A stretch of DNA of 60,930 nt from Candidatus Paceibacter sp. (GTDB lineage: Bacteria; Patescibacteriota; Minisyncoccia; UBA6257; JAGOQP01). The stretch is from positions 1 through 60,930 of the forward strand of contig DYGB01000004.1 of the NCBI GenBank assembly GCA_020724905.1, given 5' to 3'. Positions 1 through 60,930 of this stretch are shown here, in pieces. Under the pieces are notes generated by a model, which did not search any database, was not told the origin of the DNA, and was given only the letters and a program-made list of their open reading frames with translations. The position numbers and the translations under genes were made by a program. The stretch's first letter is position 1. Each line of letters starts with the position of its first letter.

Positions 1-1
1 T

Positions 2-91
2 TGGCGGAGAGGAAGGGATTCGAACCCTTGGTGCTGTTTCCAACACACTTGTACTCCAAACAAGCCCATTCGACCGCTCTGGCACCTCTCC
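2..91 (-). tRNA. tRNA-Ser(GGA), class II, CCA encoded
   Basis: Reverse complement folds as acceptor GGAGAGG/CCTCTCC, D stem CCA/TGG and anticodon stem CTTGT/ACAAG with loop TTGGAGT (anticodon GGA). Long variable arm GTGTTG-GAAA-CAGCAC, T arm AAGGG-TTCGAAT-CCCTT, then G73 and CCA. Confidence 0.9.
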
Positions 92-105
92 TCTATCCCA
101 TCCTA

Positions 106-1014
106 TTACATTTTCCTCAGTGCTTCAATTCTCTCCTCTATAGGGGGATGAGTCATAAAGAGTTTTGCAAAGAATGGTGTCTTTGTATTACTCACATCAG
201 CTTTAAAAGGATTGGCAATATACAAATGCGCTGTTGCTTCTTTTGCTTTCTTTAGTGGCTTTCCTGATGCTATCTTTTCAAGCGCTGAGGCTAACCCTTC
301 TGGGTAACGAGTAATTAAAACAGCAGTTGAATCTGCTCCAAATTCTCTTTTTCGAGAAATAGCAAGTTGGATAATCATCCCTGCAATAGGGGCGATAATA
401 ATAGCTGCAATACTAATAATTAAGAGTACTGGATTTCCTCCTCCCTCTCGTCTGTCCCCTCCTCTCCCTCCTCCCATCCACATCATACGAATGAAAAAAT
501 CAGAGATAAGAGCAAGAGTCCCCACTAATACCACCACTACTGTCATCACCAACGTGTCATAGTTTTTCACGTGAGCAAGTTCATGAGCAAGTACTCCTTC
601 TATCTCACTTCGATCAAGTTTCTCAAGAAGACCTGAGGTAACTGCAATCGCAGCATGAGAAGGGTTTCGTCCTGTCGCAAATGCGTTAGGAGAAGGATCA
701 TCAACAACATAGAGTGCAGGCATCTCCATTCCCTGGGAAATACACATATTCTCAAGGAGATTATAAAGCTCTTTCTGTTCTCCTCTCTCTACCCTCTTTG
801 CATTATTTAACTTCATAACAATCGTATCTGATTTCCAGTACGCGGTAACGTTTAATAACAAGCTAATCCCTACCGCAAGATAAAGAATAAAAGGATTCTC
901 ATAGTAATAACTCACTGCATAACCAATACCGATAATAACAATAAGAAAGACGATGAATAATATCCACGTCTTTCGTATATTGCGTGTACGGAATGAATAA
1001 GCGCTCTGCATCAT
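106..1014 (-). CDS. htpX: M48-family zinc metalloprotease HtpX
   Basis: 302 aa with HEXXH motif (HELAHV), four hydrophobic segments and a Gly-rich insert. Lies downstream of lemA, as in many bacteria. Confidence 0.9.
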   Translation of the reverse strand: MMQSAYSFRTRNIRKTWILFIVFLIVIIGIGYAVSYYYENPFILYLAVGISLLLNVTAYWKSDTIVMKLNNAKRVERGEQKELYNLLENMCISQGMEMPALYVVDDPSPNAFATGRNPSHAAIAVTSGLLEKLDRSEIEGVLAHELAHVKNYDTLVMTVVVVLVGTLALISDFFIRMMWMGGGRGGDRREGGGNPVLLIISIAAIIIAPIAGMIIQLAISRKREFGADSTAVLITRYPEGLASALEKIASGKPLKKAKEATAHLYIANPFKADVSNTKTPFFAKLFMTHPPIEERIEALRKM

Positions 1015-1017
1015 GAC

Positions 1018-1275
1018 TTATGCTTCGTTATCTTTTTTTGGTTCTTCTTTCTTTGTAATCTTCTTCCACTCAGAGAAGATGAAGATATACAGGATATCAA
1101 TAATACCGTAGGTATTAAGAACAAGAATCGCAACAAACCAGTATGGATTCTTCTTTTGAGCTGCTGCTTTCCACAGTGCAAATCCTTTCCATGCAAGAGA
1201 CCACAAGGTTACCACAACAAAGAGAAGTGTATTCTCTTCGATAAAGGCAATTATTGAATCAATATTTTCAAACAT
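1018..1275 (-). CDS. small two-helix membrane protein, Lys-rich tail
   Basis: ORF track gives 1018..1329. Start moved to the ATG at 1275 (MFENIDS...), which falls just after the lemA stop. Two hydrophobic helices. Confidence 0.6.
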   Translation of the reverse strand: MFENIDSIIAFIEENTLLFVVVTLWSLAWKGFALWKAAAQKKNPYWFVAILVLNTYGIIDILYIFIFSEWKKITKKEEPKKDNEA

Positions 1276-1279
1276 AGTG

Positions 1280-1852
1280 TTATTCTTCTTTATTAAATGA
1301 TACTGATACGACGTCTTTTTCCTCTTCATTTTCTACATCAAAGAACTCTTCCTCTTTAATACTAAAGAGTGATGCAAGTACATTGGTAGGGAATGTTTGT
1401 ACACGATTGTTCAAATCAAGTACTGTTGTGTTGTAAAACCGTCGTGCTGCTTGAATTTTATTTTCTGTGTCAGAGAGTTCTCGTTGTAATTCAAGAAAGT
1501 TTGCATTTGCTTTAAGATCTGGATAGTTCTCAGATACTGCAAACAATGTTTTTAGTGTATTAGTGAGCTGATTTTCAGCTTCAGCTTGTTGCTCTTTTCC
1601 TTCTGCACTAATAGCAGCACTTCGTGCCTCAGTTACCTGCTGAAATACACCACTCTCATGTGAGGCATATCCCTTCACTGTTTCAACAAGGTTTGGGATA
1701 AGATCATATCGACGCTTTAATTGTACGGTAATATCAGACCATGCCTCTTTTACTCTGTTACGGGTACGAATAAGTCCGTTATAGACAAAGATAACCCATA
1801 TCACGAGTAGTGCGACGATGATCCATATAAGATTTGTTTGTAGAAATTCCAT
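1280..1852 (-). CDS. lemA: LemA family protein
   Basis: N-terminal TM helix followed by the LemA signature NGLIRTRNRV..W.D..VQLKRRYDLIPNLVETVKGYASHE. Confidence 0.85.
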   Translation of the reverse strand: MEFLQTNLIWIIVALLVIWVIFVYNGLIRTRNRVKEAWSDITVQLKRRYDLIPNLVETVKGYASHESGVFQQVTEARSAAISAEGKEQQAEAENQLTNTLKTLFAVSENYPDLKANANFLELQRELSDTENKIQAARRFYNTTVLDLNNRVQTFPTNVLASLFSIKEEEFFDVENEEEKDVVSVSFNKEE

Positions 1853-1883
1853 ATAGATACAGTATATATGGAATTAAATATAA

Positions 1884-1911
1884 AGAAAAGGTGGAGTTAT
1901 ACAACTCCACC
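1884..1911 (-). terminator. rho-independent terminator
   Basis: Stem GGTGGAGTT/AACTCCACC (1890-1898/1903-1911) followed by a T-run on the minus strand. Lies just after the stop of the 1918..2496 ORF. Confidence 0.7.
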
Positions 1912-1917
1912 TTATTT

Positions 1918-2496
1918 TTATACTAATTCTTTTTTGAGACAAAATACCCCAACCATGTTCCCTGATATGCTCTGATTATCATCAAGGGAAAAAGTTGAAA
2001 TTTCGCGTACTGCTCCTTCATTATGTTTCACAGAAAAAAGAATACGATCTGGTTCTTCTCTTTCTACAATAATACTCTCAGAAAACACGAGATAATTTCG
2101 TGTGTTGTCTGGAAACAAATTTGTAATACATAGTGTTGGAGCTGTTTCTTTTGGACACAACGCAACACTATAGATATGTTTTCCTATTTTTGTGTAACTT
2201 CCCAGTACATGTTTATGAATGGTTTCAACATGAACAGGGTTTCCAAAGTCTAATGATGACAAATCAAGAAATGCAAGATCTACATTTTCTGCAATGCTTT
2301 CTTGAGAGATGATATCCAAAGCATTGTAAGCATCTTTAGATACTCTGTACTGAGTTCTTCCCAGTACGCCCTTGAGAGTTACATTTGTATTCCCATTAAA
2401 CATGCCTACATGGAAATTCTTATCAAGCAGTACTGTAAGGTCATGCCGTAAAATAACTGTCTTTATAACAGTTATTCCTTGAAAGTAGTGTGACAT
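1918..2496 (-). CDS. hypothetical protein (192 aa)
   Basis: Long ORF preceded by a strong SD (AAAGGAGGCATAAT-ATG) and its own promoter and terminator. No motif recognised. Confidence 0.6.
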   Translation of the reverse strand: MSHYFQGITVIKTVILRHDLTVLLDKNFHVGMFNGNTNVTLKGVLGRTQYRVSKDAYNALDIISQESIAENVDLAFLDLSSLDFGNPVHVETIHKHVLGSYTKIGKHIYSVALCPKETAPTLCITNLFPDNTRNYLVFSESIIVEREEPDRILFSVKHNEGAVREISTFSLDDNQSISGNMVGVFCLKKELV

Positions 2497-2527
2497 ATTA
2501 TGCCTCCTTTTTAATGTGCGTACCTAT

Positions 2528-2556
2528 ACTATACGTATTTCATATTATACTGTCAA
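2528..2556 (-). promoter_or_regulatory. sigma70-type promoter
   Basis: Minus strand reads TTGACA-17 nt-TATAGT. Confidence 0.6.
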
Positions 2557-2583
2557 TAAAAAGCCGCTCTATACAGGGCGGCT
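2556..2583 (-). terminator. rho-independent terminator of groEL
   Basis: Stem AGCCGC/GCGGCT (2562-2567/2578-2583) followed by TTTTTAT on the minus strand. Confidence 0.7.
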
Positions 2584-2604
2584 TCTTATATACTATATTC
2601 TTTT

Positions 2605-4565
<1,961 letters not shown>

Positions 4566-4593
4566 ATGTAGTATATGTTTCTTATTTATAAAG

Positions 4594-4622
4594 CTTCTCG
4601 ACCTTGAGAAGTTAAGTCGAGA
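4594..4622 (-). promoter_or_regulatory. inverted repeats at the groES transcription start (candidate operator or 5'-UTR hairpin)
   Basis: TCTCGAC (4596-4602) and GTCGAGA (4616-4622) separated by 13 nt, overlapped by CTTCTC-N6-GAGAAG. The element directly abuts the -10 box. Confidence 0.45.
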
Positions 4623-4624
4623 GT

Positions 4625-4653
4625 ATTATATGAGTCAACAGGTACAAAGTCAA
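4625..4653 (-). promoter_or_regulatory. groES-groEL promoter
   Basis: Minus strand reads TTGACT-17 nt-TATAAT. Confidence 0.7.
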
Positions 4654-4676
4654 GAAAAAGGGAGCGAAATGCTCCC
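4654..4676 (-). terminator. rho-independent terminator
   Basis: Stem GGGAGC/GCTCCC (4660-4665/4671-4676) followed by TTTTT on the minus strand, after the 4685..5065 ORF. Confidence 0.7.
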
Positions 4677-4684
4677 TCTGTATA

Positions 4685-5065
4685 TTACTGCGCTGATTTG
4701 AGATTTTCTAAGAATTCTCGCGTTACCGCGAGTCTTCCATCGATAAGAAATACAAGATTGGCTCGGGATTGGCGAAAATAATACGGAAAAAATCCAGCAT
4801 CATCTTCCCACTGCCCAATGAGTCCAAACAACATTCTGCTTTCATCAAGTTTGTGTCTTTGATAAAAAGAAACAAGCTCTGGTATATGGAACGGTTCCCA
4901 AGAACCCTTTTCTTGGAAAAATCTAAGAAGATCTCCTGCAGCCCATTCTACTTCAGCTTTACCAAAAGATCCCGCATGCATTCCATTAGAGGAAATCTCT
5001 GAAGGTGGGAATGGTTGAAGTGCTTTTGAATAGATTACATCCTCAGATGTTACTTCTGAGCTCAT
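4685..5065 (-). CDS. hypothetical protein (126 aa)
   Basis: ORF with SD GGAGGG 6 nt before the ATG. No motif recognised. Confidence 0.6.
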   Translation of the reverse strand: MSSEVTSEDVIYSKALQPFPPSEISSNGMHAGSFGKAEVEWAAGDLLRFFQEKGSWEPFHIPELVSFYQRHKLDESRMLFGLIGQWEDDAGFFPYYFRQSRANLVFLIDGRLAVTREFLENLKSAQ

Positions 5066-5167
5066 ATGAACCCTCCTTACTTTTGTGTGAAATATCTATT
5101 TTTAGGATACAACGTATATATGTACTAGTCAATATATAAAAAGCCCCCATAGATATGAGGGCAAACA

Positions 5168-5365
5168 CTAGTACAATCCATCTATCCTTTCCAGGTTAGC
5201 AATATAACCTGAAAGAAATAATATGATTGCAACAACAAAGAAAAAGAATCGTACCGGGATTTTTCTTGCTTGGTCATAAAATTCCTGTTCTTCATTTGAG
5301 TCCCTTGTGGTGTATATCAATACACCACCTATGATAACGAGAGCTACAATAAGTAATCCTCCCAT
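5168..5365 (-). CDS. small membrane protein (65 aa, two TM)
   Basis: SD AGGAGGAAAGG before the ATG. Two hydrophobic helices. Confidence 0.5.
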   Translation of the reverse strand: MGGLLIVALVIIGGVLIYTTRDSNEEQEFYDQARKIPVRFFFFVVAIILFLSGYIANLERIDGLY

Positions 5366-5404
5366 CCTTTCCTCCTATTAACTTATTAATATTCAATACT
5401 ATAT

Positions 5405-5433
5405 ATTATACTCTTTTAGTATATAAATGTCAA
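5405..5433 (-). promoter_or_regulatory. sigma70-type promoter
   Basis: Minus strand reads TTGACA-17 nt-TATAAT. It overlaps the rmuC stop codon. Confidence 0.55.
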
Positions 5434-6446
5434 TCCTCCTCTCTATCTCCTATCTTTTCTATTCGTGATACATCTTTGTGGATCTTTTGAAATTCCTTTG
5501 TGGCATGAGCATACGTATTGAGTGTTGTTTCAAGCTGTTTCCCAATTTTATCCATATACTCTTCATACGTGCTCAAATGTTTTGATAACTCCCCTACTCG
5601 TTTAATAATGTCACGTGCTGAAGACTCTATTTGAAATGCTTTAAAGCCATAGAGGATAGATTGAAGATAAGCAGCAAATGTTGTAGGAGAAACAATAATA
5701 ACCTGCTTCTCATGATAGGCGTATTCAATAATGCTTCGGTTACGAGACTTTACCCCTCCAATTTCATTAACTAAAAGATCGTAATAAATAGCTTCTGCAG
5801 GAATAAACATAAAGGCAAAGGGAAGGGTCTTTTCTTCAGGACGAATATATTTTGCTGTCTCATCAACTCGTTTCTTTAAATCATTCACAAATTCTTTTTC
5901 ATATGCTTCTCGCCTCTTATCATCATCTTCATTGATAAGGCGATTATAATTATCTAAAGAAAACTTTGCATCAATAGGGATGATACCTTCTTGAGCTCGT
6001 ATCACTGCATCAACCTTCTCTCCATTTGAAAACATGTATTGGAGTTCAAAGGCATCAGGAGGCAAAATATTGTTAAGGATAAGCTCAAGTCCTGCTTCTC
6101 CAATGCTTCCTCTCTGTTTTTGATTTTTAAATACTTTTTCAAGATTTTGCAGTTGTTCGGTAATACCAAACACCTGTTTGTTTGTTTCTTTTACCCCGGT
6201 GAGTTCTTGTGTTACTTCTTTTAACACTTTTTGAGATTCAAAGAGTCGTTGTTGCAATGACTCTTGCATCCCCTGCATTTGGTTTTGGATAAGTGAGAGT
6301 TCATTATCTGAATGTTTTTGATCTTTCTTTTTAAATAACAAAACAAGCACTACCACTGTAGCGATCTGTATTATCAACACAATACCGATTCCTATCCACT
6401 CCATATATGATATGATGAGTGTACCATATGAAAGATACATCGTCAT
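5430..6446 (-). CDS. rmuC: DNA recombination protein RmuC
   Basis: N-terminal TM helix, coiled coil, then an RmuC-type nuclease-like C-terminal region (..IPIDAKFSLDNY.., FMFIPAEAIYY). Start may be the ATG at 6404 (MEWIGIG...). Confidence 0.8.
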   Translation of the reverse strand: MTMYLSYGTLIISYMEWIGIGIVLIIQIATVVVLVLLFKKKDQKHSDNELSLIQNQMQGMQESLQQRLFESQKVLKEVTQELTGVKETNKQVFGITEQLQNLEKVFKNQKQRGSIGEAGLELILNNILPPDAFELQYMFSNGEKVDAVIRAQEGIIPIDAKFSLDNYNRLINEDDDKRREAYEKEFVNDLKKRVDETAKYIRPEEKTLPFAFMFIPAEAIYYDLLVNEIGGVKSRNRSIIEYAYHEKQVIIVSPTTFAAYLQSILYGFKAFQIESSARDIIKRVGELSKHLSTYEEYMDKIGKQLETTLNTYAHATKEFQKIHKDVSRIEKIGDREED

Positions 6447-7144
6447 CTCTTCCTGTTGTTGTTATTACAGGAGGATCTTTGGGAATAGGGGCAGCAACAG
6501 CAGGAGAATTTCTTCTTCGTAATTGGAGAGTCGCACTATTAGACATCACTCCTCTCCCAAAAGATAACCCAGCGTATGACAGTTCTTCTGATCGAGTGTT
6601 ATTTTTGCAGACTGATATTACAAAAGAAGCTCAAGTGAAAAAAGCATTCGAAACAATATATAGCTCATGGGGTCGTATTGATACCCTGATTAATAACGCT
6701 GGTATTGCACAGGTAAAGGCATTTGAGAAAACAACTCCTCAAGAGTGGAGTCACATCTATGATGTAAATGTTATGGGAACACTTCTCGTTACACAAGTAT
6801 CACTCCCCTATCTAAAAAAACAAGATGCTTCTCAAATTATTACCATAGCGTCTGGAGCTGCTGATCATGGTATTAAAGATCTTTCTCTGTATGGAATGAG
6901 TAAAGCTGCGTTAGTTAACTTTTCTCAAGCACTTCATGCAGAATTAGGGAAGTACAATATCTCTGTGTGTGCTATCACTCCAGGATCCACTGATACTCCT
7001 CTTTTTAGAAAAGCATTCCCTGGACAAAACCCGATTCATACTCCTGTCTATGTAGCGCGCATTATTGCAGATGTAGCAGAACATATTATTTATCCAAATA
7101 CTAATCGTATCGTTGATACCTTTTATCATAGACATCAGAACTAA
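6428..7144 (+). CDS. short-chain dehydrogenase/reductase (SDR)
   Basis: TGGSLGIGAA nucleotide-binding motif, NNAG, and catalytic Y..SK (YGMSKAA). ORF track starts at the GTG at 6419, but the ATG at 6428 is more likely. Confidence 0.85.
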   Translation: MKDTSSSLPVVVITGGSLGIGAATAGEFLLRNWRVALLDITPLPKDNPAYDSSSDRVLFLQTDITKEAQVKKAFETIYSSWGRIDTLINNAGIAQVKAFEKTTPQEWSHIYDVNVMGTLLVTQVSLPYLKKQDASQIITIASGAADHGIKDLSLYGMSKAALVNFSQALHAELGKYNISVCAITPGSTDTPLFRKAFPGQNPIHTPVYVARIIADVAEHIIYPNTNRIVDTFYHRHQN

Positions 7145-7152
7145 TCATAAAT

Positions 7153-7182
7153 AAAACACCTTATAGCAATAAGGTGTTTTTA
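7153..7182. terminator. bidirectional terminator
   Basis: Stem ACACCTTAT/ATAAGGTGT (7156-7164/7169-7177) flanked by an A-run and a T-run, between convergent genes. Confidence 0.7.
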
Positions 7183-7190
7183 ATATAGAT

Positions 7191-7424
7191 TTATTTATTG
7201 GCCCATTTTTTCCAAATTCTTTCTCCAAAGAACAACATTACTGGCCATATAAATCCGAAAACTGCTTGAGTTATTCCTATAGCAGCTTCATGAGGAAGAA
7301 AATCTCCGGGTTTATAATATTTCTTTTGAAATCGATTCCACGTTACCCCAGAAACGGTTCCTCCTATAATCATATATAGAAACAGTCCAAATATTATAAT
7401 GAATAATTTATCCAAAGGAGTCAT
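7191..7424 (-). CDS. small membrane protein (77 aa)
   Basis: SD GAGGTG before the ATG. Two hydrophobic helices. Confidence 0.5.
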   Translation of the reverse strand: MTPLDKLFIIIFGLFLYMIIGGTVSGVTWNRFQKKYYKPGDFLPHEAAIGITQAVFGFIWPVMLFFGERIWKKWANK

Positions 7425-7564
7425 ATCTCACCTCTTTTCTTTGTGTATGTTCTATTCTTATTTATAAAACATATACTTTTTTATGTCAATATTCTGTTTG
7501 AATCATCCTCTTTTTTTATGCTAAAGTCTCTCTAGAACTGTTAACAACTAGAAGAGGTAGTGTT

Positions 7565-7777
7565 ATGTCACTCTATTCATATCCTGTTATGTGTCCCCAT
7601 ACAAAAGGGAAAATTATCTCAGGAGATATTTTCATTGGTATCAATGAAGACTCTGGAGAATTTGTACTCGCTATAGAATGTATGACGTGTCGGGAACGTC
7701 ATCATTTTCCCTTTAAAAGACTTACCGCAGAAGTAAGAAAGATTGCAAAAGAGGAAAGCATACATATACCCTCATAA
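7565..7777 (+). CDS. small Cys-containing (zinc-ribbon-like) protein
   Basis: 70 aa with the pairs C..H...C..C. Weak SD (GAGG), followed by a hairpin terminator at 7782-7808. Confidence 0.45.
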   Translation: MSLYSYPVMCPHTKGKIISGDIFIGINEDSGEFVLAIECMTCRERHHFPFKRLTAEVRKIAKEESIHIPS

Positions 7778-7791
7778 AGGGAAAAGAGCTC

Positions 7792-8007
7792 TTAGGAGCT
7801 CTTTTTTATATACTTTATTGATGAGGTATGTCCCCTTACAATTTCTAATGTTGAAGGAGGAATCTGTAGTACTTTAGCAAGTTGTCGTATGACATCAGCA
7901 TTCGCTTTTCCTTTCTGGGGAGCTTGTGTTGTCCAGATAATATATTCTTCACCTTTCTTTTCTACTCCTTTCTTATTTTTTTGTGCTTTTACTTGAACTT
8001 TGATCAT
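7792..8007 (-). CDS. DUF167 (YggU-like) family protein
   Basis: 71 aa with the pattern V.V.A.....G......Y.I....AP..GKAN..VI..LAK.L......L.IV.G..S..K, typical of the YggU family as I remember it. Confidence 0.65.
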   Translation of the reverse strand: MIKVQVKAQKNKKGVEKKGEEYIIWTTQAPQKGKANADVIRQLAKVLQIPPSTLEIVRGHTSSIKYIKKSS

Positions 8008-10942
8008 GTTTTTTTAAATACTTTCCTGTCGCTGTATTTTTTTCTACCGCTTCATCTATTGTTCCCTCAAATACAATCTTTCCTCCTGCTTCCCCTCCTT
8101 TTGGACCAAGTTCAATGATCCACTGTGCCTGGTGCAAGACATCAAGATTATGTTCGATAACAAGGACAGAATTCCCTTTCTCAACCAGTGAGGTAAGAAT
8201 AAAAAGAAGTTTTCTCACATCATCAAAGTGAAGCCCCACTGTTGGTTCATCAAGGATGTACAGAGCATCTCCATGAGATCTCTTTGAGAGTTCATCAGCG
8301 AGCTTTATTCGTTGTGCTTCTCCTCCTGAAAGTGTCGTAGCTGATTGTCCTAATTTCATATACCCCAGCCCAATTGAATCAAGAAGTTCTAACTTGTCAG
8401 CAATATTAGAAAATGGAGCAAAGAATTCTTTTGCTTCACGAATAGAAAGATCTAGTACATCAGCAATACTTTTTCCTTTGTAGAGCACTTCAAGCACATC
8501 AGGAGAAAATCGTTTTCCCTGACAGATATCACAAGGAACATACATATCTGGAAGGAAATACATCTCCACCTTCTTATACCCTTCTCCTCGACATGCTTCA
8601 CAGCGTCCTGGTTTTACGTTAAAGCTGAAATGAGATGGACTGTATCCTCGTATCTGTGATTCATCAAGACGAGCATAGAGTTGTCGTATTGGAGTAAGAA
8701 TACCAGTATAGGTAGCTGGATTTGAACGAGGCGTTCTTCCAATAGGACTTTGATCAATCATGATAACTTTCTGAAGTTCCTCATGTCCGCTCAGAGTTTT
8801 ATACTCCCCCGGGACAACAGCCATGGACGATACTTCTTTTTGAAGTGCTTTTGCAAATACTTCAAGAATTAACGTGCTCTTCCCTGATCCTGACATACCT
8901 GCAACACACACAAACTTGTTAAGAGGAACGGTCAGTGTCACATTTTTTAAATTAAATTGTGTTGCTCCTGAGAGCACAATTTTCTTCTCTTTTCTAGATA
9001 TCTGTTTATAAGGATGAACCACTTTCTTTTTCCCTGACAGATACTCCCCTGTTAATGTATGTGCTTTTTTAAGTTGTGCAGGGGTCCCTTCAAAAACAAC
9101 TTTTCCTCCTTCATGTCCTGCACGAGGACCTATTTCGATAATCCAATCAGCTCGATCAATAACGCGTTCATCATGTTCAACAACAACAACGGTATTTTGA
9201 AGATCACGAAGGTGATGTAGCGTATCAACTAATTTATCTGTATCTTGTGCATGAAGTCCTATTGTTGGTTCATCAAGTACATAGATAACTCCAGAAAGCC
9301 CAGCTCCTAGTTGTGTTGCAAGACGAATGCGTTGATTCTCCCCTACAGAAAGTGTGGTAGCTGAACGATGAATAGTCATATACTCAAGCCCCACATCAAC
9401 AAGAAACCGTACCTTTGTTTGTATTTCTTTTATAATGGGTTCTGCGATAGTTTTCTGTTCATTGCTCATGCCTGTATAGATATCTTTTTTAAGAAATGAG
9501 AAGAGATCCTTTACTGGCATAGAGACGAGATTAAATATATTCTTTTCTCCAATATAAATAGCTCTACTTTCTTTTTTAATACGAGCTCCTTCACAGGCAC
9601 TACAGGTTTTTTCTCTCATATGTTTTGAGAGTTCTTTTCTGATGTAGTCTGATTCAGTTTCATAATAGAGGCGTTCAAGTCGAGGAATAACTCCTTCAAA
9701 TTTTGTTTTCCCTTTCCAGTCCCCATCTTCAAGATAGATAACCTCATCTTTATTTCCATACAAAATGGTATTTTGAATATCTTCTGGAATATCTTTAAAT
9801 GGTGTTGTCCTGTCAATTCCTGCTTGTTCTAAGATGGTGCGGGTTACAAACTTTTGCCACTGTGCCCCCAAAGCACGACGTGCCATACGATTGAGGGTAT
9901 ACCATGGTATTATCGCCCCAACTTCAAGTGATATTTCAGGAGCAATTAGTAAAGAAAGATCTATTTCTAGTTTTGTCCCAAGCCCCTGACACGTTGGACA
10001 TGCTCCATAGGGGCTATTAAATGAAAATGATCGTGGCTCTATGTGAGGAACTGAAAATCCACACGTACTACACGTATAGTGTTCTGAATAGGTGATATCT
10101 TTTATTGCCTCTTTCTTTCCAATGGGAGTGATAGAAATTCTCACAAATCCCTTTCCCATGACAAGTGCTTTTCGCACTTTTTCAATAACCTCACTGGACT
10201 CTTCCTTCATGAGTTTTTCAATTCGCTTCTTTTTCTTTTTGAGAGCTTCTTTTTCTTTTTTAGAAACTGCACCTGCAACATCCATTTTCAAACCAGTCAT
10301 AATACTTCCCACGACAACTTCAATAGTATGTTTTTTATTCTTGTCCAGTTCCATTCCTCGAGCCTCATCAAATGATACATAACTTCCATTAATACGAAGA
10401 CGAGGATATCCTGATCGACTAATCTCATCAAGAACTGCTTTGTGTTCTCCTTTTTTCCCATCAACGATAGGGGCAAGAATACGAACTTCTCCTTCTGAGG
10501 CATGAGACAGTATTGCCTCTGTTATTTCTTGAGGAGTTTGTGATGTTATTTTTTTATGGCAATTAGGACAATACGGAATACCAACGCGAGCAAAAAGAAG
10601 TCGAAGGTGATCATATACTTCTGTAATAGTCCCTACCGTTGAACGTGGATTTGATGAAACGCTCTTTTGATTAATCGCAAGTGTTGGAGACAGTCCTACA
10701 ATTTTTTCAACATCTGGTTTTTTAAATCCTCCTAAGAATTGACGAACATATGATGAGAGCCCTTCTAGATATCGTCTTTGGCCTTCTTCATATAGCGTAT
10801 CAAATGCTAATGATGATTTTCCTGATCCTGAGACACCACAAATAACCACAAGTTTATTTCGTGGTATGGTCACAGACACATCCTTCAAGTTATGAACATG
10901 AGCGTGATGTATCTCTATATCATTCGTTTTCTTTTGTGACAT
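7973..10942 (-). CDS. uvrA: excinuclease ABC subunit A
   Basis: 989 aa with two ABC ATPase modules (GVSGSGKSSL, GMSGSGKSTL, LSGGE signatures) and zinc-finger Cys clusters. Confidence 0.97.
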   Translation of the reverse strand: MSQKKTNDIEIHHAHVHNLKDVSVTIPRNKLVVICGVSGSGKSSLAFDTLYEEGQRRYLEGLSSYVRQFLGGFKKPDVEKIVGLSPTLAINQKSVSSNPRSTVGTITEVYDHLRLLFARVGIPYCPNCHKKITSQTPQEITEAILSHASEGEVRILAPIVDGKKGEHKAVLDEISRSGYPRLRINGSYVSFDEARGMELDKNKKHTIEVVVGSIMTGLKMDVAGAVSKKEKEALKKKKKRIEKLMKEESSEVIEKVRKALVMGKGFVRISITPIGKKEAIKDITYSEHYTCSTCGFSVPHIEPRSFSFNSPYGACPTCQGLGTKLEIDLSLLIAPEISLEVGAIIPWYTLNRMARRALGAQWQKFVTRTILEQAGIDRTTPFKDIPEDIQNTILYGNKDEVIYLEDGDWKGKTKFEGVIPRLERLYYETESDYIRKELSKHMREKTCSACEGARIKKESRAIYIGEKNIFNLVSMPVKDLFSFLKKDIYTGMSNEQKTIAEPIIKEIQTKVRFLVDVGLEYMTIHRSATTLSVGENQRIRLATQLGAGLSGVIYVLDEPTIGLHAQDTDKLVDTLHHLRDLQNTVVVVEHDERVIDRADWIIEIGPRAGHEGGKVVFEGTPAQLKKAHTLTGEYLSGKKKVVHPYKQISRKEKKIVLSGATQFNLKNVTLTVPLNKFVCVAGMSGSGKSTLILEVFAKALQKEVSSMAVVPGEYKTLSGHEELQKVIMIDQSPIGRTPRSNPATYTGILTPIRQLYARLDESQIRGYSPSHFSFNVKPGRCEACRGEGYKKVEMYFLPDMYVPCDICQGKRFSPDVLEVLYKGKSIADVLDLSIREAKEFFAPFSNIADKLELLDSIGLGYMKLGQSATTLSGGEAQRIKLADELSKRSHGDALYILDEPTVGLHFDDVRKLLFILTSLVEKGNSVLVIEHNLDVLHQAQWIIELGPKGGEAGGKIVFEGTIDEAVEKNTATGKYLKKHDQSSSKSTKK

Positions 10943-11012
10943 ATGCTGAACCTAGCATACTGTATGTCCATCGTTTTGAGAAGAGTTGACATTCCATTAA
11001 CTATACACTGTG

Positions 11013-11040
11013 AAATAAAAGCGGCTTATACAAGCCGCTT
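11013..11040 (-). terminator. rho-independent terminator
   Basis: Stem AAGCGGCTT/AAGCCGCTT (11019-11027/11032-11040) followed by TTTTATTT on the minus strand. Confidence 0.7.
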
Positions 11041-11045
11041 CATTT

Positions 11046-11693
11046 TTATTTCATACACGTTGGAATTCCCCATGACTCCCGATCAAAAGAGGTAGAACCA
11101 AGAAGTATATCTCCATTTTCTTCTATAAATCCAGGATACCTGTCCCCTTCCCATCGGGACATACCCGCAAGCATACCATGATCTTTGAGAAGTGTTGGTC
11201 GCAACATGACTAGAGCAAGCACTTCATCAAGAAAAAGCATTCTTTTCCCGTTTCTTTTTGTCCAGTCATCAACGACATTCTGTTTGAATCCTTTTGTGGA
11301 ATATCCCAGGTCAACATTATCGATAATATAGGGGTATTCTTCTCCAGAGGATTCATAGGAGAGACATTGATTCACCATACTTCGAAGTTCAAGTGCATCC
11401 ATATATTCTTTTTTTAATACATGAATGAGTTGAATCTCGATTGGAATTATGGCGGAAGGAATAACCAACACTTTCGGAATGTAGTCATGTCCGTTTTCCG
11501 GAATGACAACACTGTCTCCTAGTACATTTTCAGATAAACACATCTTCATTTTTGCATCCGCAGATGCAGCATCGAGACGTGTTACATATCCAAAAGCTTT
11601 ATCAAACTCAAACCGTTCTTTATAGATTTCCCACTGTTTCATCATCATCATCCACAATGGTACTGTTTTTTCTATAACGTGTTGTTGTTCCAT
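11046..11693 (-). CDS. hypothetical protein (215 aa)
   Basis: ORF with SD AAGGAGG before the ATG. No motif recognised. Lies between uvrA and uvrCB. Confidence 0.6.
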   Translation of the reverse strand: MEQQHVIEKTVPLWMMMMKQWEIYKERFEFDKAFGYVTRLDAASADAKMKMCLSENVLGDSVVIPENGHDYIPKVLVIPSAIIPIEIQLIHVLKKEYMDALELRSMVNQCLSYESSGEEYPYIIDNVDLGYSTKGFKQNVVDDWTKRNGKRMLFLDEVLALVMLRPTLLKDHGMLAGMSRWEGDRYPGFIEENGDILLGSTSFDRESWGIPTCMK

Positions 11694-11756
11694 GACAACC
11701 TCCTTGTATTTAGTATATGATACAATTAACGAGCTAGGTTTCTTATATCATATTCC

Positions 11757-12782
11757 ATGAACAAGTCAATCCAAGAACAAATACAGAGTCTCCCCACCAC
11801 CCCTGGTGTATATCTCTTTAAGAATAGTGATGAAGAGATTATTTATATTGGAAAAGCAAAACAGATACGAAAACGTGTACAATCTCACTTCTCTTCACAA
11901 AAACAATCTATCAACTTTTATGCGCAGGTTGTTTTTATAGAGACAATCCCTACACGCACCGAAAGAAACGCCCTTATCCTAGAAAACGACCTTATCAAAA
12001 AACATCAACCAAAATATAATATTGAATTAAAGGATGATAAAAACTATACCTTTGTTTCTTTCTCCCCTCATGACTTTCCTATCGTCTCAACAACGCATCA
12101 ACCAAAGAAAAAAGGATATAGGTACAATGGACCCTTTATATCAGCTCGAGAAGTACGATCCTATCTCAAACACCTTCGAAAACTTTTTCCCTACAGAACA
12201 TGCATTCATACATATGAGAAGCCTTGTTTGTATGCTGATCTAGGTTTATGCGCAGCACATACACCTCATACACAAGAAGAATACACTCGTATCCTTTTGG
12301 GTCTTGAAGCATTTCTCTCCCTTCTTGGAGGAAAGCGTATTGCCCTTGAAGGATATGATATCTCTCACAGTCAGGGATCATATGCTGTTGGTTCAATGGT
12401 TCGCTTTAGCTCAAAAACACCAAAGAAAGATATGTATCGACGATTTAAAATACAAAGCACAACCAACAACGATCCAAAAGCATTAAAAGAAATTATTTCT
12501 CGACGCCTTACTCATGATGAATGGAGTACTCCTGATCTCATCGTTGTTGATGGAGGAAAAGGACAACTTGCTCATCTCAAAGATATTCCCCTTCCTATCG
12601 TTGCACTTGCAAAGGGCCTAAAAAGAGACATGGAGAGTGGAACACTGTATTCTCACTATGGTTCTATTCCCCTCCTCTCACTTCCTCCCTTGATATCAGA
12701 AACACTTCTTCGTCTTCGCAATGAAGCACATCGATTTGCTATTACCTATCAAAGATTGCATCATAAAAAAACATTGTTATGA
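11757..12782 (+). CDS. uvrC: short UvrC-like excinuclease subunit (GIY-YIG plus UvrC homology region; no UVR or HhH domains)
   Basis: GIY-YIG motif (GVYLFKN..IIYIGKAK..RKRV.SHF), Cys-rich RTC..PCLY..LGLC region, then GYDISHSQG..MVRF, VVDGGKGQL and NEAHRFAI. Only 341 aa. Its stop overlaps the uvrB ATG (ATGA). Confidence 0.85.
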   Translation: MNKSIQEQIQSLPTTPGVYLFKNSDEEIIYIGKAKQIRKRVQSHFSSQKQSINFYAQVVFIETIPTRTERNALILENDLIKKHQPKYNIELKDDKNYTFVSFSPHDFPIVSTTHQPKKKGYRYNGPFISAREVRSYLKHLRKLFPYRTCIHTYEKPCLYADLGLCAAHTPHTQEEYTRILLGLEAFLSLLGGKRIALEGYDISHSQGSYAVGSMVRFSSKTPKKDMYRRFKIQSTTNNDPKALKEIISRRLTHDEWSTPDLIVVDGGKGQLAHLKDIPLPIVALAKGLKRDMESGTLYSHYGSIPLLSLPPLISETLLRLRNEAHRFAITYQRLHHKKTLL

Positions 12783-14743
12783 AAAAAGTGTTTAATATCA
12801 GAAAAGAACCAGCTCCTGCTGGAAATCAGCCACAAGCAATTACATCGCTTGTTTCAAACTACACAAAAAAGAAAAAAGATGTACGCCAAACACTTCTTGG
12901 AGTAACAGGGAGTGGGAAAACTCTCACTATGGCACATACGATAGAGAAGCTTGGCGTCCCTACGTTAGTGCTCTCTCATAACAAAACATTAGCTGCACAG
13001 TTATACGAAGAATTTAGAGCGCTCTTTCCTCATGATAATGTTCGCTACTTTGTTTCATACTACGACTACTATCAACCCGAAGCATATATCCCTACCTCTG
13101 ATACCTATATAGAAAAAACAGCTCAAATTAACGAAGAGATAGAACGTTTGAGGCACCAAGCTGTCTCATCAGTTCTTGAACGGAGAAATACCATTGTTGT
13201 TGCTTCAGTTTCAGCTATATATAACCTTGGTGATCCAGAAACATATCAACAGCTACGTATCGAATTAAAAAAAGGTGATGTGATAACTCCCCGAGAACTT
13301 CTCTCACAATTACGATCATTACAATATGAACGAAATGAATATGAATTCTGGAGAGGATCGATGCGTCAACGAGATGACTTTATTGATGTATGGCCCCCAG
13401 GAGAAGACTATATTATTCGCATACAGTTACAGGGAGGTGTTATTAAGGATATACAGATTATGGAACCGCTTGGAGGAGCGTTAGAGTCGGTGGAATCAAT
13501 TTCTATATTCCCAGCTCAATTCTGGCTCTCAGAAGAAAAAACTCGTTCACGTGCGATTGCATCAATAAAAAAAGATCTTGCCAAACAACTTAAAGCACTC
13601 GAACAAGAAAACAAACCTCTCGAAGCAGAACGTCTCAAACGACGAACACACTATGACCTTGCTCTCATTGAAGAAATTGGATGGTGTAAAGGAATAGAAA
13701 ACTATACCCGTTACTTTGAAGATAGAAAAAAAGGAACTCCTCCCTATACCCTTATCGATTACTTCCCAAAAGATTTCCTCACTATTATCGATGAATCTCA
13801 CATGACCCTTCCTCAAATACGAGGAATGTATAATGGTGATCGTGCACGAAAAGAAACACTTGTTGCATATGGATTTCGTCTCCCTTCTGCTCTTGATAAT
13901 AGACCTCTTACGTTCAAAGAATTTGAAGATAAACTAGGAAACACACTCTACGTATCAGCAACCCCGGGACAATATGAAAAAGATCATTCATCTCATATTG
14001 CTGAACAGATTGTCCGTCCTACCTATCTTCTTGATCCAGATATAGAGATACGTCCAACAGATAATCAAATCCCTAACCTTATCGATGAAATAGAGATACG
14101 TGTTACAAAACATCAACGAGTTTTAGTAACCGTACTCACTAAACGTCTCTCAGAAACACTTGCTGAATATTTTAGTGAACGAAACATAAAAGCAGCATTC
14201 TTGCATTCTGAGATAGATACCCTGGAAAGACCTAAAATACTCTCACAACTGAGATCAGGGAAATATGATGTATTGGTAGGGATTAACCTTCTTAGAGAAG
14301 GACTCGATCTTCCAGAAGTTTCTCTTGTAGCTATTCTTGATGCTGACAAGGAAGGCTTCCTTCGAGACAGGACCTCCTTTATACAGATATCAGGAAGAGC
14401 TGCTCGTCATAGTGAAGGACATGTTATTCTTTATGCTGATCGTATTACCGCATCAATGAAAGCAGCGCTCTCAGAAACATCTCGCCGAAGAGCTATCCAA
14501 GAAGCATTTAACAAGAAGCATAACAAAACTCCTCTTACTATTACTAAAGATATTACCTACTCATTTCACACTGAAGAAGATGGTGCTAACAAACAACCTA
14601 TCCCAGAGTTTAAAAAAGAGTACGCCCATGAATTAGAACGAAAACTACAACTTGCACAAAGAAACCTTCAATTTGAAGAAGCTGCACGAATAAAGAAAAA
14701 GATACAGAGCCTATCAATTGACAAGAAAAAGAGAAAGCGGTAA
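12779..14743 (+). CDS. uvrB: excinuclease ABC subunit B
   Basis: 654 aa. Walker A GVTGSGKT, DESH box, helicase motifs, and a C-terminal UVR motif (NLQFEEAARIKKKI). Confidence 0.97.
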   Translation: MKKVFNIRKEPAPAGNQPQAITSLVSNYTKKKKDVRQTLLGVTGSGKTLTMAHTIEKLGVPTLVLSHNKTLAAQLYEEFRALFPHDNVRYFVSYYDYYQPEAYIPTSDTYIEKTAQINEEIERLRHQAVSSVLERRNTIVVASVSAIYNLGDPETYQQLRIELKKGDVITPRELLSQLRSLQYERNEYEFWRGSMRQRDDFIDVWPPGEDYIIRIQLQGGVIKDIQIMEPLGGALESVESISIFPAQFWLSEEKTRSRAIASIKKDLAKQLKALEQENKPLEAERLKRRTHYDLALIEEIGWCKGIENYTRYFEDRKKGTPPYTLIDYFPKDFLTIIDESHMTLPQIRGMYNGDRARKETLVAYGFRLPSALDNRPLTFKEFEDKLGNTLYVSATPGQYEKDHSSHIAEQIVRPTYLLDPDIEIRPTDNQIPNLIDEIEIRVTKHQRVLVTVLTKRLSETLAEYFSERNIKAAFLHSEIDTLERPKILSQLRSGKYDVLVGINLLREGLDLPEVSLVAILDADKEGFLRDRTSFIQISGRAARHSEGHVILYADRITASMKAALSETSRRRAIQEAFNKKHNKTPLTITKDITYSFHTEEDGANKQPIPEFKKEYAHELERKLQLAQRNLQFEEAARIKKKIQSLSIDKKKRKR

Positions 14744-14796
14744 TATCCTAAAAGCTCTCACCATACATATTTCTAACCCAAATAAAGGAGGTTCAC

Positions 14797-15105
14797 ATGT
14801 CTGTACCATGCCAGATTCTTTTTTCTAGCGATAAAGATTTCACGGTAACAATGGACTCATACCCTTTCATCTCTTGTTCCTGTTCTGAAAAAACACCGGA
14901 TGGAACCGTAAACGTACTCAGTGAAAACACTCTTTCTATTGAAGAATTCGAAAAGGTAATCGAAATAGCTCCTCATACCGTTCTCCCTGAACATGTTGCG
15001 CACAACAATACGTGCATACGAGAATTAAAAACTTTTATCCAAGAAATTAAGCCGGAAAAAAGAACCCTTCAATCACCACTTCCTCCTGATACTGTTGGAT
15101 GTTAA
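14797..15105 (+). CDS. hypothetical protein (102 aa)
   Basis: Strong SD (AAAGGAGGTTCAC-ATG) and its own terminator. Confidence 0.5.
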   Translation: MSVPCQILFSSDKDFTVTMDSYPFISCSCSEKTPDGTVNVLSENTLSIEEFEKVIEIAPHTVLPEHVAHNNTCIRELKTFIQEIKPEKRTLQSPLPPDTVGC

Positions 15106-15123
15106 TATGTAGTAAACAATTTT

Positions 15124-15156
15124 AAAGTCGCCATCACTGGCGACTTTTATTTTTTC
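15124..15156 (+). terminator. rho-independent terminator
   Basis: Stem AAAGTCGCCA/TGGCGACTTT followed by a T-run. Confidence 0.8.
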
Positions 15157-15174
15157 TGTGCTAGGATATCTCAT

Positions 15175-16311
15175 ATGATATCATTTTCAGTTACTCATAC
15201 ATCAGATAAAAGTAACGCCCGTCGTGGCGTTCTTTTGACTCCTCATGGAGAGGTGCAGACTCCCGCTTTTATTCCTGTTGCTACACAAGCAACCATTAAA
15301 GCACTTCCTACTTTCCTCCTAGAAGAAACGACAACTCAGATGATTATCGCAAACACCTATCATCTTCACCTAAGACCAGGAGAAAGTATTATACAGAACC
15401 ATGGAAGTATACATTCCTTTATGGGATGGGATCATCCTGTTATGACTGATTCGGGAGGATTTCAGGTATTTAGTCTTGGATTTGGAAAAGACTTTCACTC
15501 CCAAAAAATGACCTCACAACCTTCATATGATCAAGTTCGAGAAGGAGCACAACCTAAGCTCCTTACCATAGGAGAAGATGGAGTCACCTTTACCTCATAT
15601 ATTGATGGGAAAGAACTCTTTTTGGGGCCACAGGAGTCGATAACAATTCAGGAACAGATAGGGGCTGATATTATGTTTTCATTTGATGAATGTCCTCCTC
15701 CGTTTGCTGATCATGCGTATGTTAAAACATCTCTTCAAAAGACCCATCGGTGGGCACAACATTCCCTTGATGCACGTAAAGGAACAAATGCACTCTATGG
15801 CATTATTCAAGGAGGGCGTTATAAAGATCTTCGAGAAGAGAGTGCTCGTTATATCACCTCACTCCCATTTGATGGATTTGGTATTGGAGGAGAATTTGGA
15901 TCAAAAAAAGAAGATATGACAACAATGCTTTCTTCTATACATCCTTTCCTTCCTCCCCAAAAACCACGTCATCTTCTTGGTGTAGGGCACCTTGAAGACA
16001 TTCCCCTTATTATCAAAGAAGGTGTTGATACCTTTGATTGTATTGTTCCAACACACTATGCACGTCATGGATATGCATTCACCTCACAAGGAAAAATTGA
16101 TATACGGAAAAGAATCCATCAAGACTCACAAGATCCACTCGATCCTTCATGTTCCTGTAGAGTATGTTCTCACTATAGTACTGGATACATTCATCATCTC
16201 CTTAGATCACATGAAATAGCAGCTCTTTCTTTACTTACACTTCACAATATTCACTACTTTCACTCATATGTTGCTGATCTTCGTACACAGATAGAGCAGA
16301 ATAAACTATAA
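15175..16311 (+). CDS. tgt: tRNA-guanine transglycosylase (queuine tRNA-ribosyltransferase)
   Basis: ANTYHL, DSGGFQV, and the zinc site C.C..C...H (CSCRVCSHY..H). Confidence 0.93.
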   Translation: MISFSVTHTSDKSNARRGVLLTPHGEVQTPAFIPVATQATIKALPTFLLEETTTQMIIANTYHLHLRPGESIIQNHGSIHSFMGWDHPVMTDSGGFQVFSLGFGKDFHSQKMTSQPSYDQVREGAQPKLLTIGEDGVTFTSYIDGKELFLGPQESITIQEQIGADIMFSFDECPPPFADHAYVKTSLQKTHRWAQHSLDARKGTNALYGIIQGGRYKDLREESARYITSLPFDGFGIGGEFGSKKEDMTTMLSSIHPFLPPQKPRHLLGVGHLEDIPLIIKEGVDTFDCIVPTHYARHGYAFTSQGKIDIRKRIHQDSQDPLDPSCSCRVCSHYSTGYIHHLLRSHEIAALSLLTLHNIHYFHSYVADLRTQIEQNKL

Positions 16312-16402
16312 TGCAAAAAGTTGACAAACTTGTACACTTCATATAGAATACGCTACGAAAACAAAAAAGGCGATTCTGTCAATTTTTTGTACCCCTCTGC
16401 AG

Positions 16403-17098
16403 TTATTGCATTTCAGGAGGGGTTTTTACTTTTTTAGGGACGTAAAGAGCAATACTAAACTCCCCTCGAACCTTGTCGGGATGCTTATCAAGATATAAAA
16501 GAACTTCTTGAGCACTTCCTCGAATGTATTCTTCATGTACTTTTGTCATTTCCTTTCCCACACATAGTTCTGAGAACGGAAGTATCTCTTTAATATATTC
16601 AAGTGTTTTTATAATTCTGTAGGGAGATTCAAAAAATACAAAGAGGACATCAGTACCATGTCCACCTAACAGTTCTTGTATTTTCTTTTTCTTTTTTTGA
16701 AGAAATCCTACAAAAATAACTGTCCGTGCATGTAGTCCAGATGCAGCAAGAATGCTGGTAAGGGCGGAGGGACCAGGAATAACTGAAATCCCAATCCCCT
16801 CTTTAGAGGCACGTTGCACTAAATCACTCCCTGGATCACTCACTACTGGTGTTCCTGCAGATGTAACATACACTGCATCTTCTTCTTTTAGGAGTGCAAT
16901 AATTTCATCAGTTGCACGAGCTTTATTTCTATCGTTATACTTAATCATCTTCTTTTTCCCTATACCAAGAATATGAAATAGCTTCCCTGAGTCCTGGGAG
17001 CTTTCTGTTATGACATAGGGTATCTCCTCAAGAATCTTACGTGCCCTCAAAGAGATGTCTTCTATATTCCCAATAGGGGTAGAAACGATATATAGCAT
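16403..17098 (-). CDS. rsmI: 16S rRNA (cytidine1402-2'-O)-methyltransferase
   Basis: MLYIVSTPIGNIEDISLRA... tetrapyrrole-methylase-like fold. Start trimmed to the ATG at 17098 (ORF track: 17134). Confidence 0.9.
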   Translation of the reverse strand: MLYIVSTPIGNIEDISLRARKILEEIPYVITESSQDSGKLFHILGIGKKKMIKYNDRNKARATDEIIALLKEEDAVYVTSAGTPVVSDPGSDLVQRASKEGIGISVIPGPSALTSILAASGLHARTVIFVGFLQKKKKKIQELLGGHGTDVLFVFFESPYRIIKTLEYIKEILPFSELCVGKEMTKVHEEYIRGSAQEVLLYLDKHPDKVRGEFSIALYVPKKVKTPPEMQ

Positions 17099-17148
17099 TG
17101 TGAAAATTGTACCACTAATAATAAAAACCCCCAATATGGGGGCTTTTA

Positions 17149-17337
17149 TTATTTAGAAGCATCACCGAATGGATCTTCCAATTTTTCTTTTATTTTCTTA
17201 TCATGTTCTTCTTTTGTGATGTAGGAATTAGAATCTGGATCGAAGTATTCAGGAGATTTCATCTCATGTTCTCCTGGTTCATTTATTGTTCCGTCAACTC
17301 CTCCACCATTTTGTCCCTCTGGCTTTTCAAAACTCAT
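17149..17337 (-). CDS. small acidic hypothetical protein (62 aa)
   Basis: ORF only. No SD seen. Confidence 0.35.
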   Translation of the reverse strand: MSFEKPEGQNGGGVDGTINEPGEHEMKSPEYFDPDSNSYITKEEHDKKIKEKLEDPFGDASK

Positions 17338-17429
17338 ATGAATATTGACTTTACTTATATTATATTGTACATTATAGCAACTCTTTCAGAGAAAATCAAG
17401 TACATTACTAACTATATATAGGGGGTTTC

Positions 17430-17954
17430 ATGAATCCTGAACAAGTATTTTTACAAACGCTCGCCTCGGATGGTGTATGTTATATCGACGATGATATTAG
17501 TCCTTCAACGCTACGCGTCGTTACAAAAACCTTAACCTATGCGCATACACGAAAGATGCCTCTTACATTGTATATAAAGTCATCAGGAGGAGATGTTTTA
17601 ACATCTTTAAAGATATATTCCGCACTACAGGCCTATTCATTCCCAGTAACTGGAATTATTATTGGAGAGGCAAATTCTGCCTCAGCCACTATTCTACAAG
17701 GATGCACTATACGTCTTATGCATCGATACAATAGCATCCATTTACATGCGGTTGAATCAAAGCGGTCTGTATATCAGAAAGAAGATGTTGAAGGTATGCG
17801 TATGCAACATATTGTTGAAGGTATTTTGACAGAGAAAACAAATCTCTCAAAAGAAGAAATTAATAAAATCATGATTAACCCTGGAGGAAAAAGATTTTTT
17901 GATAAAGAAATATTAGATGCCGGACTTGCTGATAAATTTGTCGAAAAAAATTAA
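17430..17954 (+). CDS. ClpP-family serine protease-like protein (short, stand-alone)
   Basis: 174 aa. SSGGDV..........P....I.G.A.SA...L pattern resembling the ClpP core, with candidate Ser in GEANSASA and His in IHLH. TTGACT-17-TACATT promoter upstream. Confidence 0.6.
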   Translation: MNPEQVFLQTLASDGVCYIDDDISPSTLRVVTKTLTYAHTRKMPLTLYIKSSGGDVLTSLKIYSALQAYSFPVTGIIIGEANSASATILQGCTIRLMHRYNSIHLHAVESKRSVYQKEDVEGMRMQHIVEGILTEKTNLSKEEINKIMINPGGKRFFDKEILDAGLADKFVEKN

Positions 17955-17966
17955 CTTAGTTCTTTT

Positions 17967-17999
17967 AAAAAAGTGACCGTATGGTCACTTTTTATTTTT
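17967..17999 (+). terminator. rho-independent terminator
   Basis: Stem AAAAAAGTGACC/GGTCACTTTTT followed by a T-run. Confidence 0.8.
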
Positions 18000-18240
18000 C
18001 TTTCCTGTCTAGGCGGAGTGAGATAAGAACAAGCGCTACCGTAATAATAAATGCGTAGATAAACTTGGCAATAATCGTATTTTGTTCTTGAGAAAATATT
18101 GTTTTGACAAGTTCTTGGATGGCATCATTCCATGCAAGACCAACAACAAATCCAAGAGCCGCAAGAATAAAGCCAGTTGTTCGAGACATAACTTCCTGTG
18201 TCGTCCTTTTTACCTCCTCCTCTACTCTATTATGTTCCAT
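17992..18240 (-). CDS. small membrane protein (82 aa)
   Basis: Two hydrophobic helices. Directly downstream of nfo. Confidence 0.5.
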   Translation of the reverse strand: MEHNRVEEEVKRTTQEVMSRTTGFILAALGFVVGLAWNDAIQELVKTIFSQEQNTIIAKFIYAFIITVALVLISLRLDRKEK

Positions 18241-18244
18241 AGTA

Positions 18245-19087
18245 TTATGTTACGTATGATATGACTCTATCTATATTCTTCCTATCAGGTCCTTCATTGT
18301 CAAATCCTGGGACTTCAAGAATAGGTGGAATATCTTTTATTTCTTTTCTTTGTACGAATCGTTGTATTCTTTCTTTCCCTATTTTCCCCTCTCCAATGTT
18401 TTCATGTCTGTCTTTCCGTGATCCTGCTTCTGTCTTACTGTCATTAAGATGGATTGCCTTAAGTGCATTAATCCCTACACCTCTCTTTACTTCAGAGAAA
18501 AATATATCGAGTTCTTTTGTAGAATAATCGTGTATCATTCCTGAGGCAAATGCATGTGCAGTATCAATACAGATACCAAGGCGTGGATCATCAATTGTAG
18601 TATATAAAGAGGTAAGCTCCTCAAGTGTATCTCCAACTAAATTCCCCGCTCCTGCGGTATTTTCCATAAGGATAGCGGTATCTTTTGTATGCTGAAGAAC
18701 TTTTTTAAGGGCTTTTATAATAATGGCATGTGCCTTGTCTTGTTCCATATCTCCCCGAGATCCAATATGAAAGATAACTCCATCAACACCAAGTGCGTCA
18801 GCTATCTTTCCATGCTTTAGAAGTAACTCTCGAGAGAGTGTTTGTAGTTTTTCCTTTGGGCTTGCAAGATTGATAAGGTAAGGAGCATGCATAAATACTT
18901 TCTCAATCCCCCACTGCTCTCTTTCTTCTTGAAATTTTTTTATCGTTTCTTGTGATGGAAGTGGTGCACTCCATCGTACCGGAGACCCTCCAAATATCTG
19001 CATACAATTAGCTCCAATACTATGAGCTCGTTGTGGTGTATGCTCTACCCCTCCAGACGCAGAGACATGTGCTCCAATATATCTCAT
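18245..19087 (-). CDS. nfo: deoxyribonuclease IV (endonuclease IV)
   Basis: MRYIGAHVSASGG..., with HAPYLINL, HIGS and H.ND motifs of the AP endonuclease 2 TIM barrel. Confidence 0.92.
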   Translation of the reverse strand: MRYIGAHVSASGGVEHTPQRAHSIGANCMQIFGGSPVRWSAPLPSQETIKKFQEEREQWGIEKVFMHAPYLINLASPKEKLQTLSRELLLKHGKIADALGVDGVIFHIGSRGDMEQDKAHAIIIKALKKVLQHTKDTAILMENTAGAGNLVGDTLEELTSLYTTIDDPRLGICIDTAHAFASGMIHDYSTKELDIFFSEVKRGVGINALKAIHLNDSKTEAGSRKDRHENIGEGKIGKERIQRFVQRKEIKDIPPILEVPGFDNEGPDRKNIDRVISYVT

Positions 19088-19788
19088 GATGCGTTTGCTT
19101 TTTGTTCTGCTGTTTGTTCTTCAGATTCTTTATGAACCTTCTGTTGGGTTTTGTAGAATTTCAATAATGAAAATACCACCATACTCCCAAGTACAATACC
19201 AAAGAAGTTAAAAACAAAGATAAGGAGTGTTGAACGAAGTAGTTCAAAATCAAATGTACTCAGAGCAAGTCCAGAAAGTACGAGCGGAGGAACCAGTGAT
19301 ACTGAAACAGCAATACCAGGAAGAATATCTGCAACTTCTTTTCGTGTCCATGCAAATGTTGCTGCAACACCAGACACAATCGCTACAATAAAGTATAAAA
19401 TGCCTGACGCAATTGAATCTTCAAATACATTAAGTTCAGACCCTCCTTCAAAAAATATCCCCATGAGAACGGATACACCAATGAGTATCCCTACTGATTT
19501 TGCGATAAGTACAGAAGAATGTTTTACCGATTCAACTTCTCCTACAACAATCGCTAATGCGATAAGAAGCAATGGAGTAAGTACAGGAGCAATAAGCATA
19601 CCTCCAATAACAATAGCTGCGTTATTTAAAATAAGCCCTGACGCAACAACAACTGCTGAAAGCACAAGAAGGGTGTAATACAGAGATGATGGCTTACTTT
19701 TTTCAAATAATTCTTCAACGGTTCTATACTGTTCTGTCTTGTTTACCTCTAAAATTCCCTCCGGTTTTTTCTCTTTCTTTCTAGGCAT
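19084..19788 (-). CDS. multi-pass membrane protein (possibly DUF389-like)
   Basis: 234 aa with about 6 hydrophobic segments. Overlaps the nfo start by 4 nt. Confidence 0.5.
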   Translation of the reverse strand: MPRKKEKKPEGILEVNKTEQYRTVEELFEKSKPSSLYYTLLVLSAVVVASGLILNNAAIVIGGMLIAPVLTPLLLIALAIVVGEVESVKHSSVLIAKSVGILIGVSVLMGIFFEGGSELNVFEDSIASGILYFIVAIVSGVAATFAWTRKEVADILPGIAVSVSLVPPLVLSGLALSTFDFELLRSTLLIFVFNFFGIVLGSMVVFSLLKFYKTQQKVHKESEEQTAEQKANAS

Positions 19789-19791
19789 AGA

Positions 19792-20019
19792 TTATTTCTT
19801 AAAGATACGCTCTGCTTCATCTTTTTTTTCTTCAAGTGCTTTTGCTACTGCCTGCATACGATCCATACCTTGTTTTTCATATGCTTGAGCTTGTAGGGCA
19901 ATATCCTGAAAAAATTGAGGGTTTTCCTCAATCATGGCGATAAACTGTTCCCTCTGCTGCTCAGGAACATGTGCCATCTGTTTATCTAGCATTTTTTTAA
20001 GTAGTAGTTTTTGGAACAT
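19792..20019 (-). CDS. hypothetical helical protein (75 aa)
   Basis: ORF only. Confidence 0.4.
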   Translation of the reverse strand: MFQKLLLKKMLDKQMAHVPEQQREQFIAMIEENPQFFQDIALQAQAYEKQGMDRMQAVAKALEEKKDEAERIFKK

Positions 20020-20052
20020 ATGAGCTAGTGTATCATAGGAATTTATTTCTTT

Positions 20053-21063
20053 CTAGAGACGAGACTCTCTCCTCATGTGTGCTTCTACATGAGTGATAAT
20101 ACGACTCATCATAGCAACCGCTTCAACAGGATATTTTCCTCCTGCCGTTTCATCAGAGAGCATTACCGCATCAGCACCATCAAGAAGTGCATTGGCTACA
20201 TCACTTACCTCTGCTCGTGTTGGATGAGAAGCCCCTACCATTGAAAGGAGCATCTGTGTTGCCACAATTGCTGGTTTCCCATGCCAGTTTGCATGACGAA
20301 TAATATCTTTTTGTACAAGAGGAACTGTTTCAAGAGGAATTTCAGCTCCCAGATCACCTCGGGCAACCATAATACCATCAGAGGCACGTATAATATCATC
20401 AATATGTTCAAGGGCTTGTTTGCGCTCTATCTTGGCAATAACTTTTACTCCCTGGGGAACAAGGTCTCGTGCTTCTTGAATATCCTGAGCTGATTGTACA
20501 AATGAAACAGCGACGTACTCTACTCCAATCTCCGATACTGCAGCAATATCTTTTTTGTCTTTCTTGGTTAACCCTTTTGTTGTGAGCCTTGTGTAGGGAA
20601 CATTAACTGCTTTGTGAGAAAATAGAGTTCCTCCTCGCAGTACTCGTGCTTGAATACGAGAACCGTCAATACCCGTTGTTTCAAGTTCTATTGCTCCATT
20701 TGAAAGAAAGATAGGATCTCCTGTATGAATATCGGCATGAAGATATGGATCTTCTATATACATAGCTTCTGTATCGTTCTTGTCTGTTGAAAATACAACA
20801 TCTTGATTCACACGAAGGAGCACTCCCTCTTTTGGAAGCTCTCCTACTCGTAGACGAGGACCCTGAACATCTTGCATGCACACAACATCTTTTCCCTCTT
20901 CTTGTGCAATGCGTTGTAGTAGTTTTCTTTCCTCTCTGTATTGATCTACCTGTGCATGAGAAAAATTAAATCGAGCAATACTCATTCCTGCTCGAATCAT
21001 ATCTCTCATTGTATTTTCTGAAGCTGTTGCTGGTCCTAATGTTGCGATAATTTTTGTTTTCAT
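20053..21063 (-). CDS. pyk: pyruvate kinase, short form lacking the C-terminal domain
   Basis: KTKIIATLGPA, ARFNFSH, MVARGDLG and ATQML motifs. The ORF ends at 336 aa. Confidence 0.9.
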   Translation of the reverse strand: MKTKIIATLGPATASENTMRDMIRAGMSIARFNFSHAQVDQYREERKLLQRIAQEEGKDVVCMQDVQGPRLRVGELPKEGVLLRVNQDVVFSTDKNDTEAMYIEDPYLHADIHTGDPIFLSNGAIELETTGIDGSRIQARVLRGGTLFSHKAVNVPYTRLTTKGLTKKDKKDIAAVSEIGVEYVAVSFVQSAQDIQEARDLVPQGVKVIAKIERKQALEHIDDIIRASDGIMVARGDLGAEIPLETVPLVQKDIIRHANWHGKPAIVATQMLLSMVGASHPTRAEVSDVANALLDGADAVMLSDETAGGKYPVEAVAMMSRIITHVEAHMRRESRL

Positions 21064-21102
21064 AGATAGCTGCTTAGTGGTACACTATTAAGTACATTCA
21101 CC

Positions 21103-21600
21103 ATGAACATACAAAAAAACATGATACTCTTTATAACTCTTGCTGTCATCCTTCTTGTGTTAATAACTATTGGATTTATTATTACTTCTTCCTCTCCTTC
21201 TTCTGAGTGGAGTGATTCTGATACTGCTCTTGTTCGAATTGCAAATACTCAGTTCTCTGCAGCAGTCGCCGCTTCAGCATCAAAGCAACGAACAGGACTC
21301 TCCTCATATGATTCACTTGACGCCTCTGAGGCAATGCTCTTTGTATTTGATAGCGCTGAGAAAAGAACCTTCTGGATGAAAGGTATGTCATTTCCAATCG
21401 ATATTATTTGGATAGATGATGGGATTGTTGTGGATATTACCCGTAATCTTCAACCACCATCACATGTTGTTGATATCAAAACAGCTCGTTCTGCAAAACC
21501 CGCTTCTCTTGTGCTTGAAGTACAAGGAGGTGCATCACTACAACACAACATCTCTATTGGAGACCCTGTTTTAATAACAAAGCTAGAGGAACGTAAATGA
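21103..21600 (+). CDS. DUF192 domain protein, N-terminally anchored
   Basis: MLFVFD......FWMKGM.FP.DIIW core typical of DUF192. Confidence 0.7.
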   Translation: MNIQKNMILFITLAVILLVLITIGFIITSSSPSSEWSDSDTALVRIANTQFSAAVAASASKQRTGLSSYDSLDASEAMLFVFDSAEKRTFWMKGMSFPIDIIWIDDGIVVDITRNLQPPSHVVDIKTARSAKPASLVLEVQGGASLQHNISIGDPVLITKLEERK

Positions 21601-21999
21601 AGTAATCACCGTAGGGACGCTTTTTTGTAACGCATTGAACTGAGATGATTCGTCTCCAGAATAGATACCTTTTTCTGTTTGTGTTACGCCATAGACAAAT
21701 CCATTATTTTCCCCAATCACTCGTACTCCCTCTGGGAGTGTTTCTGCCTCTGAACGTTTGTGTATCACAAATAAAGGAATCGATCCTTCAGGCGCAGTAA
21801 AGTAAAATACAACATCACCCTGTCCTGTATATGAGGTAGCATACTTTCCTACCCACTCGTAAGGAACATGAACAAGAAATCCTGCCTGCACTTCAGCATG
21901 CACCTGTGTATCAGATGTTTGTTGTGTCATAACAACAAAGAACACAACGATTCCGATACAAACAGCGATCCCGATACCCCAGTATATATTCTTTTTCAT
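21583..21999 (-). CDS. N-terminally anchored hypothetical protein (138 aa)
   Basis: SD GGAGA before the ATG. Signal-anchor helix. Confidence 0.55.
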   Translation of the reverse strand: MKKNIYWGIGIAVCIGIVVFFVVMTQQTSDTQVHAEVQAGFLVHVPYEWVGKYATSYTGQGDVVFYFTAPEGSIPLFVIHKRSEAETLPEGVRVIGENNGFVYGVTQTEKGIYSGDESSQFNALQKSVPTVITSFTFL

Positions 22000-22691
22000 T
22001 GTCTCCAGTATAGTATATGGTACACAGAAAGGACAGCAGCTGTTTCTCCTCGGAGTGTGCTTTTTCCTAGTGAAAGAGGGTGAGCTTCTTTTTGATATGC
22101 ATACGCTCTTTCCTCTTGGGTAAATCCCCCCTCAGGACCAACGATAACACCACAGGATGATCCTTGTATCGGAGACGTAACATCTGTTTCAGTATCAGCA
22201 AGGTAGAGCGTTTCACACATACCCTTAAGCACATCCACAGCATCATTAAATGTCTGAACGTCATAGAGTTGAGGAACTCTCCCCCATCCTGACTGCTCAG
22301 TGGCCTCTTTACTTATTTTTTCCAATCTTTTGGTAGATATATTTGTTTTTACCGTTCGTTCTGAAATGAATGGGATAATCCCCTTTGCTCCAATTTCTGT
22401 TGCTTTTTGTACAATCCATTCTACGTTATCTTTTCTTAACAATGAGCAGGCAAGATACACCTCTCGAGGTGGTATTGGGGAAAGAAGTATTTCATCAACA
22501 GAAAGGGTAATCTTTCCCTCCTCTATTTCTTCAATACGTGCTGGTGCTTCTTTACCTTCATGCACAATGACAATCTCATCACCACGAACAAGACGAAGCA
22601 CAGAAACAATCTGATGTATTTGTTCTGTATCAGTGAGGGATATGGTTCCTTTGTTAAGAGGAACAGGAATAAGGAATCTATGCTGTTTCAT
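21996..22691 (-). CDS. rsmE: 16S rRNA (uracil1498-N3)-methyltransferase
   Basis: HRFLI....., VLRL..GDEI, and the C-terminal GPEGGFT.EE...LG...LRGETAA motif. Start trimmed to the ATG at 22691. Confidence 0.88.
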   Translation of the reverse strand: MKQHRFLIPVPLNKGTISLTDTEQIHQIVSVLRLVRGDEIVIVHEGKEAPARIEEIEEGKITLSVDEILLSPIPPREVYLACSLLRKDNVEWIVQKATEIGAKGIIPFISERTVKTNISTKRLEKISKEATEQSGWGRVPQLYDVQTFNDAVDVLKGMCETLYLADTETDVTSPIQGSSCGVIVGPEGGFTQEERAYAYQKEAHPLSLGKSTLRGETAAVLSVYHILYWRQ

Positions 22692-23406
22692 ATTGAGCTG
22701 TTTCTTTTCTATACGCACACCATTCACATGCAGGATGAGGAATTGGAAGTGTATCTGAGGAAAGACACGCATGTGCCTCTTTTATGGCAGTATCAACCCA
22801 CCGGTCATCTCCTTCATAGGAAAGAATTTCAACATCAAATTCAAGTCTTCCATCAAAAAGATCTTCATTCTTTTTTCCATTTGCATAGACAAAATATCCC
22901 ACAGATGATACAGGAAAATTATTATTCCTTAATAACCATTGATATATTTCCATCTGTCTTTTATACGCATCTCGATATGGAGCATCAAGTGTCAACTCTG
23001 CTTGTGTGCTTGTTGCTTTATAGTCAACAACATGGAGTTCATCATTACTGTCAATCCATACATCATCAATTGCCCCAAAGATAGTGAGCCGTGTTTTTGG
23101 ATCAGTATACCTTATCCCTGTAAAGTTATTCCTCCACTCATCAAGATTCTCATGTGCATACGGATAGCCATCAATACCATACTGAATCATAAGAGGATGT
23201 GGTTCTTTATTCCCTCTATAGATATCAAATTCATTTTTCAAAAGTGCATCAACTGCAGAATTGAGTGTAAACGCAGGACCCTGCACCTGCCCAATCCCTA
23301 GTCGTCTATCAAGATAGAAGCATCGGGGACATGATAAAAACAACTCTATTTTTGAGCGACTCAGATTAAAAGGCTTTTTGGGTACAAATAGTTGTCGTTT
23401 TCTCAT
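22678..23406 (-). CDS. PD-(D/E)XK nuclease, Cas4/RecB-like with Cys cluster
   Basis: N-terminal CPRCFY, a D...VVDYK nuclease motif, and C-terminal C...CEWC. Start trimmed to the ATG at 23406. Confidence 0.7.
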   Translation of the reverse strand: MRKRQLFVPKKPFNLSRSKIELFLSCPRCFYLDRRLGIGQVQGPAFTLNSAVDALLKNEFDIYRGNKEPHPLMIQYGIDGYPYAHENLDEWRNNFTGIRYTDPKTRLTIFGAIDDVWIDSNDELHVVDYKATSTQAELTLDAPYRDAYKRQMEIYQWLLRNNNFPVSSVGYFVYANGKKNEDLFDGRLEFDVEILSYEGDDRWVDTAIKEAHACLSSDTLPIPHPACEWCAYRKETAQYETA

Positions 23407-23469
23407 TATCTGTATCGTACCAACACCATAGATGAATATCAATAACAATATTGATATACTCATAGGGTA

Positions 23470-24090
23470 ATGGATGATCTTAAAACAAAACAACTAAAAG
23501 AAATACGAGATGAGGTGCTTACTCTTAGCACCTCTCCCCTCTATGCATTCCGAAAAGAACATGGATACTTTCCTGTAATTGGACAGGGAAACCATGATGC
23601 TTCCATTATGTTTGTTGGAGAGGCTCCTGGAAAAAATGAAGCGATGAGTGGAAAACCATTCTGTGGTGCTGCGGGGAAAATACTTGATGAACTTCTTGCT
23701 TCAATAAAGGTAGAGAGAGATTCTGTATATATTACTAATATCGTTAAAGATCGCCCTCCCCAAAATAGAGATCCTCTCCCTGAAGAAATAGCAGCTTATG
23801 CTCCCTTCCTCACACGACAGATAGCTGTTATACAACCTTCTATTATTGCTACACTGGGAAGATTTTCTATGACCTATCTCATGGAACAATACGGTCTTCA
23901 AGATGAGCTACAGCCAATTAGTGCACTCCATGGCCATGTATTTGAACTCTCCTCATCGCAAAACCCTCACTATCTTATCCCTCTCTATCATCCTGCTGCT
24001 GCTATTTATAACAGATCACTTATTAATATTCTTAAAAAAGATATGATTACACTTGCTCACATATACGCTTCACTTCCTCAAGAACACTAA
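23470..24090 (+). CDS. uracil-DNA glycosylase, family 4
   Basis: MFVGEAPG..E...G.PF.G.AG..L motif and C-terminal HPAA. Confidence 0.88.
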   Translation: MDDLKTKQLKEIRDEVLTLSTSPLYAFRKEHGYFPVIGQGNHDASIMFVGEAPGKNEAMSGKPFCGAAGKILDELLASIKVERDSVYITNIVKDRPPQNRDPLPEEIAAYAPFLTRQIAVIQPSIIATLGRFSMTYLMEQYGLQDELQPISALHGHVFELSSSQNPHYLIPLYHPAAAIYNRSLINILKKDMITLAHIYASLPQEH

Positions 24091-25039
24091 TCTGATATCC
24101 TTCTTGTCGACACACCTCCTCTATCTCTTGTGCTGATGTTGTGTTCATAATCTTTGCACGAAGTTCTTTTGCTCCAGAAAATCCTGATACATATCCTTTG
24201 ACATGTTTTTTTATCATTGAAAAGTTCTTTAACCCAGAAAAATATTTCTCAAACAAGTAGGCATGGGACAGTAATACTGAGAGTTTTGCATCTTGTGTCT
24301 CATACTGATCTTTCTGAGAAGAAAAAAACCAAGGACATCCAAGTATTCCCCTCCCTACCATAACTCCATCAACTCCTGAGGAAGCTACTTTTTGTATCCC
24401 ATCTTCATATGAGACAACATCTCCATTTCCAATAAAAGGAATGTGTTCTTTGGATATGCGCGGAGCAATATCTTGGAGTGTATCCCAATGAGCAGGAACT
24501 CGAGATAATTCTTTTTTTGTTCGTGCATGCATGGTAAGGGCTGCGGGACGAAATGAAATCAATGCATCAATCCATGCATCATCATACGAACTAAAACCAA
24601 GACGTGTCTTTATCGATACCGGAAGATCTCCTGCTCCCTCTTTAGTCGCAGCAACAATTGCTCCAGCTCGTTGTGGATCATTCGCCAGAGCAACCCCAGC
24701 TCCCATGGCAACTACCTTCTTGTCAGGACATCCCATATTAATATCAATACCATCAAATCCAGCCTCACGTATCATACGCGCTGCTTTTAAAAATGCATCA
24801 GGGTCAGTCCCCCATATCTGAGCGATAAGAGGCCTCTCTCTTTCATCAAAAGAAAGATAGTATTTAAATAATCTCTCCTGTGAATGTGGATGGGTGAGTC
24901 CATCAACAGACACAAATTCTGTCATCATAACATCAGGTTTTCCAATCACAGAAACAAGCTGTCGAAACGCTCTATCGGTAACATCATGCATTGGCGCCAG
25001 TACAAAGAAAGGCTTTTGCAGTGAGTGCCATGAAAACAT
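24047..25039 (-). CDS. dus: tRNA-dihydrouridine synthase
   Basis: LAPMHDVTD.AFR, DINMGCP and K.R.G motifs. Confidence 0.9.
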   Translation of the reverse strand: MFSWHSLQKPFFVLAPMHDVTDRAFRQLVSVIGKPDVMMTEFVSVDGLTHPHSQERLFKYYLSFDERERPLIAQIWGTDPDAFLKAARMIREAGFDGIDINMGCPDKKVVAMGAGVALANDPQRAGAIVAATKEGAGDLPVSIKTRLGFSSYDDAWIDALISFRPAALTMHARTKKELSRVPAHWDTLQDIAPRISKEHIPFIGNGDVVSYEDGIQKVASSGVDGVMVGRGILGCPWFFSSQKDQYETQDAKLSVLLSHAYLFEKYFSGLKNFSMIKKHVKGYVSGFSGAKELRAKIMNTTSAQEIEEVCRQEGYQISVLEEVKRICEQV

Positions 25040-25041
25040 AG

Positions 25042-26751
25042 TTAGTAGATGTCAGAACGGACATGCATCCCCTCCTGGCGTTTTTTAAGGTTAAGATAGG
25101 TAATATGTTTTGTTCTTTCAAAAGCAAAGCTATCTGCATGAAATCCATACTTATCAATCATCTCAGAGACCAATGCTCCTCCTATGAAATGAGGGGTAAC
25201 AACATATGAAGCTCCTTCTTCGTATAACATTTCAGCATCAAGAATAGAGTAGGCAGTTGCAATAACAATAATATCTTCTTTTCGTTCTTGAATCTTCTTT
25301 AGAAGTAGTGCGTTTGCTTCAGCGTCAGGAATCGTCGAGATAATCATCTTGACACTACTAAAAGGAAGTTCATCAAGAAACTCTAGATCCTCAACATCTC
25401 CATAGCGACACGCTATCCCCGCCTTATCAAGAAGTTCTATCGTTTTAGGATCATAATCAACAACAAGGAGTTTCTTTTCAGAATGAGAAAATACATTAAC
25501 AAAGTCCTGACCAATTCGATTTGCTCCAAACAAGATAATGTCATACTCCTCATCATAGTTTTGTTCTTGCCGAGCCTTTTTCCTTTCAAATATTGAAAGA
25601 AGAGGTGCAAGAAGTCCATAAATACGATTTGCATATAAAATCATATAGGTTGATGCGGCAATGGTAATAATCCCTACCATCGTAACTAACGACACAATAT
25701 CAGAAGACACATGTCCATTTCTAAATCCAAGCGCAATTAAAATAAGAGAGAATTCACTAATCTGAGCAACGGTGAGTCCTGCAAGAAATCCTGTTCGTTT
25801 TCTATACCCCAGCATTCCCATTAATATAATTACAATAAGAGGATTTCCCACCAACACGAACAGTGACAGTATCACTGCAGGAACGATCTGTGCTGTCACA
25901 TCCCCTAGAGCTATCTGAGACCCCAATACAACAAAGAACAATACAACAAAGAAGTCCCGAAGTGGCCTCATTTTTGCTGCAATTTCATAGTGATACGGAG
26001 AAACTGCAAGGGTAACTCCTGCAATCAATGCTCCTACCTCGATTGATAGCCCAACAGCATGAAACAGAGATGCAACACCAAGTCCCCATCCAATTGATGA
26101 AATAAAAAGTAATTCTTGTGAACGAGCAAAAAACCTTTCTAAGATAGGAAGCACTTTTGCTCCAATGAAAAGAAAGAATACGGTAAGGACAATTCCTTTC
26201 CCCAAAAGCATCATTCCACTTACAATACGATCCTCTACTCCTGTTTCTGAAAATGAAGCAATAAGGATAAGAATAAATGTTGCAACAATATCCTGCACCA
26301 ACAGAAATCCCACAGATATCTTTCCGTACAATTTATTTAAGTCTCCTTTGTCCGAAAGAAGCTTTAAGATAATAATCGTACTACTAAAAGTAAGCGCTAC
26401 TGCTACATAGAGTGCTGTTGTAGTATCAAATCCAAGGGTACGAGCAATAAGAAAACCAATACCAGAGGTGAAGATAACTTGCCCTAATCCTGTAATAAGA
26501 GAAATGGCCCCTACCTCTCGTATGACTCGAGGGCTCAAGTTAATACCCACAATAAACAACAGAAAAGCGATACCAATTTCAGCAAGTGCCTGAATCGTTT
26601 CTTGGGTTTGAATAATTCGTAATACGTAAGGACCCGCAAGAAGTCCGGTGGCAATGTATCCAATAATCAGTGGTTGTTTTAAGAGTTTCATGATAATAGA
26701 AACCACTGTCGCAAGGACAATAATAATACTTATTTCAACAAATATACTCAT
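25042..26751 (-). CDS. cation:proton antiporter (CPA2/Kef-type) with C-terminal RCK/TrkA-N domain
   Basis: About 12 TM segments followed by a Rossmann-like ILFGANRIGQ domain. Confidence 0.85.
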   Translation of the reverse strand: MSIFVEISIIIVLATVVSIIMKLLKQPLIIGYIATGLLAGPYVLRIIQTQETIQALAEIGIAFLLFIVGINLSPRVIREVGAISLITGLGQVIFTSGIGFLIARTLGFDTTTALYVAVALTFSSTIIILKLLSDKGDLNKLYGKISVGFLLVQDIVATFILILIASFSETGVEDRIVSGMMLLGKGIVLTVFFLFIGAKVLPILERFFARSQELLFISSIGWGLGVASLFHAVGLSIEVGALIAGVTLAVSPYHYEIAAKMRPLRDFFVVLFFVVLGSQIALGDVTAQIVPAVILSLFVLVGNPLIVIILMGMLGYRKRTGFLAGLTVAQISEFSLILIALGFRNGHVSSDIVSLVTMVGIITIAASTYMILYANRIYGLLAPLLSIFERKKARQEQNYDEEYDIILFGANRIGQDFVNVFSHSEKKLLVVDYDPKTIELLDKAGIACRYGDVEDLEFLDELPFSSVKMIISTIPDAEANALLLKKIQERKEDIIVIATAYSILDAEMLYEEGASYVVTPHFIGGALVSEMIDKYGFHADSFAFERTKHITYLNLKKRQEGMHVRSDIY

Positions 26752-26773
26752 AGGTTATCTTTTATGGATAGTA

Positions 26774-27541
26774 TCATAAAAACAGAATCCCCAACACAAT
26801 CGCTAATACAATCCTATATACTCCAATATATATAAATGAATGGTGTTGTACAAATGAAATTAACCATTTCATGCTGATATATGCACTAATTGCAGCTACG
26901 ACACATCCCAGAAGTATTATCCCCCACATTCCTTCAAAAACAGATGCATCGGTTCGTATTAAATCAAGACCTCCTGCTCCAACGATAACTGGGACAGCAA
27001 GAAGAAATGAAAACTCAACACTTGTTTTTCGATCAACTCCAATCCCCATACCCCCAAGCATTGTTGCAGCAGCACGTGATACTCCAGGAATAAGTGCGAT
27101 AATTTGAAACAGCCCTATTCCTAGTGCATGTGCATACGACACATCTTGTAGTTGTTGAATACGAAATGGTTTTTTGTATAGCAACTCAAATACAATAAAG
27201 ATTACTCCTCCAATTCCAAGAGCCCAGATAAGAAGAGAAAGGTCTTGAAGTAATACGTCTTTTATCTGGGTATAGAAAAGCGCTCCTACCACTGCAACAG
27301 GAAGAGACGCAACAATAATCTTCCCAATAACCTCCTTGTGTCTGTAGAGTGTTGTAAAGTATAGGGAAAAAACAGCCATCATAGCTCCTATCTGTATAAT
27401 AATTTCAAAACTCGTAAGAAAAGGAGAAGGAGAAAGGGCAAGTATATGTCCTGTAATAATAAGATGTCCTGTTGAAGATATAGGAAGAAACTCTGTAATT
27501 CCTTCAACAATTCCTAGGAGTATGGCTTCGATACTAGTCAT
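26774..27541 (-). CDS. uppP: undecaprenyl-diphosphate phosphatase
   Basis: GIVEGITEFLPISSTGHL and PG.SR...T motifs. Start trimmed to the ATG at 27541. Confidence 0.9.
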   Translation of the reverse strand: MTSIEAILLGIVEGITEFLPISSTGHLIITGHILALSPSPFLTSFEIIIQIGAMMAVFSLYFTTLYRHKEVIGKIIVASLPVAVVGALFYTQIKDVLLQDLSLLIWALGIGGVIFIVFELLYKKPFRIQQLQDVSYAHALGIGLFQIIALIPGVSRAAATMLGGMGIGVDRKTSVEFSFLLAVPVIVGAGGLDLIRTDASVFEGMWGIILLGCVVAAISAYISMKWLISFVQHHSFIYIGVYRIVLAIVLGILFL

Positions 27542-27574
27542 ATATTCAGTATGATAGTATAGTAGCATATAGAT

Positions 27575-28933
27575 ATGATTACCGCAGTAAAGCACTTGTG
27601 CTCACAACAATGGTTTCTTATTCTTATCATTTTTCTCCTTGCGCTTGGAACCCGTTTTTTTGTATTTGGGTATCCTCAAGAAGTTGTATTTGATGAAGTA
27701 TATTTTGGAGACTTTATCACAAAGTATTTTCAACAATCATTCTATTTTGATATACACCCTCCTCTTGCGAAACTGATAAGTGCTGGTATTGCATCACTTG
27801 TGGGGATGAGTCCTTCATATTCATTTCAGTTTACTGGAATTAATGATGTCTATCCTGATTCTTTCTATCTCCTCATGCGAGGAATTGTAGGGGTCTTTGG
27901 AGTACTCCTTCCTCTTGTTATCTATTTTTTCACCTATCAACTAACAAAAAGAAAATCTGTGAGTGTTGTTGCTGCATTGTTAGTTATTTTTGATAATGCA
28001 CTCCTTGTACAATCACGGTTTATCCTTACTGATATCTTCATGCTCGTCTTTGGATTTCTTGGACTTGCGCTCATCCTCTACTACTACACAACAAAGAATG
28101 CGACATGGTTATTTTGGGGAATTATCGCTCTTGGAAGTGGAGTACTTGTGAAATGGACTGGACTCCTTTTTATCGGAGTTGCTTGTGTTATATTTTTCTA
28201 TCATGAACCCATTGTTACTGCGCTAAAAAAAATACTTATCGTGTGTGGGATTATACTTATTCTTTACGTATCTGTCTTTTCTATACATCTCTCACTCCTC
28301 CCCTATACAGGTCCTGGAGATGTACACATGAGTCCTACATTTCAATCAACACTCATTGGAAACAATCTCTACAGAACATCTGATCATCCCTCTCTTTTTG
28401 AGAAGATATGGGAGGTAAACAAGACAATGTTTAATGCAAATGCTGGTATTGAAGATCCTCACCCTTATGGATCTGAAGCTTATACCTGGCCTCTTCTTCT
28501 TCGTCCTATTTATTTTTGGAATACAACACTGTCTCCTGGTATTGAATCTCGTATTTATCTACAGGGAAACCCCTTTATCTGGTGGTCTGCACTACTTGCT
28601 ATCACTCTCTTTTCTCTTAATACAGTACGTACCATAATACGAAAAAAGGTATCTCTTTTGTCTCTCATTCTTCCTATTGGATTTTTTGCAAACCTCATAC
28701 CATTTCTTTTTATTTCTCGGGTTGCATTTCTCTACCATTACTTCCCCTCTCTTATCTTTGCACTCATTGCTCTTTCTTATCTTCTTACCTCATCTAAGAG
28801 GTCTTCTATTATACTTCCCCTTTTCTTTATCATCGCTATTGGACTCTTTCTCTTTTTCTCTCCTCTCTCCTATGGGCTCCCTCTTGAGGACAGTTCCTTT
28901 TTCCTTCGTATATGGATCCCTTCTTGGCACTAG
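27575..28933 (+). CDS. PMT-family (GT39/GT-C) polyprenyl-phosphate-dependent glycosyltransferase
   Basis: Multi-TM protein with first-loop DE motif (VVFDEVYFG) and HPPLAK. Confidence 0.8.
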   Translation: MITAVKHLCSQQWFLILIIFLLALGTRFFVFGYPQEVVFDEVYFGDFITKYFQQSFYFDIHPPLAKLISAGIASLVGMSPSYSFQFTGINDVYPDSFYLLMRGIVGVFGVLLPLVIYFFTYQLTKRKSVSVVAALLVIFDNALLVQSRFILTDIFMLVFGFLGLALILYYYTTKNATWLFWGIIALGSGVLVKWTGLLFIGVACVIFFYHEPIVTALKKILIVCGIILILYVSVFSIHLSLLPYTGPGDVHMSPTFQSTLIGNNLYRTSDHPSLFEKIWEVNKTMFNANAGIEDPHPYGSEAYTWPLLLRPIYFWNTTLSPGIESRIYLQGNPFIWWSALLAITLFSLNTVRTIIRKKVSLLSLILPIGFFANLIPFLFISRVAFLYHYFPSLIFALIALSYLLTSSKRSSIILPLFFIIAIGLFLFFSPLSYGLPLEDSSFFLRIWIPSWH

Positions 28934-28961
28934 GAAGGATCACATGATATACTAGCTATAT

Positions 28962-29264
28962 ATGGAAGATGTTATGAAAGCAGACGTGTTCTTTTTTGTA
29001 ACAACAATCATTGTTGTTATCCTTGGAATCATCTCTGCAGTTGCTATTATATTTTTTGTAAAAATTCTTTCTCGCCTTAACTCCCTAAGTAAACATGTTG
29101 AAGAAGAGGTAGAACATATTCTTCTTGATGTGTCATCATTTCGAGGAAGTATACGATCCATCGTTCAAAAAGCTGAATCATTTATCTCTTTCTTTTCTCG
29201 AAAAGATCCCCCCTCACCCAATCGTACAACAAAAAAACGTCGAACTAAAAAAACTAACACATAA
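28962..29264 (+). CDS. small membrane-anchored protein, basic tail
   Basis: One TM helix, then a helical region and a Lys/Arg/Thr-rich C-terminus. Confidence 0.5.
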   Translation: MEDVMKADVFFFVTTIIVVILGIISAVAIIFFVKILSRLNSLSKHVEEEVEHILLDVSSFRGSIRSIVQKAESFISFFSRKDPPSPNRTTKKRRTKKTNT

Positions 29265-29272
29265 CTATATCT

Positions 29273-29647
29273 ATGCCAACAAAAAAGAAAACAACAACAA
29301 AGAAAAAGTCACCAGCAAAGAAGTCATCTCACCATGTAGCAGGAGCTGCTGGTATTGGAGCACTTCTTGCAGCAGCAGCGGGAGCATACTTCTTATATGG
29401 AAGTAAGGATGCTGCCAAGAACAGAAAGAAGATTACCGGATGGGCTCTTAAGGTAAAGGGAGAAGTTCTTGAACAAATTGAAAAAGCAAAATCAGAGATC
29501 AGTGAGGAACGCTACCATGAGATTATCGATAAAGTAGAAAGAAAATATCGAGCTCTCAAAGAAGTTGAGAATGATGAACTTGCTGAGGTAGTAAAAGACC
29601 TCAAAAAACACTGGAAGAATATAAAGAAGCATGTCGATACGGCATAA
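29273..29647 (+). CDS. small membrane-anchored helical protein (YtxH-like appearance)
   Basis: Basic N-terminus, Ala/Gly-rich TM helix, charged helical C-terminus. Terminator follows. Confidence 0.5.
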   Translation: MPTKKKTTTKKKSPAKKSSHHVAGAAGIGALLAAAAGAYFLYGSKDAAKNRKKITGWALKVKGEVLEQIEKAKSEISEERYHEIIDKVERKYRALKEVENDELAEVVKDLKKHWKNIKKHVDTA

Positions 29648-29661
29648 CACACGTTACTACA

Positions 29662-29692
29662 AATAACCCCCTCTTTTGGGGGTTATTTTTTT
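29662..29692 (+). terminator. rho-independent terminator
   Basis: Stem AATAACCCCC/GGGGGTTATT followed by T7. Confidence 0.8.
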
Positions 29693-30780
29693 ACATCAAT
29701 ACCAATCACATCCTGAATTGATTGGTATCCATCCTGTTTTATAAGCTCTTTTAATTCCTTATGTATCTTTTTTATAATCCCTGGACCCTCATAGATACAT
29801 CCTGTTAATACCTGTATGAGTGATGCTCCTGCTCGTATCTTTTCATAGGCATCTTTTCCATCCCATACTCCCCCACACCCAATGATAGGGTATCGCCCTT
29901 GCGTATGTTGATAGAGTATACGAATCATCTCTGTAGCATCAGCTGTTATTGGTTTTCCAGAAATTCCTCCTGGAATATCTGCAACCCTATCTTTCTGGGA
30001 TAATAGATTTCTGTTCCGTGAAAGATTGGTAGCAACAAATCCATCAATACAGTTATATTGATCAACTAAACGAACTATCTTCCCTACCATCTCTCCTGAA
30101 ATATCTGGTTTTATTTTTAGTAATAGCGGAGAAGCTATGTCTGATCGTATCGCTGCAATACGAGAAAGAAGCATCTCAAGTAGTTCCATGTCTTCACAGA
30201 CAAGCATCTTGTCTCCTGTATTTGGACAGCTGATATTAATATCAATGATATCAACAAAGGGAGCTACTTTTTCTATCGCACTGATATATTCACGAACCGT
30301 TTCTTCTCCCTGTATATGTGGATCATTTGTTTTTGCAACATTTGCTATAAGAGGAACAGAGTATGATGATTTTTCTATATTTTTTACAATACTATCAACA
30401 CCTTTATTTTTAAGTCCATAATTAACAAGAAGAGACTTGTCTTTCTTTATCCGTGTTGTCCATGGACGAGGGTTTCCTTTGTATGCACGTGCTGTTATAG
30501 CTCCAATTTCGATGTGCCCAAATCCAACCGCATCAAGAAGTTCAATAATATCACCATTTTTATCAAAACCAGCAGCAAGACCAATGGGATGAGAAAATGT
30601 TTTTCCCCACAATGATACTTCAAGTGATGGATCTTTTTTTGGAGCCCAGAGATACTGTGCAATGTGTCGTACTAACGACCATGATTGAAATCTTTTGCCT
30701 ATCTGTATACAGATACTATGAATGTAGTCTGGATGAAATAAGAAAAGAACTGGACGGATTATGTGTGTATAGAGGGACAT
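29683..30780 (-). CDS. pyrD: dihydroorotate dehydrogenase (quinone-type, class 2)
   Basis: GLAAGFDKNG, GNP.PR, NYGL.N.G and GGI.SG.P motifs. Start trimmed to the ATG at 30780. Confidence 0.88.
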   Translation of the reverse strand: MSLYTHIIRPVLFLFHPDYIHSICIQIGKRFQSWSLVRHIAQYLWAPKKDPSLEVSLWGKTFSHPIGLAAGFDKNGDIIELLDAVGFGHIEIGAITARAYKGNPRPWTTRIKKDKSLLVNYGLKNKGVDSIVKNIEKSSYSVPLIANVAKTNDPHIQGEETVREYISAIEKVAPFVDIIDINISCPNTGDKMLVCEDMELLEMLLSRIAAIRSDIASPLLLKIKPDISGEMVGKIVRLVDQYNCIDGFVATNLSRNRNLLSQKDRVADIPGGISGKPITADATEMIRILYQHTQGRYPIIGCGGVWDGKDAYEKIRAGASLIQVLTGCIYEGPGIIKKIHKELKELIKQDGYQSIQDVIGIDVKK

Positions 30781-30784
30781 ATCT

Positions 30785-31168
30785 TTATCGTACGATAATA
30801 GTATTGGTGTGAGATGGAAGAGAACAGTGATATTCCCCTGATACATAAAAGGTTTGTTCTATGTTCATAGAAGGCTCTATCACATCAGTATCTTCCCCAC
30901 ACACAAGTGTGTGTGGTTGCTGATCTGTATTAAGAAAAGAAATACGTTCCCCTGGAGAAATAACTACTAGTACTGGGACAAATACCCCATCTACAATAGT
31001 AATATCTGTGGTAGGAATGTCTTGTTGTTGTGTAATCTCTCGTACCTGTTCTCTATGTGAAGAGCGGATGCTCCACGAAAGAGAAAAACTTCCTGCGATA
31101 ATAAGAGCAAGAGCCCCAAGGGCAATTATCATTCCTCCAATAGTGTGTAGTGTTTTATGCTTTGTCAT
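30785..31168 (-). CDS. membrane-anchored small beta-rich protein (cupredoxin-like?)
   Basis: TM anchor followed by F.P..V.I..G..I.F.N.D...H....... The call is tentative. Start chosen at the ATG at 31168. Confidence 0.4.
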   Translation of the reverse strand: MTKHKTLHTIGGMIIALGALALIIAGSFSLSWSIRSSHREQVREITQQQDIPTTDITIVDGVFVPVLVVISPGERISFLNTDQQPHTLVCGEDTDVIEPSMNIEQTFYVSGEYHCSLPSHTNTIIVR

Positions 31169-34079
31169 ATCGAATAGAACAAAATTCACATGTTGCCTCA
31201 TCACACCGTTTATCCCAAAAATACAGTGTCTTAATCTCTTGTGCAACCCTATCAATTGTATCAGAGAGATCTTTTACGTGGTCATTAGTGAGAGGAAATA
31301 GTTCTAGTTTATAGTTTCCTGCATCTGTTGGCTCTACAAAATCAATTTCCCCTTCCGTTACCGTGTAGAGAGAAGGATCATATATTTCGAGAAGAAGTTT
31401 ATAAAAGACAAGTTGCCTAAAGATATCTCCTCCTGACTCTTTTGTATTTCCAAGAATATATTCGCGTGATCGAGTGTTTCCTGTCTTGTAATCAACAACT
31501 CGTATATGGTCTGGAAATCGTTCTATTTTATCAATTTTCCCGGTAAGAAGAATATCATGGTATTCAACCTGAATATTCATCTCTGTATCAATATCTCTAT
31601 GCCAAGTATCCTTTTTATGCGCAAGGAATCCTTCAAGGACCTCTTTTCCTCTTTGAAGCATTGCCCTCTCATCATTCACCTGAAGTTGTTCACGAAGAAT
31701 AATAGTGCTAAACGTGTTATACGCCTCTTCTTCACTTTCTGTATTCCCTTTATATGCTTCAAAATAGACTCGAAGTGCTTCATGAATTGCTGTCCCAAAG
31801 ATAAGGTGAGGAACTTTTGCCTGAGGCATCCGTAACAGATTCACATAGAAATATTTCCATGGACACGTAAGGTAGTTGTTCAGGGCTGTAACTGAGAGTG
31901 GATGTGTAGAAAATAGCGATGAGACACGTTGAATCATTTCTTCTTTCTTTTCTTCCTGAGAAGCACGTGTATGTGGAAGTGGAGGTGCTGTTCGTGATTC
32001 TTGTTTTGTCTCTAGCGTATATTCTTTTGGAATCTCTTCAAGAAACTGTGTTGGAATACGATCTCTTCCTTGTATATCATACTGAGCATATGATATGTAG
32101 ATATGTTTCTTTGCTCGTGTAAGAGAGACATAAAAAAGTCTTCTCTCATCATCTTCTTCTTTTGTTTCATATTCATCCCATAGTGCCTCATATATTTTTG
32201 GAATAAGGGGGAGTGATGACCCTCGCTTTCCTCCTCCCCAATGCTTGTCATATGCATTGATGATATAGACTCTTTCAAATTCACGTCCTTTTGCTCCATG
32301 GGCGGTAAGGCATCGTACTCCAACTCCATCTTCTCCTGCTTGATGTTTTCCTATTCCTCCATGCTCTTTCATGATGGCAAGAGCTTTTAGGAGACCAGAA
32401 AGTGAAATGTCTTTTTTCCTTGAAAGATACTCTCTTGTCTCATCAAATAATGCCCTCATCTCAAAAAATCCTTTCTTTTCTATCCCTTCAGTATCAAGAG
32501 GAATACTTTTTGATTCATAGGCAATATCATACAGCACAGAAAGCAATGGTTCACTTTCGATACGTTTCTTCCAGGTAACAAGGTGATCAAAGAAATCTTT
32601 CACACGATCAAAATCTTCATACCCCTTCTTTGAACATGTTTGTATATGTTCAAAGAGTGAGGTGTGTCGAGAACGAAAAGAAAGAAAGAGATATACATCA
32701 TGTGGATGAAGTCCATATATTCCTCGCACAAGAAGTTCTGCAAGTGCCTCTTCATTACCCATGTTTTCTAATACAGAGAGGAGTAGTATATATCTCTCTA
32801 CCTGTGGATGAGAAAAAATATTTCTCTCTGATCCCAGTACATAAGGAATGGAGAAATGTTCTAGCCATGGGATTAAGGGTTCACTATCTTTATTATTTCT
32901 ATATAGGATTGCGATATCTGATGGATCTTCCCCTTGTGCTATCTGTTCTGCAATATCCTGAGCAACTCCATACATCTCATCATCATCTTTTTCATAGATG
33001 CGTATATGTATATGAGAATCATCATCTTTTCTGTGCGCAGAAAGTGGTGTGGTATGAGTGGTAACCATATGACCACTCACTCCTGCAGCAGCATCAAGAA
33101 TCTTTTGTGATGAGCGGTAGTTAGTGTTAAGAATAACTGTTTGTGCTTTTGGGAATGTTTCAAGGAACCATGAAAAGTTTCTTATTGATGCACCTTGAAA
33201 CCTAAAAATTGCTTGTTTCTCATCCCCTACAACACAGATATTAGGTTCTGTATCATAAGACCCTAACAAAGCAAGAATACGATTTTGAGATCCATTCGTA
33301 TCCTGATATTCATCAACTAAAACAAACTGGTACTGCTCTTGAATACCATGCAATAGGTCTTCATGTTCTTTGAATGCATTAATAACATGAAAGATCATGT
33401 CACTAAAATCATATACACGATGGAGTGATAATTGTTCTTGATATGCTGTATAAATGGATGCAAGCTCTTCATTCTTTTGTACTACCTTGAGTTGCTCTTT
33501 GTATACTCCTTTTACTTTTCCTTTGTGAGCTCCTTTTTCATGTAGGAAATCATCTTTTCCCTCTATTTCTGTGCGCTCCTCTCCTACCATACGACTAAAT
33601 TCTTCTGGGGTGATTCCTTCTCTTTTTAAGGTTTCAATTCCATTTCCAATTGAGGAGATGTAATAGAGGGGATCTCCCTGTGGTTTAAGAATTGTATATT
33701 CACCTTCTTGAAGAATAGTATGAAGAATCTGTATACGTTCTGCTTCATGCGCATGAGAAGAACCAATAATGTGAGGAAAATAATGTGGATAGGTTTCTAT
33801 AATACCATTACAGAAACTATGAAATGTTGTGATGCGTATACGATACGCATCAGTTCCAATTGCATCTTTTAATCGCTTTCTCATCGTTGCTGCTGCTGAT
33901 TCTGTAAACGTAAGGGCAAGAATATTTTGAGGCTTCAGATCAGCATGTTTGAGAATATGGATAATGCGCTCAATGATAATACGCGTTTTACCCGTCCCTG
34001 GTCCTGCCACAATAAGAAGTGGCCCCCAAATATGCCCAATGGCCTCTTTTTGTTTTTGATTATATGTAGGAGTGGACAT
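31155..34079 (-). CDS. UvrD/PcrA-family helicase fused to a C-terminal PD-(D/E)XK (Cas4-like) nuclease
   Basis: 974 aa. AGPGTGKT Walker A, VDEYQDT, and UvrD motifs. The C-terminus has CPWKY, VVDYKTG and C....CEFC. Confidence 0.9.
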   Translation of the reverse strand: MSTPTYNQKQKEAIGHIWGPLLIVAGPGTGKTRIIIERIIHILKHADLKPQNILALTFTESAAATMRKRLKDAIGTDAYRIRITTFHSFCNGIIETYPHYFPHIIGSSHAHEAERIQILHTILQEGEYTILKPQGDPLYYISSIGNGIETLKREGITPEEFSRMVGEERTEIEGKDDFLHEKGAHKGKVKGVYKEQLKVVQKNEELASIYTAYQEQLSLHRVYDFSDMIFHVINAFKEHEDLLHGIQEQYQFVLVDEYQDTNGSQNRILALLGSYDTEPNICVVGDEKQAIFRFQGASIRNFSWFLETFPKAQTVILNTNYRSSQKILDAAAGVSGHMVTTHTTPLSAHRKDDDSHIHIRIYEKDDDEMYGVAQDIAEQIAQGEDPSDIAILYRNNKDSEPLIPWLEHFSIPYVLGSERNIFSHPQVERYILLLSVLENMGNEEALAELLVRGIYGLHPHDVYLFLSFRSRHTSLFEHIQTCSKKGYEDFDRVKDFFDHLVTWKKRIESEPLLSVLYDIAYESKSIPLDTEGIEKKGFFEMRALFDETREYLSRKKDISLSGLLKALAIMKEHGGIGKHQAGEDGVGVRCLTAHGAKGREFERVYIINAYDKHWGGGKRGSSLPLIPKIYEALWDEYETKEEDDERRLFYVSLTRAKKHIYISYAQYDIQGRDRIPTQFLEEIPKEYTLETKQESRTAPPLPHTRASQEEKKEEMIQRVSSLFSTHPLSVTALNNYLTCPWKYFYVNLLRMPQAKVPHLIFGTAIHEALRVYFEAYKGNTESEEEAYNTFSTIILREQLQVNDERAMLQRGKEVLEGFLAHKKDTWHRDIDTEMNIQVEYHDILLTGKIDKIERFPDHIRVVDYKTGNTRSREYILGNTKESGGDIFRQLVFYKLLLEIYDPSLYTVTEGEIDFVEPTDAGNYKLELFPLTNDHVKDLSDTIDRVAQEIKTLYFWDKRCDEATCEFCSIRYDKA

Positions 34080-34114
34080 TGCTTTTTATTATATCAAAAA
34101 AAGACCACATAGCA

Positions 34115-34456
34115 TCATGCGGTCTTAAAGAATACCTGCCCATCATGGGCATATTTGTCTTCCATGGTGGAGAATATTTCTCCCCAACATGAACGACAAA
34201 TTCTATCTCCTTCGTGCCATTTCTCTTTTAACATACCGATTGCTTTTATAACATCTTCACTTTCTAGGCTTGATTCCTCTTTCTCTACAGTGACATGGTC
34301 CACTACAACACGTGGACTTATCGTATTCATCTTCTCTTTCATACACACACCACATCGATATGTCCCATCGATTTCTTCCACCATTAATGTATAAGAAATG
34401 GCTATTTCATCAGGAGGAGACAGAATAATACTGGTAGATCCTTTTATCTCTATCAT
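34115..34456 (-). CDS. hypothetical CxxC...CxxC protein (113 aa)
   Basis: Strong SD (AAAGGAGGTG). Contains CGVC and CRSC pairs. Confidence 0.5.
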   Translation of the reverse strand: MIEIKGSTSIILSPPDEIAISYTLMVEEIDGTYRCGVCMKEKMNTISPRVVVDHVTVEKEESSLESEDVIKAIGMLKEKWHEGDRICRSCWGEIFSTMEDKYAHDGQVFFKTA

Positions 34457-34524
34457 GCTACACCTCCTTTTATTTTTATATAGTTGCTGTATGTAGAGTA
34501 AAATAAATATAGGTACCTGTCAAT

Positions 34525-34866
34525 CTATCCGTAAAGAATGATTCCAACTACCACAATTGTCTGTGTGATAAACCACAAGATGTGTGCAAGAAGAATGACT
34601 CTCTCTTTGTGTACGATGCCATAAATAATCCAGATAATATTAAATACTATATACATACTCCATGAGGTAAGAGATACTCCCTCAGCATCCATCTCTCCAT
34701 ATATTTTTATAATCTGAGAGATGTTAGCGAGTGGTCCTACTACTGCTACAAAAACTAGTAGCTTATCAAGAAATCGTACCCCTGGAGAGGTATGAGGATA
34801 CGGGTCTCCTTCTGTTGAGGGATGTTTTCGTTTCCGTAAATGAAGATGTCGCAAGTGAAAATGCAT
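34525..34866 (-). CDS. small 3-TM membrane protein (PQ-loop/SemiSWEET-like?)
   Basis: Three hydrophobic helices after a basic N-terminus. The family call is tentative. Confidence 0.45.
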   Translation of the reverse strand: MHFHLRHLHLRKRKHPSTEGDPYPHTSPGVRFLDKLLVFVAVVGPLANISQIIKIYGEMDAEGVSLTSWSMYIVFNIIWIIYGIVHKERVILLAHILWFITQTIVVVGIILYG

Positions 34867-34871
34867 AAATC

Positions 34872-35588
34872 TTATTCTCTGCGAAGTGGAGCTTCTTTAA
34901 CGTATGAAACAATCTCTTTCTCATCATCAAGAATGATAAGAAGATCAATATCCTCCTTACTAATTGTTTTAAACTTTTTATACAACACGTCTTGAATTAA
35001 TTTCTTTACAGGATTCCAGAAATCTTTTCCTACCAGTACAATGGGAACTGATGGGATCTTATGTGTTTGAATCAATGTAACAATCTCAAAAAATTCATCA
35101 AGGGTTCCAAATCCTCCAGGAAAGAATAAAAATGCTTCGGCTGAAAATGCGAGTGATACTTTTCTGGTGAAAAAGTAGTGAAAATCTACAAAATCATCCA
35201 CATACGGATTTTGCACCTGTTCCTTTGGAAGCTTTATGGTAAATCCAAGTGAAGACCCCCCTGCTTCATGTCCTCCTTTATTCGCTGCTTCCATGATACC
35301 TGGGCCTCCCCCAGTAACAATGGCAAACCCTTCTTGTGCTAAAAGATAAGCAATCTTTTCTGCCTTTTTGTAGTATGGGTGAGATGATTCCATCCGTGCT
35401 GATCCAAAGAAGGTAATGGATCGTGGGTGAGCCCTAATAAATGAAATACCTTGTGCTATCTCTCGTGCAACGCGAGATACGCGAGCTTTTGCCTCTGCCT
35501 CAATTTCTTCTCTAGTTACTGGACGATGAGGAAGGTGTACAGAAGGAACATTGATACACTTTCCTTTCTTTTTTGATGATTTCTTCAT
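34872..35588 (-). CDS. LOG-family (TIGR00730) nucleotide 5'-monophosphate nucleosidase
   Basis: GGGPGIMEAANKG and PGGFGTLDE motifs. Confidence 0.88.
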   Translation of the reverse strand: MKKSSKKKGKCINVPSVHLPHRPVTREEIEAEAKARVSRVAREIAQGISFIRAHPRSITFFGSARMESSHPYYKKAEKIAYLLAQEGFAIVTGGGPGIMEAANKGGHEAGGSSLGFTIKLPKEQVQNPYVDDFVDFHYFFTRKVSLAFSAEAFLFFPGGFGTLDEFFEIVTLIQTHKIPSVPIVLVGKDFWNPVKKLIQDVLYKKFKTISKEDIDLLIILDDEKEIVSYVKEAPLRRE

Positions 35589-35628
35589 ATGCCTATTATA
35601 CCTACAGAGAATAAAAAGAGAAGAAGTG

Positions 35629-36096
35629 TTAGTTAAGAAGGACTATTGAAAGATTTAGTAGTGTTGCAAAACTCACCCACACCATGTAGGGAATAAGAAG
35701 GTACGCTGCCTTCTTGTTGAGCACAAAGAATTTCTTTATCAAATGATAGATAAAGACAAGAATGATAAGAATATTGATAAATGCCCACTCAGGACTCTGG
35801 AGAAAGAAGAAAACAATAGACCAACTTGCATTGAATACAAGATGAACCCAAAACAAAAGCAATGCCTTTTCTTTCTCTTTTCCTTTTTGAGCGTAGTTCC
35901 ATACAAGAAACACTGCAATTCCCATGCAGATATACAGAATGGTCCACACAGGACCAAATATCCATCCTGGAGGATTAAATATAGGCTTTTCCAACATCTG
36001 GTACCAGGTATTTTCCCCCGGTGCAGTAAATAGTGCTCCAATCCCTCCTGCAAGCTGGGGAAGAAGTAAAGACACGATAAAACGTATGTATGTCAT
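35629..36096 (-). CDS. tspO: TspO/MBR tryptophan-rich sensory protein
   Basis: WY..L.KP.F.PP.W.FGPVWT.LY motif and five TM segments. Start trimmed to 36096 because the csp terminator lies at 36112-36138. Confidence 0.85.
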   Translation of the reverse strand: MTYIRFIVSLLLPQLAGGIGALFTAPGENTWYQMLEKPIFNPPGWIFGPVWTILYICMGIAVFLVWNYAQKGKEKEKALLLFWVHLVFNASWSIVFFFLQSPEWAFINILIILVFIYHLIKKFFVLNKKAAYLLIPYMVWVSFATLLNLSIVLLN

Positions 36097-36111
36097 ATAA
36101 ATATATTGTAT

Positions 36112-36138
36112 CAAAAAACACTCCCCGAAGGGAGTGTT
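36112..36138 (-). terminator. rho-independent terminator of csp
   Basis: Stem AACACTCCC/GGGAGTGTT with a C(UUCG)G loop on the minus strand, followed by a T-run. Confidence 0.8.
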
Positions 36139-36142
36139 TCTT

Positions 36143-36346
36143 TTATGCTTTACTAACTTTTGTTGCACTTGGACCTTTTGGTCCTTGTGTAACTTCAAAA
36201 GTTACTTCGTCACCTTCTCTGAGGTCATCGAAGCGAATATCCTGGAGTTCATTTGCATGAAAGAAGAGATCATTCCCTTCTTCTCCATCCTTCGCTACGA
36301 ATCCAAATCCTCGATCTGTGAGACGAACGATTTTACCTTTTTCCAT
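36143..36346 (-). CDS. cspA: cold-shock protein (CspA family)
   Basis: 67 aa with RNP1-like GFGFV and RNP2-like FFH motifs. Confidence 0.93.
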   Translation of the reverse strand: MEKGKIVRLTDRGFGFVAKDGEEGNDLFFHANELQDIRFDDLREGDEVTFEVTQGPKGPSATKVSKA

Positions 36347-36494
36347 TATTGTCTTTGTTGATTGTAAATAACGATCAAATATAGATACACCATATCTAAA
36401 ACCCGACCTTGTTCCGTATATAGTTTATATTTGACACCTCAAGGATAGCACACTGCAAGAATAATAGCAATAGATACTCCCCTCACCTCACGTG

Positions 36495-37766
36495 ATGTGG
36501 TACCATGGGTCTATGATCCTCTCATGGATATATACAGGAATATACTTTTTTACCAGATTCTTCCCTCATTATGGATGGCGTATTATTGATGGGCTCATTC
36601 TGTTTCTTGGGGGAAATACTCTTGTATATACCACTGTCCTTGCTCTGTATCGACGTCGCATTAAACACAGTAGAGCACCTAAAACTATCTGCGTCCTTGC
36701 TGATGTAAATATTGGGGATGCTATTGCAATGCAGGGAGCTATCTCTGCGCTTCATGATTTTTTCCCTGATGCTACTATTGAGTATGTTGTTGGTAAGTCA
36801 TCTCTTCCACTTATTATCAATAATCCCTACATCACTCATATCTATCCACTCTATACAACTGCCCCTTTCCCAGACAAGAAGGCTAAAGATGCTATTGCTA
36901 AACTCATGGATGAGAAGAGATACGACCTTATTGTTAACATGTCTCCCTTTCTTTCCTTAAAAACTGCTTCTCCGCATATTGGATTTCTTGGTCTTGCTTT
37001 TTTTATGCTCTATCAACGTGCACACAAAAAACGTGTTCACTTATTTTCTTCTCCCTACACATTTATCCATACCATTTTAAAACCACTCTACACCCCAGCA
37101 CAAAAGACCCCCTACACACATCCCCTCCTCTTTCTTCCAAAAAATGCTCTCCTCAATGCACAACAGATCCTTTCACAGCGAAAAGAACAAGGTCCTGTTA
37201 TTTTCTTTAATGGAGAAACAATATCTCCCTATACACGTATTCCTCACAACATACAGCATACGCTTATAGAAAAACTCTTGTCTCTCCCCTGCTCACTTAT
37301 TATTCCCTTTCATAAAGACACACCGGATAATCTTACGGGCTATATACAAACACTTCCCAAAGAAAAACAAACTAAGTGTATATTTCTTCCTATCCCTATG
37401 GAACTTGATACTTATGCAGCTCTCATGGATGCATCTGATCTTGTCCTCAGTGGTGATACGGGACCACTCCATATTGCAGCCGCACACAAAGAGAGTATTG
37501 ATGATACGTATTCATTTAAAAATGATACCGCTCTCTATGCTATTTTTGGAGCTACCGATGCATATATGTACGGATACGATTCCTTTCGTCCTCTTTATAC
37601 CCCTGCGAGCCAAAGCGCTCCCTCAAGGGTGTATATAGGGTCACGAAGATATAGAACACTTGCCCACATCAACAAGAATTCTATTTACGGAGAACCTTCT
37701 CTGTTTTTTGATGATATTGATGTAGATGTCATTATCTCAGACATCAGAGCACATCTAGATATCTAG
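36495..37766 (+). CDS. glycosyltransferase family 9 (heptosyltransferase-like)
   Basis: IGDAI....A...L...FP.A.I, and C-terminal GDTGPLHIAAA resembling the GT9 DSGPMHLAAA motif. N-terminal TM helices. Confidence 0.65.
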   Translation: MWYHGSMILSWIYTGIYFFTRFFPHYGWRIIDGLILFLGGNTLVYTTVLALYRRRIKHSRAPKTICVLADVNIGDAIAMQGAISALHDFFPDATIEYVVGKSSLPLIINNPYITHIYPLYTTAPFPDKKAKDAIAKLMDEKRYDLIVNMSPFLSLKTASPHIGFLGLAFFMLYQRAHKKRVHLFSSPYTFIHTILKPLYTPAQKTPYTHPLLFLPKNALLNAQQILSQRKEQGPVIFFNGETISPYTRIPHNIQHTLIEKLLSLPCSLIIPFHKDTPDNLTGYIQTLPKEKQTKCIFLPIPMELDTYAALMDASDLVLSGDTGPLHIAAAHKESIDDTYSFKNDTALYAIFGATDAYMYGYDSFRPLYTPASQSAPSRVYIGSRRYRTLAHINKNSIYGEPSLFFDDIDVDVIISDIRAHLDI

Positions 37767-38384
37767 TTTCTCTTGAGCTATCTGCTCAGAGAGTTTTTTA
37801 GATTCTTTTCTGTATATATAAAAGATAGCGATAACAGAGATAACTGTCATACCAAATGCGTACAGACCACTTTGAAGTGTTTCTGCAATACTTTCATAGA
37901 AATGCCCAAATGAATACCCAACGATCATAAAGAATATGACTTTAGGGATAATGATAGAGACAATGGTGACAAGAAATTTCTTTACAGGCATTTTTGTAAT
38001 ACCTGAAGCAATAATTCCTGGGACTGCAAGAATAGGAGATATTTTAAGAGCAAGAAGCATCTTTCCTGGATGACGCTCAAAGAGAACGCGTAGTTTTTCC
38101 AATCTCTCTTGAGAGAGTCCTATATATTTTCCATACTTTTCTATAAATGATTCTCGAGATCCATACCCCACAACATACCAGATAAGGTCCCCAATAATAT
38201 CCCCTAAAACACCGAGTATAAATATCGTAGGGAGATCAATATATCCCATTGTTGCACCAAACGATGCAACAAGAATAATAGTAGGGCCTTCAAAAATCAT
38301 CCCCACAACAAGCACGAGAGAACTGTTGTGTATAATCCAATCAAGAAGTATCTGTGCTGATTCACCAATGGGAGGAATAGTCAT
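37755..38384 (-). CDS. dedA: DedA/VTT-domain membrane protein
   Basis: 209 aa multi-TM protein with LG...GD...Y..GY and a DedA-like layout. Confidence 0.75.
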   Translation of the reverse strand: MTIPPIGESAQILLDWIIHNSSLVLVVGMIFEGPTIILVASFGATMGYIDLPTIFILGVLGDIIGDLIWYVVGYGSRESFIEKYGKYIGLSQERLEKLRVLFERHPGKMLLALKISPILAVPGIIASGITKMPVKKFLVTIVSIIIPKVIFFMIVGYSFGHFYESIAETLQSGLYAFGMTVISVIAIFYIYRKESKKLSEQIAQEKLDI

Positions 38385-38389
38385 AAAAA

Positions 38390-38938
38390 TTATTTTCCTG
38401 AAAGTTCTTCTTCTCGTGTATGTATTCTTGAAAATATTTGCTTGTCAATATATCCAATAATTCCAACCCCCATTACCGATCCTAAAAACCCTAAGATGAT
38501 ATCTCCCATAGTATCAGATAGTCCTGATTGTGCAGGAGCTCCAAGATATACAAAACTGTGTAGTGTTGAACCCTCAAAGAAATCGGCAATATATTCTTGA
38601 GATTCCCACAGTATAGTAATAAGAGAGACTAACCCCACAACAATAAGTGCGGACTTGAAAAATGTCTTTTTAAAGATGTTGTATTGTGGATATTTGTGAA
38701 TAATCCATACGATACCAACCGCCTCCACAAGACCTCCAAAGAAATGAACCACTCCATCATAACCAAAGAACCCTATGTCACATCCCAGTATGCCAAAACA
38801 TCCAGACCCACCAGCTAACTCAAACATCGTTTCTTCAAAATATTTAAACACAAACAAGAAACAATATAAAAAGAGAATTGTATAAAATACGAAATCAAAT
38901 TGCTGATCCTGAATTTTTTCTTGTGTATTATTTTCCAT
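38390..38938 (-). CDS. hypothetical multi-pass membrane protein (182 aa)
   Basis: ORF with 4-5 hydrophobic segments. Confidence 0.5.
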   Translation of the reverse strand: MENNTQEKIQDQQFDFVFYTILFLYCFLFVFKYFEETMFELAGGSGCFGILGCDIGFFGYDGVVHFFGGLVEAVGIVWIIHKYPQYNIFKKTFFKSALIVVGLVSLITILWESQEYIADFFEGSTLHSFVYLGAPAQSGLSDTMGDIILGFLGSVMGVGIIGYIDKQIFSRIHTREEELSGK

Positions 38939-38993
38939 TACAATACTAGTTAGTATATATTTATTCCTTTCTCCAAATCAAATTCTTTAAAAG

Positions 38994-39020
38994 ATAAAAG
39001 GGACCTTTATAAGGTCCCTT
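38994..39020 (-). terminator. rho-independent terminator
   Basis: Stem GGGACC/GGTCCC (39000-39005/39013-39018), extended by AA/TT, followed by a T-run on the minus strand. Confidence 0.7.
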
Positions 39021-39034
39021 GAAGGAATCATGCA

Positions 39035-39394
39035 CTACTCTTCAAACAAATTAAGTAAACTTCCGATTATAGCACCTCTTAAGTGTTCTTTTGTGCTTTC
39101 TTCTACTTTTACAATTTTCCATCCCTTCGCAATTTTAAGACTTTCTTTAGTTCCGCCGATCTCTTGATCAACAGACATCCAGAAAAGATTTCTTAGTAAA
39201 CTTGCTTTTCTCTTCATGTTACGAAGTTCTTCGTGAAAATCTTCGCATTCATGAGAATTATCAGATCCATTACCACTAAACATGTGGTCAACATGAAATT
39301 GAGCATGCTCCTGCATTTTTCTTTCTGCTTCCTCTGCAACAGAAGCGTGTAGGGACCATATCTTTTTTGATATTTCTCCAGCTTCCCCTAACAC
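39035..39394 (-). CDS. hypothetical protein (119 aa; GTG or upstream ATT start)
   Basis: ORF downstream of a TTGACA-17-TAGTAT promoter. The start codon is uncertain. Confidence 0.4.
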   Translation of the reverse strand: MLGEAGEISKKIWSLHASVAEEAERKMQEHAQFHVDHMFSGNGSDNSHECEDFHEELRNMKRKASLLRNLFWMSVDQEIGGTKESLKIAKGWKIVKVEESTKEHLRGAIIGSLLNLFEE

Positions 39395-39504
39395 CTCTTC
39401 TTCCTCTGAAAATTCTGGAACTTCTTCAATGAATTCTTAAGGTGCCGAAATATACTAAACTATATAAAGATAGTTGTCAATAACATCCAAAAAACACACT
39501 CACC

Positions 39505-40254
39505 TTATGGAAGATATTGTTGTTCAAGCTCAAGAATGGTAGCGCCATCAGGAATAATCATAATAGGATATGATGTAAATGAATTATCCTTTGATGCTTC
39601 TAGAAATCCTTCCAAAGAAACCTCCTTTAATACAGGAGATCCTGGAGACTGGAATACTCGTATACTGCTTTCCTGAGTAAGAATATATACTTCATTTTCT
39701 TGCTCAACATCTCGAATATAAAAATTATTATTCATACTTGGGACACAATCGGTGATTGTTTCTACCGTGCAGTCTGTATCCCCCAACGCTTTTTCAAGCG
39801 CTTCATCTCCTGAAAGAAATTCAACTATATTAATATGTACAAGCACATTCTGACTATTCTCAACCACCTCATTTACAAATCCAAATATTCTTCCTGATTC
39901 TTTCTGTGGTGCTATTGTTCTCACAATAACACTGTCTTGATCTTCTATTCCTTCAACAAATACTTCTTTTCCTACAAATTCTTCTTTATCAACTTGCTCA
40001 CTTTCACACAAAAGAGCTTCTCCTGAAATCATACAGATGCTTTCCTTATCAAACACAAGCTTCTTAAAAAGCCCTGGAGCTCCTGGTTTCTCATATACCA
40101 GTGAAAGTGTTTCTTCTTGTTGTGAAACATACCCTCTCTGTGAAAACAAATCTTGAGAGTAGTTATTATCACTTGGATTATCTCGACCCCCTAATACAAT
40201 AAGAACAACTCCTACAAGGATAAGAATTGCAATTCCGTATATATATTTTCTCAT
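39505..40254 (-). CDS. N-terminally anchored secreted hypothetical protein (249 aa)
   Basis: Signal-anchor helix. No motif recognised. Confidence 0.55.
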   Translation of the reverse strand: MRKYIYGIAILILVGVVLIVLGGRDNPSDNNYSQDLFSQRGYVSQQEETLSLVYEKPGAPGLFKKLVFDKESICMISGEALLCESEQVDKEEFVGKEVFVEGIEDQDSVIVRTIAPQKESGRIFGFVNEVVENSQNVLVHINIVEFLSGDEALEKALGDTDCTVETITDCVPSMNNNFYIRDVEQENEVYILTQESSIRVFQSPGSPVLKEVSLEGFLEASKDNSFTSYPIMIIPDGATILELEQQYLP

Positions 40255-40318
40255 ATATTCTCTATTGTATGAAGAATTACAGGAAATTCAAGATATGTAT
40301 ATGATATACTTTTACTGT

Positions 40319-41722
40319 ATGTCTGAGAAAAAATCATTTCCCATACCTCCTTCCATACGGAAACTCGTTGGCCCTAGTTTTATTATCCTTGCCTTAGGTC
40401 TTGGTTCTGGTGAAGTTATTCTCTGGCCCTATCTTGCTTCCAACTATGGACTTGGGATTGTGTGGGCAGCTATTGTGGGAATTACATTCCAATTCTTCAT
40501 TAACATGGAGATAGAACGCTATGCTCTTGTACGAGGAGAAAGCGTCTTTGTTGGTATCGCTCGATTTTTAAGATGGCCTTCATACTGGTTTATTCTTTCA
40601 ACATTTATTGGATTTGGTCTTCCTGGTATCATTGCTGCCTCTGCGCATGTATTTGGATCACTGGTTGGTATTGAAGATTTTCGATGGATTGCTGTTGGTA
40701 TGCTTGTTGTGATAGGGATTGTGTTAAGTGCAGGAAAGACTGTATATAGGCTCATGGAGCTTATTACTCGAACAGTTCTTCTTGTTGGTGTTCCCTTTAT
40801 CTTTATTCTCGCTCTTTTTATCAGCTCTCCTTCTGATTGGATTTCACTTGGAGAAGGGCTTATAGGACAAGGGAATGGATTTTCTTTCTTCCCTGAGGGT
40901 CTTGCTCTAGCTACATTTCTTGCTGCGTTTGCTTACTCAGGAGCTGGAGGAAACCTCAACCTTACCCAGTCTATTTATGTACGAGAGAAAGGATATGGCA
41001 TGGGAGCATACGCACAACGTATTGCAGGACTCTTTCATTCACAATCAGCTCTTCCGGTACGTCTTGAGGGAGAATCATGTCATGTTGATGAAGAAAATAT
41101 CTCTCGATTCAAACAGTGGTGGAGAAGCATGAATATAGAGCATGGGATTGTTTTTTGGTTGATTGGAAGTATCTCAATGCTTCTGTTAATGCTTCTTGCA
41201 TTTTCAACAACATCTGGATTTTCTGACAATGCTCAGGGAATACAGTTTGTTATCAATGAAGGTATGGCTATTGGAGGAATACTCTCCCCTCTTGTTGGTG
41301 TTATCTTTCTTGTTGCTGTTACCATTATGCTGTTTCAAACACAACTTGGGGTCATGGATTCAACGAGCAGAATTATGTCTGAAAATGTTGCAACAATACA
41401 GTTGCGGAAAAATCCTGAGAAAAAAATATACCTTTCTCGCATATATTCATATTTTGTCTGGGCACAGATTGCATTTGGATCACTCCTCTTTTTCCTTGGT
41501 ATGTATGAACCAAAACAGCTCCTTGTTCTTGGTGCTGTGATCAACGCTTTTGCTATGTGTGTTCATATCGCTCTGGTTTCATGGTTAAACAAAAAAGGCC
41601 TTGAAAAAGTATTTCAGCCTCGTTTGTGGAGAAAGGTAGTTATTGGAATTATCTTTCTGTTCTTTAGTGGATTTAGTATTGTTGTTCTTTTGGATGCCCT
41701 TGGTGTTGTTGTCTTTCTATAG
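40319..41722 (+). CDS. NRAMP-family divalent metal transporter-like protein
   Basis: GPSFI.LALGLGSGE....Y motif and about 11 TM segments. Start trimmed to the ATG at 40319. Confidence 0.8.
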   Translation: MSEKKSFPIPPSIRKLVGPSFIILALGLGSGEVILWPYLASNYGLGIVWAAIVGITFQFFINMEIERYALVRGESVFVGIARFLRWPSYWFILSTFIGFGLPGIIAASAHVFGSLVGIEDFRWIAVGMLVVIGIVLSAGKTVYRLMELITRTVLLVGVPFIFILALFISSPSDWISLGEGLIGQGNGFSFFPEGLALATFLAAFAYSGAGGNLNLTQSIYVREKGYGMGAYAQRIAGLFHSQSALPVRLEGESCHVDEENISRFKQWWRSMNIEHGIVFWLIGSISMLLLMLLAFSTTSGFSDNAQGIQFVINEGMAIGGILSPLVGVIFLVAVTIMLFQTQLGVMDSTSRIMSENVATIQLRKNPEKKIYLSRIYSYFVWAQIAFGSLLFFLGMYEPKQLLVLGAVINAFAMCVHIALVSWLNKKGLEKVFQPRLWRKVVIGIIFLFFSGFSIVVLLDALGVVVFL

Positions 41723-42232
41723 CTTCCTACTATCATACGCCCAGTGAAGAAGTGCTTGTCTCTGTTTTCTTCTGCACCCCTCATCTCCTTTACTACAATT
41801 CTTCTGTATTTGAGCTACGTGTCTTTTTATTGCTTTCCATCTCTTTATTTGTCTCTGGTCATCCTCATGTCGTCTTCCTTGAAAGTAACGACAATACCAT
41901 TGAAACCATCCTCGTGGGTCATCAGGGTGTATCCATCCTTTCTCTTGCCATACAGCAAGGGGTTGAGATGCATCAACACCAAAATAATTGATGGATATGT
42001 CTTTTTTCTCAGGAGAAAGCTTTGCCTGGGAAAACCAATCCTTTGGAAATTCTTTTCTACAATCTGTCATATATTTTCCCCCAAATACTCCAAGTGCAAG
42101 CATTTCTTGTGGAGTGAGATCTGGGGTAAAGTCAGGATAAAAGTTTTTCCCAGGAGGTTCTGTGCATATATATGTATACCCCTGTTGCATACGATCATGC
42201 ACCACTATTTTTTTCTTGCTCTTTGGCGTCAT
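41717..42232 (-). CDS. conserved-looking hypothetical cytosolic protein (171 aa)
   Basis: Trp/Arg-rich motif DPRGWFQWYCRYFQGRR. Family not recognised. Confidence 0.55.
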   Translation of the reverse strand: MTPKSKKKIVVHDRMQQGYTYICTEPPGKNFYPDFTPDLTPQEMLALGVFGGKYMTDCRKEFPKDWFSQAKLSPEKKDISINYFGVDASQPLAVWQEKGWIHPDDPRGWFQWYCRYFQGRRHEDDQRQIKRWKAIKRHVAQIQKNCSKGDEGCRRKQRQALLHWAYDSRKL

Positions 42233-42275
42233 ATTACAGAATAGTATACACCTTTTTTCTATGTACTACCCCCTA

Positions 42276-42857
42276 TTAAGAAGTAAATTGAAGGGAATTA
42301 AGTATCGTAGTAACTATCTCTTGATATCCTCTCTGATGAGGATCAGTTATGCTATATGATATTTGATATCCCACCCCTTCTTGAGGAAGGGTAATGTATG
42401 TGGTAACAAGGTTCCCTAGCTCAGAAGGACGTGTGTACATAAACGCCTCATACGAAAGACCAATTGTTGTTTCTTGAAGAGACTCCTCTCCTTCCAACAT
42501 GTCTGCTTCAAGAACACTCTGTGCGTACATATCAAGTGAAGTATATTCCTGTGCGTTAAGATCCTTTCTAAAGGTAACGGTAAATCCATCTGTTATCTCT
42601 GTATATGGTTCATTATCTGGCCCTAAGAAGGTCATCTTTACAATATTTTCCCTTTCAGGTTGTATTGATGCTCCAAGAGGACTCCATACTGTTATTCCCA
42701 ACTCTTCATTGTGATATACCTCAAATCCTTCTTCTACAGAAGAAGGTGAGCTACTTGGTGAAGGATCAGGTGTTTGTGGTGAGAATATATCTCCTCCCCA
42801 AAGAAGGATGACTCCCACAAGAATGACGAAAAAAATGACTCCTATACTAGTTTTCAT
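42276..42857 (-). CDS. N-terminally anchored secreted hypothetical protein (193 aa)
   Basis: Signal anchor followed by a Pro/Ser linker. Confidence 0.55.
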   Translation of the reverse strand: MKTSIGVIFFVILVGVILLWGGDIFSPQTPDPSPSSSPSSVEEGFEVYHNEELGITVWSPLGASIQPERENIVKMTFLGPDNEPYTEITDGFTVTFRKDLNAQEYTSLDMYAQSVLEADMLEGEESLQETTIGLSYEAFMYTRPSELGNLVTTYITLPQEGVGYQISYSITDPHQRGYQEIVTTILNSLQFTS

Positions 42858-42944
42858 ATCGTAAAAGTGGGTTAGTTATATACATAAGGATATCATAAAA
42901 GGTCTTGTATATAAAAAAGGAGCCTTTGATGAGCTCCTTGTCTT

Positions 42945-43166
42945 TTATGCATCTTTATATGCACATTCATTGCTACAATAAAGAGCAACATGATCTGGAG
43001 AAAGTGGTTTATTACATTTGTCATATTCACATCTTCTCCCTTTAGGGTGATTTTTAGGTGTGTGCCATCCTTTGTTTTGACATGTATCACATCCGTGTCC
43101 ACCACAGTCGTTACATTGAACTGAGTCTTGTGGATAATTTTTGTCAGCAGGTATATTCATATTCAT
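42945..43166 (-). CDS. small Cys-rich zinc-finger protein (DnaJ-type CxxCxGxG plus second Cys cluster)
   Basis: The ORF-track TTG start (43229) is actually the -35 box. Real start is the ATG at 43166 or 43160, after SD GGAGAGAGG. Motifs are CNDCGGHGCDTC and C...C...C..EC. Confidence 0.55.
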   Translation of the reverse strand: MNMNIPADKNYPQDSVQCNDCGGHGCDTCQNKGWHTPKNHPKGRRCEYDKCNKPLSPDHVALYCSNECAYKDA

Positions 43167-43223
43167 AGCCTCTCTCCTTTTATTATGAGTACTGTTTATA
43201 GTGATAGTGTATATATCATCTTT

Positions 43224-43259
43224 AGTCAATACTAATGTTATGGTTCCAAGGTCTTGAAC
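43224..43259 (-). repeat. promoter-plus-upstream module, subfamily 2 (partner at 60865-60901)
   Basis: The + strand reads agtcaatactaatgttatggttccaaggtcttgaac, against agtcaatattagtgttatggttcaataccttggaacc at 60865. The first 22 nt match at 20 positions. Confidence 0.6.
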
Positions 43260-43286
43260 TTATTACATCCCTGAATGTTTTGTGTA

Positions 43287-43315
43287 TAAAAAGACCGCTA
43301 CATAACAGCGGTCTT
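43287..43315 (-). terminator. rho-independent terminator
   Basis: Stem AAGACCGCT/AGCGGTCTT overlapping the stop of 43298..43945, followed by a T-run on the minus strand. Confidence 0.7.
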
Positions 43316-43945
43316 AACTTTATACTTATAATACAGAAATAGTATTATCCCTAATATTACAATCGAAGCTGGGTTGAATACAATAAATATCCAATTTTCA
43401 ATCACAACTCCATAAATAAACCAAAAGACTGAAGCAAGCATGAACACGATAATAAATCGTGGCTCAACAGCTCCAGCAGATTTTTCTTTGTACATCTCTC
43501 TTATTTGTCCAATAAGAGGGAAACCAAGTCCAAATAATCCACAAAGAACAAACATATCCCGTACTGATCCCTGAAGGATATATACCAACGGAATCATTAA
43601 GGAAAAGATTACAAGCGTTATCCAGTTTGTCTTTGTAAAACCCTTGTACTCATGAAGTGCAAGGATGATTGGAATATATGGAATACCCAGAAGACCATTT
43701 ACCATCATTCCCATACTTTGATTCAATACTCCATATACGAAGAAAGAGAAGAAGTAACACCCAGAATAAATAAACAATGTTACCGACAATGACTTGCCTG
43801 ACTTCTTTCTCCTTATGGTACCATTCTGTTTTAACAGTGACCATCCTTGAAGTAAAGAAAAGAATGCAGTTCCCAGGAAGCTGAATGTTACCATATTCAA
43901 TCCCCAGTTCTGATATTCAATGGTATGTTTTATAAACTCTTCCAA
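43298..43945 (-). CDS. multi-pass membrane protein (7 TM, PQ-loop-like?)
   Basis: 215 aa. The family call is tentative. Confidence 0.5.
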   Translation of the reverse strand: MEEFIKHTIEYQNWGLNMVTFSFLGTAFFSLLQGWSLLKQNGTIRRKKSGKSLSVTLFIYSGCYFFSFFVYGVLNQSMGMMVNGLLGIPYIPIILALHEYKGFTKTNWITLVIFSLMIPLVYILQGSVRDMFVLCGLFGLGFPLIGQIREMYKEKSAGAVEPRFIIVFMLASVFWFIYGVVIENWIFIVFNPASIVILGIILFLYYKYKVKTAVM

Positions 43946-43991
43946 TGAATACCTCCTTTTATTAATTTGTTAAAAAAACTATCTTGTTTTT

Positions 43992-44020
43992 ATATTAGCA
44001 TAATTTGAGTATTCCGTCAA
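43992..44020 (-). promoter_or_regulatory. sigma70-type promoter (extended -10)
   Basis: Minus strand reads TTGACG-17 nt-TAATAT with TGC immediately upstream of the -10. Confidence 0.5.
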
Positions 44021-44052
44021 TATTAACGTCTTAGTTGCCGGATGATACTGAG

Positions 44053-44084
44053 AAAAAAGAAAAGCCCAGAATTACTCCTGGGCT
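44053..44084 (-). terminator. rho-independent terminator
   Basis: Stem AGCCCAG/CTGGGCT followed by a T-run on the minus strand. Confidence 0.7.
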
Positions 44085-44096
44085 CTAGATAACAAC

Positions 44097-44507
44097 TTAT
44101 TGCATTATGTACCCTTTTCTACTTTTAGTTGAGAAGTGTACCTTTATCACAATTAAATCTTTTTGAAATTCTTGTAAAAGATATTTTTCTTCTGCAAGTT
44201 TTCTAAAGAGTTCAAAACTAACTTTCTTCCTTATAACCCCACTAACTTTCTTACTGATAACCCCACCTTCTTCCTGTTTGTGGTGAAGAAAATAGGAAGG
44301 TTCAATGCACTTTTTGTTTATCCATAAAGTGATGATCCATGATTGATCACTTAGTGCTTCTATGGAATTGATTTTTACTGCAACATATCTTTCCCTATCA
44401 TCTTTCTTAATAAGGAAGGGAACTAATCTTTTTTCCCCAAATAATCGCAGTCCATCAAAAAGTTCTTCCCTTGAAGGACCGTTTAAAATTTCAATATTAG
44501 TTGTCAT
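44097..44507 (-). CDS. hypothetical protein (136 aa)
   Basis: Start set at the ATG at 44507 (MTTNIEIL...), 9 nt after SD GGAGA. Confidence 0.5.
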   Translation of the reverse strand: MTTNIEILNGPSREELFDGLRLFGEKRLVPFLIKKDDRERYVAVKINSIEALSDQSWIITLWINKKCIEPSYFLHHKQEEGGVISKKVSGVIRKKVSFELFRKLAEEKYLLQEFQKDLIVIKVHFSTKSRKGYIMQ

Positions 44508-44694
44508 CGTACGATGTCTCCTATTTTTAAAGAACATCTAACTTCACGTCACGTCAGGGGTTAGATCTTACCCTGGAGCCATAAGGCAATCTTTCTATAC
44601 AGAAAGAACTACATATATAATATCATATATATAGTTCTAAGTCAAGTATTTGTTACAATTCAATACTTTGAAAGAATACCGTATCAGTATTTTA

Positions 44695-45186
44695 TTAATT
44701 AGACTCTAGCTTATCTACTAAAAGCTTTTCTTTTATCTTCTCAGCTTTTTCTTTCCTACCCATTTTTATATATGCTTCATATTCATCATGTAGACTAAGG
44801 ACGGGTATTTTAATACCATCTATATCTAGTATATTTTTTTGAACCGGCTCTTTTGTTTTACTCCATTCATTGTCTGTTGAATGAAAAGATAACAGATCTC
44901 CCATAACCTCTATCTGAATTCCATCGATAAGAAACTTCCCATAATATGACTTGAAATATTCTGTTTCTTTAAAGTGAACTTTTTCTACTTCATAGTTTTT
45001 AAGAATGTCTCCAATTGCAATTGCTCCACGTTCATCAGTTAGCAAATCTATATCATGTGCATCAACGTCAACTCCTTGTAGCGCTAGATTTAAGCTTCCT
45101 ATAAGCACCCAGTGTATCCCATGGTCTTTGAGTAAAAGTGCTATTTTTTTAATTACATTACTATGTGTTTGTGAAACCATGTACAC
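44695..45186 (-). CDS. pol-beta-fold nucleotidyltransferase domain protein
   Basis: hGS-x13-DIDLL motif (LIGSLNLALQGVDVDAHDIDLL). Size and layout are reminiscent of small antibiotic/MNT-type nucleotidyltransferases. Confidence 0.6.
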   Translation of the reverse strand: MYMVSQTHSNVIKKIALLLKDHGIHWVLIGSLNLALQGVDVDAHDIDLLTDERGAIAIGDILKNYEVEKVHFKETEYFKSYYGKFLIDGIQIEVMGDLLSFHSTDNEWSKTKEPVQKNILDIDGIKIPVLSLHDEYEAYIKMGRKEKAEKIKEKLLVDKLESN

Positions 45187-45206
45187 AATTTTTATTAAAA
45201 GAGAAT

Positions 45207-45893
45207 CTATTGAATCTCACTTCCTCCCCACTCTACGACAGTAAATCCTTTTCTTTTAAAGGAAGAAATATGTTGTGGTTCAATAGATATATAATTATCC
45301 AATGGTTTAAATACCATAAAGACCCTAAGAAGTGAGTCTGGTGAAGGGGTAATTGTAAGAGGTGCTGTTTGAGCATATTCCTCCCCTGCAAAATGTATTA
45401 GATTGTATGAATTATCTTTCATACGAGGATACCAATAGACAATAAACTCATTGTATTCATGTGGAGTAAGCCCTATATCAGAAAGTGTGTCTTGTAAGAA
45501 TTCTCGTGTATCACTCCCCTTTACAACAAATCCAGTTGAAAGATCCCATTCTACAGGTTCCCAAGGGACTCCCTCCCAGAAGAGATAGCTGTATTCCTTC
45601 CCATCGGCATGGTTTGTTAATCTCCCATTAGGGTATGCTGTAATATTCCATCCCTGAGAAATTGGATCTATGGCTGGATAGGAGGCAATAATATCTCCTT
45701 TGTATGCCAATTGGACTGATATGTCTTGTTTTTCTATTGGATAGAAGTAGATGACTGGCTTTTCAATAAAAATATCACCTCTACTTGGATCAAAGTAACT
45801 ATCTTGTGTCTCTGTGAGCGCTAGTACCGCAAAAACACTAGCGACTATAGCAATGAGAATAAGAACTATTCCAATAATAATATTCCTTTTCAT
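45207..45893 (-). CDS. N-terminally anchored secreted hypothetical protein (228 aa)
   Basis: Signal anchor. TTGATA-16-TATAAA promoter with a very short leader. Confidence 0.55.
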   Translation of the reverse strand: MKRNIIIGIVLILIAIVASVFAVLALTETQDSYFDPSRGDIFIEKPVIYFYPIEKQDISVQLAYKGDIIASYPAIDPISQGWNITAYPNGRLTNHADGKEYSYLFWEGVPWEPVEWDLSTGFVVKGSDTREFLQDTLSDIGLTPHEYNEFIVYWYPRMKDNSYNLIHFAGEEYAQTAPLTITPSPDSLLRVFMVFKPLDNYISIEPQHISSFKRKGFTVVEWGGSEIQ

Positions 45894-45980
45894 ATTTTTT
45901 ACTTTTTATAGTATATACCCTTATTGTATCAATAAATTACTCTAGATGCATTTACTATCAGATAAGATTGGTTAGGAGAT

Positions 45981-46009
45981 AAAATAAAACCCCCAAAAGT
46001 CTGGGGGTT
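45981..46009 (-). terminator. rho-independent terminator
   Basis: Stem ACCCCCA/TGGGGGT followed by a T-run on the minus strand. Confidence 0.7.
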
Positions 46010-46024
46010 TAGAACTAAATCAAA

Positions 46025-46408
46025 TTATTTCACTAATGTTATATACATCTTCAAACATTGCAATGATGATTGCTCGCCTTCTCCAATCTGCTTTAGCTCA
46101 CAGATCACCGTAACTTCCTTTCCGTCAAGAAGATGTAATAACCCTTTATTCATATTCTTTAATTCTTTTCCTAAGAATACAAACTCTGTACTGGAAGTTA
46201 TTGTTCCAAATACATACCCATACATTCCTTTTCCTTCATTAACACTATGCATTATGGAAAATGAAGGAAGTTCTTTTTGAGACTCATTGTCCCACCTATA
46301 CTCAAAAGCAAATACCCCTTTATCTCCTGTTGTGTATTGCTGTGCACATACTACAGAAGAAAGGATGAAGAAGATAGAAATAAAAATGATTGATTTGATT
46401 GATTTCAT
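46025..46408 (-). CDS. secreted small protein with signal peptide (127 aa)
   Basis: N-terminus MKSIKSIIFISIFFILSSVVCAQQ. Confidence 0.55.
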   Translation of the reverse strand: MKSIKSIIFISIFFILSSVVCAQQYTTGDKGVFAFEYRWDNESQKELPSFSIMHSVNEGKGMYGYVFGTITSSTEFVFLGKELKNMNKGLLHLLDGKEVTVICELKQIGEGEQSSLQCLKMYITLVK

Positions 46409-46450
46409 TGGTCTTACCTTTATTTTGTTGTAAAAAAACTGTGTGTTTGT

Positions 46451-46479
46451 ACTATAGCATAATTATAGTGATAAGTCAA
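46451..46479 (-). promoter_or_regulatory. sigma70-type promoter (extended -10)
   Basis: Minus strand reads TTGACT-17 nt-TATAGT, preceded by TGC. Confidence 0.65.
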
Positions 46480-46517
46480 TATTACACCCTAACAACCCTG
46501 CGGTATAGGGCATAAAA

Positions 46518-46552
46518 TGAATAAGCCTCATTATACTATTTGTAATGAGGCT
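46518..46552 (-). terminator. rho-independent terminator
   Basis: Stem AGCCTCATTA/TAATGAGGCT. The T-rich tract is slightly displaced. Confidence 0.6.
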
Positions 46553-46559
46553 CGTTATT

Positions 46560-46784
46560 TTAAAATTTGAGAAAATCAAATGGTGCAAGAATAAAAGTAC
46601 TTATGTATCCACTGATATATTCTATCGCCCTAAAAGCAACTCCCAAGAGCGGATACATTATCAAAATAAAAAACATGTTCCCGACAAAATTTATCGGCTC
46701 TCCTTTTGTATTTGATAAATAACTCTTCCCAAGAAATGCTAGGAAGATCAATACTGCGTAAACAACTATCGATGCAGTTTCCAT
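46560..46784 (-). CDS. small membrane protein (74 aa)
   Basis: Start set at the ATG at 46784 after SD AGGAGA. Two or three hydrophobic helices. Confidence 0.5.
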   Translation of the reverse strand: METASIVVYAVLIFLAFLGKSYLSNTKGEPINFVGNMFFILIMYPLLGVAFRAIEYISGYISTFILAPFDFLKF

Positions 46785-46823
46785 TTTTTCTCCTGCCAAA
46801 TTGTTAAAAATTATTCTATTTAC

Positions 46824-46852
46824 ACTATAGCATAATTATAGTATTTAGTCAA
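46824..46852 (-). promoter_or_regulatory. sigma70-type promoter (extended -10)
   Basis: Minus strand reads TTGACT-17 nt-TATAGT, preceded by TGC. Confidence 0.65.
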
Positions 46853-46900
46853 TATTAGTGCTCTGGTTGTTGGACGAAGTTGAAAAAAAGTAAAATAAAA
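46844..46900 (-). repeat. 57-nt intergenic repeat containing a decayed tRNA-Asn 3'-end copy (copy C)
   Basis: tttagtcaatattagtgctctggttgttggacgaagttgaaaaaaagtaaaataaaa. About 90 percent identical by hand alignment to 48041-48098. Positions 46858-46882 align with the tRNA-Asn 3' end at 49513-49537. Confidence 0.8.
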
Positions 46901-46917
46901 AAGCCCACAAGTGGGCT
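46896..46917 (-). terminator. rho-independent terminator
   Basis: Stem GCCCA/TGGGC with loop CAAG, followed by a T-run on the minus strand. Confidence 0.65.
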
Positions 46918-46936
46918 TTTGCTCTACCCTGTGGGC

Positions 46937-47137
46937 CTAATTTTTGTACATTCTAATAGCCTTTTCTATTACTTCTTCTAGTCCTCTAGGAGGATCACAC
47001 TGGGTTTGAAAGATACTTTGTTCAGTTTCCAAGTCTACAATAGCTACCACTACCGAATATCTTGGTAGTATTTGTAACTCGTCAGTTCTGAAGTCATAGA
47101 TTTCAGTGTCATTGTTGTAAAAGAATATTGCTTTCAT
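46937..47137 (-). CDS. small hypothetical protein (66 aa)
   Basis: Good RBS (AAAGGAGTTAAAA-ATG). Nearest recognisable promoter is about 220 nt upstream. Confidence 0.5.
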   Translation of the reverse strand: MKAIFFYNNDTEIYDFRTDELQILPRYSVVVAIVDLETEQSIFQTQCDPPRGLEEVIEKAIRMYKN

Positions 47138-47176
47138 TTTTAACTCCTTTAAAAAATTATTTTAATTTAAATTAAT

Positions 47177-47336
47177 TTAGTTTTGCTCACCTTAACCTAG
47201 GGAGCGATGTCTCAAATATAAGACTTCGGTCCTTTCTAAACAAGGATATCGCAAGATAAGGAGTTTTCGATATAAGTGGTTAGCTCTCAAAAGCTACAGT
47301 GTTATTATAACCTTTGAGAGCTAACCAATCTTTTTT
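47177..47336 (+). ncRNA. candidate structured RNA of unknown class (strand uncertain)
   Basis: 332-nt ORF-free gap. The + strand shows a C(UUCG)G hairpin (47222-47231), TATC-GCAA-GATA (47247-47258), mutually exclusive stems using GATATCG, and a 14-bp stem (47278-47291/47313-47326) followed by AATC and T6. Confidence 0.35.
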
Positions 47337-47362
47337 AAAAGAACAATTAATACTACTTTACT

Positions 47363-47392
47363 ATTATATCACAGATATATATCATTTGTCAA
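47363..47392 (-). promoter_or_regulatory. sigma70-type promoter
   Basis: Minus strand reads TTGACA-18 nt-TATAAT. Confidence 0.55.
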
Positions 47393-47429
47393 GTACCTTA
47401 ATTATTTTATAGGACTGAAAAAGAAGTAA

Positions 47430-47463
47430 AATAAAAACCCTTCCTGTAAAAACAAAAAGGGTT
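47430..47463 (-). terminator. rho-independent terminator
   Basis: Stem AACCCTT/AAGGGTT followed by a T-run on the minus strand. Flanked by the gaaaaagaagtaaaataaaaa segment shared with the 46.9 and 48.1 kb repeats. Confidence 0.6.
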
Positions 47464-47469
47464 TAATAC

Positions 47470-47976
47470 TTACTTGTAAGCCATTTTTTTAATGAGTTCC
47501 GGCGCTTTTCTCTTTAACTCTTCTTTTTTTACAAAGACAGGAAACGACCCAGGCCAATCCATCTTGCTAATCGGATTCCCATATATATCATAGGCCGTTC
47601 TCCCCCTTCGTTTTGTTTCCCATCCAATACTATAAAAACCTTCCTCATCAGAGTTAGTTACAAAAACTTCATTACTCAGGCACTCCGGATGATAATTCTT
47701 TCTAAACATCCTTCTTGTTATCGTTTTTGCTATGCCTATTCCAACTAATGAAGGGCCAACTGACAGACACCAGAGGATACCAACTAAATCGTGTAAATTG
47801 GGTGCGTTAACAGCATATTGTAATAACCCCATTAATCCAAATATTCCCAAAAGTATCCAATGAACTATAAGCATACTTCTATTCTGTCTTCCCACAAATT
47901 CTATCATTATATGTGCAGAAATAATGATCACAGGAAGAAGTGCGTAGATAAGGATAATTGACTCTAAAGAACTCAT
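47470..47976 (-). CDS. 3-TM membrane protein with soluble C-terminal domain (168 aa)
   Basis: Start set at the ATG at 47976 after SD GGAGGA. Confidence 0.55.
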   Translation of the reverse strand: MSSLESIILIYALLPVIIISAHIMIEFVGRQNRSMLIVHWILLGIFGLMGLLQYAVNAPNLHDLVGILWCLSVGPSLVGIGIAKTITRRMFRKNYHPECLSNEVFVTNSDEEGFYSIGWETKRRGRTAYDIYGNPISKMDWPGSFPVFVKKEELKRKAPELIKKMAYK

Positions 47977-48020
47977 TTGATCCTCCAACTATTTTGTTAT
48001 AAAAAAACTATGTTATATAT

Positions 48021-48049
48021 TAAATAGCATAGTTTTAATATTTAGTCAA
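48021..48049 (-). promoter_or_regulatory. sigma70-type promoter (extended -10)
   Basis: Minus strand reads TTGACT-17 nt-TATTTA, preceded by TGC. Confidence 0.55.
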
Positions 48050-48098
48050 TATTAGTGCCCTGGTTGTTGGACGAAGTTGGAAAAGAAATAAAATAAAA
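48041..48098 (-). repeat. 58-nt intergenic repeat containing a decayed tRNA-Asn 3'-end copy (copy B)
   Basis: tttagtcaatattagtgccctggttgttggacgaagttggaaaagaaataaaataaaa. Positions 48055-48079 align with the tRNA-Asn 3' end. Confidence 0.8.
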
Positions 48099-48119
48099 GG
48101 CCGCTTGAATAAGCGGCCT
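48092..48119 (-). terminator. rho-independent terminator
   Basis: Stem AGGCCGCTT/AAGCGGCCT with loop GAAT, followed by a T-rich tract on the minus strand. Confidence 0.75.
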
Positions 48120-48125
48120 GTAAAA

Positions 48126-49433
48126 TTAAGCAAATGGCTTACATATTTTTGATTTTGCTGCCATAAAACCCAATTTGAATTTTGTAGAAACGTCAACCTT
48201 TTTAATGACATCTTCTATTACAACCTTTGAAGGCAAGTTTTTTAGGGAGGCATTAGCTTTGAGGAATTCCTTTTCTTTATCCCCTTTTTCCTTTTGTTTA
48301 ACGATACGGTATTCTTCTAATTCCCTCTCAATCTCTTTTCTTTTCTTCATCTTTTCTTCATCTTTTTTCTTTCTCTTTTCTTCTCTTTCATGTCTATTTC
48401 TCAGTCCTAATTTCTTAATACTGTATATAGCAAGAAGAAGAACAGCTATTCCTACTAAAACACTGTAGTTATTTTCTGTTTTAGAGATGATCCCTTCACC
48501 AACGCTGGAAATGATAGAATATATCGTCCAAGTTATCAGCCCAGCAACTACATAGAGAAAAGGGGTGAAATATAATGGAATTTTTTTATTATCATTATAA
48601 TCATCCCACCACCAATACTCATCTTTACTTTTCCATAAACGCCAACGCGAAAAACCACGTCTTCGCCTAAAATAGAAAAGGTTGTGTATTTCATTGCTGT
48701 TCTCTCCTCCAAAATCTTTAATTCCTATGGGACGAAATCCAAAAAAAAGAAGGAATAAAGACCCTAAAAACCAATATAGATACGCAGCAATTACAAAAAC
48801 CACTCCTACAAACTTTGCAAGTCCCATACCAATCATGTGAAAAATAAACACAAATGGCTGTATGGTAAAAGCAAATATCTTTCTTTTTCGGTATTGACAT
48901 TGATCAATTGGTTCTTTTTTGAAATACTTATTCACCCAATTCCATACAAATTCCCCAAACCCTTTCTTTGGTTTATGAGCAAATAATTCATCGGGAACTT
49001 CAAAATCCGTAGCAATTATGTATACTCTTTTATTACGCAAAACGCCTCCTTGATCTAAATCCTTATACAAGATGTGGGAAGGACCATAATTTTTCAGATG
49101 TATATCAACATAATCTGATGCATCTCTCATTGTTTCCCCACAAAAAACATACATTAGAAAAGTATGTTTTCCAGGAGATTTCAAAGGAATATAAGCGGCA
49201 AGTTCTTTTGCTTTTCCGATAAATAATAAATCACCGGAGAAAAACTTAAAATGATCCTCAGACTTAAAATCTGAAAGGGTCTTCCCTTTTATATCAACAA
49301 TTGCAACGTACTGCGGGTTTTCCTCAACAAGCCCTTCTGAAAAACCCCATCGTACTGGAATAGTAGCGGAATCTAAAACATCATTCCCACCGTTAAGAAC
49401 CATCTTGATGTTCGAAGAACCAATAGCTTTCAT
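48126..49433 (-). CDS. hypothetical membrane protein (435 aa): soluble N-domain, about 4 TM, Lys/Glu-rich coiled-coil tail
   Basis: SD GGAGG 7 nt before the ATG. No motif recognised. Confidence 0.6.
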   Translation of the reverse strand: MKAIGSSNIKMVLNGGNDVLDSATIPVRWGFSEGLVEENPQYVAIVDIKGKTLSDFKSEDHFKFFSGDLLFIGKAKELAAYIPLKSPGKHTFLMYVFCGETMRDASDYVDIHLKNYGPSHILYKDLDQGGVLRNKRVYIIATDFEVPDELFAHKPKKGFGEFVWNWVNKYFKKEPIDQCQYRKRKIFAFTIQPFVFIFHMIGMGLAKFVGVVFVIAAYLYWFLGSLFLLFFGFRPIGIKDFGGENSNEIHNLFYFRRRRGFSRWRLWKSKDEYWWWDDYNDNKKIPLYFTPFLYVVAGLITWTIYSIISSVGEGIISKTENNYSVLVGIAVLLLAIYSIKKLGLRNRHEREEKRKKKDEEKMKKRKEIERELEEYRIVKQKEKGDKEKEFLKANASLKNLPSKVVIEDVIKKVDVSTKFKLGFMAAKSKICKPFA

Positions 49434-49478
49434 TACATTACCTCCATTTATTAAATTGTAAAAAATTATGCTATTTAG

Positions 49479-49507
49479 AATATAGCATAATTATAGTACT
49501 TAGTCAA
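49479..49507 (-). promoter_or_regulatory. sigma70-type promoter abutting the tRNA-Asn 3' end
   Basis: Minus strand reads TTGACT-17 nt-TATATT with TGC upstream of the -10. The -35 box starts 9 nt after the tRNA discriminator base. Confidence 0.65.
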
Positions 49508-49515
49508 TATTAGTG

Positions 49516-49832
49516 CTCCGGTGGTAGGACTCGAACCTACAACCATCTCCTTACATCTTACCCTTATATTTCTATAAGGAATGGACTATCTCATCATCCT
49601 CAAGAGGATGTGGGGCGCTTCCTCTAATACACGTATTAGAGTACTTCCAAAAAGGAATAGTCTCTACACCTTATTGTAATATTTACAATATTGGCTCGGG
49701 ATTACCATTTAAGGCTTCCCCGATTTCACCCCATGTTTCCAATCCTAGATCTCTCTAGGAGGCTGCGTAATCCCAGTTTTATACTGGGTTTTTCTCTCAC
49801 AGGGAGCCGCTCTACCATTGAGCTACACCGGA
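49516..49832 (-). tRNA. tRNA-Asn(GUU) interrupted by a 245-nt intron in the anticodon loop; no CCA encoded
   Basis: The 5' exon is 49832->49799 (TCCGGTG TA GCTC AATGGTA GAGC G GCTCC CTGT). The 3' exon is 49553->49516 (TAA GGAGA TGGTT GTAGG TTCGAGT CCTAC CACCGGA G). Joined, they give a 72-nt cloverleaf with U1:A72, G73 and anticodon loop CTGTTAA. Confidence 0.85.
49554..49798 (-). ncRNA. group I self-splicing intron, IC3-like, no ORF
   Basis: Follows an exon U and ends in G. Has an internal guide GCAG. Core strings AATCCCGAGCCAA and AAGGTGTAGAGACTA match tRNA-borne IC3 introns from memory. Candidate P2-P9 pairings are identifiable. Confidence 0.8.
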
Positions 49833-49899
49833 ATATTCTTTTATATTGTGCACTTCGTAACTATATCAAATAGAGGTATATCTACAAGATATAGTCATG

Positions 49900-49972
49900 T
49901 CCGTCCGGGAGGACTCGAACCTCCGACCATTTGCTTAAAAGGCAACTGCTCTACCAGCTGAGCTACGGACGG
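49900..49972 (-). tRNA. tRNA-Lys(UUU), no CCA encoded
   Basis: Acceptor CCGTCCG/CGGACGG, D arm GCTC-AGCTGGTA-GAGC, anticodon loop CTTTTAA, T arm GGAGG-TTCGAGT-CCTCC, A73. 73 nt. Confidence 0.9.
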
Positions 49973-49998
49973 ATACAAAAGATACTCTACTATGCTTT

Positions 49999-51114
49999 CT
50001 ACTCATTTTCAAGCTCTTCTGAGAGCTTCTGTGCATGTTCAAGGGCTTTCTTGTTCATTTTCTTTGGGGTAATGAGGTTCAGGTATACGATAAGGTCACC
50101 ATGAGATCCTCCCCCAAAGGAAAAACTATTTCCGCGAGGCATTCCCTCTCCTTTTAGTATAACAGGTTTTAAGAGAGATTCTCCACGTGGGATATCAATA
50201 GTAACAGACTTCCCACTTACATGAGTAAGTGAAATTGTTTTTTCCTTTAACAGATCCTTGAGGAATATATTCTTTGTTGCTACTAAGTTGTCTCCCTCAA
50301 CCTGAAATGTCTTATGTGGCTCAATACGTACGCGAATATAGGCATCTCCTGAAGGATTATTTAGTACACCGGCCTGTCCTTTTTCTGGTACCTTTATCAC
50401 CTGCCCATTTCTAATTCCTTGTGGTATATGAACAGTAACTGACTGTGTTCCTTTTTTCCTTCCTTTCCCCTGACAATCAGTACATGGTTTGCTGGCAACC
50501 TTTCCTGTCCCCAAGCAGTTCTCACACTCACGAACTTGCATAAAAGAACCAAACATAGTTCTTCTTTGTTCTCGTATCTCCCCACTCCCTTTACAAACAG
50601 AACACTCCTTTATCGTTGCATCTTTGAGATGTCCCTTTCCTTCACAGGTATTACATAGGGTTTCAGTTTGAAACTGTATTTTCTTTTCAACTCCACGATA
50701 CGCCTCTTCGAGGGTAATAGATACTCCTACCTCAATATCAGATCCTCTCTTTTGTGATCGTGCTCGTCCTCCCATACCACCAGAGAAAAATGATCCAAAG
50801 ATATCACCAATATCTCCAAAGTCTCCTGAAAACTGAGAAAAATCAAATTGACTTGGGTCAAATCCGCCAAATCCTGCTCCCCCACCAGCACCTCCACCTG
50901 CCTGGTTAAAGTTTGAACCGAAACGATCATATTGAGTTCGTTTCTTTTCATTTGAAAGCACCTGGTATGCTTCATTTATCTCTTTGAACTTCTCTTCGTC
51001 CCCTCCCTTCTTATCAGGATGATATTTCTGAGCGAGTTTCCGATACGCCTTCTTTATTTCATCGGAAGAGGCACTCTTTGAAACGCCAAGAATGTCGTAA
51101 TAATCTTTTTTCAT
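49999..51114 (-). CDS. dnaJ: molecular chaperone DnaJ
   Basis: J domain with HPD (KYHPDK), G/F-rich linker, and four CxxCxGxG zinc-finger repeats. Confidence 0.96.
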
Positions 51115-51124
51115 ATATGGTGAG

Positions 51125-52162
51125 CTACTCTAGTGTTATCCATTCCTTATCCCTACTCTCAAAGGTTGTTTTGAAAAACTTTATAATCAAAAGCATCTCA
51201 TACAGCACAAAAGCAATAGGAATAATAACAATACGAAATATAATTGATGAAGTCTGAATTACTAATGCAATAACAACGGAGATAATAAGCAATGTTATGT
51301 TCCGAGAACTCTCATTGAGGGAATTAAACTTTGAAAGAAACGCCTCATAGATAGCCTCAGATATCTTTTTGTCTGGATCAATACGTACTCCAAGAGATTC
51401 TTCAATACGATTCTGAAACTCAATAACTGATTGATTAATCAACTGTGTACGAATAAGGTCAGGCGTTGCAAATCGTATTGTCCTATCAGAACTCTCCTCT
51501 ATCGCAGCATCAACTGCTTTTTCTGCTGCTTCTCGCAAGGTAAGGGAGGTATCAATGTCTCCAAAGAGTGGAGTAAATGCTTTTGATACTGTTGGAGTAA
51601 GATCTTCAAATATAGACTTTGGCAAAAATGCATTGTCTTCTCCAAGTGGTTGAGAAGAAAATACATTAAAAAATACGAATGCAATCAAAATAGCGAATGA
51701 CAACATTGTCTTTCCAATAATAGAAGAGCTCGTTCGAGCAAATCGAACACGCACTGAAGTAACAATTTCCCATCGCCCTCCAATAACAGCAAGAGAAAGA
51801 AATAAAAGAAATAGCATTCCTCCAACAACCATCCCCCCAGAAGCTCCTCCTAACAAGAAAGATCCGATCACAGAGAGCCCAGGAAGAAATACCAATAGCG
51901 TTAATGCTTTTCTATTTCGGATTGAAATAATTCCTAACAGGAACACAACAAGAAACACAGAAAACCATCCAAGCACAACAAATGGAGATACCTGAGAATT
52001 AGCTACTCCTGCATGAAAATATTCATACAGATATCGTCCAAGGAATAATCCTGCAATGGTTTGGAGAATAATGAATACAAGATGTTTCCCCCATAACAAC
52101 AGACGCGTTTTCCGCGCCTGTTTTTGTTGTGGGGAAAGATTTGTTTCAAGAAATGTATTCAC
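51125..52162 (-). CDS. hypothetical multi-pass membrane protein embedded in the dnaK operon (345 aa)
   Basis: Five N-terminal TM segments, a soluble middle region and two C-terminal TM segments. 12-nt and 10-nt gaps to dnaK and dnaJ. Confidence 0.6.
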
Positions 52163-52174
52163 TATAGGGAGATA

Positions 52175-54055
52175 TTATTTATCTTCTTCCTTTGTGTTGT
52201 CTGCATCCTTTTGTTCTTCTTGTGGTGTTTCATTTTCTTTTTGAGATGCTTGTTCTTTATCATACATCTCTTGGCCGATCTTTTGAAGTACCCCAGAGAG
52301 TTCTTGAGCAGCACGTTCAATTGTTTCAGGATCAGTTTCTCCAAGTGTCTTTGAAAGAGCTTCCTTTTTCTCTGTAACTTCTTTCTTTGTATTATCATCT
52401 ATCTTCTCTCCCCAATCTTTGAGGTTCTTCTCGGCACTGTAGATAAGTTGTTCAGCTTGATTTCTTACCTCAACAAGTCGTTTCTTCTTTTTATCTTCTT
52501 CAGCATGTACTTCTGCTTCTTTTTTAAGTTTTTCAACTTCATCTTTTGAAAGCTGTGTTGTTGCTTCAATGCGCACTGATTGTTTCTTTCCACTTGCTTT
52601 ATCATGTGCTGATACTTCAAGAATTCCATTTGAGTTAATATCAAATTTCACCTCAATCTGAGGAACTCCACGAGGTGATGGTGGAATACCATCAAGGATA
52701 AAGCGCCCCAGAGACTTGTTATCAACAGCCATTGATCGTTCTCCCTGAAGAATATGAATTTCAACTGATGTTTGATTATCAGCTGCTGTTGAAAATGTCT
52801 GTGATTGTGAGGTAGGAATTGCGGTATTTTTCTCAATCATTGGGGTATAGACTCCTCCTAATGTTTCAATACCAAGAGTGAGAGGAATCACATCAACCAA
52901 TGTGACGTCTTTTACATCTCCTTGAAAGATACCTGCCTGTACTGCAGCACCGATAGCAACCACTTCATCAGGATTAATACCTTTATGTGCTTCTTTCCCA
53001 AAGAGCTTCTTTACTGCTTCTTGTATTGCAGGCATACGTGTCTGTCCTCCAACAAGGATAACCTCATCAATGTCTTCAATTTTTAATCCTGCATCCTGTA
53101 TTACCTGTTGAGTATGTTCAATTGACTCACTCACAAGATCATCAACTAAGCTTTCAAGTTTTGCTCGTGTCAGCTTCATGACGAAATGTTTTGGTCCACT
53201 GTCTCCTGAAGTAATGTAGGGAAGATTTATTTCAGTTTCCTGTGTTGTTGAAAGTTCATGTTTTGCCTTTTCTGCTGCTTCTCGAAGTCGTTGAAGTGCA
53301 AGAGGATCTTTTGAAATGTCAACACCTTCGGCTTTCTTATACTCTTCAAGTAAGAATTCTATGATACGTGCATCAAGATCATCTCCTCCAAGATGTGTAT
53401 CTCCCCCTGTTGCTTTTACCTCAACAACGTCATCTCCTACCTCAAGAACTGATACATCAAAGGTTCCTCCACCAAAGTCATAGACGACAATCTTTTCTTC
53501 TTTTTTCTTGTTAAGTCCGTAAGCAAGTGCTGCTGCTGTTGGTTCGTTAATAATACGGCGCACCTTCAATCCTGCAATTTCTCCTGCATTTTTTGTTGCC
53601 TGTCTTTGAGAATCATCAAAGTACGCAGGAACAGTGATAACAGCCTCTTCAATTGTCTCCCCTGTCTTTGCTTCAGCATCAGCTTTCATTTTTGCAAGCA
53701 CCATTGCTGAAATCTCTTCAGGTTTGTGCCACTTTTCTCCCATTTTTACTTCAACACCTCCACTTGCTGATTCACGAATTTCAAATGGAAGATTCTTTTT
53801 ATCTGTTCCCACTTCTTCTTCTGAGAACTTTCTCCCGATAAAGCGTTTTACTGAAGAAATAGTATTTTGTGGATTTACCACAGCCTGACGTTTTGCCAGT
53901 AGTCCTACTAATCGTTCTCCTGACTTGTTTAATGCAACAACTGATGGTGTTGTTCTGTTTCCCTCTGTATTTTCAAGTACTTGAGGATCTCCTCCTTCAA
54001 TGATTGCCATTGCAGAGTTTGTTGTCCCCAAATCAATTCCTAATATTTTTGCCAT
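52175..54055 (-). CDS. dnaK: molecular chaperone DnaK (Hsp70)
   Basis: [19 protein letters not shown] and [11 protein letters not shown] motifs. 626 aa. Confidence 0.98.
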
Positions 54056-54073
54056 ATGCGTAGTATGTGTTAC

Positions 54074-54571
54074 TTATTCATTTCCTTTTGATACTTTAAC
54101 CCGAGCTGGACGGATAAGTTTCCCATGAAGCATGTATCCTCTCTCCACTTCATCAACAATTGCTCCTGGAGGTTTTTGAGAAGGAATACTTGCAATTGCT
54201 TCATGTACCGATGGATCAAATTCTTGTCCTTCAGATATCATCACCTTCTCAAGTCCATGTTTTTTCAGTGCATCTTCAAGCTGTGTTCTGATCAGAAATA
54301 CTCCTTTCTTTATCGCTTCATCTTTGAGAGTCTCAAGAGCAAGATCAAATGAATCAAGTACATGCAACATATCTTTTATTATCTGCTCATTACTGAATTT
54401 TACCATGTGACTCACTCGCTCTTCTTCTTTCTTTTTGTAATTGAGAAAATCTGCTTTTGCTCGCTTCCATCCTTCCAGATATTCATCTCGTTCTTTCTCT
54501 ACTTGCGATACATCCTCTTGAGAGGATGTGGAATCATGAGATATATTCTGTTGTCCGTTCTCTTCATGCAT
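54074..54571 (-). CDS. grpE: nucleotide exchange factor GrpE
   Basis: The pattern ....RAKADFLNYKKR..... plus the C-terminal beta domain (GY...GK.IRPA.V.V). Confidence 0.93.
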   Translation of the reverse strand: MHEENGQQNISHDSTSSQEDVSQVEKERDEYLEGWKRAKADFLNYKKKEEERVSHMVKFSNEQIIKDMLHVLDSFDLALETLKDEAIKKGVFLIRTQLEDALKKHGLEKVMISEGQEFDPSVHEAIASIPSQKPPGAIVDEVERGYMLHGKLIRPARVKVSKGNE

Positions 54572-54600
54572 AAGAGATTAGAAGGGTTAAAAACATTCCT

Positions 54601-54628
54601 ATTGTACTCTTTTGAGCGCTCATGTCAA
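54601..54628 (-). promoter_or_regulatory. grpE-dnaK operon promoter with palindrome in the spacer
   Basis: Minus strand reads TTGACA-16 nt-TACAAT. A perfect 10-bp palindrome TGAGCGCTCA (54613-54622) starts right after the -35. Confidence 0.6.
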
Positions 54629-54631
54629 TCA

Positions 54632-54656
54632 TAAAAAAGGGCCACTAAAGTGGCCC
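54632..54656 (-). terminator. rho-independent terminator with no annotated gene upstream
   Basis: Stem GGGCCAC/GTGGCCC (54639-54645/54650-54656) followed by T6 on the minus strand only. Confidence 0.7.
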
Positions 54657-54752
54657 ACATGCATATCGTTATCAACCCCTCTCTTCCTTCCATCGTTTCC
54701 TGTGGGTTGATAGGTATAACACATCAAATCATCTATATATAAAAAGAACGGT
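54632..54752 (-). ncRNA. candidate small RNA, leader or micropeptide transcript upstream of grpE
   Basis: Bounded by its own promoter (54759-54787) and terminator. Contains a 9-bp stem TATCAACCC/GGGTTGATA enclosing the purine-rich loop ACAGGAAACGATGGAAGGAAGAGAG. Confidence 0.3.
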
Positions 54753-54758
54753 ACATTA

Positions 54759-54787
54759 TATATACCATATACATAACCAAGAGTCAA
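54759..54787 (-). promoter_or_regulatory. orphan sigma70-type promoter (extended -10)
   Basis: Minus strand reads TTGACT-17 nt-TATATA, with the spacer ending in TGG so that it reads TGGTATATAAT. Confidence 0.5.
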
Positions 54788-54827
54788 TACTCCCCTTTTT
54801 TTGTTCTCTCAGGTATACTATCTGTAT

Positions 54828-56270
54828 ATGGATCTTCATCTATACAATTCTCTCACAAAAACAAAGGAGCTATTCGTATCACAGCATAAAAAGACGGTAA
54901 CACTCTATACGTGTGGACCAACGGTATACAACTATGCACACATTGGAAACCTACGTACCTATGTCTTTGAAGATGTTTTAAAACGAACACTTCAATTCTT
55001 TGGGTATAGTCCCCTGCATGGAATGAATATCACTGATGTAGGGCATATGAGTGATGATGGAGATGAAGGAGAAGACAAGATAGAAAAGGGAGCCTTACGG
55101 GAAGGAAAACATCCTCTTGCTATCGCACAGAAATATGAAGCAGTGTTTTTTGATGACCTCCATTCGTTAAACATTATCCCTCCTCAGAAAGTAGCACGAG
55201 CTACAGACACCATTCCACAACAAATTGAGATTATCGCCCTTCTCCTTGAAAAAAACCATGCCTATATCACCCCTCAGGCAATTTATTTTGATACTCATAG
55301 TATTGATTCATATGGAGCTCTTTCTGGACAGGCTATTGATGAGAAAAAAATTGGGGCTCGAGAGGACGTCGTTAGTGACAGTGAAAAGAAACATCCATCT
55401 GATTTTGCACTATGGTTCTTTCTTGTAGGGAAGCATGAAAACCATATGCTCCATTGGCCATCACCATGGGGAGAAGGATTTCCTGGATGGCACCTAGAAT
55501 GTAGTGCTATTTCTCGATCACTTCTTGGACAACCCCTAGATATTCACACAGGAGGAATTGATCACCTTGGAACACACCATCCAAATGAAATTGCACAGAG
55601 TGAGGCAGCCTATGACCTTCCTTTGGCACATACCTGGATCCATGGAGCATTCCTTACCGTTGATGAGGGACGTATGGGAAAAAGTGAAGGAAATGCTCTT
55701 ATACTCAAATCTGTTATTGAACAGGGGTATGATCCACTTGATCTTCGCTATCTCTTTTTAACTGTACACTATCGTTCTCCTCTTTCTTTTAGTTGGGATT
55801 CATTATCTGCAGCACAACAAGCGCGAGAACATCTGGTATGGTTTCTTTCTCTCATCCCTCTTAAAAAAGAAAAGGGAGAGAAAGGATACAAAGAGCAACT
55901 TACTTCATATACAGATTCATTTCGTTCTGCTCTTGGAGATGATCTTAATACCCCTCAGGCACTCTCTGTACTATGGAACGCTCTTAAAAATCCTCTTATC
56001 CCCCTTCATCTCAGACAACGCTTTATTTCAAAACATCTTGATATTCTTGGAATTCCCACCCGTCCCACAAAAAAATCTCTTCCATTTAGAGTGAGGAGTC
56101 TTGCTAAGAAACGAGAGAAGCTTCGAAGTAATAAACAGTTTATCCAGGCAGATGTATTGCGCAAGAAAATAGATGCGCTAGGATACATCGTAGAAGACAC
56201 ACCACGCGGACCATACTTTTCACCACACCATGGCAAACACACAGACCACAAAAATACCACCTCACGATAA
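54828..56270 (+). CDS. cysS: cysteine--tRNA ligase
   Basis: CGPTVYNYAHIGN (HIGH-type) and KMGKSEGN (KMSKS) motifs. Start set at the ATG at 54828. Confidence 0.95.
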   Translation: MDLHLYNSLTKTKELFVSQHKKTVTLYTCGPTVYNYAHIGNLRTYVFEDVLKRTLQFFGYSPLHGMNITDVGHMSDDGDEGEDKIEKGALREGKHPLAIAQKYEAVFFDDLHSLNIIPPQKVARATDTIPQQIEIIALLLEKNHAYITPQAIYFDTHSIDSYGALSGQAIDEKKIGAREDVVSDSEKKHPSDFALWFFLVGKHENHMLHWPSPWGEGFPGWHLECSAISRSLLGQPLDIHTGGIDHLGTHHPNEIAQSEAAYDLPLAHTWIHGAFLTVDEGRMGKSEGNALILKSVIEQGYDPLDLRYLFLTVHYRSPLSFSWDSLSAAQQAREHLVWFLSLIPLKKEKGEKGYKEQLTSYTDSFRSALGDDLNTPQALSVLWNALKNPLIPLHLRQRFISKHLDILGIPTRPTKKSLPFRVRSLAKKREKLRSNKQFIQADVLRKKIDALGYIVEDTPRGPYFSPHHGKHTDHKNTTSR

Positions 56271-57588
56271 TACTGCTGAGCAATCAGTTCTTGGAGCACT
56301 TATGATTGATAGGATGGCAGTAACAAAAGTTGCTGACATTCTTTCTGCTCAAGATTTTTATAGTAGCTCACATCAAAAAATCTACGATGCTATCATTGCA
56401 CTTTTTACCAAGAGTGAACCAATTGATATTGTGAGCGTTACCTCAAAACTCACCTCTCGAAATGAACTTGCTGATACTGGAGGATCAAGTTACCTTACCG
56501 AACTTGTTGATGCAGTTCCTTCTGCTGCGCACATCGAACACTATGCAAAACTCATTAAAGAGAAGCGTATCCTCCGAGACCTCATTAGCATCTCTGCTGA
56601 TATTCAAGATATTGCATTTGATCCAGGGGAAGAGACCGAGGGTATTCTTGATACAATAGAAAAGCGTATTTTTGCACTTGCACAGAAATCTCATAATAAA
56701 CGATTTAGTGCTGTTCGAGATGAATTGCATAGCGCCTATGAACGTATTGAACGACTTCATGAAGGCGATGGAACTGCACTCCGTGGAGTAACAAGTGGTT
56801 TTTCTGGAATTGATAACTATCTTTCAGGGTTTCAAAAATCTGACCTCATCATCCTTGGAGCTCGTCCTTCACTTGGAAAGACAACGCTTGCTCTTGATTT
56901 CTGTCGACACGCAGCACAAAAAGGAAATGTTCCTGTTGGCATCTTTTCACTCGAAATGTCTAAGGAACAGATTATTGACCGTCTTATCGCTTCAGAAGCT
57001 GGTGTACCACTCTGGAAACTCCGTACTGGACGTCTTAACAGTGATATGGACTTTGAGCTTATCCAGGGAGCTCTTGATAGGTTATCAAAGACACATATGT
57101 ATATTGATGATACCCCTGCTCTTAATGTAATGCAGATACGTTCTATTGCTCGACGATTACAAGCAGAACATGGCCTTGGAGTTTTGGTTATCGACTATGT
57201 ACAGCTCATCCACCCTATTGGACGATCTGATAATATGGTACAGCAATTCACTGAAATATCTCATGGACTCAAAGCACTTGCTCGAGAACTTGATATTCCT
57301 GTTCTTGCTCTTTCTCAGTTGAACCGTTCTGTTGACCAAAGAGAATCACATATTCCAAAACTTTCTGACCTTCGAGAAACGGGATCATGGGAACAAGATG
57401 CTGACGTGGTTATGCTTATTTACAGAAAAGATCGATCTCGTATGGAGCCTTCTTTAGAAGAAGAGAATACTGCCTCTATTATTATTGCAAAACACCGAAA
57501 TGGACCTATTGGAACTGTTGACCTTAAGTTTGACCCAGAATATGTCACCTTCAAAGAAATCGATACCCGTCACGAATCACTTGAATAA
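56230..57588 (+). CDS. dnaB: replicative DNA helicase DnaB
   Basis: N-terminal PPHDN.AEQSVLGA, Walker A GARPSLGKT, and RecA-like C-domain motifs. No intein. Confidence 0.96.
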   Translation: MANTQTTKIPPHDNTAEQSVLGALMIDRMAVTKVADILSAQDFYSSSHQKIYDAIIALFTKSEPIDIVSVTSKLTSRNELADTGGSSYLTELVDAVPSAAHIEHYAKLIKEKRILRDLISISADIQDIAFDPGEETEGILDTIEKRIFALAQKSHNKRFSAVRDELHSAYERIERLHEGDGTALRGVTSGFSGIDNYLSGFQKSDLIILGARPSLGKTTLALDFCRHAAQKGNVPVGIFSLEMSKEQIIDRLIASEAGVPLWKLRTGRLNSDMDFELIQGALDRLSKTHMYIDDTPALNVMQIRSIARRLQAEHGLGVLVIDYVQLIHPIGRSDNMVQQFTEISHGLKALARELDIPVLALSQLNRSVDQRESHIPKLSDLRETGSWEQDADVVMLIYRKDRSRMEPSLEEENTASIIIAKHRNGPIGTVDLKFDPEYVTFKEIDTRHESLE

Positions 57589-57591
57589 TCT

Positions 57592-58197
57592 ATGAATCTT
57601 CCAAAACCAATACAAGAGTTTATCGATGCATTCTCTGAACTTCCTTCTGTAGGGCCTCGACAAGCAACACGTCTCGCCTTTCGCCTTATCCGACAAGGAC
57701 CCTCAACAATTAATAGACTTGCAAAGAGTGCTGCTCTTTTGGGGAAAATTAAAGTCTGTTCTCGCTGTTTTTTTATTCATGATCAGGAAGGACCTCTCTG
57801 TGACATCTGTACACATACAAAAAGAGAGCATGATATATTTCTCATTGTAGAAAAAGAGACAGACCTTATGAGCATTGAGAGAAGTAGTGCCTATCAGGGA
57901 CGATATCTTGTTATTGGAGAAGCCCCAAAATCAGGAGTCCTTGAACCATGGCAGGTCATGAGACTTTCTGTATTGAAAAAAACTATTCAGGATACACTTC
58001 CTTCTCAAAAGGCACGTGAAATTATCATTGGAACAAATCCTTCAACATATAGTGATGCAATGGGAACGCGGATAAAACAAGAACTACAGAGTCACACTGA
58101 GAAGATAACATTTTTAGGACGTGGTATCCCTACTGGTGGAGAAATAGAATTCAGCGACGAAGAAACACTCTCTCACGCACTTCATAGAAGACAATAA
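57592..58197 (+). CDS. recR: recombination protein RecR
   Basis: HhH N-terminus (LPSVGPRQATRLAF), C4 zinc finger (CSRC...CDIC) and a Toprim region. Confidence 0.93.
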   Translation: MNLPKPIQEFIDAFSELPSVGPRQATRLAFRLIRQGPSTINRLAKSAALLGKIKVCSRCFFIHDQEGPLCDICTHTKREHDIFLIVEKETDLMSIERSSAYQGRYLVIGEAPKSGVLEPWQVMRLSVLKKTIQDTLPSQKAREIIIGTNPSTYSDAMGTRIKQELQSHTEKITFLGRGIPTGGEIEFSDEETLSHALHRRQ

Positions 58198-58224
58198 AAA
58201 AATACCCCTTTAAGGGGTATTTTA
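58196..58224. terminator. bidirectional terminator between recR and rplU
   Basis: Stem ATACCCC/GGGGTAT flanked by an A-run (T7 on the minus strand) and TTTTA on the plus strand. Confidence 0.7.
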
Positions 58225-58536
58225 TACTGTTATAGATTCAATGGTAATAACACTCTTTGGTTGCCTGTGTCCTTTTGTTTTCTTGTAACGAGTCTTTGAA
58301 TGGTATTTAAATACAATTTTCTTACCTTCTCTCATCTGAGAAACAAGTGTTCCTGTTACCGTTGCACCTGATACATAGGGTGTTCCCACCATACACTTTC
58401 CTGCGTCGTCTTGAACAAGAAGTACCTGGTCGAACACAACCTTCTCCCCTTCTTGTTGTGGGAGTTTTTCTATTTCTACTTTTTCTTGTGGGGATACTTT
58501 ATATTGTTTCCCTCCTGTTTGAATGACTGCGAACAT
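58222..58536 (-). CDS. rplU: 50S ribosomal protein bL21
   Basis: MFAVIQTGGKQYKV... with K..GHRQ in the C-terminal part. Confidence 0.95.
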   Translation of the reverse strand: MFAVIQTGGKQYKVSPQEKVEIEKLPQQEGEKVVFDQVLLVQDDAGKCMVGTPYVSGATVTGTLVSQMREGKKIVFKYHSKTRYKKTKGHRQPKSVITIESITV

Positions 58537-58579
58537 ACCAGGCTATACTACTCTAAAAGCAAAAAAAAGTCAAAGGAAT

Positions 58580-58957
58580 TTAGGTGTTTAAAAAGAGTAT
58601 CTGTATCAAGAGAACAAGACCTACAATCTGTATCCACACAGAGGTAAAAAGAATGCTGTAGGTAAGAATGTGTTCCCTTCCATAGAGATTAAACGCAATA
58701 ACACTATTGATAATGAAGAACAATAATAAAAGCCCAAGTATAAAGAAAATATCAGCGTGTGTTCCTGTGTTAAGAATAATCCCATACTCTGTTGTTTTGA
58801 TGATAAGGGGATTTTCAAGGGTTATAATATACACCATACTGATTGCAACGTTCACCAACCATATAACTCCTCCAATAATAAGCGGGATATATGCATATAC
58901 ATCCTTTGTGAGCACTTCTATAATTGAACGTGTTAGAGCACGTATATATGTCATCAT
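58580..58957 (-). CDS. hypothetical 4-TM membrane protein
   Basis: Start trimmed to the ATG at 58957, just after the stop of the upstream reductase gene. Confidence 0.5.
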   Translation of the reverse strand: MMTYIRALTRSIIEVLTKDVYAYIPLIIGGVIWLVNVAISMVYIITLENPLIIKTTEYGIILNTGTHADIFFILGLLLLFFIINSVIAFNLYGREHILTYSILFTSVWIQIVGLVLLIQILFLNT

Positions 58958-58961
58958 ATGT

Positions 58962-59525
58962 TTATGTTTGTTCTCTTCCTTGTTGTAATACTGATCCCAT
59001 CCACGAAAGCTCATCAAGAAACTTCTCTATACTTTCATCTAATACTGTTGTGTCTTTTGTTGCCTTTTCCCCAACATACGTTTGTGCTTCTGATACGTAT
59101 ACATCGGTATGTATGGTAACGAGCCCTAACTCTCGAAGTACTGGGAGAAGTTGTTCAACAACACGTACTCCCCCAAATCTTCCTGATGATACCCCCACAA
59201 TTCCAGCTACCTTATGCATATACTCATCTAGGAAAAGATCAAGAATAGATTTAAGTGTTCCTGGGTATCCATGGTTATATTCTGGAGTAACGATAATGAT
59301 ACCATCACTGTTTTGTATTGCGTGCGCGTAGGAAGGAACAGTATTGTTTAACGCCTGTCCATAATCATCCTGAGGAAGCACTATATCTGAGGCAAGAAAA
59401 AGATCTGGGGTAATGTTAGTTCGTTTCTGTATTTTCTCATAGAGATACCTACCTACCTGTGAGGATATATTGTCTTTCCTATGTGTCCCTACAAGAATAG
59501 GGAGTGAAAGCTGTGTTTGTTTCAT
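58962..59525 (-). CDS. NAD(P)H-dependent FMN reductase-like flavoprotein
   Basis: Flavodoxin-like fold with L.ILVGT.R.....S......, TPEYNHGYPG and K...D motifs. Confidence 0.8.
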   Translation of the reverse strand: MKQTQLSLPILVGTHRKDNISSQVGRYLYEKIQKRTNITPDLFLASDIVLPQDDYGQALNNTVPSYAHAIQNSDGIIIVTPEYNHGYPGTLKSILDLFLDEYMHKVAGIVGVSSGRFGGVRVVEQLLPVLRELGLVTIHTDVYVSEAQTYVGEKATKDTTVLDESIEKFLDELSWMGSVLQQGREQT

Positions 59526-59532
59526 AGAATAG

Positions 59533-60261
59533 TTATTCACGAGGAATCTCTACACGAAATGTTCCTAGTGCATATGGCCCAAGTTGATAGGGAGCAAAAT
59601 AAAAAGTTACTGTTTGATCAGTAAAGGTAAATTGAGAGAAATTCTCTTCTACCGCTGCTGCTCCCTCATCAAGCCACAAACTGTCTTTAATAGCCTCATA
59701 CTCCCCTGCACCCCTTTCTACAAGTTGCTCTTTGACATTTTCCTTTACCACCTCTGATATCTCTTCAAGGGTAAGGAGAAGTATATCTGAGAGTGTTACA
59801 AACTCTTCTGTTTCTAGATTTGCATTCACTGTTTCAAATACACGAATACCATGAGCCCCTCCACTATATTCATCGATAACAAAAAGAGTACTGAAATAGG
59901 TTTCATTAAAACTATCTACCTCATATGACATTGAAAGCGTATAGAGAGGTCCCCTCTCTATCTCTTCATCAGCATAGGAAGGATCAGTATCAATACGAGC
60001 TTGTCTGTTTTCCTGCGCTATTTCTTTAAAACTATCAATATTTTGGGTAACTCTTTCCTTAATATGTGTATTTACCCACTCATACTCAGAAGGGAGTACT
60101 GGATATGACACATCAACAGAAATGTTATTTTCTTCTTCTGTAATTGTTTCTTGAGAAACATTAAATTCGTATGGTTCCTCAAAGCTAGTAATGAAGCTAT
60201 AGACAGCTATTGCTAATATAACCACAAGAATAACTATACCAATACGTGTTTTTTGTTTCAT
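59533..60261 (-). CDS. N-terminally anchored DUF3298/DUF4163-like protein
   Basis: EYSGGAHG motif and overall layout typical of that family. Start trimmed to the ATG at 60261. Confidence 0.65.
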   Translation of the reverse strand: MKQKTRIGIVILVVILAIAVYSFITSFEEPYEFNVSQETITEEENNISVDVSYPVLPSEYEWVNTHIKERVTQNIDSFKEIAQENRQARIDTDPSYADEEIERGPLYTLSMSYEVDSFNETYFSTLFVIDEYSGGAHGIRVFETVNANLETEEFVTLSDILLLTLEEISEVVKENVKEQLVERGAGEYEAIKDSLWLDEGAAAVEENFSQFTFTDQTVTFYFAPYQLGPYALGTFRVEIPRE

Positions 60262-60366
60262 AGATATATATCTACTTTTATATAGTATATCATAGACAGG
60301 AGTATAAATCAGACATATATCTGGAAGATAAAAAAAGACCCGCATGAATAAGCGAGTCTTGTACTT

Positions 60367-60792
60367 CTACCAAAGAGATGAAATCTCATGTACATTCCAA
60401 GGGTCTTTATATAAGTCTTCCATCTTGTATTTCTTTTGAGGAAGATCCTTCTCTTCAATCTTTTTACTAAGATCAAACATGTAAAATCCTTTACCCTTCG
60501 TGTCGGCATATCCATCATTATCTCTATCACGGAAGAAGATATATGATGAGCCTGAGTATTTTTGAAGTGGATATGGTGCTACAAGAACCTGAGATCCATC
60601 AAAAGCCTTAACGAAATATGGAGTAATAGCATCACTAGTCTCTGTCTCACTTTTAGCGACAGGCATGTTATTATATGGATCTGGCGCAGGACCATCACCA
60701 TCATCTGTATCTTTCGCAACCCATATGGCGACGAAGAAAATTAATACGACTAGAATTAAGAAAATGGTAAAATCTCTATCGGATTTTGACAT
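60367..60792 (-). CDS. N-terminally anchored secreted hypothetical protein (141 aa)
   Basis: Signal anchor. Promoter module lies upstream. Confidence 0.55.
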   Translation of the reverse strand: MSKSDRDFTIFLILVVLIFFVAIWVAKDTDDGDGPAPDPYNNMPVAKSETETSDAITPYFVKAFDGSQVLVAPYPLQKYSGSSYIFFRDRDNDGYADTKGKGFYMFDLSKKIEEKDLPQKKYKMEDLYKDPWNVHEISSLW

Positions 60793-60841
60793 GATACACC
60801 CCTCTTTTATTTATGGAATTATAAAATAGCTACGTATATCT

Positions 60842-60870
60842 ATTATACATTATTATTATCTATAAGTCAA
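60842..60870 (-). promoter_or_regulatory. sigma70-type promoter
   Basis: Minus strand reads TTGACT-17 nt-TATAAT. Confidence 0.65.
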
Positions 60871-60901
60871 TATTAGTGTTATGGTTCAATACCTTGGAAC
60901 C
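60865..60901 (-). repeat. promoter-plus-upstream module, subfamily 2 (partner at 43224-43259)
   Basis: agtcaatattagtgttatggttcaataccttggaacc. Shares gtcaatattagtg..t.tggtt with the 46.85, 48.05 and 49.5 kb copies. Confidence 0.6.
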
Positions 60902-60930
60902 ACTCTCTGATATATGATGCATCATATGGC

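Follow-up and report, generated by a model that had tools for sequence, protein, structure and literature searches.

The tRNA-Asn locus and the adjoining array

The window, i.e. the whole 61-kb stretch (60,930 nt) analysed here, carries at the edge of an array of small genes a tRNA-Asn(GUU) gene that is split by a 245-nt group I intron (Table 1). The intron matches the Rfam model RF00028 with 77.8 bits (gathering score 50; E 4.4e-18) and, because it interrupts the gene, ARAGORN gives no tRNA call on the unspliced locus; joining exon 1 (49832-49799) to exon 2 (49553-49516) recovers tRNA-Asn(GTT). The exon junction is confirmed by the intron-less orthologue in L103, which reads ...CCCTGTTAAGGAG..., and the same intron recurs in the tRNA-Asn gene of L081, there with a 116-aa HNH-like ORF. 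The last 28 nt of exon 2 plus CAC (49540-49513) are the template of the box described below and form the anchor copy of the array.

Table 1. Features of the tRNA-Asn locus and the array (window coordinates)
Feature	Coordinates	Strand	Evidence or remark
tRNA-Asn(GUU) exon 1, acceptor 5' strand to anticodon position 35	49799..49832	-	spliced-exon ARAGORN call
Group I intron, 245 nt, without ORF, in anticodon loop	49554..49798	-	Rfam RF00028
tRNA-Asn exon 2 + CAC	49513..49553	-	exon 2 proper, 49553-49516
Cassette 1	49512-48055 (1458 nt)	-	cargo, 435-aa gene
Module A, promoter + 5'UTR, drives 435-aa gene	49434..49512	-	nhmmer E 1.1e-18
435-aa membrane protein, cassette 1 cargo	48126..49433	-	family unassigned
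Terminator hairpin 48119-48098 + T-rich tract + box B 48080-48055	48055..48119	-	box HMM E 5.7e-13
Module B, promoter + 5'UTR, drives 168-aa gene	47977..48054	-	E 2.2e-13
168-aa membrane protein, cassette 2 cargo	47470..47976	-	homologue in L081
Terminator 47464-47435 + T-rich tract + decayed box (TTCAGTCCTAtaaaataattaaggtac)	47393..47464	-	p 0.017
Cassette 3, 66-aa ORF 47137-46937	46937..47392	-	consensus promoter TTGACA-18-TATAAT at 47392-47363
Terminator 46920-46899 + T-rich tract + box C 46883-46858	46858..46920	-	E 4.6e-11
Cassette 4, module C (TTGACT-17-TATAGT) + 74/79-aa membrane ORF	46560..46857	-	E 6.8e-15
Cassette 5, module D + 127-aa secreted-looking ORF 46408-46025	45960..46484	-	E 1.5e-13
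Module E (TTGACG-17-TAATAT) + 215-aa SWEET/MtN3-like transporter	43298..44025	-	E 1.5e-13
Type-2 box F (TAAGTTCAAGACCTTGGAACCATAACAT; T-arm-like) fused to TAGTATTGACT promoter	43167..43262	-	12/14 T-arm matches, p 0.017
171-aa gene, conserved distal flank of array	41717..42232	-	82% identical orthologue in L081
Type-2 box G (GTGGTTCCAAGGTATTGAACCATAACAC) fused to TAATATTGACT promoter	60793..60903	-	drives 141-aa gene

The 435-aa protein of cassette 1 finds no match in Pfam, NCBIfam or PADLOC. The 225-nt 5'UTR of cassette 3 is structured (fold z-score -7.2), and the cassette is not found in L081 in the alignment with the window; the decayed box preceding it reads TTC-AGTCCTA against the TTCGAGTCCTA of the tRNA. 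Cassette 5 ends in a terminator (46010-45987), the T-rich tract TTTTATTTTATCTCCT and a truncated box, and a 73-aa Cys-rich ORF lies downstream of type-2 box F and its promoter. A 3' remnant of the 215-aa transporter gene is present in the L088 array (5909-6008 against 43378-43279 of the window, 85% identity). Promoters and terminators lie at the positions that a cassette organization requires; terminator-like sites number 11 against 4.1 expected, and four of them, each behind a cassette ORF, have the common tail TTATTTTAY. Recognisable boxes are missing from two island junctions, 79-to-127 aa and 136-to-215 aa.

Within the window, boxes and strong promoter modules occur only at 43.9-49.5 kb, beside tRNA-Asn, in a stretch of 33% GC versus 38-40% elsewhere. 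The first-pass annotation had weighed whether its repeat might be a generic dispersed promoter module; within these 61 kb its confinement to the island speaks against this, but dispersal elsewhere in the genome may occur, and one related copy, type-2 box G at 60.9 kb, is already found beyond the island, on the upstream side of tRNA-Asn and 11 kb from it. The same box type also stands before a homologue (35% identity) of the 435-aa protein in L089/L091, L089 being a distant genome.

A box family resembling the 3' end of tRNA-Asn

A 26-nt box with the consensus CCAACnTCGTCCAACAACCAGAGCAC is found in 11 copies in four genomes (the window, L081, L086 and L088), and a twelfth copy is cut off at the end of contig L102 from a fifth. 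It corresponds to the T-loop-to-3'-end segment of tRNA-Asn plus CAC, and neither a fold nor an inverted repeat was found in it. The consensus agrees with the tRNA at 15/18 anchored positions (binomial p ~4e-6, in a fixed register). Individually, in ungapped alignments anchored at the common TAATATTGACT, copy C (46857) matches at 15/18 and copy B (48054) at 14/18; allowing a 2-nt gap these become 19/26 and 18/26, so that an earlier hand estimate of about 20 of 25 retained positions was slightly generous. The gapped similarity has p ~1e-4 from shuffles, and the ends of tRNA-Lys and tRNA-Ser, taken as controls, score around zero or below against the box, i.e. at chance level. Copies B and C are 84% identical over 96 nt and, as originally reported, about 90% over the core 57 nt. 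The TAATATTGACT motif, with at most one mismatch, occurs seven times on the minus strand of the window; counting both strands there are nine occurrences, where 3.1 would be expected. Two further decayed stretches that resemble the tRNA end are found at 47416-47393 and 43262-43235 (p ~0.017 each); a related piece at 60903-60876 is by itself not significant (p 0.18). The box looks derived from the 3' end of tRNA-Asn, or else mimics it. The three sequences picked out in the first-pass annotation are all present where it placed them and do behave as promoter-fused repeats resembling this end; its count of three falls short of the five strong modules and further decayed pieces now recognised in the window.

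Relative to the tRNA, all 11 boxes have seven derived substitutions and one 2-nt deletion in common, from which we conclude that every box descends from a single, already-diverged founder that was propagated as a box travelling with the cassettes. The original view of the copies as independently decaying scars of separate integrations is contradicted by this pattern. Moreover, changes in the boxes would break both the T stem and the acceptor stem, and hence recent crossovers cannot lie inside the tRNA. Mean pairwise identity among the 11 boxes is 84.5%, which, across unrelated cassettes, is about that of orthologous coding DNA between the genomes (76-84%).

These observations bear on the idea that integrase-bearing elements, such as prophages or islands, serially entered tRNA-Asn, displaced its old 3' ends and have since decayed to small genes and scars. 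Such a history would explain the intact tRNA bordering the array, the direct repeats of its 3' end that follow it, the low GC and the presence/absence polymorphism at the repeats, a pattern known from the tycheposon islands (10.1101/2020.12.28.424599) and the Dehalococcoides ssrA islands (PMC3146451). However, independently displaced ends would each differ in their own way rather than have all their changes in common, the units, only 0.4-1.5 kb long, have promoters, ORFs and terminators that are intact and yielded no fragments of integrase or phage genes, and one box family is conserved across five genomes; we therefore hold this history to be very improbable.

Promoter and 5'UTR modules

Downstream of most boxes, and fused to them, is a homologous promoter and 5'UTR module; an 11-7-11 palindrome (AATTATGCTAT-N7-ATAGCATAATT) with conserved arms and a variable spacer covers its -10. 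A profile search of the window returns five strong copies, at 49512, 48054, 46857, 46484 and 44025. In module A the -35 TTGACT (49507-49502) is followed by the extended -10 TGcTATATT and an SD, and the palindrome is perfect (49492-49464); by hand count its first ~75 nt are ~96% identical to the module before a 441-aa homologue in L088. The promoter scan lists TTGACT-17-TATATT (49507-49479) and TTGACT-17-TATAGT (46852-46824), each with an upstream TG, whereas the weaker TTGACT-17-TATTTA of the 48054 copy is not in its list. Modules run right up to the SD, and some end after TTGACTAAAT or TTGACTAGATGT. Three boxes are not followed by any promoter module (L081 K1, L088 18 and L088 4852), and boxes are kept nearly unchanged at two junctions devoid of the T-rich tract (L086 1360 and L088 1135).

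Since the promoter and 5'UTR of the 435-aa gene stay with it in four contexts, and since three boxes stand without a module, the promoter belongs, on these alignments, to the downstream cassette; the earlier proposal that it is carried by the scar is thus reversed. The palindrome may most simply be seen as an operator placing many cassettes under one regulator. Taken further, box, promoter and palindrome could be nothing but the activator site, promoter and operator of co-regulated accessory genes, with the tRNA likeness due to adjacency or chance and the differences in gene content to ordinary indels. The perfect palindrome overlapping the -10, with its conserved arms and variable spacer in a module that extends to the SD, agrees with this, as do the related copy outside the island (at 60875), the related box-promoter unit in the distant L089 and the generic nature of the loose promoter pattern, which matches 45 unrelated phage contigs. 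We nonetheless regard a purely regulatory signature as improbable: the anchored likeness is specifically to tRNA-Asn (p ~4e-6), boxes persist without any promoter, and rearrangements and indels between genomes are bounded by modules, with one cassette occurring in four contexts. A regulatory palindrome is in any case compatible with a cassette organization, and no alternative to it.

Comparison with related genomes

L081, whose DnaJ is 83% identical, has the dnaK-dnaJ-tRNA-Lys-tRNA-Asn synteny of the window, but its tRNA-Asn is followed by tRNA end, promoter, 168-aa gene, terminator and T-rich tract plus box. The 1458-nt 435-aa cassette, which in the window separates the tRNA end from the 168-aa cassette, is absent; the edges of this indel are the tRNA end plus promoter on one side and box plus promoter on the other. 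The presence/absence polymorphism bounded by repeats that the first-pass annotation predicted is thus borne out, and the opposite outcome, intervening genes conserved without indels ending at the repeats, does not appear against L081. An 80%-identical block joins the tRNA-adjacent promoter and 168-aa gene of L081 to the module B region of the window, and the 168-aa protein has its sole detected homologue (77% identity) there, as the first gene after tRNA-Asn. Further along, a 5.2-kb block of nine genes in the window corresponds to one SIMPL gene in L081, and synteny resumes at the 171-aa gene.

Homologues of the 435-aa protein in L086 (81%), L088 (66%) and L102 (66%) each lie in another context, although these arrays are read from short contigs in which the link to tRNA-Asn is not visible. 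To its left the cassette has tRNA-Asn in the window, a methyltransferase gene and box in L086, a 169-aa gene and box in L088, and a different gene and GGAGCAC in L102, and in all four contexts its promoter, 5'UTR, terminator, T-rich tract and box go with it; the three assembled right-hand neighbours differ too. Across the five related genomes, sequence comparison shows cassettes to be present, absent or reordered, and the breakpoints fall within the junction module.

Where a box is followed by non-module DNA, divergence begins at most 8 nt from its 3' edge (GCA|, GTAC|, GCACTAAT|), and at four independent junctions the sequences part only a few nucleotides from GAGCAC. Module alignments of L081, L088 and the window show that the breakpoints are not at one single nucleotide: the tRNA-adjacent module of L081 is like module A as far as TTTTTTACAA and like module B beyond it, and the fourth module of L088 is a chimera of its neighbours.

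Proposed mechanism

We propose, with a probability of about 0.7, that self-contained expression cassettes, anchored on the 3' end of tRNA-Asn, make up a hypervariable array from ~42.3 to 49.5 kb. A cassette would hold one gene, rarely two, and, read in the same direction as the tRNA, be laid out as a strong sigma-70 promoter with extended -10, the palindrome, a short 5'UTR with SD, the ORF, an intrinsic terminator, the T-rich tract and the 26-nt box. The tRNA end with its adjoining promoter would be the proximal copy of the junction module that divides successive cassettes, of which in one case only a decayed box with a different promoter appears to be left. Cassettes are predicted to be inserted, lost and shuffled via recombination between junction modules, the newest landing beside the tRNA, as happens in integrons and in tandem accretion. 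Having its own promoter and terminator, each cassette would be expressed and insulated wherever it lands.

As to the agent, a site-specific recombinase encoded elsewhere and acting at the 3' edge of the box (GAGCAC|TAAT) is a tentative candidate, at slightly under even odds. Pfam searches of every gene-like ORF of ~100 aa or more find no recombinase in the 61-kb window, in agreement with the initial report of no integrase there, and the precomputed gene lists of L081, L086 and L088 contain none. A real but doubtful contender is homologous recombination only, with the modules (terminator tail, old tRNA fragment, promoter and 5'UTR; 100-150 nt) as duplicated intergenic DNA between which RecA-type exchange, between copies in one genome or with DNA acquired from relatives, reshuffles genes in the absence of a dedicated recombinase or att site. 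At 85-96% identity over 75-150 nt the modules have the length and similarity that RecA needs, a recombinase gene is near none of the five loci, and the box has no fold or inverted repeat, unlike many recombinase sites; further, chimeric modules and variable breakpoints are more in keeping with homologous recombination or gene conversion than with a clean site-specific crossover. With this alternative live, the site-specific integration originally put forward is not supported as stated. Yet a roleless box would hardly be kept at junctions lacking the T-rich tract or promoter; against this alternative there are also the conservation of the box among unrelated cassettes, about that of orthologous coding DNA, and the divergence of four independent junctions close to GAGCAC.

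The cassette array of this uncultured Parcubacteria (CPR) bacterium suggests a compact means of gene capture in bacteria in which, to our knowledge, few mobile elements are known.

Relationship to known systems

Among integrons, the sedentary chromosomal ones and integrase-less attC clusters likewise have mostly single-ORF cassettes in one orientation, each ending in a conserved recombination-site-like repeat, with order and content shuffled between relatives and the newest cassette at a fixed proximal site (here, as proposed, the tRNA end). In contrast to them, intI is not beside the array, the proximal site is a tRNA gene end instead of attI, the box is no imperfect palindrome and has no fold, unlike attC, and the cassettes have their own promoters and terminators rather than relying on Pc. 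The pdif sites are 28-bp XerC-6-XerD sites whose orientation alternates around modules. The dif modules of Acinetobacter plasmids, whose recombinase is thought to be encoded elsewhere (XerC/D; PMC6449649, PMC13141974), are comparable in being small, with one or few genes, their own expression signals and short conserved bounding sites, and in being shuffled between replicons; unlike pdif sites, the repeats here all point the same way, derive from a tRNA and bear no likeness to dif, and the 11-7-11 over the -10 is the sole palindrome.

Tandem site-specific accretion has built the tRNA-anchored tycheposon islands of Prochlorococcus (10.1101/2020.12.28.424599) and the tmRNA-anchored ssrA islands of Dehalococcoides (PMC3146451), and integrase-less units that retain attL/attR are known as CIMEs (reviewed in PMC5704250). 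The present array differs from such islands in its units of 0.4-1.5 kb with one ORF (rather than kilobases to tens of kilobases), in the lack, at all five loci, of an integrase or integration module, whether whole or in fragments, in a repeat that is a diverged, conserved pseudo-copy (14-19 of 26) which could not restore the tRNA and is mostly fused to a homologous promoter/operator/5'UTR module, and in its CPR host. Like them, it has an intact tRNA at the edge with direct repeats of its 3' end inward, probably newer units nearest the tRNA, some units without integrase and strong strain variation at one locus; as in the Dehalococcoides ssrA islands, the likeness to the RNA gene sets in at the T loop, and the repeat is immediately preceded by a short conserved non-tRNA motif. 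We thus read the array as a probable new variant of the tRNA-anchored tandem-accretion islands, with an integron-like layout.

tRNA-Asn gene and its group I intron

The array is headed by a tRNA-Asn gene, upstream of which lie a tRNA-Lys gene and then dnaJ-dnaK-grpE. ARAGORN, run on the window, called solely a tRNA-Ser and the tRNA-Lys and missed the tRNA-Asn, which is split by a group I intron (Rfam RF00028, 77.8 bits). The covariance-model match is complemented by the exons, which when spliced form a valid tRNA-Asn(GTT) by ARAGORN. The related locus L103 has an intron-less orthologue (CCCTGTTAAGGAG), and the first-pass annotation was correct in taking the window gene for the real tRNA-Asn. 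The window gene stops at G49516, and CAC and then TAATATTGACT come next. Its anticodon-loop intron is polymorphic between close relatives, the L103, window and L081 alleles all differing (see the table).

Repeats, promoters and modules of the array

Two copies of a 26-nt box resembling the tRNA-Asn 3' end, boxes B and C, share the orientation of the gene, and each of the three strings reported in the first-pass annotation lies where it had been placed. The repeats are diverged rather than exact: in an alignment anchored on the promoter that they have in common with the tRNA end, they agree with it at 14-15 of 18 positions, or at 18-19 of 26 with a 2-nt gap. For the consensus of the box family the binomial p is ~4e-6 (fixed register), while an end-anchored gapped shuffle test gives p ~1e-4; control tRNA-Lys and tRNA-Ser 3' ends score at chance level against the box. 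The region is thus bounded as tRNA islands are, by an intact tRNA on one side and, on the other, by a direct repeat of the 3' part of that tRNA. Two further tRNA-end-like pieces, TTC-AGTCCTA upstream of the 66-aa gene promoter and TAAGTTCAAGACCT... upstream of the 73-aa gene promoter, reach p ~0.017 each, and the similarity of the upstream regions D and E to the tRNA is not significant (p 0.18 and 0.52, respectively).

The promoters proposed earlier, TTGACT-17-TATATT and TTGACT-17-TATAGT, both with an upstream TG, were recovered in our scan. With at most one mismatch, TAATATTGACT occurs in seven minus-strand copies (nine on both strands, 3.1 expected). A promoter plus 5'UTR profile detects five strong copies in the window, all between 43.9 and 49.5 kb, and a profile of the T-rich tract plus box recovers there only the two copies already annotated. 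Boxes and modules all repeat directly, on a single strand; nearly every cassette has a private near-consensus promoter and intrinsic terminator, and the island has a GC content of 33% against 38-40% in the remaining window.

The sole conserved structure is an 11-7-11 palindrome overlapping the -10 element, perfect beside the tRNA, with conserved arms and a variable spacer. A lambda-type 9-7-9 core site and a dif-like site were both considered for it; as the spacer varies freely between copies and the arms, by eye, are oriented unlike those of dif, we treat the palindrome as a probable operator. The T-rich tract plus box folds at 0 kcal/mol, no more stably than shuffles, and the box is absent from any consistent inverted repeat. 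Module ends lack terminal inverted repeats, the only strong inverted repeats being the terminators and the -10 palindrome. GTCCAAC, considered as an integron inverse core (RYYYAAC), fits at chance for a 26-nt box and was given no weight.

Ahead of the 66-aa gene stand a promoter of perfect consensus (TTGACA-18-TATAAT, TG-extended) and a 225-nt leader containing a perfect 22-bp hairpin (fold z-score -7.2, no Rfam match); the leader could act as a cis-regulatory RNA. When the whole island was scanned against Rfam by E-value, no match exceeded any gathering score.

Coordinates of the tRNA-Asn locus, array elements and compared loci
Feature	Locus	Position	Strand	Remark
tRNA-Asn exon 1	window	49832-49799	-	
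tRNA-Asn intron	window	49554-49798	-	245 nt, ORF-less
Rfam RF00028 match	window	49562-49779	-	
tRNA-Asn exon 2	window	49553-49516	-	
tRNA-Asn intron	L081	4108-4648		encodes 116-aa HNH-like homing-endonuclease ORF
tRNA-Asn locus	L103	1815-1857		intron absent
435-aa cassette	window	49512-48055	-	1458 nt
Box B	window	48080-48055	-	
Box C	window	46883-46858	-	
TAATATTGACT motif ends	window	43234, 44025, 46484, 46857, 48054, 49512, 60875	-	
tRNA-end-like piece, 66-aa gene	window	47416-47393	-	
tRNA-end-like piece, 73-aa gene (type-2 box F)	window	43262-43235	-	
Type-2 box G	window	60903-60876	-	
Type-2 box	L089/L091	1-40		
Upstream region D	window	46523-46485	-	
Upstream region E	window	44060-44026	-	
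66-aa gene promoter and leader	window	47138-47392	-	
ANT(2'')-like nucleotidyltransferase	window	44695-45186	-	PF10706, E 4.8e-15
SWEET/MtN3-type transporter	window	43298-43945	-	PF03083, E 3.4e-10
Second variable block	window	36474-40300		
Second variable block	L081	8222-8900		
Small-gene run with repeated modules	L098	2945-3755		
RVT_1, bAvd and 642-aa ORF	L095	244-3991		

Presence and absence of cassettes among relatives

L081, from the Logan assembly of SRR30568137, encodes a DnaJ 83% identical to that of the window and is collinear with it through dnaK, dnaJ, tRNA-Lys and tRNA-Asn exon 1. Downstream of exon 2 it reads ...CACCGGAGCAC TAATATTGACT..., the promoter here driving the 168-aa gene: the 435-aa cassette is missing and the tRNA end joins the 168-aa cassette directly. 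Since this gene immediately follows the tRNA in L081 and is the second past it in the window, the window carries, relative to L081, an inserted 435-aa cassette. The insertion is flanked by the tRNA end plus promoter on one side and by box plus promoter on the other, a presence/absence polymorphism at the repeats of the kind that the first-pass annotation had anticipated. Past the 168-aa gene, L081 shows a terminator, a T-rich tract, the box CCAACGTCGTCTAATAACCAGAGCAC and then one SIMPL gene, the window counterpart of which is a 5.2-kb stretch of nine genes; synteny resumes at a 171-aa gene. A second variable block lies beyond the 467-aa gene, with five genes in the window (249, 119, 182 DUF2238, 209 VTT and 424 GT9-like) and one 145-aa gene in L081, where a 50-nt intergenic match is the sole link to the window.

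Three more related assemblies were reached through homologues of the 435-aa protein (81% identity in L086/L087, 66% in L088 and 66% in L102, which shares one sample with L103), their arrays being read on short contigs. L088 has the box at six junctions in 6.9 kb, four of the boxes being followed by the full promoter/5'UTR module; L086 has two boxes, and the L102 contig stops within one. In all assemblies compared the 435-aa gene comes with its own promoter, 5'UTR, terminator, T-rich tract and box. It stands between the tRNA-Asn and the 168-aa cassette in the window, between a methyltransferase gene with a box and an 81-aa gene in L086, between a 169-aa gene with a box and a 128-aa gene in L088, and between an unrelated gene with GGAGCAC and the contig end in L102. 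Further, a serine-hydrolase/methyltransferase pair changes sides with respect to the 435-aa homologue, being upstream in L086 and downstream in L088, which also retains a 3' remnant of the SWEET-like gene of the window. The arrays of these relatives are homologous, differing in content and order.

The GTDB representative genomes include nothing closely related: DnaJ identity reaches 47% at best, and in the genome with this match no tRNA-Asn was called near the dnaJ-tRNA-Lys locus. The window itself, from an uncultured Parcubacteria/Paceibacterota bacterium, stems from JGI metagenome 3300029893 (contig Ga0246236_1000236), and L080 (Logan SRR5011275), 100% identical to it over 11.8 kb, represents the same strain in a second sample. 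Both contigs of this Logan assembly, L080 and L002, break within tRNA-Lys, and L002 starts at the type-2 box G. Elsewhere than in the island, the genes of the window are housekeeping ones, namely groEL, uvrABC, tgt, the dnaK operon, recR and dnaB.

Origin of the boxes and location of breakpoints

The 11 boxes have a mean pairwise identity of 84.5% and match the tRNA at 14-19 of 26 positions, and all of them have seven derived substitutions and one 2-nt deletion in common. By these common changes all go back to one founder already diverged from the tRNA, contrary to the earlier proposal that the copies are separate displaced tRNA-end scars, which a literal serial-prophage model would entail. 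With the substitutions in place, the T stem and two pairs of the acceptor stem would be disrupted, and any recent crossover must therefore be sought 3' of these positions.

Where the T-rich tract is lost (L086 1360, L088 1135), the 26-nt box is the minimal surviving element, and it also survives loss of the promoter (L081 K1, L088 18, L088 4852). At the three promoter-less junctions divergence begins after GCA, GTAC or GCACTAAT, and in L102 GGAGCAC is the sole similarity on the left side of the 435-aa cassette. These four junctions point to the 3' edge of the box, equivalent to the tRNA end, as a recurrent breakpoint. Other breakpoints are scattered: the tRNA-adjacent module of L081 is identical to module A, which adjoins the tRNA in the window, from the palindrome to TTTTTTACAA and is thereafter like module B; in L088 one module is chimeric between the two that flank it; and two modules end after TTGACTAAAT or TTGACTAGATGT. 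Such scatter would be the outcome of homologous recombination between modules, or of gene conversion between them. Weighing it against the recurrent box edge, we consider plain homologous recombination a possible, if somewhat doubtful, account of the rearrangements.

Type-2 boxes and modules outside the island

A second type of box (GGTYCNAAG..TTGAACCATWACAY; ...GAACCATAACAC), termed type 2, is fused to the -35 element at two places in the window and in L089/L091. At 60.9 kb, beyond the island, a box-promoter unit precedes a 141-aa gene. In the distant Parcubacteria genome of L089/L091 the box sits at the very end of a contig and precedes a homologue with 35% identity to the 435-aa protein. 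The type-2 box may imitate a tRNA end from a different lineage. Apart from this instance, no box-type arrays accompany the distant homologues (~35% identity, L089-L098). The distant Parcubacteria locus L098 has a run of small genes split by its own repeated terminator plus promoter/5'UTR modules (...cttgacgtcgc...aacgttcattcacaaacaggaaagggtatgccatg), and accessory regions in Parcubacteria may often have repeated junction modules. What looks like a diversity-generating retroelement, made up of an RVT_1 reverse transcriptase, a bAvd accessory gene and a 642-aa ORF, adjoins another distant homologue of the 435-aa protein in L095.

Cargo, recombinases and mechanism

The cargo of the island is mostly small membrane or secreted proteins of no known family, without PADLOC or NCBIfam matches; an ANT(2'')-like nucleotidyltransferase and a SWEET/MtN3-type transporter are also encoded. 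Pfam scans of the gene-like window ORFs of at least about 100 aa detected no integrase, transposase or resolvase, and precomputed Pfam lists of the window, L001, L079, L081, L086 and L088 hold no recombinase families. The statement that the window has no integrase is thus borne out, and the tyrosine or serine recombinase, or remnant thereof, of a tRNA island is missing from the ORFs and loci scanned.

Viral scans with the box and the tRNA-Asn end gave no attP candidate, the matches being a chance one in a coding region and a tRNA-Asn gene within a GC-rich phage tRNA cluster. A loose pattern (TAATATTGACK-N12-TATGCTA) matched 45 IMG/VR contigs, all unrelated phage promoters without the box or the common 5'UTR, and is therefore just a consensus extended -10 promoter. 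A degenerate pattern spanning box and tRNA end returned three chance matches in eukaryote-like DNA. A lineage-specific module pattern had zero matches in the JGI metagenome collection, from which the source contig itself was equally unreturned, so that the outcome has no bearing on how widely the module is dispersed in the genome.

The best-supported mechanism is a tRNA-Asn-anchored cassette array: recombination within the junction module would add, drop and reorder complete expression units, with the tRNA end and its promoter acting as the proximal copy of the junction. The data show the cassette anatomy, a common origin for the boxes, and indels and rearrangements bounded by modules. The recombination chemistry we infer, a site-specific recombinase encoded elsewhere being the leading candidate, at a probability of roughly 45%. 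A purely regulatory reading would see in the modules promoters with a putative operator; the conserved palindrome suits it, and the module-bounded indels speak against it. Together with the serial-prophage model, with which the common box changes conflict, we regard it as unlikely. Returning to the cassette array, we tentatively suggest integron-like capture in this CPR lineage, with a recombinase supplied from elsewhere, the tRNA-Asn end as primary site and the 26-nt box as cassette site. Each cassette would be a promoter-operator-ORF-terminator unit and hence expressed and insulated anywhere in the array.

Significance and comparison with known systems

CPR/Patescibacteria have tiny genomes, and to our knowledge descriptions of mobile elements, or of routes by which they acquire genes, are very scarce; our search of the Patescibacteria literature found no integron-like or tRNA-anchored cassette arrays. 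The array would offer a concrete, testable mechanism by which strains of these episymbionts come to differ in surface and membrane proteins. The conserved strong promoter, the operator-like palindrome and the terminators are candidate parts for work with these organisms, and the box could serve as a sequence handle for retrieving arrays and their cargo from metagenomes and for seeking circular or empty-site reads.

In layout the array resembles the tRNA/tmRNA tandem-accretion islands, such as tycheposon islands (10.1101/2020.12.28.424599), the ssrA islands of Dehalococcoides (PMC3146451) and CIMEs, which are integrase-less units (PMC5704250). In the ssrA islands the repeat starts in the T loop with a conserved motif just upstream (PMC3146451), and the same is seen in the array. 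Unlike classical tRNA islands, it is without their integrase. With integrons it shares single-ORF cassettes that all point the same way and that vary in order and content from one relative to another. However, tRNA-Asn stands at its head in place of intI/attI, its box neither folds nor forms an imperfect inverted repeat as attC does, and nearly all its cassettes carry their own promoters rather than being promoterless under a common Pc. Whereas dif (Xer) modules have 28-bp XerC-spacer-XerD sites in alternating orientation, the repeats of the array are all direct, and by eye we take both box and palindrome to be unlike dif. In contrast to MITE or Correia-like promoter-bearing repeats, the modules have no terminal inverted repeats. 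As it thus departs from integrons and dif modules and is without the integrase of tRNA islands, we set the array as a variant beside these known systems, where it would be an intermediate case between classical tRNA-targeting islands and integrons.
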